From positions 1-51,095 of IMG/VR virus record IMGVR_UViG_3300037484_000032: DNA of 51,095 nt. One strand, 5' to 3'. Positions within the stretch are counted from its first letter, which is position 1; every line of letters begins with the position of its first letter. This document shows positions 1 through 51,095 of this stretch, one piece after another. The notes beneath the pieces are model-generated. The model saw only the letters and a program-made list of their open reading frames with translations, had not been told where the DNA came from and made no database searches. Position numbers and translations under genes: made by a program. Origin of the DNA: a virus (taxonomy: Duplodnaviria; Caudoviricetes).

Positions 1-127
1 TGGTACTTACCGGCATGTGTAAAAGCAAAACCACGCTTGGTATAATGGTTGCCACCGCAATTAGGACAAACGAGACCACCTTCAGTATAAAGACCGTGGT
101 TTGCATGATTTTTAATCCAAGGTTTGA
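1..127. repeat. Exact 127-bp direct repeat of 49942-50068 (probable assembly k-mer / circularisation node)
   Basis: Base-by-base identity from tggtacttacc to aaggtttga; first mismatch is c128 vs g50069. Confidence 0.95.
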
Positions 128-653
128 CTACGTTATAGACAGCTTCCAGAAGGATAACGTCTTGCACATTGTACTCTTCCATCTTAGTCCACGAATCTAG
201 ATCACCTTGCATACAGCCAACCCACAGGGCAAAGTTAGTGTCCTTCTTCTGACCAAGGCCTAGTTGCTGTGCAACATAGTCTAGTTTATTACTAGCAAAC
301 TTGAACTGTTTACGAACAGTTAGGTAAAGGTCAACCTGTTTAGCGGGGGATGGTGGGGCAAAGCCATGTGTCAGAAACTCACGATTCAGCACCGGAATAT
401 CAAATCTGTTTCCGTTGTAGTGAATAATGGCATCTGCTTCATCCATAAGTGTATGAATGCCTTCTAGCATATGCTTAGGCAAAGACTTCTGGCAGCTATC
501 AAAGAAGATTTGTTCTTCACCAAGCCACTTAGCAGAGTAGCAGAGCAGATAGCTACTATCTATGATTTGCTTAATAGCAATGTTTTGATCCCAAAGCCCC
601 CATACGTATGCCGTGTTGGGACTTGTTTCACAATCCAACAATAAGATTTTGAT
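1..653 (-). CDS. DEDD (DnaQ/RNase H-like) 3'-5' exonuclease with C-terminal Zn ribbon, allele A (runs off window start; non-ATG start)
   Basis: Manual translation: (I/M)KILLLDCETSPNTAYVWG...IIHYNGNRFDIP...YNVQDV...CPNCGG. Collinear with 49860-50594. First codon is ATC (653) or ATT (656) after SD GAGGAG. Confidence 0.85.
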   Translation of the reverse strand, partial: MKILLLDCETSPNTAYVWGLWDQNIAIKQIIDSSYLLCYSAKWLGEEQIFFDSCQKSLPKHMLEGIHTLMDEADAIIHYNGNRFDIPVLNREFLTHGFAPPSPAKQVDLYLTVRKQFKFASNKLDYVAQQLGLGQKKDTNFALWVGCMQGDLDSWTKMEEYNVQDVILLEAVYNVVKPWIKNHANHGLYTEGGLVCPNCGGNHYTKRGFAFTHAGKY

Positions 654-657
654 AATA

Positions 658-1125
658 TTACTCCTCAATATATAATGCTAGTCTACGTAAAAGTTCTGGA
701 CTCTCTTTCATTTTGCCTATTGAAACATTACAGGCTTGACAAAGAAGACCCCGTACTTTACCAGTCTTATGATTATGGTCTACATGAAGACGCTGATGCT
801 TAGGAGCATCAAAGCAGACAGCACATTGGTTGTTTTGTGTGGCTAACATAGAGTTATATTCTTCTATAGTTATACCATACTTCTTTTTTAGCGTAGCGTT
901 TCTTATACCAAGTTTATACTTCTCTGGATTAAGCTCTCTGTATTTCTTAGACCTCTCTAATTGACGATTTCTTGCTTCAGAATCTCTGGCATGTAGATTC
1001 TTTTGATACGTCTTGTGACAAGCTACACAGATAGAATGTATTCCATCTTTCTTACTCTTGTCTGGGTAGAACTCCCCTGTGTGCCCACAACGAGTACACA
1101 CCCTATCTAAGAGGAGAATTTTCAT
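658..1125 (-). CDS. Free-standing homing endonuclease, endonuclease VII (His-Me) family with N-terminal Zn finger
   Basis: CTRC..CVAC, LKKKYGITIEEY, CAVC, LHVDHNHKTGKVRGLLCQACN motifs. Confidence 0.9.
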   Translation of the reverse strand: MKILLLDRVCTRCGHTGEFYPDKSKKDGIHSICVACHKTYQKNLHARDSEARNRQLERSKKYRELNPEKYKLGIRNATLKKKYGITIEEYNSMLATQNNQCAVCFDAPKHQRLHVDHNHKTGKVRGLLCQACNVSIGKMKESPELLRRLALYIEE

Positions 1126-1127
1126 CT

Positions 1128-1406
1128 TTAAATAGGTTCCTGTTTGTGCTGTTCACAACCCTTATACTGATATACCTCTAAACTAGCAGCAAGTCTAAGT
1201 GCCATGGCAGCAGTTTGAATTGCTTCCATCCTAACTTCATCAACAGAAGTTTTGTGGGGTTCATAGGTAAGTTGTAGCATAGCCTTATTCAATTCACCAT
1301 ACTCCTCACCAAGAACAGCTAAAGCGTGTAAGGGATCAGTAGGCCAAGTAGGAAATTTGTTTGTTGCTTTTTGTACTTCTTGCAAAACTTCTTGAATCAC
1401 AGTCAT
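1128..1406 (-). CDS. MazG-like all-alpha NTP pyrophosphatase
   Basis: LGEEYGELNKA...MEAIQTAAMA acidic helical motif; ATGA overlap with the upstream gene. Confidence 0.65.
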   Translation of the reverse strand: MTVIQEVLQEVQKATNKFPTWPTDPLHALAVLGEEYGELNKAMLQLTYEPHKTSVDEVRMEAIQTAAMALRLAASLEVYQYKGCEQHKQEPI

Positions 1407-1810
1407 TTGAACCACCTTTCTATTTTTCGTTTATCTCTCCAGTCAGCCCATTCTATGTGGTTCTTTTCGCACCATTCAGCATAAGTTGTCTTGGAGATTT
1501 TACTAAGTCGTACTTGGGAGTTTTGGAAGATCATACGGATTGGTAGATCAGGATTAGAATTTCGTATAAGAAGCATCTTCTTCCGGTCTACTGCGGTGAA
1601 CCTCCCTTTGGATTCATATAGCACCCCATTGATTAGCCAGTCTGGGGTATAAGTTTTAGTTGTTTCTGGTACTACGTACTTAATTCGCTCTTTCTCATAC
1701 TCAAAGTCAACCTTTAGAGCAGTAAGATACTTTGCAATATCGTATTCGAAGTTACTTCTGTACCCCTTGGATAGGGCCTCCTTACGTGCCTGTCGTTTGC
1801 TTATTCGCAT
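1403..1810 (-). CDS. T7 gp3-like endonuclease I (Holliday junction resolvase), allele A
   Basis: GYRSNFE, YTPDW, YESKGRF, DRKKM, IRMIF, YAEWCEK motifs. Confidence 0.9.
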   Translation of the reverse strand: MRISKRQARKEALSKGYRSNFEYDIAKYLTALKVDFEYEKERIKYVVPETTKTYTPDWLINGVLYESKGRFTAVDRKKMLLIRNSNPDLPIRMIFQNSQVRLSKISKTTYAEWCEKNHIEWADWRDKRKIERWFK

Positions 1811-2528
1811 ATCGTTCTGAGAAGGTCTCTCCATATTTGCGCCAAATCCACAGGCAATCTACATTCATCCAGAACCGCTCATCTGCCTTCATATCACCAT
1901 CGTCTGTATCACTCAAATCATACAGATTAGTGACTACTTTGAACATTTCCTCTTCTGATTCGAGGTGGTCAATGAGTTTCGAGGCTTTAACAGGCCCAAT
2001 TCCACGAATACCGATAATGTTATCACTTGTGTCGCCAATAAGCATCTGGCGATAAAACGCTTTAATCCCATCCATTTCTGTGACATAGAATCTCTCTTTC
2101 TTAATGAAATTGTAATGCTCTCCAGGAATCATATTCAAATCTTTGTCATTTGAACACAGGATAGTACTATCTGTTTGTGCCATGCCAACAGCGTCATCTG
2201 CTTCGTAGCCTTCTGTGACTTTTGCACCCCATTCGGTTACGAGATACTCTCGGCAGGCTTGTAGATACTGTGGACGATATGTAGGACGTGTTGCTTTGTA
2301 CTGGGGATTAATCGCATATCGAAAATTATCTCCTCCAGAAAGATATGCTTGATACTCAGGAACTGCTAGTTCATGAAGACAATCCCGCATCATCTTGTCA
2401 ACACGGGCAAAGGCAATACCAAGGGGTTCAGTTACTACATACTCTCCAGTGATCTTATCCTTTGCCTCACAAGACGCGGCATTGCGATAAGTTACAATGT
2501 CCGCGTCAATATTGGCAATAGTTATCAC
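1782..2528 (-). CDS. 5'-3' exonuclease (T7 gp6 / FEN-like)
   Basis: IDAD, NFR..YKATR, EADD, DKDL, GDTSDNIIGIRGIGPVKA (H3TH). Confidence 0.92.
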   Translation of the reverse strand: MITIANIDADIVTYRNAASCEAKDKITGEYVVTEPLGIAFARVDKMMRDCLHELAVPEYQAYLSGGDNFRYAINPQYKATRPTYRPQYLQACREYLVTEWGAKVTEGYEADDAVGMAQTDSTILCSNDKDLNMIPGEHYNFIKKERFYVTEMDGIKAFYRQMLIGDTSDNIIGIRGIGPVKASKLIDHLESEEEMFKVVTNLYDLSDTDDGDMKADERFWMNVDCLWIWRKYGETFSERYANKQTTGT

Positions 2529-2803
2529 AGAATTCCCTTATCCGATTCTTCGTAAGCCTCTTCCCTAGTCTTCTGAGAAGGCCAATGAATAGGAATCTCC
2601 ACAATTTCTACATCTACAGGTTTAGGAGACATATAAAGAAGATGCTGATTATCCAAAAAATACTGGAGTTTATGGAAAGGATATACACTAGCCATCCAAT
2701 TAGCAAATTTCTTTAATTCTTTTAATTCATATTCCGCCTTTCGGCGCTTATGAATCTCCAGATTTGCTTCTTGATGAGAAAGCATTACATCTTCTGTATT
2801 CAT
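2525..2803 (-). CDS. Hypothetical protein
   Basis: ORF tightly coupled to both neighbours. Confidence 0.6.
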   Translation of the reverse strand: MNTEDVMLSHQEANLEIHKRRKAEYELKELKKFANWMASVYPFHKLQYFLDNQHLLYMSPKPVDVEIVEIPIHWPSQKTREEAYEESDKGIL

Positions 2804-3045
2804 TTAATTGGCCTTCCTGTAATGAGAATACCATCTTCCTGAAAGTTCATCACATATTCCCAATCAGGATAGGAGACTGCCTTCTCTTTTAGGTATTCCT
2901 CAGCTTTTTGGGAGGCATCTGCTCCCTTGAAAAGAATCTCTGTCCATTCGGGTTTCCCAAAAATAAGATCAAAGTTCTTTTTACCCTCTTCGGTATAGCC
3001 TTTGCTGACCAACCGTGCTCCTGTATGGGGGTTGGTATTAGTCAT
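2800..3045 (-). CDS. Hypothetical protein
   Basis: ORF tightly coupled to both neighbours. Confidence 0.65.
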   Translation of the reverse strand: MTNTNPHTGARLVSKGYTEEGKKNFDLIFGKPEWTEILFKGADASQKAEEYLKEKAVSYPDWEYVMNFQEDGILITGRPIK

Positions 3046-3581
3046 TAGAGTACCTGATCTGCGTCGTCTTTAAAGTCCAAAGGATTAGCAGCTACCTTCT
3101 TTTCTTCAAAGACATATTTTTCATATTGACGAGCAACATCCACAACATCATCGACTGTAAACTCAGAACCATTGATAATATGCAGTGTATCAATAGCTCG
3201 TTCAATACCTGTTTGACGAACAATACACAGTTGCTTAAATGCCCGTTCTTCAGGTGTTTCATACGTGTTCTTAGGTGCAGGATTTGTAGCAGCTTTACCG
3301 GCAGGTGTTGCAACAGGTTGAGCAGCAGCATGTGCTGCATCCAACTTAGCTACTTTAACCCATTGCCAATAACCCTTGGCATCTTTCTCTGAGGTCACAT
3401 CAAGTACATCACCATTGACTGCTGCTTTAACAACAGCAAATGCTTCAGGTGCATTGAAAGACACCAGATTCTTACCTGCTACTTTACCTTCATGGTCTTT
3501 ATAAGCAACTTCAGCTTTGTCATAACCACCATTCTTGCCTGGAACATGTTCAATTGAAACGGACAAAATTGTAATTTGCAT
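3045..3581 (-). CDS. Putative single-stranded DNA-binding / replication accessory protein
   Basis: Beta-rich N-terminal half, Ala/Pro linker, acidic tail, strong SD (AAAGGA), position in the replication module; function inferred. Confidence 0.45.
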   Translation of the reverse strand: MQITILSVSIEHVPGKNGGYDKAEVAYKDHEGKVAGKNLVSFNAPEAFAVVKAAVNGDVLDVTSEKDAKGYWQWVKVAKLDAAHAAAQPVATPAGKAATNPAPKNTYETPEERAFKQLCIVRQTGIERAIDTLHIINGSEFTVDDVVDVARQYEKYVFEEKKVAANPLDFKDDADQVL

Positions 3582-3603
3582 CTAGTTATTTCCTTTCTTT
3601 GAT

Positions 3604-3679
3604 TGGAGCGGACTACGAGACTCGAACTCGTGACATTCTGTTTGGAAGACAGATGCTCTACCAACTGAGCTAAGTCCGC
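3604..3679 (-). tRNA. tRNA-Gly (anticodon TCC), CCA encoded
   Basis: Cloverleaf: GCGGACT/AGTCCGC acceptor stem, D-arm GCTC..GAGC, anticodon loop CTTCCAA, TTCGA T-loop, U73 discriminator. Confidence 0.95.
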
Positions 3680-3697
3680 ATTTACTACTATACATAT

Positions 3698-3726
3698 ATT
3701 ATACTGCTATTTTTAGCTTATGTCAA
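3698..3726 (-). promoter_or_regulatory. Consensus sigma70 promoter for tRNA-Gly and downstream genes
   Basis: TTGACA-N17-TATAAT. Confidence 0.85.
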
Positions 3727-3740
3727 GCTAAATTTCATCA

Positions 3741-3836
3741 TTATTGTGGACAAGTTTGGTATCTATTCTTTTTGTCTGAACAAAGCCAAAAGGAAGTTAG
3801 AGGCTTTATTTCTCCACATACTTTACACTGCCTCAT
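3741..3836 (-). pseudogene. 31-codon ORF resembling the Zn-finger N-terminus of a homing endonuclease (remnant)
   Basis: MRQCKVCGEIKPLTSF...YQTCPQ followed by three consecutive stop codons (TAA TGA TGA). Confidence 0.45.
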
Positions 3837-4539
3837 ACTTAACCTCCTCTATATCAGACATATTTCTACCTACCGCACACTCGCATCTTAAAGGTAAGTC
3901 AAAGGGTTGTTTAAAGACTCGCTCAAAATTCTTGGGCAAATCTCTAAATACTTCGTGGAACAAACGAACTACACGATCTACTTCATAGTCCGGCACATCC
4001 ACAACAATGGAGTCATGGACTGTGTTTACGAGAGAACCCACAATACCAAGAGCATGGAAACGACGGGCGAAAGATACACGAGCAATAGCCATAAGATCAG
4101 CCGCAAATCCTTGGACGATATAGTTCTTGATTGTAGTCTCGGGCCAATCACCCTTCCAATTTCTCTCATATTCGTAAGTCCTTCCAGTATATGGATTAAC
4201 AATACGTCCTGTTGTGGACGCTTCTTGCATCAATGCTATCCACCATCTATCCCATCCTGTGTACTTATCATGAAACTTATCAATGGCATTCTGCCAGTAT
4301 TTCTGAGAAGTACTCACATGAGTGAAGTCTGGGTCAGAAGCATAGGAGAAACATGTACCACCATAGATAAGCCGGAACAAGAATGTCTTAGCTACTAATC
4401 GTGTTGGTAGTCCAAATGCTTCTACGTTTGCTGAGTGGATGTCATAGTTTGCAATTAGTTCTTTGTATGCTACAGGACACTTTGCTAGAAATGTGCCTGC
4501 ATACCATTCAATTGCTTTACCGTCGCAGTTTACAATCAT
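3823..4539 (-). CDS. DNA polymerase family A, C-terminal (palm/fingers) subunit
   Basis: Motif A CDGKAIE, motif B RLVAKTFLFRLIYG, NYIVQGFAAD, motif C TVHDSI. Confidence 0.92.
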   Translation of the reverse strand: MIVNCDGKAIEWYAGTFLAKCPVAYKELIANYDIHSANVEAFGLPTRLVAKTFLFRLIYGGTCFSYASDPDFTHVSTSQKYWQNAIDKFHDKYTGWDRWWIALMQEASTTGRIVNPYTGRTYEYERNWKGDWPETTIKNYIVQGFAADLMAIARVSFARRFHALGIVGSLVNTVHDSIVVDVPDYEVDRVVRLFHEVFRDLPKNFERVFKQPFDLPLRCECAVGRNMSDIEEVKYEAV

Positions 4540-4664
4540 TCATTATCTTTTATTTCAAAATAAACTATTCTTTTACATTCATGATACCAAGTGGGTTGCT
4601 CGAAATATATTTCCCACTCTTTATCTTCTTCATATCTCTTTACCAACCAAGCTAATTTAGGCAT
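4536..4664 (-). CDS. 42-aa ORF between the two polymerase halves
   Basis: MPKLAWLVKRYEEDKEWEIYFEQPTWYHECKRIVYFEIKDNE; overlaps the upstream stop and has an ATGA overlap with the downstream start. Confidence 0.55.
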   Translation of the reverse strand: MPKLAWLVKRYEEDKEWEIYFEQPTWYHECKRIVYFEIKDNE

Positions 4665-5817
4665 ATCTACTTACACAAAAAGTTTTTGCAATTGGTGGAA
4701 AATTTTGCATGTTAGGTTTGCTAGAAGATAGACGACCAGTAATAGCAATACACTGGTTCAGTTGTCCATGCAAAACTTCGTTGTCCCATTCCATTGTTTT
4801 AATAAGTTGTGGGAGTCCGGTAAGATAAGTACCCCGAAGTTTCTCAAGTTCAGAATACTTAGAGACAAGAGTCATAATTTTCCTTGACTCTTTTGTGTGT
4901 TTTAGAGAACGTAGAACATCATCATTCGTAAACCACACGGGAGGAGAACCTATTGGTTTCTTTGCTTCAGTTTTTGCCAGTGGTTCTACTAGGCGAGGCA
5001 TTGTGTATTTCTTCTCAATTATCTTGTAACGTGTCTCCCCAATTTTCTTTCCTGTTTTAAATACTCCCACAGGAATATGGGACTCCACAACAATATCCCC
5101 ACCGTAAAAAATAGCAGAAAGGTGGTCCCCAGAATTAAGATTAAAAGGCACGTTGCCAAGAATAGATACCATTTCTTTATAGAGTGCATCTTGTTCTTTT
5201 TGTATCCCTTCCGCCATTTTAAGGGCATTCTCTACATCAAACAAGATTCCATTGTACTCCATTTCTTCCAGAACAATGAGGTCTTGACAATGTAATTTAA
5301 AAAGATTATATTTACTTGCATGTTCTTTTTCAAATAAACCCCTCTGCTTTAAATAAAGTTGCTCCGTTAGATATAAATCCTGTTCTAGGTACTCTGATAG
5401 GATTTGTTGTGGGATGTCATTTGTATCTATTCCTTTGTCCCAAAAATCATTTTTAATTACATCTATTTTATGACCTAGATTATACCTAACCGAAGCATCT
5501 TCCAGAGAAGGAAACTTTAGTTTTTGATTAGAAAGAACAAACTCCCCTAGTTGTGTACACCAAACCTTTATGGTTGAAAAATCTACCCCTATTTTTTTAA
5601 TCCAATGTAGATCAAACTTTGCATTATGTGCTATAAATAAACAACTAGAAAGAATACTCTGTATTTGCTTTATATCCTCCTTGGTTGGGTAGTAGAATAG
5701 AAACACTTCTTTACTATCTATATCACGAATACCTACAACAACTAATGTATTCCTTCTATCAAAAGGGTTTCCTTTATTAGATGTTGTGCATTCGATGTCG
5801 CAGACTACTCTACGCAT
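4657..5817 (-). CDS. DNA polymerase family A, N-terminal subunit (3'-5' exonuclease + thumb)
   Basis: ExoI CDIECT, ExoII AHNAKFDL, ExoIII YLEQD, TGRLSSSKPNMQN at the C-terminus. Confidence 0.92.
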   Translation of the reverse strand: MRRVVCDIECTTSNKGNPFDRRNTLVVVGIRDIDSKEVFLFYYPTKEDIKQIQSILSSCLFIAHNAKFDLHWIKKIGVDFSTIKVWCTQLGEFVLSNQKLKFPSLEDASVRYNLGHKIDVIKNDFWDKGIDTNDIPQQILSEYLEQDLYLTEQLYLKQRGLFEKEHASKYNLFKLHCQDLIVLEEMEYNGILFDVENALKMAEGIQKEQDALYKEMVSILGNVPFNLNSGDHLSAIFYGGDIVVESHIPVGVFKTGKKIGETRYKIIEKKYTMPRLVEPLAKTEAKKPIGSPPVWFTNDDVLRSLKHTKESRKIMTLVSKYSELEKLRGTYLTGLPQLIKTMEWDNEVLHGQLNQCIAITGRLSSSKPNMQNFPPIAKTFCVSRYA

Positions 5818-6013
5818 ACTTAGATAGATACCCCTCTATGTCATTATACTCAAGACATGGAATTACTTCTGTATTAACCTCAATATGAACAACATGACTT
5901 CCTGCATAACAAACAGAGTATGCACCATCAATATGATCGAACTTGATAGGCATCCTATTTGCTTCATCTGCAAAATTAAACATTATTCCTTTTTCTAGTT
6001 CATAGAGTTTCAT
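5810..6013 (-). CDS. Hypothetical protein
   Basis: ORF overlapping the polymerase start. Confidence 0.6.
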   Translation of the reverse strand: MKLYELEKGIMFNFADEANRMPIKFDHIDGAYSVCYAGSHVVHIEVNTEVIPCLEYNDIEGYLSKYA

Positions 6014-6191
6014 CGAATATTCTTCTTTCCTTCAATAACAATAAAGTTTATACACTTAATAGACGGGTCTGTTGGATGTGGTTCTTTCAAATCTGCCCAA
6101 GGTTGTCTATATTCATGTGGGATTTTACGAAATCTATAACAATTATTCTTTTGCCTACATTCTTTCAATGTATGACACATACATGTTGTTA

Positions 6192-8351
6192 TTAATTAAT
6201 ATCCTTATATCGTGCAATATCAGGTTGTATGAGCACCTGCATTTTCCCGTGTCGCATCTCTGGAATAGAATCTTCATCGCCTGTCAATTTATTTTTCGAG
6301 ATATGTAAATACCTCATGTACTTCAATCCTTCATCGTGTACTGCACCAATACCCAGAATCCAATCTGCTTCCGCCTGTTTACTTGTATTATGAGTAACGA
6401 TATTTCCTTCAATAATAAACTTATGGTCCCCATCAATCATAATACCTGCATAGTCACCTACTCCCAAAGGGTGCACTTCCAGTCTTGATTTTAATACATT
6501 TTTGTACCCGACATAAGTAGACTTTTTACGTTCTATCCTACATGGAATAGCAGACAAGTCATTTCCTGAAATAGAAGTGTAGTAGTACTTTCCTCTTTGT
6601 TTAAAAGAAGCCATAAGACCACAGGAAAGAGCAAGTTCTTTTAGACCAAGAGCGAGAAGATAATTGGCATTGCTAAAAACATAATACTCATGTTTACGGA
6701 CTACCTTAGTTCCATCAGTATCTAAGAGCCCTGCAATAAGGGCCAGACGTTGTTTAATACTTCCTTTAAAGTATTGTCTTGGTATATGCTTATTTTCAAA
6801 TAAATCCAAGTCTTTAAGTTTATTTAAGAACGGATGCTTTACTCCTTGTCTATACTTCATTCTAGCATGGATAATATGTCCTTTCTCTAGATACTGAGTG
6901 TAGGAGCAGTTCCACTTAGGACACTCTTCTTTTACAGCTTGAACAACCTCTGGGTCAATTGTTGTAATTTCTGCCTTACTCTTACCTCCATCCCCTAACC
7001 AAAGACCCAAAAAGTAAGGATCAATAGGAAGAGATTGTTCAGCCAATTCATGCCCTACTCGATACCCAAAGTCAGAGGCACAATAAGCTGTCACTGGTCT
7101 ATTCACATACTTACCCGCCCCAGTAATAAGAGATAGGATATGTGATTTATTCACTACATAGGTGTCTCCTCCTATCTTGTGGGTAATAGCAAACATTTCC
7201 TCCTGTCCTTGTGCTGTGGCAAGAACTTGTCGAGGGGTAGAGTCTACTCCCATAACCTGTTCTCCAACTTCAATGTTTTCCACTCGTTTCCAAGTACCAT
7301 CATACATAAGTACCTTAGTTGCGGGAGCAAGGCATTTTGCATTCGCTACGTTGTCCATCGTTAGCCATTTCTTGTTCTCACCTGTAACATCTGCCTGACA
7401 AACACCAATCACAGGACAGTACTTCTTAGCCAGTTCCCTAGCCCAGATGTAGATAGCTCCGAGTCTCAAATCTTCCCTATCGTTATCAAAACCTTTAATC
7501 TTGTCAATCTGGTCAAAGATAATCAGGGATGGTTTCAGTTCCTTGCAGAGTCTCTCAATCTCACGCCGATTAATTGTGGCACTGTCTTTGAGTTTAATCT
7601 TGCCATGTGTCTTTTTGATAAATTCCTCATAGCTACGCTTTCGGTCTTCAAACAATCGGTTGTTGGTACAACCAAGACTGGCCTGCATGATACGAACTTT
7701 AACCTTGAGACCACCTTCTTCATTATTGAACCAAAGAATGGGGCCATCCTCTTCCTTGAGTTGCAATGCCATGTAAGTAGCTTCTTCCGCAAGAAAGGTT
7801 GTCTTACCTGTTTCTGGCCTAGCAAATAGGAAACCAAAATCTCCTTTGCGGAGACTCCCTAACGACTGATTCAGAGCCTTCAATCTCCATCGTAATCCAG
7901 GCTTGTGTTTGGTTTCCATGTAGAGTTCTTCAATATCATCAGTGACGAACTCTTCTTGATTCTCTGTGACCGACTCATCCTCAAATTTAGGAAAGAAGTT
8001 AATCAGGTCTAGGAGGGGTTTACGGCCTTCGGATACATCAATTGACAGGAGAGCACAGTCGTGTGCTAAAGAACGCTCTATGGCCTGTTTTACTAGGTCA
8101 GCGAGCATATCTTCACCAATATCTGCTGCGGTGATTTGCTCCAATAGTTCTGTGTGTTCTGGGTGTGCTGTGAGGACTGCAAGACGAAACTCAGGAAAAG
8201 AAAGGTCACGGTTATACTTCCCGTGGAGAGAGTCCAGCACTCCATAGAGTGCAATCAATTCTTTGTCCTCTTTCCTAAGCTTGATAGACTCTCTGTATTT
8301 GGTGTAGTTCTTTACAGAGAGAAGAAATTTAAGAATTATTAGTTCAATCAT
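6192..8351 (-). CDS. DnaB/T7 gp4-like replicative helicase, intein-containing (~403 aa after splicing)
   Basis: Walker A ARPETGKT, NNEE, IIFDQIDK, GVCQA, KQAEAD, SKNK. Confidence 0.92.
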   Translation of the reverse strand: MIELIILKFLLSVKNYTKYRESIKLRKEDKELIALYGVLDSLHGKYNRDLSFPEFRLAVLTAHPEHTELLEQITAADIGEDMLADLVKQAIERSLAHDCALLSIDVSEGRKPLLDLINFFPKFEDESVTENQEEFVTDDIEELYMETKHKPGLRWRLKALNQSLGSLRKGDFGFLFARPETGKTTFLAEEATYMALQLKEEDGPILWFNNEEGGLKVKVRIMQASLGCTNNRLFEDRKRSYEEFIKKTHGKIKLKDSATINRREIERLCKELKPSLIIFDQIDKIKGFDNDREDLRLGAIYIWARELAKKYCPVIGVCQADVTGENKKWLTMDNVANAKCLAPATKVLMYDGTWKRVENIEVGEQVMGVDSTPRQVLATAQGQEEMFAITHKIGGDTYVVNKSHILSLITGAGKYVNRPVTAYCASDFGYRVGHELAEQSLPIDPYFLGLWLGDGGKSKAEITTIDPEVVQAVKEECPKWNCSYTQYLEKGHIIHARMKYRQGVKHPFLNKLKDLDLFENKHIPRQYFKGSIKQRLALIAGLLDTDGTKVVRKHEYYVFSNANYLLALGLKELALSCGLMASFKQRGKYYYTSISGNDLSAIPCRIERKKSTYVGYKNVLKSRLEVHPLGVGDYAGIMIDGDHKFIIEGNIVTHNTSKQAEADWILGIGAVHDEGLKYMRYLHISKNKLTGDEDSIPEMRHGKMQVLIQPDIARYKDIN
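6387..7334 (-). mobile_element. Intein (316 aa) with LAGLIDADG homing endonuclease
   Basis: Starts CLAPATKVLMYDG, block B VNKSH, LGLWLGDG and IAGLLDTDG, ends IVTHN followed by +1 Thr. Confidence 0.95.
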
Positions 8352-8471
8352 TTATTCCTTTCATTAATTAAAAGGACTCTGTAAGAGTCCTATTTATTAA
8401 TTAATTAAATTAGTATTTCTTATTATATTTGTGTATTAATTAATTAATTTAAATTATTATAGCAGGTATTC

Positions 8472-8499
8472 ATTATACCTGCAAGTCTTTTTTTGTCAA
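8472..8499 (-). promoter_or_regulatory. sigma70 promoter for helicase, overlapping the HNH gene stop
   Basis: TTGACA-N16-TATAAT; the -10 lies inside the inverted repeat gcaggtat/atacctgc. Confidence 0.65.
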
Positions 8500-8988
8500 G
8501 CGCAACATGTACTCTGCAAGAAGTAGAAGTTCCTCTGGTGTACTATCATTTTTGATTCTATTGGCTCTCCAAGAAATAACTTGAATATTGTCTTTAGTGT
8601 AACCTTTGGTTGAATCAATCCTGTCAAGCGAAGGGCTGTCATCAGTCCTAGACCAGCCTCCTTCCATCCCATTTCCATTATAATTCAATTTGATATTAAA
8701 TATTGGGCAGAAATCAGGAAGCAACATACTATCCAAAAGGATAAGTCTTTCCTCTTTAGGAATTTTTTTTGTTGCAAGAATTCGATTAAGCCAATAATAT
8801 TTTGGCTCTTTATCTTTCAAGAAGTTTTTACACTTCCGTTGCCCTGTAGCAATACCAAATTTTGTTAGTACTTGATACATTCTTTGCTTAGTTACACCAT
8901 AACTTTTACCTATTTGTTCCAATGTGTTACCTTCTTTCAATAGAGTTTGCACTCTATCTAATTCATTTTCCCATAGTGTTTTTCTCAT
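8473..8988 (-). CDS. HNH-type endonuclease with N-terminal HTH (putative homing endonuclease)
   Basis: TLEQIGKSYGVTKQRMYQ HTH; CPIF..SPSLDRIDSTKGYTKDNIQVISWRANRIKN. Confidence 0.8.
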   Translation of the reverse strand: MRKTLWENELDRVQTLLKEGNTLEQIGKSYGVTKQRMYQVLTKFGIATGQRKCKNFLKDKEPKYYWLNRILATKKIPKEERLILLDSMLLPDFCPIFNIKLNYNGNGMEGGWSRTDDSPSLDRIDSTKGYTKDNIQVISWRANRIKNDSTPEELLLLAEYMLRLTKKDLQV

Positions 8989-9012
8989 TTATTACCTCCA
9001 CGTTATAACAAC

Positions 9013-9041
9013 ATTATAACATGGTGAAGATTTCTTGTCAA
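9013..9041 (-). promoter_or_regulatory. Consensus sigma70 promoter (extended -10) for the HNH gene
   Basis: TTGACA-N17-TATAAT with TGn; followed by SD GGAGG. Confidence 0.85.
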
Positions 9042-9236
9042 GTACTATTTGGTTAGTGGGTACTCACCATGTCCCAAAAGACAGCATCTTCTGCCAAATA
9101 CGTCGTTTCCACGAATCAAATTTAGCTCTCATTTCACGTCACATCCCTGAAGAAGCCACAATAAGAGGGGTGTTGCAATCGTACAAACAAACATCGTCCA
9201 AAGTACAACTCGTTCAATTTTAGTCATTGTTGCCCC

Positions 9237-9416
9237 TTAAATTTCATTATCATCGTTATCTACACAATCATCCACAATAAGACAATTATATAAACGAGGT
9301 CTAAGGTAATCATCCATAAATGCCTCTAATTCTTGGTCAGTAATTACTCCTAAACGTTCTGAATATAGAGCTTTAGCCATAGTTCTTGTAATCATAAGTG
9401 TAGAATACACACTCAT
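9237..9416 (-). CDS. Hypothetical 59-aa acidic protein
   Basis: Manual translation MSVYSTLMITRT...DNDDNEI; TAATG overlap and upstream AGGAG. Confidence 0.5.
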   Translation of the reverse strand: MSVYSTLMITRTMAKALYSERLGVITDQELEAFMDDYLRPRLYNCLIVDDCVDNDDNEI

Positions 9417-9736
9417 TATTTATCTCCTAATTTCTTATGTTTGATGCTACAATAAGCATGTTCTTCAAAGACTTCATTCTCACAATGATTTTTCTGAATT
9501 ACATTGAGCATGTCATGTAGCCACATCAAATTTGGCTCTGTGCCACATTCCACTGAGAGAGTGAACTTCCCACTGTATCCAAGAATAGCTGCCATCATTC
9601 TATCAGCAGCCTTCACTACTCTTCGTAGATAGTGGTTCTTTGGAACAAAGGAGAAGAATAGAGCCAACAAAGGTGTCACCAGACACCCTATTGTGAAGAA
9701 AATCCAAAGGATTATCACGAAGATCACACGTTTCAC
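9416..9736 (-). CDS. Hypothetical membrane protein
   Basis: Hydrophobic N-terminal ~30 residues. Confidence 0.6.
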   Translation of the reverse strand: MKRVIFVIILWIFFTIGCLVTPLLALFFSFVPKNHYLRRVVKAADRMMAAILGYSGKFTLSVECGTEPNLMWLHDMLNVIQKNHCENEVFEEHAYCSIKHKKLGDK

Positions 9737-9978
9737 ATATGCCTCCCGAGGTAAGCAGCACGTTGTACCAAACTGTATCGGAGTGATGCCAGTGTTTCAA
9801 ATCCCATTGGCTCAATGATTAGGCCAAGCGTATAGGCCATTATAAAGCAATCAGCATCGTTGTCAAGTGGATTCCATCGTTTAGTTCCTTCTTTAAGAAG
9901 GGGTTGTGGCCACGTGATTTTCATAACCTTTGCTGCATAGAACAGTAGTTCTTCTGCATCTTCCATTATGGCTCCCAA
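9733..9978 (-). CDS. Hypothetical protein (start may be 9966)
   Basis: WNPLDNDADC segment; coupled ORF. Confidence 0.6.
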   Translation of the reverse strand: MGAIMEDAEELLFYAAKVMKITWPQPLLKEGTKRWNPLDNDADCFIMAYTLGLIIEPMGFETLASLRYSLVQRAAYLGRHM

Positions 9979-10286
9979 TGAATATTCATAACCTTGGGGG
10001 CTTCTCTTGGTTTTACTTTCTTTTTGTTTGCAATTTTGTTAATTTCTGTTGCACAAGTATGAGCCAAATCACCAATGTCTTTGGAATTTCTAAGGCAAGC
10101 ACAAGCTGATTTGTCAAAAGCCCTTTTTTCAGCAAGTTCTTCAACTTGCATAGCAAAGGCTTTGAGTTTTTCAGTAATGTCACAAACAACCTCGGGGGTA
10201 GAAACAACAAAATTTCCAGTTGAGTTATCCACAAGAAGTTCAAAACCAACATTTCTGGCTAAGAGACAAACATCATTGTTAAGCAT
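9966..10286 (-). CDS. Hypothetical protein
   Basis: ORF with SD GAGG. Confidence 0.6.
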   Translation of the reverse strand: MLNNDVCLLARNVGFELLVDNSTGNFVVSTPEVVCDITEKLKAFAMQVEELAEKRAFDKSACACLRNSKDIGDLAHTCATEINKIANKKKVKPREAPKVMNIHWEP

Positions 10287-10289
10287 TTG

Positions 10290-10580
10290 TCACACCTCAG
10301 TTTCATCAACAATCTTGCATTTGTAGGGGCTATTCTTAACCTGGAAGAATGTATGCACCTTACCCTTTGTATCCTCAGCCATCAGGCCATCAGGATTTCC
10401 GTTCAATCCTTGAAGGATGAACATGAATTTGTTGGGGAAAAACACCACAACTTCACCATCAACAACACATTGCATGACTGGCTTGTTGGGCAAATCAGAT
10501 TCGTCTTCTTCAGGCACAGTAGCTGCAACACTGATTGAAGAAAGAAACAGAATACTCAAGAAAAACAGAATTTTTTTCAT
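10290..10580 (-). CDS. Hypothetical exported protein
   Basis: Sec-type signal MKKILFFLSILFLSSISVAA; SD AGGAG. Confidence 0.65.
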   Translation of the reverse strand: MKKILFFLSILFLSSISVAATVPEEDESDLPNKPVMQCVVDGEVVVFFPNKFMFILQGLNGNPDGLMAEDTKGKVHTFFQVKNSPYKCKIVDETEV

Positions 10581-10592
10581 CTGTGGACTCCT

Positions 10593-10802
10593 TTAGATAC
10601 CAAACATATCATCCAGTACATCACCAATGCCTGTTTCATCAACAACACCTCTCGCAACGATATCTTCACCCCGCCCGCGTCCAGCAGCCCGACCTGCGGC
10701 AACATGCCCAAGGATATTGTCGTCGTCAGTTACTGCATCAGCAATAACTTCACCACCAATCAAACCAGCTAAACCACCAAGCAAACTACCACTTGTGCTC
10801 AT
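10593..10802 (-). CDS. Small Gly/Asp-rich protein (glycine-zipper-like N-terminus)
   Basis: GSLLGGLAGLIGG; SD AAGGAG. Confidence 0.6.
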   Translation of the reverse strand: MSTSGSLLGGLAGLIGGEVIADAVTDDDNILGHVAAGRAAGRGRGEDIVARGVVDETGIGDVLDDMFGI

Positions 10803-11544
10803 TTAAAATCTCCTTAATTTGTTCATACGTCATTTCCTTTGGGTCTTTGTCACTGAATATGGGGGACACGTCAAGTCCTTGTAGTCTCCCTCTTCGTGCC
10901 TCTGTTACAGCTTCCTTCCGTTTGTCGGGGTCAAGCCATACGAGGAATTTAGATGTTCTCGGACAAATTTTACTGAGGCGACTAAATCGTTCTGACCCAA
11001 CACTGCAACCATAAAGAGGCATCGCAGAAACATACCGAGATACTTTAATCGCAGATACAATGTCCTCAACAAGTACAAAAGTGTCTCCTTCACCAAGGAT
11101 ATTAAAAACAGTCTTTACATCACCTGTAGTAAACCATTTTCCTCTTCCTTGTTCTTCTCCAAAGTAACGTCCTTGCCAGGCTAAAAGTCTGCCTTCACTA
11201 CCAAAGATTGGAAATATAAGTCTTTGCCATTGCTCAGACCAAAGAACATTGTGACTTAACAGGTCATTGACTGTTAATTCATACTGACCGACCCAATCAA
11301 TACATCTTTGTGGGTAATCAGCAGAACAGTCTTCTGGAAGTACTACCTCATGGTGTACCACAGGGAAGTCAACCCCGCCTTTATACTGGGTAATTTTATC
11401 ACCCCCAGATATAAGACCGTGCCCACCGAAGCAATAACTATGACCATCGCTGTATACCGCAAGGTTATTGTGAGACCTGTCTCGGCCTTCACGAGCACAG
11501 AATGGACACTGTTCTTGTCTGACGAGAGTGGAATCATTGCTCAT
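10786..11544 (-). CDS. DNA primase (Zn finger + TOPRIM), separate from helicase
   Basis: CPFC..HSYCF, AWQGR, VLVEDIVSA, WLDPD, KDPKE. Confidence 0.88.
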   Translation of the reverse strand: MSNDSTLVRQEQCPFCAREGRDRSHNNLAVYSDGHSYCFGGHGLISGGDKITQYKGGVDFPVVHHEVVLPEDCSADYPQRCIDWVGQYELTVNDLLSHNVLWSEQWQRLIFPIFGSEGRLLAWQGRYFGEEQGRGKWFTTGDVKTVFNILGEGDTFVLVEDIVSAIKVSRYVSAMPLYGCSVGSERFSRLSKICPRTSKFLVWLDPDKRKEAVTEARRGRLQGLDVSPIFSDKDPKEMTYEQIKEILNEHKW

Positions 11545-11798
11545 TCTACCGCCGAGAGAATCTTCTCAACAAAGGGAATCAGACCAATACCATGAATACC
11601 ATAACCAACGGTATCCCCTGCCATTGCAACGGCTTCAACAGGATGATGGCCCAAAGTCTTGGCAATGTACACTCCTGTCAACATCACACAAATACCAAAC
11701 AGAAGGCGCACCAAGATATGGTGGTTTTTACTAGCGAGGGTGTCACAAGCATGATGAACAAAGTTGATTTTGTTCAGGGAGACTTTGAGTGTTTGCAT
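11541..11798 (-). CDS. Hypothetical membrane protein
   Basis: Two hydrophobic segments; SD AAAGGA. Confidence 0.6.
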   Translation of the reverse strand: MQTLKVSLNKINFVHHACDTLASKNHHILVRLLFGICVMLTGVYIAKTLGHHPVEAVAMAGDTVGYGIHGIGLIPFVEKILSAVE

Positions 11799-11812
11799 GA
11801 TTTTTCCTTTCT

Positions 11813-12007
11813 TTAGTCCAGTTCCAAAACTTCTTGGTCAACCACTTCTTCGTGGTTAAGGTCAGGGCGGTCTACCAAAGTGACCAATGTTTCAATTCCA
11901 CTTATTTTGATACAGCTAGAACACATATCCAAATATTCCTTGGTGTGTTCATCCTTGATTGTTGCTTCGTAATCTGTTAATTGTACATCACAGCAGTAGC
12001 ATCTCAT
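11813..12007 (-). CDS. Small Zn-binding protein
   Basis: CYCC...CSSC. Confidence 0.65.
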   Translation of the reverse strand: MRCYCCDVQLTDYEATIKDEHTKEYLDMCSSCIKISGIETLVTLVDRPDLNHEEVVDQEVLELD

Positions 12008-12682
12008 TTAGTTTCCCTCCAAAAGGTACTTATGTTCTTTGGTGTTGTCTCCACTGATTGTGGAGACAAAACCGGCACAGTCATGATTGGAGTTAAGGCT
12101 ATCAAAAAAGAATGCCTTTCCATCTGTCACATGCTTGAGCAAGGAAGACTCAACAGGTTTTGTCAAGTATCCTATATAGTTGTTTTCTGGATGTTCCAGA
12201 AGTTTCTCACTTTCGTAAGAAGCCACCTTCAGATAGAAGGTGTACAAAGACAGTCTCCACGGAGAATCCTGCCAACTCTTATCCCCAACAACAACCAGAG
12301 TTTTCTTATCGTTGGTCTCATACACTTTGGTCAGTTGGGTAATACCAGCCTGTTTTTCTTTCTCATGCAGGAATGCTTCTGCTTTTTCTTTGAAAATGTT
12401 TATTGCTTCTTTCCCCTCAGGGAACTTCAAAGAGAGCTTGACAGCATCCAGATCATAGGGGTTTTTCTTGTAGTTGTAATTAAACCCCCAGATACCAACA
12501 GCCCTATTTTTTACACGACTGAAGATACAGTCACCGAGGAAATCCCTGCATTTGGCAGGCATAGTTATCTGCTTGAACTCTGGAGAATTTCCAGTAACAA
12601 AAGCAAACTTGATGTCAAGTGACTGAAAAATCTCAGCCAACTTAAGGTTATCCTCATATGGTACAAGAGTTACTTGTGTCAT
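12008..12682 (-). CDS. Hypothetical protein, paralogue of 12679-13386
   Basis: CRDFL, WQDSPWRLSLYTFYLK, HDCAGFVS blocks shared with the neighbour. Confidence 0.75.
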   Translation of the reverse strand: MTQVTLVPYEDNLKLAEIFQSLDIKFAFVTGNSPEFKQITMPAKCRDFLGDCIFSRVKNRAVGIWGFNYNYKKNPYDLDAVKLSLKFPEGKEAINIFKEKAEAFLHEKEKQAGITQLTKVYETNDKKTLVVVGDKSWQDSPWRLSLYTFYLKVASYESEKLLEHPENNYIGYLTKPVESSLLKHVTDGKAFFFDSLNSNHDCAGFVSTISGDNTKEHKYLLEGN

Positions 12683-13386
12683 TCTTTTTCTCCTAGCAAA
12701 AGCTTGGTCATTACTTTATTCTTCTTTCTTTCACAGAGGGTAACAAAGCCTGTGTTACAGTGAATATCCTCATAAGTCTCTCCAGTTACTACCTCTTCAT
12801 TGAAATCCTTTACTTTTTCAAGAAGTTTCTTTTTATTCTTTCTGAAAAGTTCCTGATAATGCCCATCAGAATACTTGTATCCTTCATCAGGAGCATCCTC
12901 AAAATGGTCTTCAACAAGCATCTTCACAAAGAAACTGTACAGAGAAATCTTCCACATGGTGGAGTACCATGCTTTATCAGGTATACATAGAATACCATAT
13001 AGATTCTTTTCTTTGTTATTTATACACAAAAGTTCTGTTCTTGCAACACCTGCTTCATCTTCAATAGCATGAAGTTTGGGAAGATTTTTTTCAACCTGTT
13101 TCATAGTACTTCCACTTATGCCCTTTTTGTCGTACTGACCAGCACCCATGAAAATACCAATCTTGGTGTATTTACTGAAATCATCCTCAAGAAAAATTGC
13201 TACATTCAAATCTTTCTTATACTTCTTGTTCCTGTGCAAATAATTCCATGCACACACTAAATAGCTTCTGCAATTAGAAGCCATATTAATACACTCCCAT
13301 TTGGGTTCTTCTTTAGTGCCAGCCCAGGCCATACTTTGAAAACCAATTCCCCAACCAAAATCAGTACAACTAAGAGTAACTTCCAT
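12679..13386 (-). CDS. Hypothetical protein, paralogue of 12008-12682
   Basis: CRSYL, WYSTMWKISLYSFFVK, HCNTGFVT. Confidence 0.75.
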   Translation of the reverse strand: MEVTLSCTDFGWGIGFQSMAWAGTKEEPKWECINMASNCRSYLVCAWNYLHRNKKYKKDLNVAIFLEDDFSKYTKIGIFMGAGQYDKKGISGSTMKQVEKNLPKLHAIEDEAGVARTELLCINNKEKNLYGILCIPDKAWYSTMWKISLYSFFVKMLVEDHFEDAPDEGYKYSDGHYQELFRKNKKKLLEKVKDFNEEVVTGETYEDIHCNTGFVTLCERKKNKVMTKLLLGEKE

Positions 13387-14085
13387 TTACAGAACCTCCT
13401 TCTCCAACAATTTCAATAGAGGGCCTTCTGTTTCTTCCAGAAGAACAGCACCACTGTTTACCTCCAGCAATTTTGCAACACCCTTGTTGTTTACCAGAAT
13501 GTCCATACCATACAGATCAATTCCGATATTGGCAGAGATGGACTGAATCATCTCATTCACTTGTCGATGTTCACCTGTGACTTCCATGTGCTTGAAATCG
13601 AAGTAACCTTCTTCTTCAACTTTCTTATACACAGAGAGAATCTTTCCCTTGTACACATTCACACGTACTTCATGATCGTGAGGGAAATAACGTGACCACC
13701 ACGTAGCAGGAGAATCATTGAACCCCTCCAGAGTGTAGGCAATGTTAGTACCCTCACTCTTCATACCTGTTTGAGATTCACGACATACAACTGCCTTGTC
13801 TTTCTTCAACCATTCCTTGGCAACTTCGGGGTCTTTTGTCCATTCCACACCATGAGCCACCCGCTTCAATGTGGAAATCTTATTCACACAAATCTTGACC
13901 GCCGTCGGTGGATTGATAACCTTTTTGAACTCACCACCATTGGAACTACCGTAGTTAATAACCAAGTCGTACTTACTCCAGTCATAACCATCTGCATGGT
14001 GGTAGTCTGCACCTATGAGACTCGCAAGCCTCTTAGCGGAAGCACTTGTACAGTTGGGACTGATTACAGCAACACGTTTTGTCAT
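13387..14085 (-). CDS. ATP-grasp ligase (RimK-like)
   Basis: INPP..NK, EVRVNV, LYGMDIL, LLEVNSG. Confidence 0.85.
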   Translation of the reverse strand: MTKRVAVISPNCTSASAKRLASLIGADYHHADGYDWSKYDLVINYGSSNGGEFKKVINPPTAVKICVNKISTLKRVAHGVEWTKDPEVAKEWLKKDKAVVCRESQTGMKSEGTNIAYTLEGFNDSPATWWSRYFPHDHEVRVNVYKGKILSVYKKVEEEGYFDFKHMEVTGEHRQVNEMIQSISANIGIDLYGMDILVNNKGVAKLLEVNSGAVLLEETEGPLLKLLEKEVL

Positions 14086-14086
14086 T

Positions 14087-15451
14087 TTAGCAATACCCCA
14101 TTTCTTCTGCCATTTTTGGATTATTGGAAAACGCTGTATAGCAGGGGTCACAGAGGGGTTTTCCTTTGAAGATGGTAACAAGCTCACGAGGTGTTTCCTC
14201 AGAGCATACATCACATTTGATAAGAGCGTGTGGGTCATTGGCTACTCCGTTTTTGTTACACCATTTGGTTAAGGCAGCTTCTGCAACTGCATCATTGAGA
14301 GTTGGAAAAAGATCAACAGCGGTAACACCTGTAAGGTTATATGACACCCTACTACCCTTTATCCTTGTTGAAATTACAGAGCCTTCAAGCAGGTCATTCT
14401 TGGCCAATTCAGCCAAGAAGCCATGATTTGGCCCATATACCCTGATTTCTGTGTCAGGTTCATTGTACACTTTTCCAAGCAAAAAGTACATTTCTTTCGT
14501 TTGGTCGAAGACAATGCTGGAGGACAAATCATTTCCAGCAAGCCTATCTGGTGCAAATTTAATAGACTCCCCAAACACCCGCATTGGGGGGATTGCCTTC
14601 TTCTGAACAAAAGGGATTACTTTACCTCCAGCCTTTTGTTGTGCTCTTTTCTCCTTTTTCTGCCTCTTGTACTCTTCACGCCTGGAACTAAAGGAACCAG
14701 TGTCCGTTTTCGCTCCAGTCATCGGAAAAAAACCAGACACCTTATACATCTTCTCCGGCATATATTCCACCTTTTTTGTGGTATACGTTGCCATATCATC
14801 AATGTCAAAGGTGTACAGAGTTTCTGTTTCCAATTGGAATGCCTTAACAATCTTCTGATTGTGTCGTTCAGCCATCCACAGGCCAAGACCGAGTTCGGAA
14901 GAGATAATCCAAACTTTTTCTGTCTCTACCAAATGGAGAGGACGCTCATAATTCCTCGCCATGTTGATGGTATTGTTGAGTTCATCCACCCAAACGAGGG
15001 CAAAAGCACCATCAATCTCTTTCAACGTCGCCTCTGCTCCGTTGATCGCCATGTGAGAACAGATTGCGTGACTATCCACAACCGCTTTGTTGTCCAAGTT
15101 CTTGTGAGACCACAAAGTACCATTGTGAACAAGAGTAATAGCACCCTCGTTGAAGGGATGTGTATTTGCCCAAACCTTTTCACCCTTTGTTGCTGCTCTG
15201 TTGTGACCAATGAGGAAGTGACCCTTCTTTGCTACCTCTTCCATAGCATTTTTGAAGTTGTCTTGTGACATGAAACCTCCAGCACCAAATGGGGCTTTCA
15301 AGTACTTGATGCCCTTATCAATGTCGAAGATTACTCCAGTACCATCTGTACCACGAACTTGGTCAACAAGAAGGAGTTGCTTGAACAAGTCAACTTCCAC
15401 CTTGAACATACCAATTTTTGCTTTTGCCAATACACCAACTATGCCACACAT
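14087..15451 (-). CDS. Class II (Ntn) glutamine amidotransferase with C-terminal extension and Zn ribbon
   Basis: MCGIVG, RGTDGTG, GHNRAAT, THPF, HNG, VDS, GAFAL; C-terminal CDVC..CDPC. Confidence 0.92.
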   Translation of the reverse strand: MCGIVGVLAKAKIGMFKVEVDLFKQLLLVDQVRGTDGTGVIFDIDKGIKYLKAPFGAGGFMSQDNFKNAMEEVAKKGHFLIGHNRAATKGEKVWANTHPFNEGAITLVHNGTLWSHKNLDNKAVVDSHAICSHMAINGAEATLKEIDGAFALVWVDELNNTINMARNYERPLHLVETEKVWIISSELGLGLWMAERHNQKIVKAFQLETETLYTFDIDDMATYTTKKVEYMPEKMYKVSGFFPMTGAKTDTGSFSSRREEYKRQKKEKRAQQKAGGKVIPFVQKKAIPPMRVFGESIKFAPDRLAGNDLSSSIVFDQTKEMYFLLGKVYNEPDTEIRVYGPNHGFLAELAKNDLLEGSVISTRIKGSRVSYNLTGVTAVDLFPTLNDAVAEAALTKWCNKNGVANDPHALIKCDVCSEETPRELVTIFKGKPLCDPCYTAFSNNPKMAEEMGYC

Positions 15452-16419
15452 GCGTTGTCTCCTTTGTATCCCATAGGGATTTCAATTTCAGTTTTTACCT
15501 TCTCTCCATTTTTAATCGGAAGAGTCATTTTAGCCATCAAAACCCCGTGTTCAACATCTTCCTTGAACGTGGGTTGAGACAACAGATGCACAGCCCAATC
15601 TTTGAACACTTCCGTCACCAAATGGTTATAACTAGAAGTTGTGTTCATTTTACCCAAGGACTTAACCAATTCCTGAGTGTCCATCTTTTTTGCGGAAATT
15701 TTGAGTCCCACAATCAAGTTAATCCACTCAATGATGTGTTCCACGTCCGTTGTGCCTGCCATGTGACGAAACTCAACAGTGCCAATCCTTGCACTTTCAT
15801 CGTGAGAACCCCAAAGAGGTACAAGATTCAAGGCAAAGTATTTACTCCATCCCATTAATCGTACACCATCATGAGCATACAATTTGTTGATTTCCGCCTT
15901 GACTTTATCAATGTCCTCATGCAACGGAGAACAAAAGATATTATTCAGGCGTCCACCTGAAAAATGGAACAAACTGCGTTCAAAAATCAGATAAAGAAGA
16001 AGGAATCTGTACAACTCTTGGGATGTGAAGTCACGAGCATTCAAATGCACGTGGATACTACAACGAGGAGAAATGAGAGGAGGAGGCATACAAGCAAACA
16101 ACCTCCGCAATTCCTGCTCAAGGTAGCACACACGTATAGGAACTGTAACAAACTCTTTTCCCTCCAACTTCAATGACCCGTCATGCTTCATTTCAAAGCT
16201 GCTCGGAATATTTGTGTTGAGTTTCACCTTTTCCAGTTCAATCTCAACTCCAACATATATAGTTGGGGCACGTACCGCCAATGACCCTCTCAAGCCCTCG
16301 TATTTGCTCAAATTTGCATAAACATATATCTCAGACATTTTGTGGTCAGGGGTAGTAACATCTTTTTTGGGCTGTGCGTCCATTGCATCTGCTGTTGAAA
16401 AAATGTAGTCTATCGCCAT
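15439..16419 (-). CDS. Putative amidoligase (glutamine-synthetase-like COOH-NH2 ligase, Amidoligase_2 type)
   Basis: VGVEIELE, HDGSL, EFVT, CSIHVHLN, KYFALN, GTVEFRH. Confidence 0.85.
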   Translation of the reverse strand: MAIDYIFSTADAMDAQPKKDVTTPDHKMSEIYVYANLSKYEGLRGSLAVRAPTIYVGVEIELEKVKLNTNIPSSFEMKHDGSLKLEGKEFVTVPIRVCYLEQELRRLFACMPPPLISPRCSIHVHLNARDFTSQELYRFLLLYLIFERSLFHFSGGRLNNIFCSPLHEDIDKVKAEINKLYAHDGVRLMGWSKYFALNLVPLWGSHDESARIGTVEFRHMAGTTDVEHIIEWINLIVGLKISAKKMDTQELVKSLGKMNTTSSYNHLVTEVFKDWAVHLLSQPTFKEDVEHGVLMAKMTLPIKNGEKVKTEIEIPMGYKGDNACVA

Positions 16420-16420
16420 T

Positions 16421-16933
16421 TTAGCTGTCCCTTATCCAGTCAATCAGTTCTTGATGAACAATTGGATTTGTGCAGACTATCATCTTTGAGTTCTTCACAA
16501 ACCCTACCTTGGAATCCATAAAACATACATTTCTTTTTTCATCAACCCAAAACTCCTTTCTTGAGTTAGGGTCTAAATCTCGTAGGTCAAATGATGTCTC
16601 AGGAAAATCAACCCTGTAAAAGTCAGTACAAAAACTCTTTTTCCATTGCCTGACTGCTATTCTAGTAAGCAACACATGTAATGAGGAGTCCTTCTTGAAG
16701 TAGACCCCCGTTCTGGGAATCCAAACATCTAGGGATGTAACATCTTTGTTCTTCAGAGTCACATTTGTTCCATTAGCTTTTACGATAATCAACCACGTAA
16801 AGTCGGCCTCTGCCACGAACTCAAGCTTTCCGTTCACCAACATCCACGTGCGACCCAACTTACCTGGAATTTCCTTCTCACAGTGTGTTGGTGGTAAATC
16901 CAACACCTTCGTCCACAATTCCGTCAATCCCAT
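16421..16933 (-). CDS. Hypothetical protein of the amidoligase cluster
   Basis: SD AAAGGAG; RQWKKS motif; operonic. Confidence 0.7.
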   Translation of the reverse strand: MGLTELWTKVLDLPPTHCEKEIPGKLGRTWMLVNGKLEFVAEADFTWLIIVKANGTNVTLKNKDVTSLDVWIPRTGVYFKKDSSLHVLLTRIAVRQWKKSFCTDFYRVDFPETSFDLRDLDPNSRKEFWVDEKRNVCFMDSKVGFVKNSKMIVCTNPIVHQELIDWIRDS

Positions 16934-17173
16934 TTCTTCTCCTTTACCAATGATGTGTTTTGACCAAGGCTTGCAAAACCTCATTGTGTTGTTTCTTGGT
17001 CTGCTTCTTTTTCTCTTGGACTTCAGCCAGCTTAACCTCAGCAGGAGCAACAGGATGACCGACTGTAACCTCTTCAATGTTCAACTGGTTTAACATTTGA
17101 AGTTGAAGGTTGATAATATCTGTCCAATAGTAATTTCCAGGGCTTAATGCTAATGTATAACCACTAAGCCCTT

Positions 17174-17995
17174 CTATTTTTTTGTGCCAATTTCCCCTTC
17201 GGAAGGAAGAGAAACACCATATTCCTTGAGAATGGCATGTGCTTGCTCCACGTTGCCGGTGTTGATGCACTCCTGAATAGCACCAGATTGCCCGATTGTC
17301 AGGTCGTTTCCATGACCCTTACGCGCCCACAACATCGCATCATGGGTGTTTTGGTACACCCATGCTGTGAGTTCGGGGTCAAACATCCAGAAGTTGGACA
17401 GCACCCGGTACTCGAAGCCATAGGGTTTGGGACGCATTGCTCCAGCTTTGCCATAGAGTTCGCGTCGAGCGACAGATGCAGGGGAGTTGTCGAGAATGAC
17501 AGAGGGAACACCGAGGAACAAGTCCATAGCACGGATGCCAAGAATCATGTCCACCTTATCCGTGCCAACGTGGATGTGCCCACCAGCGGTGCGGAGATTG
17601 GGGTCAACAGCTTTGGGTTTGCGATTCTCCATCTTTGTCCACGCATTGTAGTCCGGCTCACAGCCGAACACCTTTGCCTGTTCAGATTGCAGTTGGTCGT
17701 CGTCGAAGTGGATGGAGGATTCCTTAGAAACGACCAAATCCAGGCCGCCAAGAATCTTGCCCACTTCATTTCCCATCTCTGAGATGTAGGTACAAAAAGC
17801 CGCACCAAGAACAGTAGCGGGAATATTGTACTCCAGAGACACGTTATCCTCTTGAACCATGAAACCTTTTTTCATGTCAGGGAGTTGACGTGGCTTTTGT
17901 TTCGTGCCACCAATCAAACCACACAGGGCAATTGCCTTACCGTCCTTGTTACGGGCGAATACTTCCACATCCGAACCGATTGTGAATTCCATCAT
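17174..17995 (-). CDS. phiEco32-like COOH-NH2 ligase type 2
   Basis: IGSDVEVF, GGTK, QEDNV..EYN, FGCEPD, RTAGGHIH, RRELYGKAG..RPKPYGFEYRVLSNFW. Confidence 0.92.
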   Translation of the reverse strand: MMEFTIGSDVEVFARNKDGKAIALCGLIGGTKQKPRQLPDMKKGFMVQEDNVSLEYNIPATVLGAAFCTYISEMGNEVGKILGGLDLVVSKESSIHFDDDQLQSEQAKVFGCEPDYNAWTKMENRKPKAVDPNLRTAGGHIHVGTDKVDMILGIRAMDLFLGVPSVILDNSPASVARRELYGKAGAMRPKPYGFEYRVLSNFWMFDPELTAWVYQNTHDAMLWARKGHGNDLTIGQSGAIQECINTGNVEQAHAILKEYGVSLPSEGEIGTKK

Positions 17996-18165
17996 TTTGC
18001 TCCTTTTGCTTTGGATTGTTTCTCAGCTACTTGGGTTCTACCACAAACAGTGCAACGATTCACAAGGGGGAAACCCTTTGTTGAAGTCGTAAACACACGA
18101 TTTCCTTTGCCATACACATAATCTTGAAATGGATGGGTGCATGTGCATTTGATTGTATCGGCCAT
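17992..18165 (-). CDS. 57-aa Zn-ribbon protein
   Basis: Manual translation: CTCTH..QD..YGKGNRV...RCTVC; SD AAGGAG; ATGA overlap. Confidence 0.7.
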   Translation of the reverse strand: MADTIKCTCTHPFQDYVYGKGNRVFTTSTKGFPLVNRCTVCGRTQVAEKQSKAKGAK

Positions 18166-18178
18166 TTTTTACTCCTTA

Positions 18179-18739
18179 TTAGTAAATGTTGAAAACGTTT
18201 TCCAGGCCCGTGTATTGTTTCACAATAGCGTCAATCCATACACGGAAAGGACTGTTGCTACTTTCCCATTCAGGGTGGGGTTGGATGGCGAGGCACTTCG
18301 TTTTCGGGAACCAAACCACTTCGGGTGCGGCTTCCAGGATGTGCTTCCCGTTGTCCTCATCATACACAGGTGTGTAGAAAGGACACCATGCAATGACCTT
18401 GTATTCTTCTTCTGGCACGGTATCGAGCCGCATGATTTGGTGATGCCCAGCCGCTGCCGATTTGAGGAAGCCATGCTTGAAATTCAGGCCGTGAGATTCA
18501 TCATGATGGTCACTGTGTTGCCACAGTTCACCTCCGTTAGCCACACAGATCAACTGTGCGCCACGGCAGATACCAATGATGGGCAATCCCTTGTCCTGAT
18601 ACTCCGCGATTGCGAGAAGTTCACGCTCATCACGGGCTACATTGGGTGGTTGTGCGAGGTAGTGACGTTTCTTTCCATAGCGGCGTGAATCCACATCCAC
18701 ACCACCTTCCAGCAACAAAAACTGGTCTGTTTGAATCAT
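18179..18739 (-). CDS. Class I glutamine amidotransferase / peptidase C26-like
   Basis: GGVDV, GICRGAQ, HHQ, IQPHPE (Cys-His-Glu triad). Confidence 0.88.
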   Translation of the reverse strand: MIQTDQFLLLEGGVDVDSRRYGKKRHYLAQPPNVARDERELLAIAEYQDKGLPIIGICRGAQLICVANGGELWQHSDHHDESHGLNFKHGFLKSAAAGHHQIMRLDTVPEEEYKVIAWCPFYTPVYDEDNGKHILEAAPEVVWFPKTKCLAIQPHPEWESSNSPFRVWIDAIVKQYTGLENVFNIY

Positions 18740-18741
18740 GT

Positions 18742-18996
18742 CTATTTCACCAGATAGAGGGCCGGTTTTGCCGGAACTTCCTTCTGTTCCACAGGAGCCA
18801 CAGCAACCAGCGGTGGCAGCGACTTTGTGATGTGTTCCAGCACTTCTTTGACCACGTTCTTGGTCAGGTGCTTGCCATTCACGAATTGCAAATGACCGAC
18901 CTTGTTGTTCCAGCGCACACGGGTATGGTTCTTCCATCCGTTGCCAGTGAACACATCGTACATTCCGAACGTACCTGCTTTGAGAATCTTGGGCAT
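18742..18996 (-). CDS. Hypothetical protein
   Basis: Strong SD AAGGAGG. Confidence 0.7.
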   Translation of the reverse strand: MPKILKAGTFGMYDVFTGNGWKNHTRVRWNNKVGHLQFVNGKHLTKNVVKEVLEHITKSLPPLVAVAPVEQKEVPAKPALYLVK

Positions 18997-19077
18997 GACT
19001 ACCTCCTTAGAAATACAGATTGGAAATCAGAATCCCATACTCAGCAAAGAGCATGAACAACATTACGAGAACGTGTT

Positions 19078-19269
19078 TCATTGCACCAATTCCTCCATCA
19101 GTTTAAAGCGTTTCTCTGGGTAATACTGTTTGATGCGAGCATTCACCATTTTTTCACAGTCTTTCCATCCATCAGTACGCCCCTTCCAGTACTCATTATT
19201 CAATTGTATCCTGAAGGAAACGTATTGAATTACAAGCAACACAGCCAGAACTGCAACTATGATTACCAT
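19078..19269 (-). CDS. Small membrane-anchored protein
   Basis: N-terminal TM helix MVIIVAVLAVLLVI; TAATG overlap. Confidence 0.6.
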   Translation of the reverse strand: MVIIVAVLAVLLVIQYVSFRIQLNNEYWKGRTDGWKDCEKMVNARIKQYYPEKRFKLMEELVQ

Positions 19270-19766
19270 TACTTTATCCTCATCTTCAGTTGTATGGCTA
19301 CCACAACAGTGGGTAACCAAGTGATGTTAAAACCAGTTTCCTCTCCATCACAGGAGATAAGAAACCCCCCGATGGGTGTTGCAGGAAATCTATCTGCATA
19401 ACCCGTCGCCATTCCAGCCATACCACCAGCCTTCCAGCATCCAGTTTGCACTGGCCTCCATGCGTACACACCGTAGTTGGTGTGCTTGTTTAGACTGTTA
19501 CGATATTCACCAACGATAACGCTTTCGCTTTCGTTGTAATCGTACTCCAGGCCGAGACCAGTGTTGTTATCCCTATACTTGGCATGAGTCTGCCCCATAG
19601 GGTTCCATTCTTCTGTGGCTTGGTCATTGTTGTGCCTTGACCACATACCTGTGGTAAACCAAACTGCCGTTTCATCCTTCTGTTCCACCGCCCCTGTTTC
19701 CCTGCAATGGGTAAGCAGGCCAGCCAAAACAATCCAAGCAACAATTGCAAGAGCAAGTTCTTTCAT
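19269..19766 (-). CDS. Exported PagP-like outer-membrane beta-barrel protein
   Basis: Signal/TM N-terminus; WSRH..N.GLGLEY..YRNS..Y..AG..TGY pattern with alternating strands. Confidence 0.5.
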   Translation of the reverse strand: MKELALAIVAWIVLAGLLTHCRETGAVEQKDETAVWFTTGMWSRHNNDQATEEWNPMGQTHAKYRDNNTGLGLEYDYNESESVIVGEYRNSLNKHTNYGVYAWRPVQTGCWKAGGMAGMATGYADRFPATPIGGFLISCDGEETGFNITWLPTVVVAIQLKMRIK

Positions 19767-19978
19767 ATCAATTCCCTCCACCATTTGTAAAGATCACGAT
19801 AAACAATCTGCACAGCAGCTATGGGTGAAATGTACTCTTTGCCACGGTGCATTCCGAATAACCAAAGAACCAGCACAAGTAATGGAGAAAACAAATAGAG
19901 AACAAGCATAATAATCATTCCCCTATCGTCAATCTTCCTTTTGCTAGTCCCATTGTGATGCTTGTTATATCCTTTCAT
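19763..19978 (-). CDS. Small membrane protein
   Basis: One long hydrophobic segment; coupled ORF. Confidence 0.6.
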   Translation of the reverse strand: MKGYNKHHNGTSKRKIDDRGMIIMLVLYLFSPLLVLVLWLFGMHRGKEYISPIAAVQIVYRDLYKWWRELI

Positions 19979-20124
19979 TACTTTCTCCTCAAATCCCTCA
20001 TGAACTCTTCACGCAAGGTTTTGCTGATTGCCAACATAATGATGAACACAGCAATAGAGAATGCCCCTATTATCAGTAGCAAGAGGAAGAAAGGGGCTAT
20101 TGCTTCAATGAGTTTGTCCATGAT

Positions 20125-20349
20125 TTATCCAATCGTTACACGTCTACAAACATGGGCTGGGAGCTTTGCTTGAATCTGTGTCTTTACACAGTCAGCAATT
20201 TCCCCCCGTTCTTTAAATGGAATTCTTTGTTGCTCACGCAACTGACTTGTAGCAATTCTTGGCGCTGGATTATACCCCATAGCGAGGTACTCAATGCAGC
20301 AAATTGCCATGATGAAATAGAGAACTTTTTCCATGATGTTTCCTTTCAC
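20125..20349 (-). CDS. Small membrane-anchored early protein (likely start 20334)
   Basis: SD AAAGGA before MEKVLYF. Confidence 0.55.
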   Translation of the reverse strand: MKGNIMEKVLYFIMAICCIEYLAMGYNPAPRIATSQLREQQRIPFKERGEIADCVKTQIQAKLPAHVCRRVTIG

Positions 20350-20415
20350 TACTGTTGAAAAAGAACTAATTGTGAATAACAGAGGATAACTTCTGCTATC
20401 CCCTGCTATTGGCGA

Positions 20416-20553
20416 TTACTTCTTGTTGCTTCCAGGGCAACGGTAGCCGTCAGACCCACGATGACCGTCCGCGATTTTCTGCTGGCCAATCATGCGGTGG
20501 TATTCATGGCGACGAGCATCCAGGCGGGCTTGCACTTTACGTCCTTTTTTCAT
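20416..20553 (-). CDS. 45-aa basic early protein
   Basis: Manual translation MKKGRKVQARLDARR...CPGSNKK; SD AAGGAG. Confidence 0.65.
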   Translation of the reverse strand: MKKGRKVQARLDARRHEYHRMIGQQKIADGHRGSDGYRCPGSNKK

Positions 20554-20645
20554 GTTGTTCTCCTTGAACTAACAACGAACCCAACTACCTGTTGGTGAGG
20601 TTTTGATGTACATGAGACCAAACCATCGTCTCTTTTGGAAGTACA

Positions 20646-20819
20646 TTACTTCCCTTCCTTCACCACGGCGTTGACAAACGCCATCTGAATTTGGGATGCA
20701 CCAACCAAACGCTTGGCCTTTGCAATCGTGCTGTAGCCACGAGGCAATGGCTGGGAATGATAGATGCGAAGAGGCTGATTCTCAGCCACCTTTGTTATTA
20801 CATCAACGATTGTTGCCAT
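20646..20819 (-). CDS. 57-aa early protein
   Basis: Manual translation MATIVDVITK...VVKEGK; SD AGGAAGG. Confidence 0.6.
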   Translation of the reverse strand: MATIVDVITKVAENQPLRIYHSQPLPRGYSTIAKAKRLVGASQIQMAFVNAVVKEGK

Positions 20820-21326
20820 GACACACCTTCCTTTCTCTACGGTTGAACAACTGAAAGATATTTGTTAATGTCCTTTAGTTGTCCCCCTTCCGAAGAAGGG
20901 GAATAGTATATAAGTGTTTGGGTTATATGGTTGTAGTGTATAGCTTGCGCTACATGATGGTCTCCATTGGTTAATACCACGTCCCCAGGCTTCTGGTAGA
21001 AATCAATATGACCGACCCTACATTTAATAGATTAATCGGCCTTCCTGATAGTAAGTCTTATAAGCATTCACCCTATTCAAGGCACGGCGTTTTGCCCTAC
21101 GCCTTTTGTTTCTTTCGGCAATCTTTGTCTTTGTCATGGTATCACCTCACAACATTGGGTCAGTCTTTGCACGTTCCAGGAGCATCTTTGTTTCACGCTC
21201 CAGCAAGGCAATCTGAATTTTAACCGGAAGATTCTTTCTCTTTTCCAGGATTACGTTGAACATGATAGCCTCCATTGCTACGTTGATAAATGGAAGGGGG
21301 CTATTGCTAACCCCCTTAGGTTTACC

Positions 21327-21884
21327 TTACGCCGCTGCCGGTGCTTGTTGTGCCGCGATTGCTGCCGCTGCCGCTGCGCCTGCTGCTGCTTTGTGCTTGG
21401 CAAGAAGGGCACTCACCTCTTCCACCACTTCGGGTGAAATGATTTCCACTTCCACGCCTGCCGCCGCCTTTTCCTTGGCCGTTGTCAGGCGATTGACGAT
21501 TGCCTGCAACATGCTCAAGCCGTTGAACTTGAAGACGTGGTGCGTCTGTTCCGTTAGTTCCCAGTAGGGAGTAGCTTCAGCTTCAGTCAACATCGCTTCG
21601 ATTGTCTCCGCGTTAATGTCACGCCGCGCACGGTAGACCAGCTTTCCGGCCTTCATGCCCAACTTCCCGTAGTGACACAACCACTTTTCCACACGGGCGG
21701 CGTCATGCTTCTTGCCCATTGCTTCGAGCAAGCGAACAGCGAAGCCATCATTGCCGTGCGTGTTCACCTGTTCCAGGGCGAACATGCCCGCATTGTGGAT
21801 GTATTGCGCCAGTGCCTCACCGCTTTTCTTGATTGCAACAAGGGTGGAGTTAAAACCTTTTTCATTCTGAATTGCTTTCGCCAT
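21327..21884 (-). CDS. First early protein (hypothetical, Ala-rich C-terminus)
   Basis: 185-aa ORF with GC-rich codons and SD AAAGG/CAGG. Confidence 0.8.
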   Translation of the reverse strand: MAKAIQNEKGFNSTLVAIKKSGEALAQYIHNAGMFALEQVNTHGNDGFAVRLLEAMGKKHDAARVEKWLCHYGKLGMKAGKLVYRARRDINAETIEAMLTEAEATPYWELTEQTHHVFKFNGLSMLQAIVNRLTTAKEKAAAGVEVEIISPEVVEEVSALLAKHKAAAGAAAAAAIAAQQAPAAA

Positions 21885-21943
21885 GATAGTACCTGCCTTT
21901 CTTTTTAGGTTGCGGATAATATATAGGGCTATCCGCTTGCCCC

Positions 21944-21972
21944 AAAAAGACCACTATTGCTAATGGCCTTTT
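21944..21972 (-). terminator. Terminator-like hairpin closing the candidate ncRNA
   Basis: Minus strand AAAAGGCCATTA-GCAA-TAGTGGTCTTTTT; its two G-U pairs form only on the minus strand. Confidence 0.55.
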
Positions 21973-22569
21973 CGTTAGTAGGGGTCTAGTTGCCGTCCGC
22001 TTTTCTGTCGTTGTCACAGTTTTAGCGGTCTAGGTTCCCCTAATCGTTTCCGTCATGGTTATTGGGGCTTTTAAAGTGGGGGTTTACCCCTGAGCCTTGT
22101 GCGTGCTGTATTACAGCGAACGCGCCAGTCGTAGCCGGATACACTTACACGTTGCCTAGTGGTAGAGAGTCTTATTGTCATTGCTCAATACTCCGGTGGT
22201 GTCGCCCTAGCTGTGGCCATTGTTTCAAGCCTTGCCCCCAGTTGCTGTGTTCCATCCAGGTTAGTGGTTACTCACTCACTCCGCTGGACATTGGCTATAT
22301 TTTGGGGGTGTCGCCTTACGGGGCACACCTGTTCGCTTTGTTATGCAGTAGCGTGCTGCCTTCCGAGGATGACCGACTATCTCTAGTCATATCGGGTATA
22401 AGTCTATAGGGCTTATTGTCGTTAGTAGCCCGCGCATGCCTATATGGTACAGTGTTTGAGCATACATATCAGGGAAAGTTCCAGACTGTCCGTGAGTACA
22501 CCCACACAAGGTAGGGTTTCAGATGCTGTAGACCTTCGCCCACTAATCACCGATGTCCTACCTTTGCAC
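21944..22569 (-). ncRNA. Candidate large structured non-coding RNA / leader (~625 nt)
   Basis: No minus-strand ORF >=60 aa; GC-rich; nested stems; GNRA-capped hairpins at 21957, 22181, 22268, 22316, 22380; bounded by a promoter and a terminator-like hairpin. Confidence 0.5.
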
Positions 22570-22579
22570 CCCAATAGAA

Positions 22580-22596
22580 TGCAAGGCCCATGCCAA
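22580..22596 (-). promoter_or_regulatory. sigma54 (RpoN) -24/-12 promoter
   Basis: TTGGCATGGGCCTTGCA = TGGCA-N6-TTGCA, i.e. GG-N10-GC. Confidence 0.7.
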
Positions 22597-22624
22597 TGTG
22601 CTCGGATAAATCCTCCCATCGTTC

Positions 22625-22637
22625 TAATTAACTGATT
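22625..22637 (-). promoter_or_regulatory. IHF site (promoter-proximal)
   Basis: AATCAG-TTAA-TTA matches WATCAR-N4-TTR. Confidence 0.55.
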
Positions 22638-22716
22638 AATAAGGAATAAATCTACAACTATATTAGGAAAGACTAATAGAGTATATTAGAGGATGATTAT
22701 ATATATAGGTAGATAG

Positions 22717-22825
22717 TGCCGTAAAACGTCAGGTTGACTGACAATTTAGGTCACATGCAATGTAAATCATTGATTCTAATAGCCTGGATTGTGACGTTTA
22801 TTGTCACCCATGCACTACTGTGTCA
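22717..22825. promoter_or_regulatory. Cluster of TGAC-N7-GTCA palindromes (putative enhancer-binding-protein sites) with a central IHF site at 22763-22775
   Basis: tgccgtaaaacgtca 22717, tgacaatttaggtca 22739, gtgacgtttattgtcac 22791, degenerate tgcactactgtgtca 22811; AATCAATGATTTA on the minus strand. Confidence 0.55.
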
Positions 22826-23252
22826 TTATCCTATTGATAACTAACAGTTAAATCGCACGGAATGGTAATGAGTACGATACTATTAAATGTGGGGAATGTA
22901 ATTTAGTATTGACACACCCAATAATTAATCAACTAATGATTAATTCCTGTCCGAATGTTCTAATATAATTGAATTCTAAAGCACGATTGCGAAGCAATGC
23001 GTTTGAAGGGGGAAGGGGGGATTGGGGTGTACTTATTGGGTTGCACTACACCCAAATAATTTCTCATAGAAATTCCCAGACTTCGGGAATTTTGACTAGA
23101 AATGTTAGAATATTGACACAATGATTCTGGGGAACGGAGAATTAATTCGAGTACCCCCTTGACAATATTGTGTTCGGGATATGAGACTATGATACATCCC
23201 TCACACAAATAGAGATAAAAAGGAGAAATATAAAATATATTATTATAACTTC

Positions 23253-23281
23253 TTGCGGTTATACTTTATTTATGCTATACT
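23253..23281 (+). promoter_or_regulatory. sigma70-type promoter at the head of the virion arm
   Basis: TTGCGG-N17-TATACT with extended TGn -10 and an AT-rich upstream segment. Confidence 0.55.
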
Positions 23282-23580
23282 ATAAGTATGTTTTGAATTA
23301 AATGAGAAACAAAACATTAATAGGGTTCACAAGAACCCGAACCCAATCTGAAACATAGGGGTTCAACAAAGAACCCCGTAATAAACATCTAAAGAAGTAT
23401 AAATTAATAACATACTTCTAGTAGTACTCAAAGAGGGATAGTCTATTCCTTTCTCTCGAAAGTACTCATTTCTTACCGGAGAATTCTTTCTTGAAAAAAA
23501 GACCTTTTACTGTTTCTGAGGAACGGAGTGAAACGAGTACCTCCTACTCTTCGAGTTTCTTTATAGAGAATCCTTCTCTT

Positions 23581-24111
23581 ATGAAGCAATGGCACTCTGT
23601 TCTGAAGGATGACAGGAATGTGGCTCGTACCACTTCCTTGTTCTTCGAGTCTAAGAGAGAAGCTGACCCACATCTTATTCCTATCTTTACTCTTAAAGAT
23701 GAGGACTACACTACTGGTGGTGTAACTTACATTGCTCTCAAGCCTATCTATTTCTCTTACGACCATATCCCAAACTTTGAATATCAGTTTGCTCTTGATG
23801 TATTTGGTTCTTGGGAAATCTGGACAAAGCTTACACGCTCTTATATTCGTACCGAGTTCCAGTCTTGGCGTGACGAACTAGAAGTAAAGATTAAAGCTAA
23901 CGCTATTCAAGCTATGATTAATGCTTCTAAGGAATCTGATGCTAAAGGTGTTCAGGCTGCTAAGTACCTCGCTGACAAGGGTTACGTCACTGAGAAGAAA
24001 CGTGGGCGTCCCTCTAACGAGGATGTAGAACGCGAACGTAAACTCCAAGCAGAAGTCCGAGACACTCTGGCTGCTGATATGGAACGTCTTGGTCTTAAAG
24101 TAGCTAAATAA
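23581..24111 (+). CDS. Putative terminase small subunit
   Basis: First gene of the virion arm; EYQFA..WRDELEVKI..AAKYLADKGY..KRGRPS; function inferred from position and features. Confidence 0.5.
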   Translation: MKQWHSVLKDDRNVARTTSLFFESKREADPHLIPIFTLKDEDYTTGGVTYIALKPIYFSYDHIPNFEYQFALDVFGSWEIWTKLTRSYIRTEFQSWRDELEVKIKANAIQAMINASKESDAKGVQAAKYLADKGYVTEKKRGRPSNEDVERERKLQAEVRDTLAADMERLGLKVAK

Positions 24112-24176
24112 GAAAATAAACGCTTCTAGGGCCATTATAGAGCTTTCTAGGGGTATAGGAGAATATCATTCCGTAC

Positions 24177-24440
24177 ATGAAAAATGGAAAACGTGATTAC
24201 CAAGCTGAGAAAACTTGGGACCATAAGCATAAAAACGGCCAACGCTTGAAAGATCGTGCAGAACGAAATGCTGCTCGTAAAGAACTTGGTCTTAAGGTTG
24301 GTGACCCCCGACAAGCAGACCATAAGAAAGAACTGGTAAAGGGTGGTAGTAATAGTAAGAAAAATCTTCGGGCTGTCTCTGCCAAGACGAATATGCACAA
24401 AGAAGCAGTACGTAAACAAAACGCAGCAAAACGAAAATAA
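24177..24440 (+). CDS. Small basic HNH endonuclease
   Basis: ADHKKELVKGGSN..NLRAVS..N. Confidence 0.7.
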   Translation: MKNGKRDYQAEKTWDHKHKNGQRLKDRAERNAARKELGLKVGDPRQADHKKELVKGGSNSKKNLRAVSAKTNMHKEAVRKQNAAKRK

Positions 24441-24516
24441 CTTAAGAGTGTTCGATCTAGAACACGATCTCATTTAAAGGAGCGGAACCGAGAGGTGAGC
24501 ACCGGAGGAAATAAAC

Positions 24517-24969
24517 ATGTTTAAGCACATTAATGAACTAGAACTTACTAGTATTCGTACTGCAAAGAAAGGGGCTGCTGTAATTACAGATGGTCAAGTT
24601 CTTTTCACTATCTCTAACTCCCCAATTCTTGTCCATAAACTTATTGGTTACTGTGTAACAGCAAATGATGCTACCGCCTCAACTGTCACCTTCAATGCCG
24701 ATGGTACTCTTGGGGCGTCTACTGCAATCACTGGTACTAGTGCTTCTTTGGCAAGTGCAACAGCAGGTACTGCAATTATTTGTTCACTAGCTACAGCAGC
24801 TACTGTTCCGGCTGTTGTCGCAAGTGGTGTAGGTATAGCAGCACATTCTACTAAAACACTAGTACCGCCAGGTGTTATTAATGTTACTGTGGCGGTTGGT
24901 TCTACTACTGGTACATGGGAATGGTATCTTCAATATGAACCGTTGGCTCAAGATGCTGTGGTGTCCTAA
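24517..24969 (+). CDS. Putative virion accessory protein (Thr/Ala-rich, beta)
   Basis: Composition, SD GGAGG, adjacent to the tail spike. Confidence 0.55.
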   Translation: MFKHINELELTSIRTAKKGAAVITDGQVLFTISNSPILVHKLIGYCVTANDATASTVTFNADGTLGASTAITGTSASLASATAGTAIICSLATAATVPAVVASGVGIAAHSTKTLVPPGVINVTVAVGSTTGTWEWYLQYEPLAQDAVVS

Positions 24970-24971
24970 TT

Positions 24972-27074
24972 ATGGCTAAACTTACTCTATCAAACATAAC
25001 TTCTGGTTTTGAATCAAATACAACTCAGAATGCTAACAATGATTTAATTGAACTTGCTTTAGAGAATACTCTGAGTAGGGATGGTACATCTCCGAATCAG
25101 ATGGGTGCCAATCTGGATATGAATGGCTTTATGATTCTTAATCAGGCCAATCCTATAGCTATCTCGGGTTTCACCTGGGAAGGTCCATGGATTACTGCAC
25201 AAGCCTACTCTATTGGAGATATTATAGAATCGAATGGAACAGCATATATAGCTATTGTTGCTCATACTTCTGGAGTTTTTCTTACTGATCTTGGGTCTAA
25301 TTATTGGCAAACCCTGGTAACTACAGCAGGGATACCTTCGCAAATAGGGCAAGCAAATAAATTTCTACAGACAGATGGTGCAGCAACTTCTTGGCAAGTA
25401 CCTGATGCTTCTGAAGTATCCTTTACACAATCCGGCACTGGTGGTGTAGCAACTACTGTACTGGAAAAGTTGAAACAACGGAAACACATATTTGATTTTA
25501 TGACATCAGCAGAGATTGCTGATGTAGTTGCTGGTACCCTCTTGACTGATGTAACTGCAAAAATCCAAGCAGCTATAGATGCTGTTACTTCTCTTGGAGG
25601 TATTGTTGAATTTGGTGCAGGTAGTTATCTAATTTCTTCTACTTTAATTCTTCCTTCTAAAGTGTATCTACTTGGACAAGGTTCATCTAATACTAAGATT
25701 TGGTTGGCAAATGCTTCCAATTGCACTATGTTGGAAACCACAGGATTTAATACATTAACTCTACAAAATAAATGGCTCATTTCTGAAAATGTACCCTATG
25801 GTTTTGGTTTTGATGGTATTACCTTTGATGGTAACAGAGCTAATCAAACCGCTGGTAATGGGGTATCCATTTATGGCAAAGGGTACCATATTGGTTTTGA
25901 TGTTAAAATTGTCAATGCTAAAGAGATAGGTTTCTACTCAGAGTGTGCCTTTAAAGGGGGACAAGTTGTAGAACAGGATATGCCTGAAGGTAATATAGGC
26001 AAAGTTCAAGTCTATATGTCTGGTAAAGAGGGCTTTGTCTATCGTGGTCCACATGACCAAACCATTCATGAAGTGTTTGTATCTCAGGCTGGACAAGATG
26101 GTGTCTATGATGGTGTAGCATTTGAAGCACAAACAAATATCTATCAAGGTGCTACATACATTACTGGTCAAATCCACTCTTATGCTTGTACAGGGCGTGG
26201 CATTTCTGTTAGATGTTTCTTACCAGCAGCAAACTGTCTTACTGGGGAAAATAATGATAGAGATGGAGTTGTTTTTGAGGCCGCAGGAGAAACTGTGGGT
26301 ATGATAGGAAGTCTATTTAGTAACATAGACTTTGTAGAAGCATACGGTAATGACAACAATGACACTGGTTTATATTGGGGTATTCGTTGTTCTGGAGCAA
26401 GTAATCAACTAACCAGTCTTCGTGCCTCATGTGCTGGACAATCAGCCGGTGGTGTATATATCTCTGGTAACTTAAACACTGTAGGTGGTGGTACTGTTAC
26501 TGGAGTGAATGCTATCGCAGATGGTACAGGACTTAAAGTAGATGGTAACTATCAAAAAGTAAAACTCATTATTGAAAACTTTGATAGTGGTATCAATACT
26601 GTAGGATTACACACAAGTGGTTGTGGCTATTCTACTATTGATGTTACACTGTTTAATTGTGCAGTAACAGGCTGGCTCAATAGCGGTGCTTCTACAAATA
26701 ATCTGTACACAGTCAGTGGCTTTTCTACAGCAGGAACTCCTTTTAGTCAGACTGGTTCTTTTTCTGTAACTGATAATTTTAATATTACTTTGAATTATGC
26801 AGGGACACCTTATCTCTCAAGATACAATGATAGTGTTCAAAAAGGTATTTTGCAACCAAATACTTCAGTAACTGTCACTCATAATGGATTTAAGATTCCT
26901 GGACCCGGGGATATAACTATAACTCCAGATGAAAACTGGTGTGTATTGTCTACTGGTGTAGCACGTAATTGGTGGATTAGTAACATTACAGCAACGACAT
27001 TTAACGTAAATGTGAATACAGCAGTTGAAGTAGCAGAGACTTCTCTACTTTTCCATTGGAAACTTAATATCTAA
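24972..27074 (+). CDS. Tail spike / receptor-binding protein with pectate-lyase-like beta-helix
   Basis: N-terminal anchor, CBM5/12-like WITAQAYSIGD..AHTSG, DVTAKIQAAIDA..GGIVEFGAGSYLIS, GITFDGN, Gly/Asn-rich repeats. Confidence 0.85.
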   Translation: MAKLTLSNITSGFESNTTQNANNDLIELALENTLSRDGTSPNQMGANLDMNGFMILNQANPIAISGFTWEGPWITAQAYSIGDIIESNGTAYIAIVAHTSGVFLTDLGSNYWQTLVTTAGIPSQIGQANKFLQTDGAATSWQVPDASEVSFTQSGTGGVATTVLEKLKQRKHIFDFMTSAEIADVVAGTLLTDVTAKIQAAIDAVTSLGGIVEFGAGSYLISSTLILPSKVYLLGQGSSNTKIWLANASNCTMLETTGFNTLTLQNKWLISENVPYGFGFDGITFDGNRANQTAGNGVSIYGKGYHIGFDVKIVNAKEIGFYSECAFKGGQVVEQDMPEGNIGKVQVYMSGKEGFVYRGPHDQTIHEVFVSQAGQDGVYDGVAFEAQTNIYQGATYITGQIHSYACTGRGISVRCFLPAANCLTGENNDRDGVVFEAAGETVGMIGSLFSNIDFVEAYGNDNNDTGLYWGIRCSGASNQLTSLRASCAGQSAGGVYISGNLNTVGGGTVTGVNAIADGTGLKVDGNYQKVKLIIENFDSGINTVGLHTSGCGYSTIDVTLFNCAVTGWLNSGASTNNLYTVSGFSTAGTPFSQTGSFSVTDNFNITLNYAGTPYLSRYNDSVQKGILQPNTSVTVTHNGFKIPGPGDITITPDENWCVLSTGVARNWWISNITATTFNVNVNTAVEVAETSLLFHWKLNI

Positions 27075-28600
27075 TGTCTGAAAAATACGGCCTCATTCGA
27101 GAGAGTGCAGAAGCTTCACTAGAAGTATTTATCCGATTGGTGGCCCCCCACATGCTTTTGGGGGCCATCCATCAGGAACTAATACAATGGTGGAATAGAC
27201 AAGATGCAAAACCTAATCAACTTGTTCTGCTTCCTCGTGGTCACTTAAAAAGTAAACTAGTGGCATACAGAGTTGCTTGGTGGATTACAAAACATCCTGA
27301 AACCACAATTCTCTATGTATCTGCTACAGCAGACTTGGCTGAGAAACAACTCTTCCAGATTAAACAGATTCTGGATAATCCAATCTACAAGAGATATTGG
27401 CCTAGTATGCTCAATCCCGATATAGGTAAAAGAGAACGTTGGGCTGTAGAAGAAATTGCTATAGATCATCCACAAAGAAAATTAGAAGGTGTGCGTGACC
27501 CCACCTGTAAAGCTTGTGGTCTTAAGATGAACACCACAGGCTTCCACGCAGACGTTGTTGTTTTGGATGACATCGTAGTTCCTGCTAATGCTTACACGGA
27601 AGAGGGTAGAGATACGGTTGCCGCTGCATACTCTCAGCTTGCTTCTATTGAGAATCCAGAGGCTCTAGAATGGGTAGTTGGTACTCGCTATCATCCTCGT
27701 GATATTTATGATACTATGATTAACATGAAGGCGGAAATTTTTGATGATGATGGTAATATAGTAGAAGAGGATGAATTGTATGAACTATTCCAACGAGTTG
27801 TAGAAACAGAAGGAGAGTTCCTATGGCCTCGTCAATCTCGTGCTGATGGTAAGAAGTTTGGTTTTGATGAACGAGTTCTTTCTGTTATCAAAGGAAAATA
27901 CGTTGACCAAATACAATTCTTCAGCCAATACTACAATAATCCTAACACAGCAGATACCGCAAGGATTTCAGCAGAGAAGTTTCAATACTATGAAAGAAAT
28001 CTCCTCAAGAATCTGGAAGGAGATTGGTATATCAAGGATAGGAAACTATCTGTCTATGCTGCAATTGACTTTGCTTTTTCTCTTGCTAAAAAAGCAGACA
28101 GTACTGCAATTGTAGTTGTTGGTGTGGACCATTTGGGTAATTTCTATGTTCTGGATATTGATAGATTCAAGACATCTAGGATCGTAGATTACTACAACCA
28201 TATTGTAACTGCCCAACAGAAATGGGGTTTCAGAAAGATTCGCGCTGAAATCAATGTAGCACAAAAGGCTGTTGTAGAGGAACTGAAATCCTCCTACATC
28301 AAACCAAACGGTCTTCCTCTGTCTATTGATGAACACAATCCCAATAGGCACCAAGGAGACAAAGAAGAACGCATGGCAGCAGTACTTGAACCTAAGTATG
28401 ACAACCTGCAAGTATGGCATTACAAAGGAGGCAATTGCCAACTTCTTGAAGAGGAACTTGTAATGGCACATCCTCCTCATGATGACATTAAAGATAGTTT
28501 GGCAAATGCTATTAGTATTGCTATCATCCCGAAACAACGGAATGCACTGGCAACTGTAAGTAATATCTCAATCCATCCTAGATTTGGTGGAGTTTTTTGA
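27074..28600 (+). CDS. terL: Terminase large subunit
   Basis: LPRGHLKS, VVLDD, VGTRY, AAIDFA, HDDIKD. Confidence 0.92.
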   Translation: MSEKYGLIRESAEASLEVFIRLVAPHMLLGAIHQELIQWWNRQDAKPNQLVLLPRGHLKSKLVAYRVAWWITKHPETTILYVSATADLAEKQLFQIKQILDNPIYKRYWPSMLNPDIGKRERWAVEEIAIDHPQRKLEGVRDPTCKACGLKMNTTGFHADVVVLDDIVVPANAYTEEGRDTVAAAYSQLASIENPEALEWVVGTRYHPRDIYDTMINMKAEIFDDDGNIVEEDELYELFQRVVETEGEFLWPRQSRADGKKFGFDERVLSVIKGKYVDQIQFFSQYYNNPNTADTARISAEKFQYYERNLLKNLEGDWYIKDRKLSVYAAIDFAFSLAKKADSTAIVVVGVDHLGNFYVLDIDRFKTSRIVDYYNHIVTAQQKWGFRKIRAEINVAQKAVVEELKSSYIKPNGLPLSIDEHNPNRHQGDKEERMAAVLEPKYDNLQVWHYKGGNCQLLEEELVMAHPPHDDIKDSLANAISIAIIPKQRNALATVSNISIHPRFGGVF

Positions 28601-28690
28601 CTAGGGCTTGTCGTTGTAATTTAGGATTAGGGCTTTTCAGAGATAACAGCCTATTTCTTTTTAACGCTATTACTTATTTAGGAGAATAAT

Positions 28691-30466
28691 ATGGCTGGGC
28701 GTATAGCTCAAATCCAAGCAGCATCCACACCAGATACACTTGCAAAGCAACTATCTGAATTGTACAATCAATGGTGGATTCAACGTGGTCCAAAGGAAGA
28801 GGAGTGGAAAGAACTCCGTAACTATCTTTTTGCTACTGATACCACTAAGACTACAAACAGTAAAGCTCCTTGGAAGAATAAAACCACATTGCCCAAACTC
28901 ACCCAAATTAGGGATAACCTTCATGCTAACTACATGGATGCCTTGTTTCCTAATGATGACTGGTTGAAATGGGAAGGCTACACTCGTACTGATGTAGTCA
29001 AAAAGAAAAGGTTGGCTATTGAAGCCTACATGAAAAACAAACTCCGCGAGAGTGGGTTTAGAGAACTTATCTCTAAATGTTTATATGACTACATCGATTA
29101 TGGCAATGTTTTTGCTGAAGCTATTTGGGTAGAGGAAAAGACAAAAGACCCCTCTTCAGGTGAAATGGTTGATATTTATACAGGCCCAAAAGCTTTGCGT
29201 ATTTCTCCTCATGACCATGTATTTAATCCTGTAGCAGCTTCTTATGCTAAGTCTCCCAAGTTTACTCGTTACATGAAATCTCTTGGAGAACTGAAGAAGG
29301 AAGTCCTCTATAGGACAGACTTGAATTTTGATAATGCAGTTTTTGAGAAGATTGTATCTCTGCGTAAACAGATGTCTGATTTTAGACTGGAAGACATCGC
29401 AAAGGCGGAGGGTTATTTTATTGATGGCTTTGGTTCTCTTAAAGAATACTATCAATCTGGTTTGGTAGAGCTTATTGAATTTGAAGGTGATGTCTTTGAC
29501 ATGGATACCGGAGAACTCAAAGAGAATCGTATCATCACTATTGCAGATCGTAAATTTATCCTACGAGATATTGCTAATCCAAGTTGGTTAGGACAAGATA
29601 ATAAAGTTAATGTTTGTTGGAGAGAGCGTCCTGATAATCTCTATGGTATGGGTCCGCTTGATAATCTGGTTGGTCTTCAGTATCGTCTTGACCATCTAGA
29701 AAACAACAAAGCAGATGCAATGGACCTGACTATCCATCCTCCCAAGGTGATTAAGGGTGATGTAGAACCTTTTGATTGGGCACCTGGTGTTGATATTCAT
29801 GTACCAGAAGATGGTGATGTACAACAACTTGCTCCTAATGCTGCGGCTTTCCAAGTCAATAACGAGATTGGTTATTTGCTGCAAATTATGGAGGAAATGG
29901 CAGGAGCACCCAAAGAAGCTATGGGTATTCGTACTCCTGGAGAAAAGACAGCATTTGAAGTTCAACAACTACAAAATGCTGCAAGTCGTATCTTCCAGAA
30001 CAAGATTAATAAGTTTGAAATTGAGTTCTTGGAACCGCTCATCAATAAGATGCTGGAACTTGCCAAACGTCACATGGATGTTAAAGATGTAGCACGAATC
30101 ATTGACAATGATTTGGGAGTGACTGCCTTTATTGAAATTACAAAAGAAGATATTACCTCTAAAGGGGTTCTTCGTCCTATTGGTGCTCGTCATTATGCTG
30201 CACGTGCTCAATTGATGCAGAATCTGGTTGGAATCTTCAATAGTCCTGTTGGACAGATTATTATGCCTCATGTTTCTGGTAAAGAACTTTCTAAGATGGT
30301 TGAAGAATATATGGGTTTTGAGAAGTTTAAGTTCATCAAAGATAATGCTGCTGTCTTTGAAGGAAAGGAAACCCAACGCCTTATGAATCAGGCACAAGGC
30401 ACACTTGAAGGTGAAACTGCAACACCTGTAGAAGAAAATATGATGACAACTGCAAAAAGTGCTTGA
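28691..30466 (+). CDS. Portal (head-tail connector) protein
   Basis: 591 aa after TerL; YGNVF, YGMGP, TAFEV motifs. Confidence 0.88.
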   Translation: MAGRIAQIQAASTPDTLAKQLSELYNQWWIQRGPKEEEWKELRNYLFATDTTKTTNSKAPWKNKTTLPKLTQIRDNLHANYMDALFPNDDWLKWEGYTRTDVVKKKRLAIEAYMKNKLRESGFRELISKCLYDYIDYGNVFAEAIWVEEKTKDPSSGEMVDIYTGPKALRISPHDHVFNPVAASYAKSPKFTRYMKSLGELKKEVLYRTDLNFDNAVFEKIVSLRKQMSDFRLEDIAKAEGYFIDGFGSLKEYYQSGLVELIEFEGDVFDMDTGELKENRIITIADRKFILRDIANPSWLGQDNKVNVCWRERPDNLYGMGPLDNLVGLQYRLDHLENNKADAMDLTIHPPKVIKGDVEPFDWAPGVDIHVPEDGDVQQLAPNAAAFQVNNEIGYLLQIMEEMAGAPKEAMGIRTPGEKTAFEVQQLQNAASRIFQNKINKFEIEFLEPLINKMLELAKRHMDVKDVARIIDNDLGVTAFIEITKEDITSKGVLRPIGARHYAARAQLMQNLVGIFNSPVGQIIMPHVSGKELSKMVEEYMGFEKFKFIKDNAAVFEGKETQRLMNQAQGTLEGETATPVEENMMTTAKSA

Positions 30467-30491
30467 CAAGAATCATTTTTTCTGGTATAAT
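30463..30491 (+). promoter_or_regulatory. Consensus sigma70 promoter upstream of scaffold/capsid genes
   Basis: TTGACA-N17-TATAAT with TGn, overlapping the portal stop codon. Confidence 0.85.
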
Positions 30492-30498
30492 AGTAAGT

Positions 30499-30735
30499 AT
30501 GTTAAATAAATTAAAAGAAAAAGATACTTCTAAATTAACAAAAGAAGAAGTCTATGACTTCCTTATTAAGTATTTAGAAGAACAAATATCTCTTTCTGAA
30601 AGAACTACAAGAAACGAAGAATCATTTGACACCCCTAATTGGGCTTTGCATCAAGCGTATCATGTTGGTATGCAAAAAGCTTTCACTAGAGTTAAAGAAC
30701 TAATCCCCTTGACAAAAGGTAAAAATAATGACTGA
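30499..30735 (+). CDS. Small hypothetical protein between portal and scaffold
   Basis: ATG 7 nt after the -10 box (possibly leaderless); PNWALHQAY..G. Confidence 0.6.
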   Translation: MLNKLKEKDTSKLTKEEVYDFLIKYLEEQISLSERTTRNEESFDTPNWALHQAYHVGMQKAFTRVKELIPLTKGKNND

Positions 30736-31420
30736 TTCAACTCCGTTCTCGGCGACCACCGATGACACAGTAACACCCCCAGCGAATACTACTACTCTCC
30801 CACCGGAAGTATCTGAATTGGTTGGACAAGGCAAGAAATATGCAACTGTTGATGATGCTTTGAAATCTGTACCTCACGCTCAAAATCATATCAAAACTCT
30901 CACAGAAGAGTTACAAGCAGCGAAGGCAGAATTGGAAAAGCGTAAAACTGCAGAGCAACTTCTTGAAGAAATTAAGTCTGGAATCAAGCCTACAGAGATA
31001 CCCTCTACTAGTCCTATTACACCAGATATAGTAGCGCAGTTGATTAAGCAGACTCTTTCTGAGCAACAACAAGAAACAGTAGCTGCTAAAAATGTTGAAC
31101 AAGTAACCACTACTTTTTCAGCCAAATATGGTGACAAAGCCGAAGAGGTTTACATCGAATTGGCGAAACAAACTGGTTTGACTGTGCAACAACTAAATCT
31201 GCTGTCCAAAACTTCTCCTGCTGCTGTTTTGAAGCTTGCAGGACTTTCAGATAGCAAGCCTCCAGTTGCTGGAAAACTTGATTCTTCTGTGAATACAGAA
31301 AATTTCCAAAGGCAACAGGATACTTCTACTCTGTCAGCAAAGGTTAGATCGGGTGCTTCTACAAAGGACTTGGTTAATTCCTGGAAGATTGCTGGACAGA
31401 AAGTAGGTAAACCCTCTTAA
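30728..31420 (+). CDS. Capsid scaffolding protein
   Basis: Coiled coil, GQGKKY..AQNHIKTL; position before MCP. Confidence 0.75.
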   Translation: MTDSTPFSATTDDTVTPPANTTTLPPEVSELVGQGKKYATVDDALKSVPHAQNHIKTLTEELQAAKAELEKRKTAEQLLEEIKSGIKPTEIPSTSPITPDIVAQLIKQTLSEQQQETVAAKNVEQVTTTFSAKYGDKAEEVYIELAKQTGLTVQQLNLLSKTSPAAVLKLAGLSDSKPPVAGKLDSSVNTENFQRQQDTSTLSAKVRSGASTKDLVNSWKIAGQKVGKPS

Positions 31421-31435
31421 TAAGGACTATAAAAA

Positions 31436-32419
31436 ATGTCTCAAACTACTCAAAATACTACGGCTTTTATCGAAGCCCAACAGTATTCTCAGTTCATTCT
31501 CGATAACCTGCCGGATTATCTTCTGCCAGAAGGCATGTGGCGTGATGTATCGGACTTCGGTTCTGGTACTACGCTGAATATTAAAACCGTTGGTGCGGTA
31601 ACCATTCAGGATGCGGCTGAGGATACTCCTCTGGCGTTCACCCCGATTGATACCAACACTATCACTCTGACTATCACTGACTATGTTGGTGATGCTTGGA
31701 AGGTCACTGATGACCTGCGTGAAGATGGTTCTCAAGTTGATACTCTGATGGCTATGCGTGCGATGGAATCCACTCGCGCTCTGGCTCAACATCATGAGTC
31801 TCGTTTGTTCTCTGTGGCCAATCTGGCACAAACCAATGCAAACGTGAACTTGGTGAATGGTCGTCCTCACCGTTGGATTGGTGGTGGTGCTGGTGTTACT
31901 ACTCGCACTATGTCGTTGACTGACTTCATTGCTATGAAGTTGGCTTTTGACAAAGCAAACGTCCCCGCTGGTGGCCGTATTGCTGTGGTTGACCCGATTG
32001 TTGAAGCTTCTATCAACTCTCTGACCAATCTGGTTAACGTGTCCAACAACCCGATGTTTGAAGGCATTGTGACTGAAGGTTTTGCTCGTGACCATAAGTT
32101 CGTTAAGAACATCTTTGGTTTCGACGTTTACACTTCTAATCACCTGCCGGTTAAGACTGCTACTGAAGCAATCAATGCGTCTTCGTACAATCTGGCTAAT
32201 ACCACTGCACAAATTGGTGACGTAGCTAACGTCTTCATGTCTGTAACTGATGACTCTACTAAACCGATTATGCACGCATGGCGTCGCGCTCCTAAGACCG
32301 AAGGTTGGCGTGAATCCGAACTCCGTAGCGATATGTTCCAAGTGACTTCTCGTTTCGGTTTCGGTGCTCAACGTGTTGATACGCTTGGTGTTATTCTGAC
32401 CAGCGCCTCGGCATACTAA
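31436..32419 (+). CDS. Major capsid protein
   Basis: 327 aa, high-expression codon bias, position, G.TLNI.TVG pattern. Confidence 0.88.
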   Translation: MSQTTQNTTAFIEAQQYSQFILDNLPDYLLPEGMWRDVSDFGSGTTLNIKTVGAVTIQDAAEDTPLAFTPIDTNTITLTITDYVGDAWKVTDDLREDGSQVDTLMAMRAMESTRALAQHHESRLFSVANLAQTNANVNLVNGRPHRWIGGGAGVTTRTMSLTDFIAMKLAFDKANVPAGGRIAVVDPIVEASINSLTNLVNVSNNPMFEGIVTEGFARDHKFVKNIFGFDVYTSNHLPVKTATEAINASSYNLANTTAQIGDVANVFMSVTDDSTKPIMHAWRRAPKTEGWRESELRSDMFQVTSRFGFGAQRVDTLGVILTSASAY

Positions 32420-32440
32420 TTCTAGGTAAAGGAGAAAAAA

Positions 32441-32938
32441 ATGTCTTTGGAAAACTCTAATGGTCTCGGTGTTCTGACTCACTACGGTGTGCGTACTGTT
32501 GACCCGAAACATGGTGGTGAAATGTGTGATGAGGTCATCAAGACTGTCCAGTGGACTTTCTCGTACAATGACCTCCCCGCAGGTGCCACTACCAAACTTG
32601 GTTATAGCATCCCTGCCAACTCTACCATCTTGATGGCTAAGTTGCAGATTATTGATGCCTTTACCTCTACTTCTACCACCACTGACCTCACGGTTGGTCT
32701 GGAACAAGCAGATGGTACTGACATCGATCTGGATGGTCTGATTACGGCGGCTCAAGCCACCCAAACTACTATTGCAGTTGTCAACTCTGTTATCGATGGT
32801 GCTTCCGGTACTCCGGCTGCTCTGATTGGTACTACGATTGGTACGGCTGCTGGTGAACTGGTGGTTACCCCGTCTGTTGCTGACCTGTTGACTGGTAAGG
32901 CTCGTCTGATTGTTCAATACATCCGTCGTGGTCTGTAA
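32441..32938 (+). CDS. Capsid decoration / accessory virion protein
   Basis: Follows MCP, same codon bias, strong SD, followed by a terminator. Confidence 0.6.
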   Translation: MSLENSNGLGVLTHYGVRTVDPKHGGEMCDEVIKTVQWTFSYNDLPAGATTKLGYSIPANSTILMAKLQIIDAFTSTSTTTDLTVGLEQADGTDIDLDGLITAAQATQTTIAVVNSVIDGASGTPAALIGTTIGTAAGELVVTPSVADLLTGKARLIVQYIRRGL

Positions 32939-32982
32939 ACGGTAACTCTGTTTCATTAACAACTATAAAGATGAAAGTCTTT

Positions 32983-33021
32983 AGGGGGGTAGGGGTTTCG
33001 CTCCTATCCCTCTTTTATTTC
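32983..33021 (+). terminator. Intrinsic terminator after the capsid genes
   Basis: agggggggtagggg-loop-ctcctatccctc stem followed by ttttattt. Confidence 0.75.
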
Positions 33022-33034
33022 AAAGGAAACTAAA

Positions 33035-33280
33035 ATGGCAAATCCTACTAAAGAAAACAGCCAACTGGCGGATAAAGTTGGTAAACCTCTGATTGGTTCT
33101 CAACAAACCAATGTACCTGTTGTTGTAGATGCACTTGATGGTGCTACTCTTACTGGTGATACTCTTACCACTAGTGCTACTCCGACAGTAGATGAATTGG
33201 AAGCTTGCGTTGGTGTTCTGGGTGGTAAAGTCAATGCAATCTTGGCAATTCTGTCTGCACATGGTTTGATGGCTGACTAA
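33035..33280 (+). CDS. Small virion protein (head-fibre-like)
   Basis: C-terminal KVNAILAILSAHGLM pattern; position. Confidence 0.5.
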   Translation: MANPTKENSQLADKVGKPLIGSQQTNVPVVVDALDGATLTGDTLTTSATPTVDELEACVGVLGGKVNAILAILSAHGLMAD

Positions 33281-33292
33281 TAGGAGTATAAA

Positions 33293-33934
33293 ATGGCTGT
33301 ACAGCACTCGGCAATTCCTGACGCGCAACTTCACCAGCCCAAAGGGGCTAGTACGGCTGCTGTCAATGAAACAATACATTCTGATGGGGCTGGTGCAACC
33401 ACATGGGAAAAGGTATCCCCTCCGCATTTGGAGGGGATTACTGGTAATGGTAGTGTAGGGATGCACATTGATAGTGATGGGGCAGGTGGTTTCTCTATGG
33501 ACTATCTACCACATGGTACAATATACTTTACTAATTATGCTGCTCCTTATGCACAAGCTTGGGCGGCTGCTTATGCAAAGATTGGTGTCACTACTACTGC
33601 TTCTGGTAGTCCAATAGGTTTCACAGAAACAACTACTAACCGTTTAACCTATACTGGTCCTACTCGTCCACACTTTAGGGTTCAATGGGCAATTTCTCTT
33701 GACCAAGCAACTGCTGGTAATCTAGATATTAGTGTTGCTGTTTATAAAAATGGAGCACTTGTTTCTGGTTCAGAAGGTACTTTTACATCTGTTCCAAATA
33801 TTAAAGTTATGTTGTCAGGACTAACTGACGTTGATCTTGCAGTAACTGACTACATAGAACTATGGATTTGGAATCGTGGTGGTGCAGGTACAATTAATAT
33901 CTATCACATGACTATGATGGTGTCGGAGGTTTAA
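33293..33934 (+). CDS. Virion fibre protein with a C1q/TNF-like jelly-roll C-terminus (putative)
   Basis: H.PKGA N-terminus; VYKNG...LAVTDYIELW. Confidence 0.5.
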   Translation: MAVQHSAIPDAQLHQPKGASTAAVNETIHSDGAGATTWEKVSPPHLEGITGNGSVGMHIDSDGAGGFSMDYLPHGTIYFTNYAAPYAQAWAAAYAKIGVTTTASGSPIGFTETTTNRLTYTGPTRPHFRVQWAISLDQATAGNLDISVAVYKNGALVSGSEGTFTSVPNIKVMLSGLTDVDLAVTDYIELWIWNRGGAGTINIYHMTMMVSEV

Positions 33935-33935
33935 T

Positions 33936-34685
33936 ATGGCTAAGATGACACTATTAGATATAGTACAAGATGTATTGTCTGATATGGAGAGTGATGAAGT
34001 CAATTCCATTAATGACACCACGGAATCTTTGGAAGTTGCTCAGATTGTTAAGTCTACTTATTACAATATCATTGATGGTAAGCATTGGCCTTGGTTGAAA
34101 GAACTGTTCCAGTTGACTGCTTTGTCAGATACAACTAAACCAACCCATATGCAGATTCCTGAAACTATTGAGGATATTGAATTCGTAAAGTATAATAAGC
34201 GTAAACTTGCTGATACACGAGATTTCTATTCCACTCTCAAGTATAAGACTCCTGAAGAGTTCTTGCTCATCCTTGAAAGACGGGATTCTTCTGCTTCTGA
34301 TGTTCTTGTTGTTACTGATTATAGTAACACTAAATTGAATGTTTATACAGATAAAGCACCTGAATATTACACATCTTTTGATGATAACTATGTAGTATTT
34401 GATAGTTATGATTCTGCTATAGATACCACTCTGCAAACATCTAAAACCCAGTGTTATGGTCGCCGTCACCCCACTTGGACAATGGAGGACACCTTTACTC
34501 CTGACCTGCCAGTTCAGATGTTTAGTTATTTGCTTAATGAAGCCAAGGCTACGTGTTTCGCTACTCTTAAGCAAACAGTCAACCAGAAAGCGGAACAACA
34601 TGCGATCTCGCAGAGGCGTCGTCAGAGCCAGGATGCCTGGAAACTTAACAAGGGTATTCGTTATCCTAATTATGGGAGAAAATAA
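33936..34685 (+). CDS. Tail tubular protein A / head-tail adaptor
   Basis: TLLDIVQDVL..VNSI..E N-terminus; podoviral synteny. Confidence 0.7.
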   Translation: MAKMTLLDIVQDVLSDMESDEVNSINDTTESLEVAQIVKSTYYNIIDGKHWPWLKELFQLTALSDTTKPTHMQIPETIEDIEFVKYNKRKLADTRDFYSTLKYKTPEEFLLILERRDSSASDVLVVTDYSNTKLNVYTDKAPEYYTSFDDNYVVFDSYDSAIDTTLQTSKTQCYGRRHPTWTMEDTFTPDLPVQMFSYLLNEAKATCFATLKQTVNQKAEQHAISQRRRQSQDAWKLNKGIRYPNYGRK

Positions 34686-34806
34686 TGGCCTGTAAGAAGA
34701 AGAAAAAAAAGAAATGAACACTCAAGATACTTCCTTTGTGAACAAAGAGAAATACAGTAAGACAAAGAAGAAGAAACCTAATCCTAAAAAGAAACCTCAA
34801 AAATGA
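34685..34806 (+). CDS. Two coupled Lys-rich mini-ORFs (34685-34717 MACKKKKKKK; 34714-34806, 30 aa)
   Basis: TAATG and two ATGA overlaps link them to both neighbours. Confidence 0.4.
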
Positions 34807-35009
34807 AAACCTTTGAAACACCCGCTGGTAAAAAGATTCAACTGAAGATTCAAGAGAACTCTCGTTTGATTAAGATAGAATTTGCTACTGGTGGTGAACT
34901 TCCCGTAGAACTTTCAGGTCTATTCACTACTGAACGAGAGGCATCTTTTGCAGTTATTCGTTATCTAGATTCTGTGAAGGACAAGAAACTTCCTAAAGAA
35001 AAAGAGTAA
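34803..35009 (+). CDS. Hypothetical protein
   Basis: GGELP.ELSGLFT motif; coupled ORF. Confidence 0.65.
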   Translation: MKTFETPAGKKIQLKIQENSRLIKIEFATGGELPVELSGLFTTEREASFAVIRYLDSVKDKKLPKEKE

Positions 35010-35011
35010 TC

Positions 35012-37501
35012 ATGGCAAAGGTAACCTCTGAAAAGAAATATGTCACCTTTGTAAAGGGACTTATTACTGAAGCCAATCCTCTTACCTTTCCAGAGAACGC
35101 CTCTCTGGATGAGGATAACTTCGACCTAAAAAGGGATGGTTCTCGTGAACGTCGCCTTGGTATTGACTATGAAGATGGATATACCTTAGTTAATACAGGG
35201 ATTACTTCTGGTATTATGGCTGGAACCAAAACCTCTTTTCATCGTTGGGATTTTCCTGGGGGTTCTGCTGATGTAGTCATTGGTGTTATTCGTGCATATA
35301 ATAAACTCTGGTTTGTAAATCTTCTTTCTCCCTCTCCTTCCTCCAATCTGTTAAATGGAGGTAATCCCATTACTATTTCCGGTCTTGCTAATGCGGAAAT
35401 AGATACAGCAACAATTACAAATTATTTTGTTATTGCTTCTAGTGATCTTACTTGGCCTGTTCTTTTGTCTTATGACAAAACGACAGACACAGTATCACAG
35501 GAAGATTTCCCTATTCAAGTTAGAGATATTTGGGGAGTAGATGATGAATTAGAAATAAATAATAGACCGGCAAATTTACTTGCGAAACATGAGTATAATC
35601 TACGTAATCAGGGATGGTCTTCTCAAATTGAAGTTCCTACAGTAATATATGCTTCTTGGCAATTAAATCATGCCTATGTTATAGGTGATATAATTACTTA
35701 TGGTGGAAAGTACTATACTTGTGTAATAGCACATACTTCTACATCAGACTCTCATAATTTTAATGGTGATATTGGTAATTGGTTAGAAGTAACTAATATA
35801 GATACATCGACAATTACACCTACTAGAGTATTCAAATACAGCTCTAACTCTTGGGATTATATAGACCAACAAGTATACTCTCCTATACTTGCATTAACAA
35901 GCACTAAAAATATACTTAATGTATACCCTAGCAATGCTGACATTTGGACATTAGGTAAAATAGGGGCATCCACTAGTACTAATTTTGAAAAATATGATGC
36001 TAATTCTCTAAAAAGAAACTCCATTGATAATACAGAAGCTCCTAAAGGGAGTTTCATTATTGATTTAAAGGCAAGAGGTTCTTCCAGAGGAATTCTTACT
36101 GGATTTACTACGTTGCCTTTGGATAGAGAAGAGGGGAATATTACTACTATTGCTGCTTATGCAGGAAGACTGTGTTACTCTGGTATAGCATCTAGTATTG
36201 TTGACAAAGATAGTAGGTCTCAAAATTTATCAGGTAGTGTTTTATTTTCTCAGATAATTGAGAACAAAAACTCTTTTGGTAAATGTTATCAAGAAGCTGA
36301 CCCAACTTCTAGTGCTATTTCTGATCTTGTAGATACAGATGGTGGTATAATTCAAATCCCCGAAGCATCTAAAATTGTTAAACTCGTTTCTGTAAAAGAC
36401 TCTTTGATTGTCTTTGCAGAGAATGGAATCTGGGAAATATTTGGAGATGCAGGTGGATTTAAAGCTACTAATTTTCAGATTTCTAAAATCTCTTCCACTG
36501 GAGTTTCCAGTCCACATTCGATTGTGGCGGCGGGAGCCTCTGTAGTCTATTGGGCTAAAGCTGGTATTTTCGCTTTAACTTCTAATCCTACTACCGGTAG
36601 ATATGAGTCTCAAAGCCTTTCTTTGACAACTATCCAGACATACTACGAGGAACTCTCTGATCTAACTAAGAAGTATGCACGAGGTTTCTTTGATGAAAGA
36701 GAGAATCATATTCGTTGGATATATAATGATACTGCTGATTATGCAGAAGATGTGAATGTCAATTCGTATAATCGAATCTTAAACCTAGATATGACTTTAC
36801 AGGCATTTTATAAGTACTCCATAAGTTCTCTTGGTACTAGTTCTCCTATAATTTCTTCTTTTGTAGATATTCCTCAGAATGTCTCTGGTACTGCTGTAGC
36901 AGATGTATATGTAGACAATGACCCTGTACTTTCAGTAACAGACCAAGTACAGATTAATGTATCCTCCACCACAGCGAGAACAAGTAGATACAATTTCCTT
37001 ACCTTTGTTGGTTCTAGTTTTACTCTCAGTAAATTTAAAGAACCCTCCTTCATGGATTGGAAATCTGTTGATGGTGTAGGCGTAGACTATTCTAGTTATC
37101 TGATTACTGGCCATGAAGTGTTTGCTGACACAATGAGGACTAAACAAATTCCTTACATCTGGTTCTATTTCACTAGAACCGAATCTGGATTTGAATTGGA
37201 TGATCTTGGAAATATTGTGGCAAAAACACAATCCTCTTGTCAAGTACAAGCAAGATGGAATTGGGCCAATAGTGATGTACAAGGAAAATGGGGAACTCAA
37301 TTCCAAGCATACAGATACTTGCGTCCATATATTCCTTCTGGTCTTGCTGATACCTATGACACAGGAGATTCTGTAATCGTTACTAAGAATAAATTCAGGG
37401 GAAGTGGAAAATCAATTTCTATTAAATTCCAATCAGAACAAGGTAAAGACATCAAACTTCTTGGTTGGGCTTTGATTGTAACTGGAGACGGCACACCGTG
37501 A
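35012..37501 (+). CDS. Tail tubular protein B / nozzle (beta-propeller-type) with inserted CBM5/12-like module
   Basis: 829 aa, beta-rich, synteny; insert WQLNHAYVIGD..YYTCVIAHTS. Confidence 0.75.
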   Translation: MAKVTSEKKYVTFVKGLITEANPLTFPENASLDEDNFDLKRDGSRERRLGIDYEDGYTLVNTGITSGIMAGTKTSFHRWDFPGGSADVVIGVIRAYNKLWFVNLLSPSPSSNLLNGGNPITISGLANAEIDTATITNYFVIASSDLTWPVLLSYDKTTDTVSQEDFPIQVRDIWGVDDELEINNRPANLLAKHEYNLRNQGWSSQIEVPTVIYASWQLNHAYVIGDIITYGGKYYTCVIAHTSTSDSHNFNGDIGNWLEVTNIDTSTITPTRVFKYSSNSWDYIDQQVYSPILALTSTKNILNVYPSNADIWTLGKIGASTSTNFEKYDANSLKRNSIDNTEAPKGSFIIDLKARGSSRGILTGFTTLPLDREEGNITTIAAYAGRLCYSGIASSIVDKDSRSQNLSGSVLFSQIIENKNSFGKCYQEADPTSSAISDLVDTDGGIIQIPEASKIVKLVSVKDSLIVFAENGIWEIFGDAGGFKATNFQISKISSTGVSSPHSIVAAGASVVYWAKAGIFALTSNPTTGRYESQSLSLTTIQTYYEELSDLTKKYARGFFDERENHIRWIYNDTADYAEDVNVNSYNRILNLDMTLQAFYKYSISSLGTSSPIISSFVDIPQNVSGTAVADVYVDNDPVLSVTDQVQINVSSTTARTSRYNFLTFVGSSFTLSKFKEPSFMDWKSVDGVGVDYSSYLITGHEVFADTMRTKQIPYIWFYFTRTESGFELDDLGNIVAKTQSSCQVQARWNWANSDVQGKWGTQFQAYRYLRPYIPSGLADTYDTGDSVIVTKNKFRGSGKSISIKFQSEQGKDIKLLGWALIVTGDGTP

Positions 37502-37983
37502 TAAAGTTTATCATTACAGGACTTCCACGTTCTGGTACTACTTGGCTTTCTGTGTTTCTGACTACTGATGATTGTGTTTGTTTACATGACCCATTTGCAA
37601 CATATACTCCAGAAGAACTAGCAAAATGGGAAGGTGGTGTTAGTGATACGGCTCTTTGGTATTATGATGATTGGTGTAAAGCAAACACAGATAAGTTTAT
37701 CATCATAGATAGGAGTAGAGAAGATGTTGCAAAGGCACTATCTGAAAAATCCTTACCTACACTACCTGAAGAAGTCTATGACACATTCGCACAAAAGACA
37801 AGTGAAAAAAGGATAATGTTTGAAGTTTTGTTTGAGGAAGAAACTATACAAGAACTATGGGAATATATCTATCCAGAGAAACCATTTAATAGAGATAGAT
37901 GGTTGCAATTAAAAGAAATCTATATGTCCCCAACCGTAGTAGAAAGACAACATGAAAAATCTAAAACACTTACAGAAGTTTAA
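37498..37983 (+). CDS. Sulfotransferase-like P-loop protein
   Basis: FIITGLPRSGTTWL 5'-PSB-like loop, CLHDP; GTG start overlapping the upstream TGA. Confidence 0.6.
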   Translation: MIKFIITGLPRSGTTWLSVFLTTDDCVCLHDPFATYTPEELAKWEGGVSDTALWYYDDWCKANTDKFIIIDRSREDVAKALSEKSLPTLPEEVYDTFAQKTSEKRIMFEVLFEEETIQELWEYIYPEKPFNRDRWLQLKEIYMSPTVVERQHEKSKTLTEV

Positions 37984-38542
37984 AGGCAACCCTAAAAAGT
38001 ATCAGGGGGGTTTTATTGGTGCAGCAGCTCTTGTAGTTAGTATTATTGGTCTGGGTGTTTCCTATGAACAGGGACAACAGGCCGCTTCTTCCGCTGAAGA
38101 ACAATCTAGGGCTAATGAAAGGGCTAGACAAGCTTCTGAACGTGCTGCTAATGTACGTGCCCAACAGGAAAGAATTAAGACACAAAGAGAGGCTAGAATA
38201 GCTAGGGCACAACTTGTATCTGGTGCTACCTCTGCTGGGGCTGGTGTTGGTACTTCTGCTCTTTCTGGTGGTAAAGGTTCTATCTCTTCTCAACTTGGAG
38301 CAAACATTGGTTCTATCAATGTAGCACAAGATTTTGCAAGTCAAGCCTCCACAGCAAATCAACAAGCAGCTACTGCTGGTGCTGAGTCTACACGTCATCA
38401 AGCCATTGCTTCTCAATGGCAAATGATTAGTAATACAGGATTCTCTATCTTCCAACAGAACAAACCACAAGTAGCAAAGGCACAAGCAACTACTCCTGCA
38501 AGAACTATTGGAGTTGATGAATTCTCTACTTATTTCAAATAA
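37952..38542 (+). CDS. Internal virion (ejection) protein, T7 gp14-like
   Basis: Hydrophobic N-terminal segment, Ala/Gln/Ser-rich helices, synteny. Confidence 0.6.
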   Translation: MKNLKHLQKFKGNPKKYQGGFIGAAALVVSIIGLGVSYEQGQQAASSAEEQSRANERARQASERAANVRAQQERIKTQREARIARAQLVSGATSAGAGVGTSALSGGKGSISSQLGANIGSINVAQDFASQASTANQQAATAGAESTRHQAIASQWQMISNTGFSIFQQNKPQVAKAQATTPARTIGVDEFSTYFK

Positions 38543-38547
38543 TAAAA

Positions 38548-41500
38548 ATGTCCATCACAATAGATGATATTCCTGTTGTAAATAAACAAACTCCTGTAAA
38601 AGAGAGTGATATTTATTACGCCTCTAATTTAGCTGGAGGTAGTCCTGTAGAGAACTATCTTAATGCCAAGCAAGAAGTTGCTATGACAGGGGATTCTACA
38701 CTTGTAAATCAAGAGAAGGTTAAATGGGCACAAGAGCAAGCAGACAGAAATCATACCACTGTTTCAGATATGATTTCCGATAATACTCTTCCTATTGAGA
38801 CCCGTCGAAAAGTAATGGAAGCCTATGTACAAGGAGCAATCCCTGTGCAAGACTTGCGCGACAAATTCATGATTAACGCCGCAGTTACCGATGTCTCTCG
38901 TGATGTTGAAGATAGAGAAGCACAAGATGCTACTGCTGATGCTCTCTACCAACGAGACTTGGAGAAATCAAATGCAGCTAAACAACAAGCTATTGAAGAG
39001 GGTGCAATTAAACTTAGTGATATACTGGCTGGAGCACAAAAGTCTGCTGCAACTATTAGCAGTGGACTTGTGCTTTCTATTCCTGCTGGTCTCATTGGGG
39101 TAGCCTCGTTACTCCTTGAACAAGACCCAGATAAAGCAGCCGAACTTGTAAAGATTATTCAAGGTTATGCTTATACACCTAAAGACGAAAATACCAGTGA
39201 TAAATTATCAACGGAGTTGACTCAAAAAATAAGTGAACTCTCTGAGACAATAGATGTCCCTTTTAAATGGATAGGCGACACAGTTCTCACATTGCCTTAT
39301 GCTTATGTTGAGAATGGTGAAGTTAAAACAGTCCCTCTCGGTCCTGAATTTGCTGCTGCTGCTTACACAGCAGGAGAGGCAGTAGGGTATATTGGTGGAT
39401 ATAATATTGCTAAAGCTGTCCTAAAAGGAAAACCTAATGTTCCTACTGGTTCTCCTATGGATACTATTGAGACTGCCTCTAAAGAGCAAGCCTCTAATTT
39501 AACTGCTCGTGCAATGGCGGATGAGTCTGGTCGTATTGCAACTGGTGTTGGTTCTACTAAAGAGCAACTCCTGAATACCTATGTTCTTCCAAAGGTAAAG
39601 GATGAGTTTGGTCCTATTCATCCTGATGCTCGTGAAGCTATCAATGCTATGGATAAACGTCTGTATGCTGTTGCAGCAGAGACTGAACTCAATGCCAATG
39701 TGTATCCTGTATCTCAGATTCTTTCTGAAAGAGAGTTGTATACCAAGATTCTAACTGAACAAGAACGTCCTCATTTGTTGTTATCTTCTTCTATTCTGGA
39801 TATTCCGGCAGAGACTAAACTGTATGGACGCTCTGGTAAGGACTATGAGGCTCTTGTAGACTCCACAGCTACTAAGTTGGAAGGTACTGCTGTGTTTGGT
39901 CGTAATGCTAACTTTGGTTACAAGACTGAGGCTGGTGCAGCCAAGTATATGAAGAAGTTGGAAGAGAGCGTTAAACATCTTCCTGACCCTGGAAAGTTTG
40001 AACTCCTGAAGAGAAACGATCAGTTCTATATCTCTTGGAAGTTTACTCGTACCTATGTTCCTCATGAATCTCTAGCTTTCGGTGACGATGTTCTTTCTGC
40101 TCATCTGTTCTCTAAGAGCATTGATATTACTGACTTTGCTAATGGTACTATTGGTAAGCACATATTCCCTGCGTACATGCGTATGAAGGAAGAGATTCCT
40201 ACTACTGGTGCCTCTGCTGCCCGTGAAGAATCTCGTGTTGAATCTACCTTCCTTCGTGAAGCACGTGATACCTTTATGAAGACCCAACATCCTAAAGAGT
40301 TGGAATCTACTCTTCGTATGGGTGAAGAACAAGGAAAGAGTTTTACTGCTGAAGATATTCAAATGCAGCATCCTCATCTCACTAAAGTTGAGACTGATAA
40401 GATTCATGGTGAATATGTAGCATATCGTCGGATTGTTGACCATCTGTATAATATGACGGATAGACAATTCCGTAAAAATCTTGTTGACAAAAACATGAAA
40501 ACCCTGTATAATAATAAGGGTGAGTTCGTTGGACATGCTACAGAACCTCTTAAAGAAATTCCTGATGGCGTAACGCATGTATACGACTTGGATTCTAAAT
40601 CTGTAGTTAAGATTAATAAGGCCCTTCCTGTAATTCAAATGAACTCTCCTATTCGTGTAGGAGACCATATTGTTAATTACGCACACATGCCCTCTACTTA
40701 TCAACTAGGTCCTGTCCGTGCAGGTGCATTGACAAAGATTCCTGGTTACATTCCTCGTTCTTATAAGGAATGGTTTGTAGTAGATAGAGTTCCTAATGCT
40801 CTGTGGGTTGATGGTAAGAAGATTGCTACTGACCAATTGCGTAACTACAAACAAGCTGTGGCTATGGCAGGTACAAAAGCCGAACTTGATACTTTGGTTA
40901 CTAGGCTTCAGAAAGAGAAACCTGACTATAAGTATGAGGCACGTAAAGAAGAAAAGGACATCAATGATAAAATCATGCACGATAGCGAAGTATACGATAC
41001 TTATTTGAAGCAGATTCACCAGCGTGGTGACCGACTGCCTTCTCTGAATCGTCCTGCTGAAGTAGAAGACGTGCTTGTTGCTTTGACTAAAACTATTCGT
41101 AGTGTCTCTAAAATGGCTGCATGGGATGACTTGAATAGGGTTCGTAGAGATAATTTTGTAAAGGCTTATGGTGATTTTACTGACCATAAATTCCCTCAAC
41201 AAATAAATGAGATTCGTCCTAAGAAACACATGACTCCCAAAGAAGAACGTGACTTCTTGGCTGCTCAAAGTGTGTATGCACAAATGGAACGTGAGCAAAT
41301 CTCTTCTACTCAATCTGATATTGTATGGCGCAATGGTTGGAATAAAGTCGCCGATGTAGTAGAAACTAAAATGGATGTAGACGCTCACATTCTCCGTGAA
41401 TGGGGTGAGAAAGGATTTATTCCTGCTCGTACTATTAAAGCTTTTGGTTCAAATCTTTTCCTGTACTGGAGACCTATGCGTATGTGGGTGATTCAACCCC

Positions 41501-43101
41501 AACAATGGAAGGAACTTGTTCTTGTATCTCCTTCTTACGCAAAGCATTTGTCTGAAATTGTTCCTATCACCAATGGTTTGCTAACTCGGACACACACTCT
41601 TAAAGGACTGAAATCCCTTTCTGATAATATTGGTCGTAAAACAGTACAGGACTATGACGCTGTAATTGCTGCTCTTGAAGAGTCTGGTATTGTTCAGTCT
41701 GTTGATATGAACCAAATGGTGCATGGTATTTGGAAAGATGCCACTAAGGAACTTGCTCCTAAACCTGAAAAGGGAGTTCTTGGAAGCACTAACAAACTAA
41801 TTGAATCTATCTCTGATGCTGCTGGAGTTCCTGGAAAAGTTGGTCGTGGTATTGGTTACAATCCTTCTGAACTTCTGAACCAAGTATCTATTTGGTTGTT
41901 TGCTCGTCATCGTTGGATGGAGAAGAATCCAGGTAAGAATTGGAATACTCCTGAGAATCGTGCAACTATCGCTCGTGACCAATCTTTGTATGGCCACATG
42001 AGTTCCACTCGTGCTGGTATGTATGGTTGGCAAGAAGGTATGATTAGTACTTTCACTCAGTTCGTAGCCATCCCTTGGAAATCTACTCTCCAGATGATTA
42101 GTTCTAAGCAGTTCTCTGGCCCTGAGAAAGCACGCCTTGCTGGTGCTAGATTGTTCTGGTATGGTAAGTATGGTATCCCTCTTGGATATGTAATGTATCA
42201 GTCAATGGAAAAGAATCTGGAAGAAAAGCAAGACCGTGAAACTCTTGCTGCTTGGACAGAATCTGCAACGGATAGAATCTGGAATGCCACCTTGCAGGCA
42301 ATGTTTGATGCAGGTAATGAGAAGACTAAGGTAGACACCAAGAATCTCTCTACTTCTATTGATGGGGAATATGTTTGGGATGTAATCAATACACTGTATG
42401 AAATGGGTAAAGGGAATACAGTTGAGACTCCCAAGATTACTTTCCCATATGAGAATGCTACTGGTTCTCTCTTCGAGGCTGTACGTACTCTGTATGACAT
42501 CTTCAAGGTAAATGATGCTGGTCCTGCAGACATGGAGAGTTGGAAGGCTGCTGCTTGGAAGTCTGTTTCCTTTGCTGGTACATTCTCTGACTTTAACAAA
42601 GCAATGTTGGCTGAGGGAATGAGCAAGGCAGGTAATCAGAGTGGTTATCAACAAACTCGTGGTGAGGCAGTAGCGAGACTCTTTGGTATTCCTCCCGCAG
42701 AAGAGACTATTCTGAATATGGCAAGTCTCTCTCAAATCAAACGTCGTAAAGAGATTGAGAATACTGCCAAACAGATTCATCAACGTCTGATTGCTGTGAT
42801 GAATGCCAAGTCTGTTGATGAGAAGGATGAACAGAAAGAGTATCTTGATGGTCTGCAATCTTTCTTGCAAACTGTACCTGAGTACTATAAAGATGAATTG
42901 ACCAAGGAAATCTTTAAACTTGATCGTAGAAGTTGGAAAGATAAAAAGGAATCTGTTCTGTTGAATCTGTATCGGAATGGCGCGGATGCTCGTGACTCTA
43001 AATACTTGGAAATGCGTAATGCTCTTGAAAAGAGTCAAGACCCTGAGATTAAGTCTATGTTGAAAGACTTGGAAGAAATTAAACAACGGAGTATCAAATA
43101 A
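38548..43101 (+). CDS. Large internal virion (ejection) protein
   Basis: 1517 aa, helical, podoviral position. Confidence 0.7.
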   Translation: MSITIDDIPVVNKQTPVKESDIYYASNLAGGSPVENYLNAKQEVAMTGDSTLVNQEKVKWAQEQADRNHTTVSDMISDNTLPIETRRKVMEAYVQGAIPVQDLRDKFMINAAVTDVSRDVEDREAQDATADALYQRDLEKSNAAKQQAIEEGAIKLSDILAGAQKSAATISSGLVLSIPAGLIGVASLLLEQDPDKAAELVKIIQGYAYTPKDENTSDKLSTELTQKISELSETIDVPFKWIGDTVLTLPYAYVENGEVKTVPLGPEFAAAAYTAGEAVGYIGGYNIAKAVLKGKPNVPTGSPMDTIETASKEQASNLTARAMADESGRIATGVGSTKEQLLNTYVLPKVKDEFGPIHPDAREAINAMDKRLYAVAAETELNANVYPVSQILSERELYTKILTEQERPHLLLSSSILDIPAETKLYGRSGKDYEALVDSTATKLEGTAVFGRNANFGYKTEAGAAKYMKKLEESVKHLPDPGKFELLKRNDQFYISWKFTRTYVPHESLAFGDDVLSAHLFSKSIDITDFANGTIGKHIFPAYMRMKEEIPTTGASAAREESRVESTFLREARDTFMKTQHPKELESTLRMGEEQGKSFTAEDIQMQHPHLTKVETDKIHGEYVAYRRIVDHLYNMTDRQFRKNLVDKNMKTLYNNKGEFVGHATEPLKEIPDGVTHVYDLDSKSVVKINKALPVIQMNSPIRVGDHIVNYAHMPSTYQLGPVRAGALTKIPGYIPRSYKEWFVVDRVPNALWVDGKKIATDQLRNYKQAVAMAGTKAELDTLVTRLQKEKPDYKYEARKEEKDINDKIMHDSEVYDTYLKQIHQRGDRLPSLNRPAEVEDVLVALTKTIRSVSKMAAWDDLNRVRRDNFVKAYGDFTDHKFPQQINEIRPKKHMTPKEERDFLAAQSVYAQMEREQISSTQSDIVWRNGWNKVADVVETKMDVDAHILREWGEKGFIPARTIKAFGSNLFLYWRPMRMWVIQPQQWKELVLVSPSYAKHLSEIVPITNGLLTRTHTLKGLKSLSDNIGRKTVQDYDAVIAALEESGIVQSVDMNQMVHGIWKDATKELAPKPEKGVLGSTNKLIESISDAAGVPGKVGRGIGYNPSELLNQVSIWLFARHRWMEKNPGKNWNTPENRATIARDQSLYGHMSSTRAGMYGWQEGMISTFTQFVAIPWKSTLQMISSKQFSGPEKARLAGARLFWYGKYGIPLGYVMYQSMEKNLEEKQDRETLAAWTESATDRIWNATLQAMFDAGNEKTKVDTKNLSTSIDGEYVWDVINTLYEMGKGNTVETPKITFPYENATGSLFEAVRTLYDIFKVNDAGPADMESWKAAAWKSVSFAGTFSDFNKAMLAEGMSKAGNQSGYQQTRGEAVARLFGIPPAEETILNMASLSQIKRRKEIENTAKQIHQRLIAVMNAKSVDEKDEQKEYLDGLQSFLQTVPEYYKDELTKEIFKLDRRSWKDKKESVLLNLYRNGADARDSKYLEMRNALEKSQDPEIKSMLKDLEEIKQRSIK

Positions 43102-44852
43102 TGGCTGATTTTTCTGTAAAAACAACTGGACTTTCTGCACCTGACTTGCGTGCAGCTTCTAATGTCTCTCCTGGTGTACAAGATAATTCTGGTGCTATGA
43201 GAATTGGTAATCTCACGAATCTTATTAAAGGTGGTTCTGAGATTACTGGAGAAGTCTATAAGCAAGCTCAAGTTCAAGATTTTAGTACTGCTACTCAAGA
43301 CACTATCCAACAGTATATGGATATGCGTGAAAATCCTGAGTTGGCTAAAGGTTCTCTCACTGGTGCTGCTGCAACTGATGTGCAATCCTCTTTATTCCCT
43401 CAAAGTGGGGAACAACTCTCATCTGTTGAGAAAGCACAGAAAGAACGATTGTCTACCTATCAACAAGCCTTGTCCGAAGGTGTGATGACTCCTGATGAGT
43501 TCTCTGATAGGGTACTCTCCAATCTCCGTGAAGCTACCAATAAGAATCCTGGTCTATATCAAGAATTGAAAGCAGAAGCTGCTCGTGTTCTTGAACTCTC
43601 TGGTATCACTGGTATTGTTAAATCTGACCAACTCCAAGCTGAAGCTAAACAGAAACAAATTGAAAATCTTCTAAAAGATATGCAGGAGCGTGCTCGTAAA
43701 GAAAACATATACTATGATGTCACTACTTCCTATTGGGATTTAGCACAGCAGGTAGAACACGCTGAAAAAGGTACTCGTTCTTATAATATGCAAGTACGTG
43801 GTGCAGAACAGTTTAAGATGCTTAGTCAAGAACAAGCTCGTAAATGGGTAGAAACTAATGGTAATGATGTAGTTCGTGGTGGTCTTTCTAATGCAAACAA
43901 TGTTGTCTTTAATATGATTGACAATCTTGGCATCACTGCAGATTCCTATCCTAAGTATAAAGCACAACTGTCTTCTCAATTCGATGGATTGAAAGAGGTG
44001 TTCCGTGCTTCTATTCCTGTAAATATCCTACAAGACCCTAATGTACAAGCAAATCTCAAAGCTTACAATGATGGTCTTGATTCTGTTCTTAAACGCTTTG
44101 ACAATCTTGTAACAGGAGAAGATTTCAAGAAAGTTGCCTCTAATGAATTCGAGATTTTGAAGATGAGTCAAGAAACTCATCTGAGAAAAACCGTGGATGT
44201 CCCCTCCATTGAACTCTCTACCAAACTGGCAGCGGCAGTTCCTGGAATTGTAACTCAATCTCCTGAATATCGTCAGAAGATTTATGATGCCGGTGTAGCT
44301 ATTAGTCAAGGAAACTATCAGTCTCCTGCTATTCAGGAAATGGTGCCTAAGAGCACTAAAGATAACAAGAGTGCCTCACTTATTAAAGGTGCCATCAATG
44401 TTGGTTTAGAGTCCGGTGATTACACTGGCTTTAATAGGACTCTCGAAGCTGTGAATACTACAACTCCCAATATCGAGAATCCTAAAACTCGCCTCCAGTT
44501 CTTGTATAACAATCTGTCTGCTATTGCTGAACAGAAACCTATGAAACTTGATGTGGCAACTATTGGTAAAGTTGAAACTTCTATAGGACAACTCTTGCAT
44601 GACAACAATTTCGGAATTGAAACACTCAATGAAACAAGTGCTGGAAAGAAAGTTAAAATGGATGTTCTACCATCCGGCCACCTTATGTTTACTGGAGAGG
44701 ATGCAGGTAAATTCAATGCAACCTATGCTAACAATATCAACGTCGCCCTACGTGCCTATGCCAATGCACACAATCAAACGATGTCGGAAGCAGCTAAACG
44801 GTTTTATCCTAAGTATTTTAGTGGTATTGTCAACTCTGGTGCTAATAAATAA
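43101..44852 (+). CDS. Internal virion protein
   Basis: 583 aa, helical, Gln-rich; TAATG coupling. Confidence 0.65.
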   Translation: MADFSVKTTGLSAPDLRAASNVSPGVQDNSGAMRIGNLTNLIKGGSEITGEVYKQAQVQDFSTATQDTIQQYMDMRENPELAKGSLTGAAATDVQSSLFPQSGEQLSSVEKAQKERLSTYQQALSEGVMTPDEFSDRVLSNLREATNKNPGLYQELKAEAARVLELSGITGIVKSDQLQAEAKQKQIENLLKDMQERARKENIYYDVTTSYWDLAQQVEHAEKGTRSYNMQVRGAEQFKMLSQEQARKWVETNGNDVVRGGLSNANNVVFNMIDNLGITADSYPKYKAQLSSQFDGLKEVFRASIPVNILQDPNVQANLKAYNDGLDSVLKRFDNLVTGEDFKKVASNEFEILKMSQETHLRKTVDVPSIELSTKLAAAVPGIVTQSPEYRQKIYDAGVAISQGNYQSPAIQEMVPKSTKDNKSASLIKGAINVGLESGDYTGFNRTLEAVNTTTPNIENPKTRLQFLYNNLSAIAEQKPMKLDVATIGKVETSIGQLLHDNNFGIETLNETSAGKKVKMDVLPSGHLMFTGEDAGKFNATYANNINVALRAYANAHNQTMSEAAKRFYPKYFSGIVNSGANK

Positions 44853-44853
44853 T

Positions 44854-45744
44854 ATGGAACTATCTAATAATTTTAAAGGTATTATGGGGGAACAAATAGA
44901 AATTCCTTCTGAGGAGACTATGTCTGCAATGTCACACTCTCAATTAGCTGGACTTAGAAATGCTAATTCAGATAATCCAAAGGCACAAGAGTATTTAGCC
45001 CCTTATGAACATAGAGCTTTCTCTAGAGAATGGGTCTCAGAGTCTGGAGTAAATGCAATTCCTCTTGCTATAGCTATCCCTGCCTATTCAGCAGCTAAGG
45101 CTACAGGAGTAGAGACTATTGCAAAAAAAGCAGGTTTATTAGAAGATGATAAACAAGAAGCTACTCCTACTTCTTTAGCACAAATTAAACAGGGGTTTAT
45201 CGGGATAGGGGAGGGACTTAAAGCTTATTTTGTAAAAGAAGAATCACAACCAATTATACGAGAAGTTTCTCCTGAAGTACAAAAACAATTAGATATTCGT
45301 AGTAAGGTAGAGAATATTCTTCCTAGTTTAATTAAGACAGAGTCTACAGGTAAACATAGGGATGCTAGTGGTAATCTAATTGAATCTGAGGTTGGTGCCA
45401 AGGGCATCACTCAAGTTCTCCCACAGACAGCAAAAGACCCAGGATATGGTATTAAACCTTTACAGAATGATAGTAAAGAAGAATATATCCGATTTGCCAA
45501 AGACTATCTAGGAAAGATGATTCATATCTTTGATAATGTAGAACAAGGTATTGCAGCTTATAATGCTGGCCCAGGAGCTATCCATCGTGCTATCTCTAAG
45601 GCACAACGAACAAAAAGGGACTGGAAAGAGTTTATTCCAAAAGAGACTAAGCAATATATACAGAAAGTAAACTATACTCCAGATAGTTCTGAGGCTACAA
45701 GCCATAAACCACAAGTAACTGATGTTATGGGATTTAGAGGTTAA
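44854..45744 (+). CDS. Lytic transglycosylase (SLT domain), probably virion-associated
   Basis: TES..GAKGITQVLP.TA..IAAYNAGPG..ET..Y. Confidence 0.85.
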   Translation: MELSNNFKGIMGEQIEIPSEETMSAMSHSQLAGLRNANSDNPKAQEYLAPYEHRAFSREWVSESGVNAIPLAIAIPAYSAAKATGVETIAKKAGLLEDDKQEATPTSLAQIKQGFIGIGEGLKAYFVKEESQPIIREVSPEVQKQLDIRSKVENILPSLIKTESTGKHRDASGNLIESEVGAKGITQVLPQTAKDPGYGIKPLQNDSKEEYIRFAKDYLGKMIHIFDNVEQGIAAYNAGPGAIHRAISKAQRTKRDWKEFIPKETKQYIQKVNYTPDSSEATSHKPQVTDVMGFRG

Positions 45745-45746
45745 TC

Positions 45747-46166
45747 ATGAAACTTACTCTTATTAGAACTAAATATACTGATAAATCTACTACAGGAATT
45801 CTGTATATAGATGGTATTAAAGAATGTTACACCTTGGAAGATAAGGTAAGAGAAATTCCTATTGTTCCAATTAGTTTCTGGAAGAAAGCAGGAATAACAG
45901 CAATACCTCGTGGAACCTATAAGATAGTGATAAATATGTCCCCAAGGTTCCATAAGGAAATGCTAATGTTATTGGATGTGAAGGGATTTAATGGAGTAAG
46001 AATTCACTCCGGAAATGTAGCAGAGGATACAGAAGGATGTATCTTGGTAGGAACTACAGTTGGTACAGATAGGGTAAATCATTCTGTGGACGCAATGAAG
46101 CTCTTGTATCCAAAGATTAAAGCGGCCCTAGATAAAAAGGAAGAAGTCTCTATAACCATTAAATAA
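45747..46166 (+). CDS. DUF5675-like L,D-peptidase-fold protein, putative endolysin
   Basis: YTLED, AIPRGTY, RIHSGN..DTEGCILVG (His/Cys). Confidence 0.75.
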   Translation: MKLTLIRTKYTDKSTTGILYIDGIKECYTLEDKVREIPIVPISFWKKAGITAIPRGTYKIVINMSPRFHKEMLMLLDVKGFNGVRIHSGNVAEDTEGCILVGTTVGTDRVNHSVDAMKLLYPKIKAALDKKEEVSITIK

Positions 46167-46178
46167 AAAGAGAAAATC

Positions 46179-46361
46179 ATGACCATCGAAAACACAAAAA
46201 CAACTATTGATGTGGCCGCAGCTAGTATTACTGTTGGAACAGTAATGAGTATCCTACCCGCTATTGCAGCACTATTTACAATAATCTGGACTATTATTCG
46301 TATCTATGAAACAAAGACTGTTCAGAAGATTCTTTCACGATGGCGAAAGAAAGAAGAATAA
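46179..46361 (+). CDS. Small single-TM holin-like protein
   Basis: ILPAIAALFTIIWTIIRIYE plus a basic tail, next to the lysin. Confidence 0.6.
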   Translation: MTIENTKTTIDVAAASITVGTVMSILPAIAALFTIIWTIIRIYETKTVQKILSRWRKKEE

Positions 46362-46366
46362 AGGAC

Positions 46367-46404
46367 AAAAAAAAAGCCTCCCTAAAAAGGAGGCCTTCTT
46401 ATTT
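46367..46404. terminator. Bidirectional intrinsic terminator between the convergent arms
   Basis: A9-gcctcc-loop-ggaggc-cttcttattt. Confidence 0.8.
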
Positions 46405-46597
46405 AATGAACTGTTGTATTTGGTGGCATTGTAGTTTCTTCTATTTCTTTAATTAACAACTGAAACTCAATATGTGGACGTTCTGGATAGGACCATCTAA
46501 AGAGGGGGTGATCTTCACTTAAATCCATCCCCTCTTCCTCTTCCAACATATCAACCAACTCAAGAAGTTGGTCTTTAAGATTGTCTAAGTCTTCCAT
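46403..46597 (-). CDS. Small acidic hypothetical protein
   Basis: TAATG-coupled to RNR. Confidence 0.55.
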   Translation of the reverse strand: MEDLDNLKDQLLELVDMLEEEEGMDLSEDHPLFRWSYPERPHIEFQLLIKEIEETTMPPNTTVH

Positions 46598-48528
46598 TAT
46601 GGTAACTCACAACTTCCTCCAGAACAGGCAAGTGTCTGTGTGCCTTCAGTATTGTCCTCCTCCTCAACTAGACTAGACCAATCAATCACGGTAGGGATAC
46701 TAGTAAGAAGTTGTTCATACTGCTCTTTGTTTATTTCCTCATAGGGTGCTTGCTGATAAGTATGATTAGAGTATGGTAGGAAACTGATACCACTAATCTC
46801 ATCGAAGTGCTTATAAACCCAAGCTCCAACTTCCATCCACTCATCATCCTTAACAGAGATAGTTACACTTGGTTTATGTTCACACCAATGACGTTGGTAG
46901 ATAAGCCACAGTTCCAATTGCTCTATTGCTGTTCTATCCTTCCTACAGATTGCCCCATCAGGAGCTTTTATGGGAAAGGAAAAGATTGCTGTGGATTCCT
47001 TCGCAGCAAGGTCGTCTTCAACAGGAACACCCTGACCTTTAAGATGGTTGTAAATTGGGTCTTTCTTATCCATTCTAATGCGTCGAATGTAATAAGGACT
47101 ATGTCGAGTGTGAATCCCACTAGCACTGTCCACCAACTGGCTGACAGTACCGGAAGGTTTAACACAAGTGATAGCAGCAGAAGGTTCAATACTAAGTCTT
47201 TTAGAATACTCTTCATTTGTTTTCCTAGCAATATCTCGTAATTCTTCAAGAGAATAGGCAAGGGCTGTATCAGGATATTCCTCACCTTCAGGATGGTCAC
47301 TCCAATTATGATTCATCCATTGATTATCCATAATACCAGTAAGACTGACACCTAACAAGCGTTCTTCTTCAGTATTCTTTTTCCACTCTTCCCCAAGGAA
47401 TTGAAACTTCGTCAAGGTTGATTGTATTGTACCGAGAATAGTAGCAAGACGGACTTTTCGAGCAAGAGTTTCAAATGTGTCTTCTGCACGAACTACAACT
47501 TCCGTAAGGTTACAGAACTGTTTATCACGGAGAATAATCTCAGAACATGGATTACATCCATACTTATGAGTCTTATCTCTACGTCCCCATTTAGCTGCTT
47601 GAATCTGAGAAGCAACTCGATTATAAATACCACGTTCACCTGATTTAGATTTCATGAGAGCTAACCACTCTTCCATAAAGATTTCCATATCAGGTTTCTC
47701 AGTGTAGGCTACTGAATTATTAGAGATACGCCGTTGAGGACTCTGTTCCCACCATTGGCCAACTTTAGCCTCTCGCATACGGCGATCAGTAAGATTAGAT
47801 AGACTGATAAGAGCGGAACGTCGCACACCACCTACCACTACAACCTCACCAATCATGCACATTACATCATGAATTTCAAGACTATTAAGTTTACGTCCCT
47901 GTGATTTCTTAAAACCTTCTACAGTAAAATCGAAAAGGCGTTTAAGTGGTTCAGGACCAGAAGCCCTACCACCAAAAGTAGCAAGCCTAGCACCTGCTGG
48001 ACGAACCCTTGAAAAATCAAACGAAGGTATATCACCATCGTATAGAGCTGAGATAAGTCGTTTATATGCTTTTGCCCATCCAAGTTTACTGTCTCCTACA
48101 ACAATTATGTCATCTACATATTCCAATTGTTCTGGAACATTAGGAAGACGACAGATTTCGTCTCGTTCACAACTGAATCCAACTCCAGTACCATTCATCA
48201 GAATATAGAGACATTCACTGAAGGCACGTTTGTTGTTTACAGCTAGATAGGAACAGTTATAAGCTGCAATATTATCTCGTTCACATGCTGCTCCAGCACT
48301 CATCATCAAACGCATGGAGGGCATAATCTCAAGATTCAAAATAGCGTGTCCAAGTTCCAACCACTCATCCCTAGAAATAGTAGGAGCTTTTGGAACAAGA
48401 TAGGATATTAACCTATCAACTGTCTCTTCCCAAGTCTCCCTGCGTTTTAATTCAGGGAGATAACGAGAGTACCTAGACTTAGCAATTACTGTCTGGTAAA
48501 CTGTTGGAAGTTCATGTTGTTGTGTCAT
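46597..48528 (-). CDS. nrdJ: Class II (adenosylcobalamin-dependent) ribonucleotide reductase
   Basis: YNCS, GTGVG, GGVRRSA, NPCSEI, FCNL, TCVKPSGTVSQL, C-terminal CSGGSC; no small-subunit gene present. Confidence 0.92.
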   Translation of the reverse strand: MTQQHELPTVYQTVIAKSRYSRYLPELKRRETWEETVDRLISYLVPKAPTISRDEWLELGHAILNLEIMPSMRLMMSAGAACERDNIAAYNCSYLAVNNKRAFSECLYILMNGTGVGFSCERDEICRLPNVPEQLEYVDDIIVVGDSKLGWAKAYKRLISALYDGDIPSFDFSRVRPAGARLATFGGRASGPEPLKRLFDFTVEGFKKSQGRKLNSLEIHDVMCMIGEVVVVGGVRRSALISLSNLTDRRMREAKVGQWWEQSPQRRISNNSVAYTEKPDMEIFMEEWLALMKSKSGERGIYNRVASQIQAAKWGRRDKTHKYGCNPCSEIILRDKQFCNLTEVVVRAEDTFETLARKVRLATILGTIQSTLTKFQFLGEEWKKNTEEERLLGVSLTGIMDNQWMNHNWSDHPEGEEYPDTALAYSLEELRDIARKTNEEYSKRLSIEPSAAITCVKPSGTVSQLVDSASGIHTRHSPYYIRRIRMDKKDPIYNHLKGQGVPVEDDLAAKESTAIFSFPIKAPDGAICRKDRTAIEQLELWLIYQRHWCEHKPSVTISVKDDEWMEVGAWVYKHFDEISGISFLPYSNHTYQQAPYEEINKEQYEQLLTSIPTVIDWSSLVEEEDNTEGTQTLACSGGSCELP

Positions 48529-48679
48529 CTACTTCCTCTGCTAGTTGTTCATATTTATCTTCGATGACATCTACGAAACGGGAAACTAAATCCTCAGAAT
48601 TAATTCCCAACATTTCCATAAGAGAGACCTCATCTACTCTCTTTAACTTTTCACATACTTCTACCAAGGTCAATGGCAT
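48512..48679 (-). CDS. 55-aa hypothetical protein
   Basis: Manual translation MPLTLVEVCEKLKRVDEVSLMEMLGINSEDLVSRF... Confidence 0.6.
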   Translation of the reverse strand: MPLTLVEVCEKLKRVDEVSLMEMLGINSEDLVSRFVDVIEDKYEQLAEEVDDTTT

Positions 48680-48681
48680 GA

Positions 48682-49227
48682 TTAATTCCCCGAAAGTTTA
48701 CTGATAGTGCCATCTTTAACCTTGCTACTACGAGTAGAACCGAACTCAAAGTTATAGATATTATCAAGATACCCAAGAAAACGACCAAGAACTAATGTAA
48801 AGATACCTTTAACAAACTCAGTAATTGTTTGGTCTTTCCAAATCAACCAAACTAAACCAACAATAACTGTAGTTGCCATTACGAACATCACATCAGGACG
48901 CCAGTTCCTCTTTCCTAGTGCCTTAATAATCTCCGCGTCACGAATCCGAGCACTACCTACGTCAGCTATAATAGCTTTATCTAGGTCAATGTCCAGTTCT
49001 TTCATTTTTACAACAAAATCGTTCTCAGCCTGCTTAATTTTCAATAGGTCTTCTGCTGTAGCATTCTGAACCTTAGCAGCCAATTGTGATTCAGCATCAG
49101 GAGCAGTAGAATTAATACCAAAGGCATTAAGTAGAGCACCTACTGCTGCACCAGCAAGGGGAGAACCAAATGCACTTGCTAATGAAGGAGCAATAGCTCC
49201 AATAGATTTCTTCCAATCAAATTCCAT
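48682..49227 (-). CDS. 3-TM holin-like protein (GTA-holin type)
   Basis: IAPSLASAFGSPLAGAA N-terminus, D..SAR.R, two TM helices, YNFEFGS. Confidence 0.65.
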   Translation of the reverse strand: MEFDWKKSIGAIAPSLASAFGSPLAGAAVGALLNAFGINSTAPDAESQLAAKVQNATAEDLLKIKQAENDFVVKMKELDIDLDKAIIADVGSARIRDAEIIKALGKRNWRPDVMFVMATTVIVGLVWLIWKDQTITEFVKGIFTLVLGRFLGYLDNIYNFEFGSTRSSKVKDGTISKLSGN

Positions 49228-49290
49228 TATTTTTTTCCTTTCTTGCTACTGCCCATTTTATCAGAAACAACACTAATAGTAGAGACATCT

Positions 49291-49860
49291 TTAACCCCAC
49301 TGACTTGCCATTGCATCAGCAATTCCTTGGAAGGTTTTATCTCTATCCATTTCACGGTTAGAATACCATTTGGCAATCTTCTTACCTCCGTGGATAACAA
49401 ACTCACCCTTGTCAACAATGTTAGTTGGTACTAACTTGGGAAGTCCCTTAAGCCAAAGACAGGTAGATTTTGAGTAAGATTCACCAAACATCCAAGGATG
49501 TATAATTTGGTCTGGTTTTCTCCACTCTGTTGACATGATAGAGATTGGATTTTCAATAGCTATCTTAGGAATATCCAAAAGAGCAAGTTTCGTAAAGAAA
49601 TCTATTGCTTTTTGTTGTCTACCATCTGCTACCTTCTCTGGGAACCATCTAGCACCACTAATAGCTAAATCGGTACAAGGTGGATGAGCAATTAACAGAT
49701 CAAATTGCTGTCCCTTAAGAAGTTCAAATACATCTCCTTGATAGTGATGGGTACTAGGAATTTCAGAGGGTTTGAGATCACAAGACATTGCATTATGACC
49801 TCTGAACCTGAATGCTTCCCTAACCCTACCACTATACTCACAAGCTACAAGTACATTCAT
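49291..49860 (-). CDS. Short DNA cytosine-methyltransferase-like protein
   Basis: VLVACEYSG (motif I-like), HPPCT (motif IV), IENP (motif VI). Confidence 0.75.
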   Translation of the reverse strand: MNVLVACEYSGRVREAFRFRGHNAMSCDLKPSEIPSTHHYQGDVFELLKGQQFDLLIAHPPCTDLAISGARWFPEKVADGRQQKAIDFFTKLALLDIPKIAIENPISIMSTEWRKPDQIIHPWMFGESYSKSTCLWLKGLPKLVPTNIVDKGEFVIHGGKKIAKWYSNREMDRDKTFQGIADAMASQWG

Positions 49861-50594
49861 TAGTTGATATTTACAAAGGTGTTTGTTTGTTCTGCTTTCT
49901 TTGCTCGGAACCAGTTTCCACATCCTTTACATTGGAACCTTTGGTACTTACCGGCATGTGTAAAAGCAAAACCACGCTTGGTATAATGGTTGCCACCGCA
50001 ATTAGGACAAACGAGACCACCTTCAGTATAAAGACCGTGGTTTGCATGATTTTTAATCCAAGGTTTGAGTTGAGTGTAGACACCCTCAAGAATCATAACA
50101 TCATTGACATTGTATTCTTCCATTTTAAATTGGGATTCATTGTCCCCGTTCATACAACCAACCCACAGTTCAAAAGAAGTCTCATGTTTCTTACCAACTC
50201 CGAGTTGTTGAGCAACGTAATCCAACTTGTTGCTAACGAACTTGAAGACCTTCTTGACTGTTAGATAAAGGTCAATCTGTTTAGCCGGAGAAGGAGGAGG
50301 GAAACCATTAATGAGAAACTCTTTGTTTAGAGTAGGAATGTCAAAACGATTTCCATTATAATGAATGATAGCGTCAGCTTCATCCATCATAGAATGGATA
50401 CCTTCTAGCATCTTTGCTGTGCCAGAATTCCATACACTGTCAAAGACAATTTTATCCTCCCCATACCATTTAGCAGAGTAACACATTACATAACCACTCT
50501 CAAGCAACCGAGCAAGTGGAATGTTCTCTTTGAAAATACCCCAAACATACGCAGTGTTCGGAGCCGTCTCAATATCTAAAAGAAGTATTTTCAT
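49860..50594 (-). CDS. DEDD 3'-5' exonuclease with Zn ribbon, allele B
   Basis: LDIET, HYNGNRFD, YNVNDV, CPNC..CKGC. Confidence 0.88.
   Translation of the reverse strand: MKILLLDIETAPNTAYVWGIFKENIPLARLLESGYVMCYSAKWYGEDKIVFDSVWNSGTAKMLEGIHSMMDEADAIIHYNGNRFDIPTLNKEFLINGFPPPSPAKQIDLYLTVKKVFKFVSNKLDYVAQQLGVGKKHETSFELWVGCMNGDNESQFKMEEYNVNDVMILEGVYTQLKPWIKNHANHGLYTEGGLVCPNCGGNHYTKRGFAFTHAGKYQRFQCKGCGNWFRAKKAEQTNTFVNIN
49942..50068. repeat. Second copy of the 127-bp repeat at 1-127
   Basis: Exact identity. Confidence 0.95.
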
Positions 50595-50905
50595 TATTGA
50601 ACTTCTCCAAGTTTACGTGAATATTCATAATATTTCTCAACCTTAGCTCGTTTCATTTCTGAACGAGAAGCAATCTCAGGGTCATCCTCAACGTCGAATT
50701 CAAAATCTAAATCTGTTTCATCATTCAACATAAGAACGATAGTAAGAAGATCAATCAGTTCTTGGTGAATACGTTCACGATTAGTGTAAGGTTGATTAGG
50801 ACGGGATTCATCCATACCAAACTGTTGTGTCTTAAGTGCTATCTGTGCAACTTCTGAGGCTTCTTCAGCCAATTTGGTGAGAAGATACTGTTGTCTATCC
50901 ATCAT
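50594..50905 (-). CDS. MazG-like NTP pyrophosphatase (different from 1128-1406)
   Basis: LAEEASEVAQ...QELIDL. Confidence 0.7.
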   Translation of the reverse strand: MMDRQQYLLTKLAEEASEVAQIALKTQQFGMDESRPNQPYTNRERIHQELIDLLTIVLMLNDETDLDFEFDVEDDPEIASRSEMKRAKVEKYYEYSRKLGEVQ

Positions 50906-51095
50906 TTAAGCCATCCTTTCGGTAACCCCTTGCGGAAGTCACACCATTCAATATCATTCTTATCACACCAATCAGCATATGTAGTCTTAGAGGACTTGCT
51001 AATACGAACTGTAGAGTTCTGGAAAATCATTCGGATTGTTACATCTGGATTGTGTTTCCGAACCAGAAGCATCTTCTTTCGATCTGCGGAAGAGA
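50902..51095 (-). CDS. Endonuclease I allele B, C-terminal part (truncated by window end)
   Basis: Manual translation DRKKMLLVRKHNPDVTIRMIFQNS...KTTYADWCDKNDIEW, collinear with 1403-1810. Confidence 0.85.
   Translation of the reverse strand, partial: SSADRKKMLLVRKHNPDVTIRMIFQNSTVRISKSSKTTYADWCDKNDIEWCDFRKGLPKGWLK

What the first reader, a model, noticed from the sequence alone, without database searches (positions are those of the whole stretch)
21944..22569. Candidate ~625-nt structured non-coding RNA as the first early transcript
Seen: the stretch has no minus-strand ORF >=60 aa, in a genome otherwise packed with coupled ORFs, and is clearly richer in GC than its AT-rich flank. On the minus strand it contains a 5' domain closed by AAGGTAGG/CCTACCTT (22557-64 with 22508-15). 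It has five GNRA-capped hairpins (GCAA 21957, GCAA 22181, GUAA 22268, GUAA 22316, GAGA 22380) and a long nested stem at ~21978-22043 with A-rich internal loops. The G-U pairs in the 5' and 3' hairpins form only on the minus strand. It begins about 12 nt after a sigma54 promoter and ends at a terminator-like hairpin. Established: large structured phage RNAs such as GOLLD and ROOL exist and have poorly understood functions. Inference: this is a discrete RNA (scaffold, decoy, anti-defence RNA or antitermination leader), possibly of an undescribed class. A few stems pair better on the plus strand, so the full fold is uncertain.
Basis: partly seen in the sequence, partly recalled or inferred. Interest (0 to 1): 0.85.

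Follow-up and report, generated by a model that had tools for sequence, protein, structure and literature searches.

The report
New structured leader RNA in phage
An uncultured sediment phage starts its early operon with a conserved, protein-free, heavily folded RNA of about 480 to 690 bases that matches no catalogued RNA family, and its job is still unknown.

Summary
Window 21944-22569 (minus strand) has no conserved ORF. It folds better than shuffles only on the minus strand: z -2.8 for the finding and -3.1 for the core, against +0.1 and -0.4 on the plus strand.

The first ~190 nt (22569-22378) vary between relatives.

The core holds an H-type pseudoknot (PK1), a GUAA hairpin, a hairpin with a YGG/AAC internal loop (H3), an invariant CUAGGG, an RUAAUAC-loop hairpin (H6) and a long hairpin (H8). 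It ends with a terminator-like hairpin (T) and a second hairpin (PK2) abutting the ribosome site of the first early gene.

I found these elements in 13 phage lineages, all metagenomic. Compensatory changes support PK1, H3, H8, T and PK2, and more weakly H6.

A sigma54-type promoter with upstream palindromes is conserved ~670-1200 nt before the gene.

Rfam 15 has no match in the window or in 13 related loci.

Best reading: a new leader-derived structured RNA, probably ended at T, with read-through feeding the early genes. Neither a discrete transcript nor a function has been shown.

Earlier notes of this scan describe similar phage leader RNAs on other DNA; I did not check them.

The parts
22727..22806 (-). 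Three palindromes of the type TGAC-N7-GTCA (22806-22792, 22753-22739) and GTCA-N7-TGAC (22742-22728). They are candidate enhancer or operator sites, 130-210 nt upstream of the sigma54-type motif.
   Evidence: The same kind of palindrome lies at about -120 to -210 in L003, L009 and L014, that is 3 of the 7 relatives shown, besides the window. The binding protein is unknown.
22696..22725 (-). Sigma70-like promoter match (TTTACG, 18 nt, TATAAT), about 100 nt upstream of the sigma54-type motif.
   Evidence: 10 of 12 matches to consensus. The -10 block CTATATAATCA is shared by the window, L003, L004 and L005 among the 8 loci printed. This is a consensus match only.
22580..22595 (-). Sigma54-type promoter TGGCATG-N4-TTGCA (-24 GG, -12 GC). 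The predicted start is near 22569.
   Evidence: It is the only strict match in the window on either strand. One strict match lies upstream of the gene in 6 of 9 relatives' loci. There are 0 matches in 939 kb of unrelated viral loci.
22378..22569 (-). Variable 5' domain. It includes the AAGGTAGG/CCTACCTT stem and the GAGA hairpin.
   Evidence: It folds in the window, but its sequence is not conserved in L009, L075, L014 or L003. The spacing from promoter to PK1 is 233-239 nt in the window, L009 and L075.
22369..22377 (-). GUCGGUCAU word at the 5' edge of the conserved core.
   Evidence: 6 copies in the window, all on the minus strand, against 0.17 expected. It is also found in or beside the leaders of relatives. 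Its role is unknown.
22334..22359 (-). PK1, a compact H-type pseudoknot: S1 GCAG/CUGC, L1 CA, S2 CGCU/AGCG, junction A, L3 AUAACAA.
   Evidence: 9 sequences, 94.4% of 72 cells paired, 8 of 8 pairs with changes on both sides, 0 of 500 shuffles reach the covariation score, and slid controls pair at 17-40%. Variants in L005 and L006 were seen by eye. The pattern occurs once in the window against 0.055 expected.
22307..22329 (-). H2, a hairpin capped by CC-GUAA-GG.
   Evidence: CCGUAAGG is shared by the window, L007, L009 and L003, and L013 has UCGUAAGG. Covariation of the outer stem was not established.
22253..22290 (-). H3: an outer stem, then YGG, an inner hairpin, AAC, and the outer stem again.
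   Evidence: In 10 lineages the outer stem is 88% paired, with 5 of 5 positions showing double changes and 0 of 1000 arm shuffles as high. The inner stem also changes in step (AGUGA/UCACU against GGUAC/GUACC in L006).
22205..22210 (-). Invariant CUAGGG word. Its pairing partner is unknown.
   Evidence: present between H3 and H6 in 13 of 13 lineages.
22105..22117 (-). H6, a hairpin with an RUAAUAC loop (GCUG-UAAUA-CAGC).
   Evidence: The stems differ between lineages (GCUG/CAGC, GUAUG/CAUAC, AUGGG/CCCAU, CGUG/CACG). In a fixed register they are 66.7% paired, and 2 of 1000 arm shuffles are as high.
21979..22042 (-). H8, a long hairpin with conserved internal loops.
   Evidence: L009 has the same shape, with 6 pairs changed on both sides.
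21944..21973 (-). T, a terminator-like hairpin (12-13 pairs, GCAA loop) that ends in a run of five U.
   Evidence: There are 12 of 12 pairs in each of the seven canonical T hairpins (window, L007, L009, L003, L013, L014, L075), with changes in step and a loop of 6-90 nt. The consensus scan did not list it.
21907..21943 (-). PK2: GGGGCAAG, a 6-bp stem with a GCCCUAU-rich loop, then CAACCU. A GGGGC/GCCCU pseudoknot is possible.
   Evidence: It is present in 9 lineages. The stem is 97.9% paired, with 6 of 6 positions showing double changes and 0 of 1000 arm shuffles as high. The pseudoknot helix is invariant and so untested.
21327..21901 (-). Ribosome site (21901-21892) and the first early gene (ATG at 21884, 185 aa, phrog_1448, function unknown).

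Best explanation
This is a member of an uncatalogued family of structured non-coding leader RNAs. They belong to phages with podovirus-type structural genes in which I found no RNA polymerase or sigma gene of their own, so that they presumably rely on the host RNA polymerase.

Proposed course of events, with shown and inferred steps marked:
1. Transcription starts at a conserved sigma54-type promoter near 22569, and perhaps also at a sigma70-like promoter about 120 nt further upstream (inferred from motifs).
2. The transcript folds into a variable 5' part and a conserved core of about 470 nt. The core holds PK1, H2, H3, CUAGGG, H6, H8, T and PK2 (folding is shown by covariation for PK1, H3, H8, T and PK2, and more weakly for H6).
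3. The T hairpin forms by default and stops part of the polymerases. This would release a stable, highly folded RNA of about 625 nt, of which the last ~430 nt are conserved (inferred).
4. Polymerases that read through make the mRNA of the first early gene and the operon behind it. PK2 sits against that gene's ribosome site as a possible translation gate (inferred).

The core survives in relatives that lack T, PK2 or PK1, and it sits at different distances from both promoter and gene. I therefore think its main role does not depend on the neighbouring ribosome site. It more likely acts as a folded RNA in its own right, binding a host or phage factor early in infection. Which factor, and to what end, is unknown.
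For: Non-coding. No ORF is conserved in the gap in any of the 11 relatives listed. Each minus frame has 12-16 stops.

Strand-specific stability.

Covariation.
- PK1: 8 of 8 pairs with double changes, 0 of 500 shuffles reach the covariation score.
- PK2 stem and H3 outer stem: 0 of 1000 arm shuffles.
- H6: 2 of 1000.
- H8 and T: double changes in L009.

Micro-evolution.
- The window and L007 differ at 17 places in about 478 nt, and 4 of these are two fully compensatory pairs in PK1.
- The RNA is 96.3% identical to L007, against 94.2% for leader plus gene together.
- A soil-run contig (run X5) has 48 differences over 21300-22222, and only 2 of those listed fall in the RNA. The table was cut, with 40 rows not shown.

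Promoter. A strict sigma54-type motif lies upstream of the gene in the window and in 6 of 9 relatives' loci. L075 has a looser one. None occurs in 939 kb of control DNA. Conserved palindromes lie upstream.

T forms by default. Its 5' arm has no consistent earlier partner. In the MFE 0-8 of its 11 nt are paired, each time to a different place, in 7 sequences.

No promoter-like site was predicted between T and the ATG.

No Rfam family matches in the window or in 13 related loci.

Leader-derived RNAs made by early termination are reported for Pseudomonas phages, and a sigma54-like promoter for phage YuA (PMC10914365, passages read).
Against: There are no transcript data at all. No RNA run was listed as a holder. 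The laid RNA-labelled run gave only short diverged contigs that also cover the gene.

T was not listed by the terminator scan, and no test of termination was possible.

L004, L005 and L006 keep the core but lack T and PK2. L003 has three small ORFs between promoter and core. Both facts fit a mosaic of separate elements as well as a single RNA.

No long-range or tertiary helix was supported. RNAalifold on a plain MAFFT alignment of 6 sequences recovered only the S1 stem of PK1.

The H3, H6, T and PK2 counts rest on my own anchor-based extraction, and for T the arms were picked as the best-pairing ones.

Only 13 lineages are in hand, and three of them (L007, L013, L015) are cut at the 5' side.

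A sigma54 promoter needs an activator. None is encoded by the phage or by 5 relatives' records.
Confidence: 0.5

Rival explanations
1. The leader works purely in cis to protect transcription. The folded RNA (or a word in it such as UAACAA) loads onto or modifies the host polymerase. The polymerase then ignores T, later terminators and Rho across the ~22-kb early operon, as HK022 put, lambda nut and rrn leaders do.
For: No RNA polymerase (PF00940), sigma70-family or sigma54 gene was found in the phage, though the PF00940 search had no positive control. The element sits at the head of a long one-strand operon. It tolerates different positions within the leader, as a polymerase-modifying RNA would. 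A terminator-like hairpin follows it directly. The put, nut and rrn parallels are recalled, not tested.
Against: A search for a boxA-like word scored no better than background. The best match was 8-10 of 12 in the leaders, against 8 as the commonest best score per 900 nt in controls. No put or other antiterminator family was hit in Rfam. The core, at roughly 470 nt with several conserved loops, is far larger than known antiterminator RNAs (recalled sizes).
Confidence: 0.2
2. It is not one RNA. It is a row of independent small cis elements, such as 5' stabilisers or nuclease barriers, an attenuator and a translation operator. These have been shuffled between phages together with small-gene cassettes.
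For: PK1 is cleanly missing from L004 but present in its close relative L005. T and PK2 are absent from L004-L006, while H3, CUAGGG and H6 remain. In L012, PK1 abuts CUAGGG directly. L003 has small ORFs inside the leader. No long-range helix was supported. A pseudoknot operator before a phage gene is known for T4 gene 32 (PMC10690425, passage read).
Against: H3, CUAGGG and H6 keep the same order in every lineage that has all three. Conserved unpaired words and a GNRA loop suggest tertiary contacts, but this is an inference. The whole 481-nt core, not just single hairpins, is more stable than shuffles.
Confidence: 0.2
3. The conservation acts on the DNA, for example as a replication origin, a packaging site or an array of protein-binding sites. 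It is not an RNA.
For: The stretch lies next to an AT-rich non-coding region with palindromes. A short word (GTCGGTCAY) is over-represented on one strand of the genome.
Against: Stems change sequence while keeping their pairing, which binding sites do not do. The pairs include a conserved G-U that would be an A-C mismatch on the other strand. Excess stability is seen on the minus strand only. PK1 has two interleaved helices that both co-vary.
Confidence: 0.03
4. It is a decayed or mis-read protein-coding region, or it encodes small peptides.
For: GenBank record MW202697.1 annotates four small hypothetical CDS over the homologous stretch. The window has a 115-aa plus-strand ORF.
Against: No ORF is shared between relatives. 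The 115-aa ORF is not kept in the 96%-identical L007. No single stop-codon reassignment opens the region. The substitutions are compensatory in stems.
Confidence: 0.02

Closest known systems
GOLLD, ROOL and OLE: large ornate non-coding RNAs of bacteria and phages (Rfam families)
   Same: Several hundred nucleotides long, with many hairpins, pseudoknots and conserved loops. Phage-borne in part. Function poorly understood.
   Different: There is no sequence or structure match to any of them. This RNA sits as a leader directly before a protein gene, behind a sigma54-type promoter. A single compact fold has not been shown. The descriptions of those RNAs are recalled.
5'UTR-derived non-coding RNAs made by early termination in Pseudomonas phages (PMC10914365, passages read)
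   Same: A short, structured transcript that starts at an early promoter and ends at a terminator before the first gene. Conserved among related phages.
   Different: Those RNAs are about 90-210 nt, were found experimentally, and have no reported covariation model. Here the RNA is 3-6 times longer and there is no expression evidence.
HK022 putL/putR and lambda nut leaders (cis-acting antitermination RNAs)
   Same: The position: just after the early promoter, before the first gene, and followed by a terminator, in a phage that uses the host polymerase.
   Different: There is no Rfam hit and no better-than-chance boxA word. This RNA is much larger. No binding partner is known. The parallel is recalled.
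T4 gene 32 leader pseudoknot, a translational operator (cited in PMC10690425, passage read)
   Same: A small pseudoknot or hairpin (PK2) lies immediately upstream of the ribosome site of a conserved early gene.
   Different: PK2's pseudoknot helix is invariant and therefore unproven. The downstream protein has no known nucleic-acid-binding family.
Compact H-type pseudoknots with an A-rich third loop (luteovirus frameshift knots, preQ1-I aptamers)
   Same: PK1 has 4+4 base pairs, a 2-nt first loop, a 1-nt junction and a 7-nt A-rich third loop. That is the same general build.
   Different: PK1 lies in non-coding RNA, so it cannot act in frameshifting. No preQ1 or other riboswitch model matched even at E up to 10. 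The resemblance is recalled, not tested.

Membership tests
Any Rfam 15 family (including GOLLD, ROOL, OLE, HEARO, raiA, 6S, tmRNA, RNase P, group I/II introns, riboswitches) | Covariance-model score at or above the family's gathering threshold | tested here: not met
   the only hit in the window is a tRNA at 3607-3679; in 21700-23300 there are three chance-level hits (16-18 bits, E 1.9-4); 13 related loci give only tRNAs and a weak antisense hit on them.
Sigma54 (RpoN) promoter | -24 GG and -12 GC elements with the consensus TGGCACG-N4-TTGCW at fixed spacing | tested here: met
   The window has TGGCATG-N4-TTGCA at 22595-22580. The same form occurs in L003, L004, L005, L009, L012 and L014. There are 0 matches in 939 kb of control DNA.
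Sigma54 (RpoN) promoter | Upstream activator sites and an enhancer-binding AAA+ activator | tested here: inconclusive
   Conserved palindromes lie at about -120 to -210. No PF00158 protein is encoded by the phage or by 5 relatives' records. The host and its activators are unknown.
Sigma54 (RpoN) promoter | Mapped transcription start that depends on RpoN | not testable with these tools
   No RNA data.
Intrinsic (Rho-independent) terminator | Stable G+C-containing hairpin directly followed by a U run | tested here: inconclusive
   T has 12-13 pairs and UUUUU. However, the U run pairs with an upstream A run, and the consensus scan did not list it. Termination was not tested.
Structured non-coding RNA (generic criteria) | Compensatory base changes across relatives, beyond shuffled and slid controls | tested here: met
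   PK1; PK2, T, H3 and H6; H8.
Structured non-coding RNA (generic criteria) | Detected as a discrete transcript | not testable with these tools
   No RNA holder was listed.
boxA/Nus-dependent antitermination leader | A boxA word close to the rrn or lambda consensus | tested here: not met
   the best match is 8-10 of 12 in the 13 leaders. Controls give 8 or more in 812 of 982 windows of 900 nt.

The most novel reading that the evidence does not exclude
This is a founding member of a new class of large, tertiary-folded phage RNAs. It would be released as a discrete molecule among the earliest products of infection, under sigma54 control. It would act in trans, for example as a decoy or scaffold for a host factor, an anti-defence RNA or a ribozyme, and not as a mere leader.
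Probability: 0.25. Interest if true: 0.85.

Novelty: new variant of a known kind. Interest (0 to 1): 0.62.

Why it matters
Large RNAs with conserved complex folds are rare, and each new family has tended to reveal new biochemistry. This one has unusually clean compensatory evidence for several helices, two of them forming a pseudoknot. It occupies the head of the early operon of a phage, where host-takeover and anti-defence functions usually sit.

It is also tied to a conserved sigma54-type promoter with upstream palindromes, in phages that encode no activator. That would make early phage transcription depend on a host signalling protein, which is an uncommon arrangement.

Practically, GenBank record MW202697.1 annotates four small hypothetical genes over the homologous stretch. 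These are probably false.

Tried and rejected
Known RNA family. Rejected.

boxA-type antitermination word. No better than background.

Conserved anti-terminator that competes with T. No consistent partner for T's 5' arm in 7 sequences.

Global consensus fold.
- MAFFT plus RNAalifold on 6 sequences found only the S1 stem of PK1.
- On the window, L007 and L009 it gave 105 pairs, 17 of them with double changes, but the long-range pairs had no support.
- mafft-qinsi could not run.
- The MAFFT alignment of H3 was not consistent with the structure, so I did not use it for counting.

More relatives.
- A promoter-pattern scan of IMG/VR returned only 3 contigs already in hand.
- A PK2-pattern scan returned 57 stretches, of which 56 looked like chance matches in other sequence and 1 was L003's contig.
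- The GTDB genome scan found none.
- GenBank phages hold only MW202697.1.
- The distant protein relatives RSB3 and VAC_51 have long leaders with sigma70-type promoter words but none of the motifs.
- LUZ24's leader lacks the motifs, and its gp2 is not detectably related to the first early gene.

Function of the downstream protein. No Pfam family. Only phrog_1448, of unknown function. The AlphaFold model has pLDDT 89.5. No PDB fold match at E <= 0.001 and no PDB sequence match. BFVD gives 19 uncharacterised phage proteins at E <= 0.001.

Expression. No RNA holder was listed. The RNA-labelled run X8, which held a small share of the words, gave only 48-151-nt diverged contigs on both the gene and the leader. 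This says nothing either way.

Papers. Searches for a sigma54-driven phage leader RNA found none describing this element. Fremin et al. 2023 (PMC10690425, passages read) predicted about 10,000 short viral RNA motifs from IMG/VR.
Full report
CONTEXT. The window is a complete 51-kb IMG/VR virus record.
- Structural genes of podovirus type run on the plus strand from about 24.5 to 46 kb: large terminase, a portal-like protein (PHROGs names it head-tail adaptor), major head protein, tail and internal virion protein.
- Replication genes and amidoligase/glutamine-amidotransferase genes run on the minus strand from about 22 kb downwards.
- I found no T7-type RNA polymerase, no sigma70-family factor, no sigma54 and no sigma54 activator. 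The polymerase search had no positive control. The phage therefore appears to rely on the host polymerase.
- The finding lies at the head of the minus-strand operon, between an AT-rich non-coding stretch and a 185-aa gene (21884-21327) of unknown function, phrog_1448.

THE OBSERVATION.
- No minus-strand ORF reaches 60 aa. Each minus frame has 12-16 stops, and no single stop-codon reassignment opens more than 93 codons.
- GC is 0.45-0.53 inside the stretch against 0.29-0.415 upstream.
- The conserved core 22380-21900 gives z = -3.09 (0 of 150 shuffles as low) on the minus strand and -0.38 (54 of 150) on the plus strand.
The GCAA at 22181 is not.

RELATIVES.
- The downstream protein has 35 homologues in the large protein collection.
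- I aligned 33 of them and scanned three collections with the profile. This gave 4 viral loci, 9 metagenome loci of which two duplicate viral ones, none in GTDB genomes, and one distant locus from the single-protein scan.
- GenBank phages added MW202697.1.
- With the window this makes 13 lineages that have sequence upstream of the gene: window, L002, L003, L004, L005, L006, L007, L009, L012, L013, L014, L015 and L075. L007, L013 and L015 are cut at the 5' side. L011 has no upstream sequence.
- In all relatives the gene is preceded by a gap of roughly 0.7-2 kb with no shared ORF.

PROMOTER.
- A strict sigma54-type word (TGGYAYG-N4-TYGCW) occurs once in the window, at 22595-22580 on the minus strand.
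- It occurs once on the gene's strand, 697-1207 nt before the gene, in 6 of 9 relatives' loci examined: L003, L004, L005, L009, L012 and L014. L014 also has one hit on the opposite strand, about 1 kb downstream of the gene's end. L006 and L002 have none. L075 has a version with one departure, 669 nt before the gene.
- It does not occur in 939 kb (both strands) of unrelated viral loci.
- The variable positions are exactly the N4 spacer.
- Palindromes of the type TGAC-N7-GTCA lie at about -120 to -210 in the window, L003, L009 and L014.
- A sigma70-like match (10 of 12) lies about 100 nt upstream. Its -10 block is shared by the window, L003, L004 and L005.
- No relative's record encodes an activator (0 of 5).
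- A sigma54-like promoter in a lytic phage has a precedent in Pseudomonas phage YuA (PMC10914365, passage read).

THE RNA. Pairwise BLAST of the leaders shows islands of conservation. A MAFFT alignment then showed that the stems change in step. The first ~190 nt after the start (22569-22378) differ between relatives, although the promoter-to-PK1 spacing is 233-239 nt in three of them. The conserved elements, from 22377 on, are:
1. The word GUCGGUCAU (22377-22369).
2. PK1 (22359-22334), an H-type pseudoknot. In 9 sequences 94.4% of cells pair and all 8 pairs show changes on both sides. No shuffle in 500 reaches the covariation score, and sliding the partners drops pairing to 17-40%. One of the nine, L012, has a 5-bp S1 that is one base out of register. 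L005 and L006 carry 3-bp-S1 variants, one with a different S2 (UACU/AGUA). L004 has a clean deletion of PK1, and L014 has a plain hairpin plus UUAACAA in its place. The pattern is expected 0.055 times per window and occurs once.
3. H2 (22329-22307), with a conserved CC-GUAA-GG cap.
4. H3 (22290-22253): an outer stem, then YGG, an inner hairpin, AAC, and the outer stem again, in 10 lineages. The outer stem is 88% paired, with double changes at 5 of 5 positions and 0 of 1000 arm shuffles as high.
5. CUAGGG (22210-22205), present in 13 of 13 lineages.
6. H6 (22117-22105), a hairpin with an RUAAUAC loop and differing stems. It is 66.7% paired in a fixed register, and 2 of 1000 shuffles are as high.
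7. H8 (22042-21979). L009 has the same shape, with 6 double changes.
8. T (21973-21944). All 12 of 12 pairs hold in each of the seven canonical T hairpins, window included. The loop is 6 to 90 nt, there is a conserved U-G pair, and a U run follows. The arms were chosen as the best-pairing ones, so the percentage paired is biased upwards.
9. PK2 (21943-21907): GGGGCAAG, a 6-bp stem, a GCCCUAU-rich loop, the stem's return, then CAACCU, directly before the ribosome site, in 9 lineages. The stem is 97.9% paired, with double changes at 6 of 6 positions and 0 of 1000 arm shuffles as high. A GGGGC/GCCCU knot is possible, but both words are invariant and so it is untested.

RECENT CHANGE. The window and L007 differ at 17 places in about 478 nt. 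Four of these are two complete compensatory swaps in PK1, and one turns an A-U pair of H3 into G-U. Stretches of 155 and 151 nt have no change at all. The RNA is 96.3% identical to L007, against 94.2% for leader plus gene together. Contigs from other sediment and soil runs show the same variant positions and few others in the RNA, but that table was cut.

MODULARITY.
- L003 carries three short ORFs with ribosome sites between the promoter and the core.
- L004 and L005 carry a small gene between the core and the first early gene, with changes mostly at third codon positions. L004, L005 and L006 all lack T and PK2.
- In L012, PK1 abuts CUAGGG.
- H3, CUAGGG and H6 keep their order wherever all three occur.
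- I found no supported long-range helix.
- Whether this is one compact RNA or a row of cassettes therefore stays open.

MECHANISM.
- T's 5' arm has no consistent earlier partner, so T should form by default. No promoter-like site lies between T and the ATG.
- The simplest course is that part of the transcripts end at T, giving a folded RNA, and the rest read through to express the operon. Leader-derived RNAs of Pseudomonas phages are reported to arise in this way (PMC10914365).
- The core persists without T, PK2 or PK1 and at varying distances from promoter and gene. I therefore favour a role of the folded core itself, in binding a host or phage factor, over simple control of the neighbouring ribosome site.
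- A polymerase-modifying (put/nut-like) role remains a serious rival. A boxA-like word is not supported.
- DNA-level and coding explanations fit poorly.

COMPARISON AND NOVELTY.
- No Rfam 15 family matches here or in 13 related loci.
- In general kind the RNA resembles the large ornate RNAs GOLLD, ROOL and OLE, and phage leader-derived RNAs. PK1 resembles compact A-rich-loop pseudoknots. These resemblances are recalled, not tested.
- My paper searches found no description of this element. The IMG/VR motif catalogue of Fremin et al. may hold fragments in supplements I could not open.
- Earlier unchecked notes of this scan describe comparable leader RNAs in other phages, one of them behind a sigma54-type promoter. 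Neither the RNA sequence nor the protein matched any other window.
- I class it as a new RNA family within a known general kind.

VERDICT. A real, conserved, minus-strand structured non-coding RNA domain is very likely (about 0.9). The specific course I propose, a terminated leader RNA that acts through its own fold, is about even odds. Interest is 0.62.

Noticed in passing
window 7966-7974, 17055-17063, 18892-18900, 21008-21016, 22369-22377, 41027-41035 (all minus strand): The word GTCGGTCAY occurs 6 times, always on the minus strand, against 0.17 expected. Some copies lie inside genes. Relatives have it just upstream of the sigma54-type motif or in their leaders. Its role is unknown. It could be a promoter element, a processing site or a primase site.
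   Followed up: partly
window 22727-22806 and 22696-22725 (minus strand): Conserved TGAC-N7-GTCA-type palindromes and a sigma70-like TATAAT block lie between the AT-rich region and the sigma54-type motif. The palindromes could be enhancer sites for a host activator, or operators of a phage regulator that overlap a second promoter.
   Followed up: partly
L075 (MW202697.1) 2674-3275, record 35960-36561: Four annotated 'hypothetical protein' CDS of 35-62 aa lie on the homologous leader RNA. They are probably false gene calls.
   Followed up: partly
L003 about 2700-3010: Three short ORFs with ribosome sites lie between the promoter and the RNA core. Two of them encode hydrophobic peptides of about 27-32 aa (read from the alignment and the ORF list).
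   Followed up: no
window 3823-4539 and 4657-5817 (minus strand), tRNA at 3607-3679: The DNA polymerase is split into two ORFs with a gap of about 117 nt, and a tRNA gene lies just downstream.
   Followed up: no
window 6192-8351 (minus strand): The DnaB-like helicase ORF (719 aa) has a second half that matches terminase-large-subunit and primase PHROGs. This may be an inserted or fused domain.
   Followed up: no
window 1-186 vs 49942-50127, and 1441-1589 vs 50937-51085: Diverged direct repeats lie at the two ends of the record, 91% and 74% identical.
   Followed up: no
window 23013-23077 (minus strand): A 65-nt block in the AT-rich non-coding region is 88% identical to L003. It overlaps a plus-strand terminator-like hairpin at 23036-23055.
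   Followed up: no
window 23323-23377 (minus strand): Two tandem terminator-like hairpins follow three small minus-strand ORFs at 23473-24473. A short transcription unit may therefore lie upstream of the leader RNA, which would mean the RNA is not strictly the first minus-strand transcript.
   Followed up: no
L076 (Ralstonia phage RSB3) 1-1600 and L078 (LUZ24) 656-1020: Cultured podophages also place a 360-650-nt leader with no annotated gene between their early sigma70-type promoter words and the first genes. The leaders are unrelated in sequence to this RNA.
   Followed up: partly
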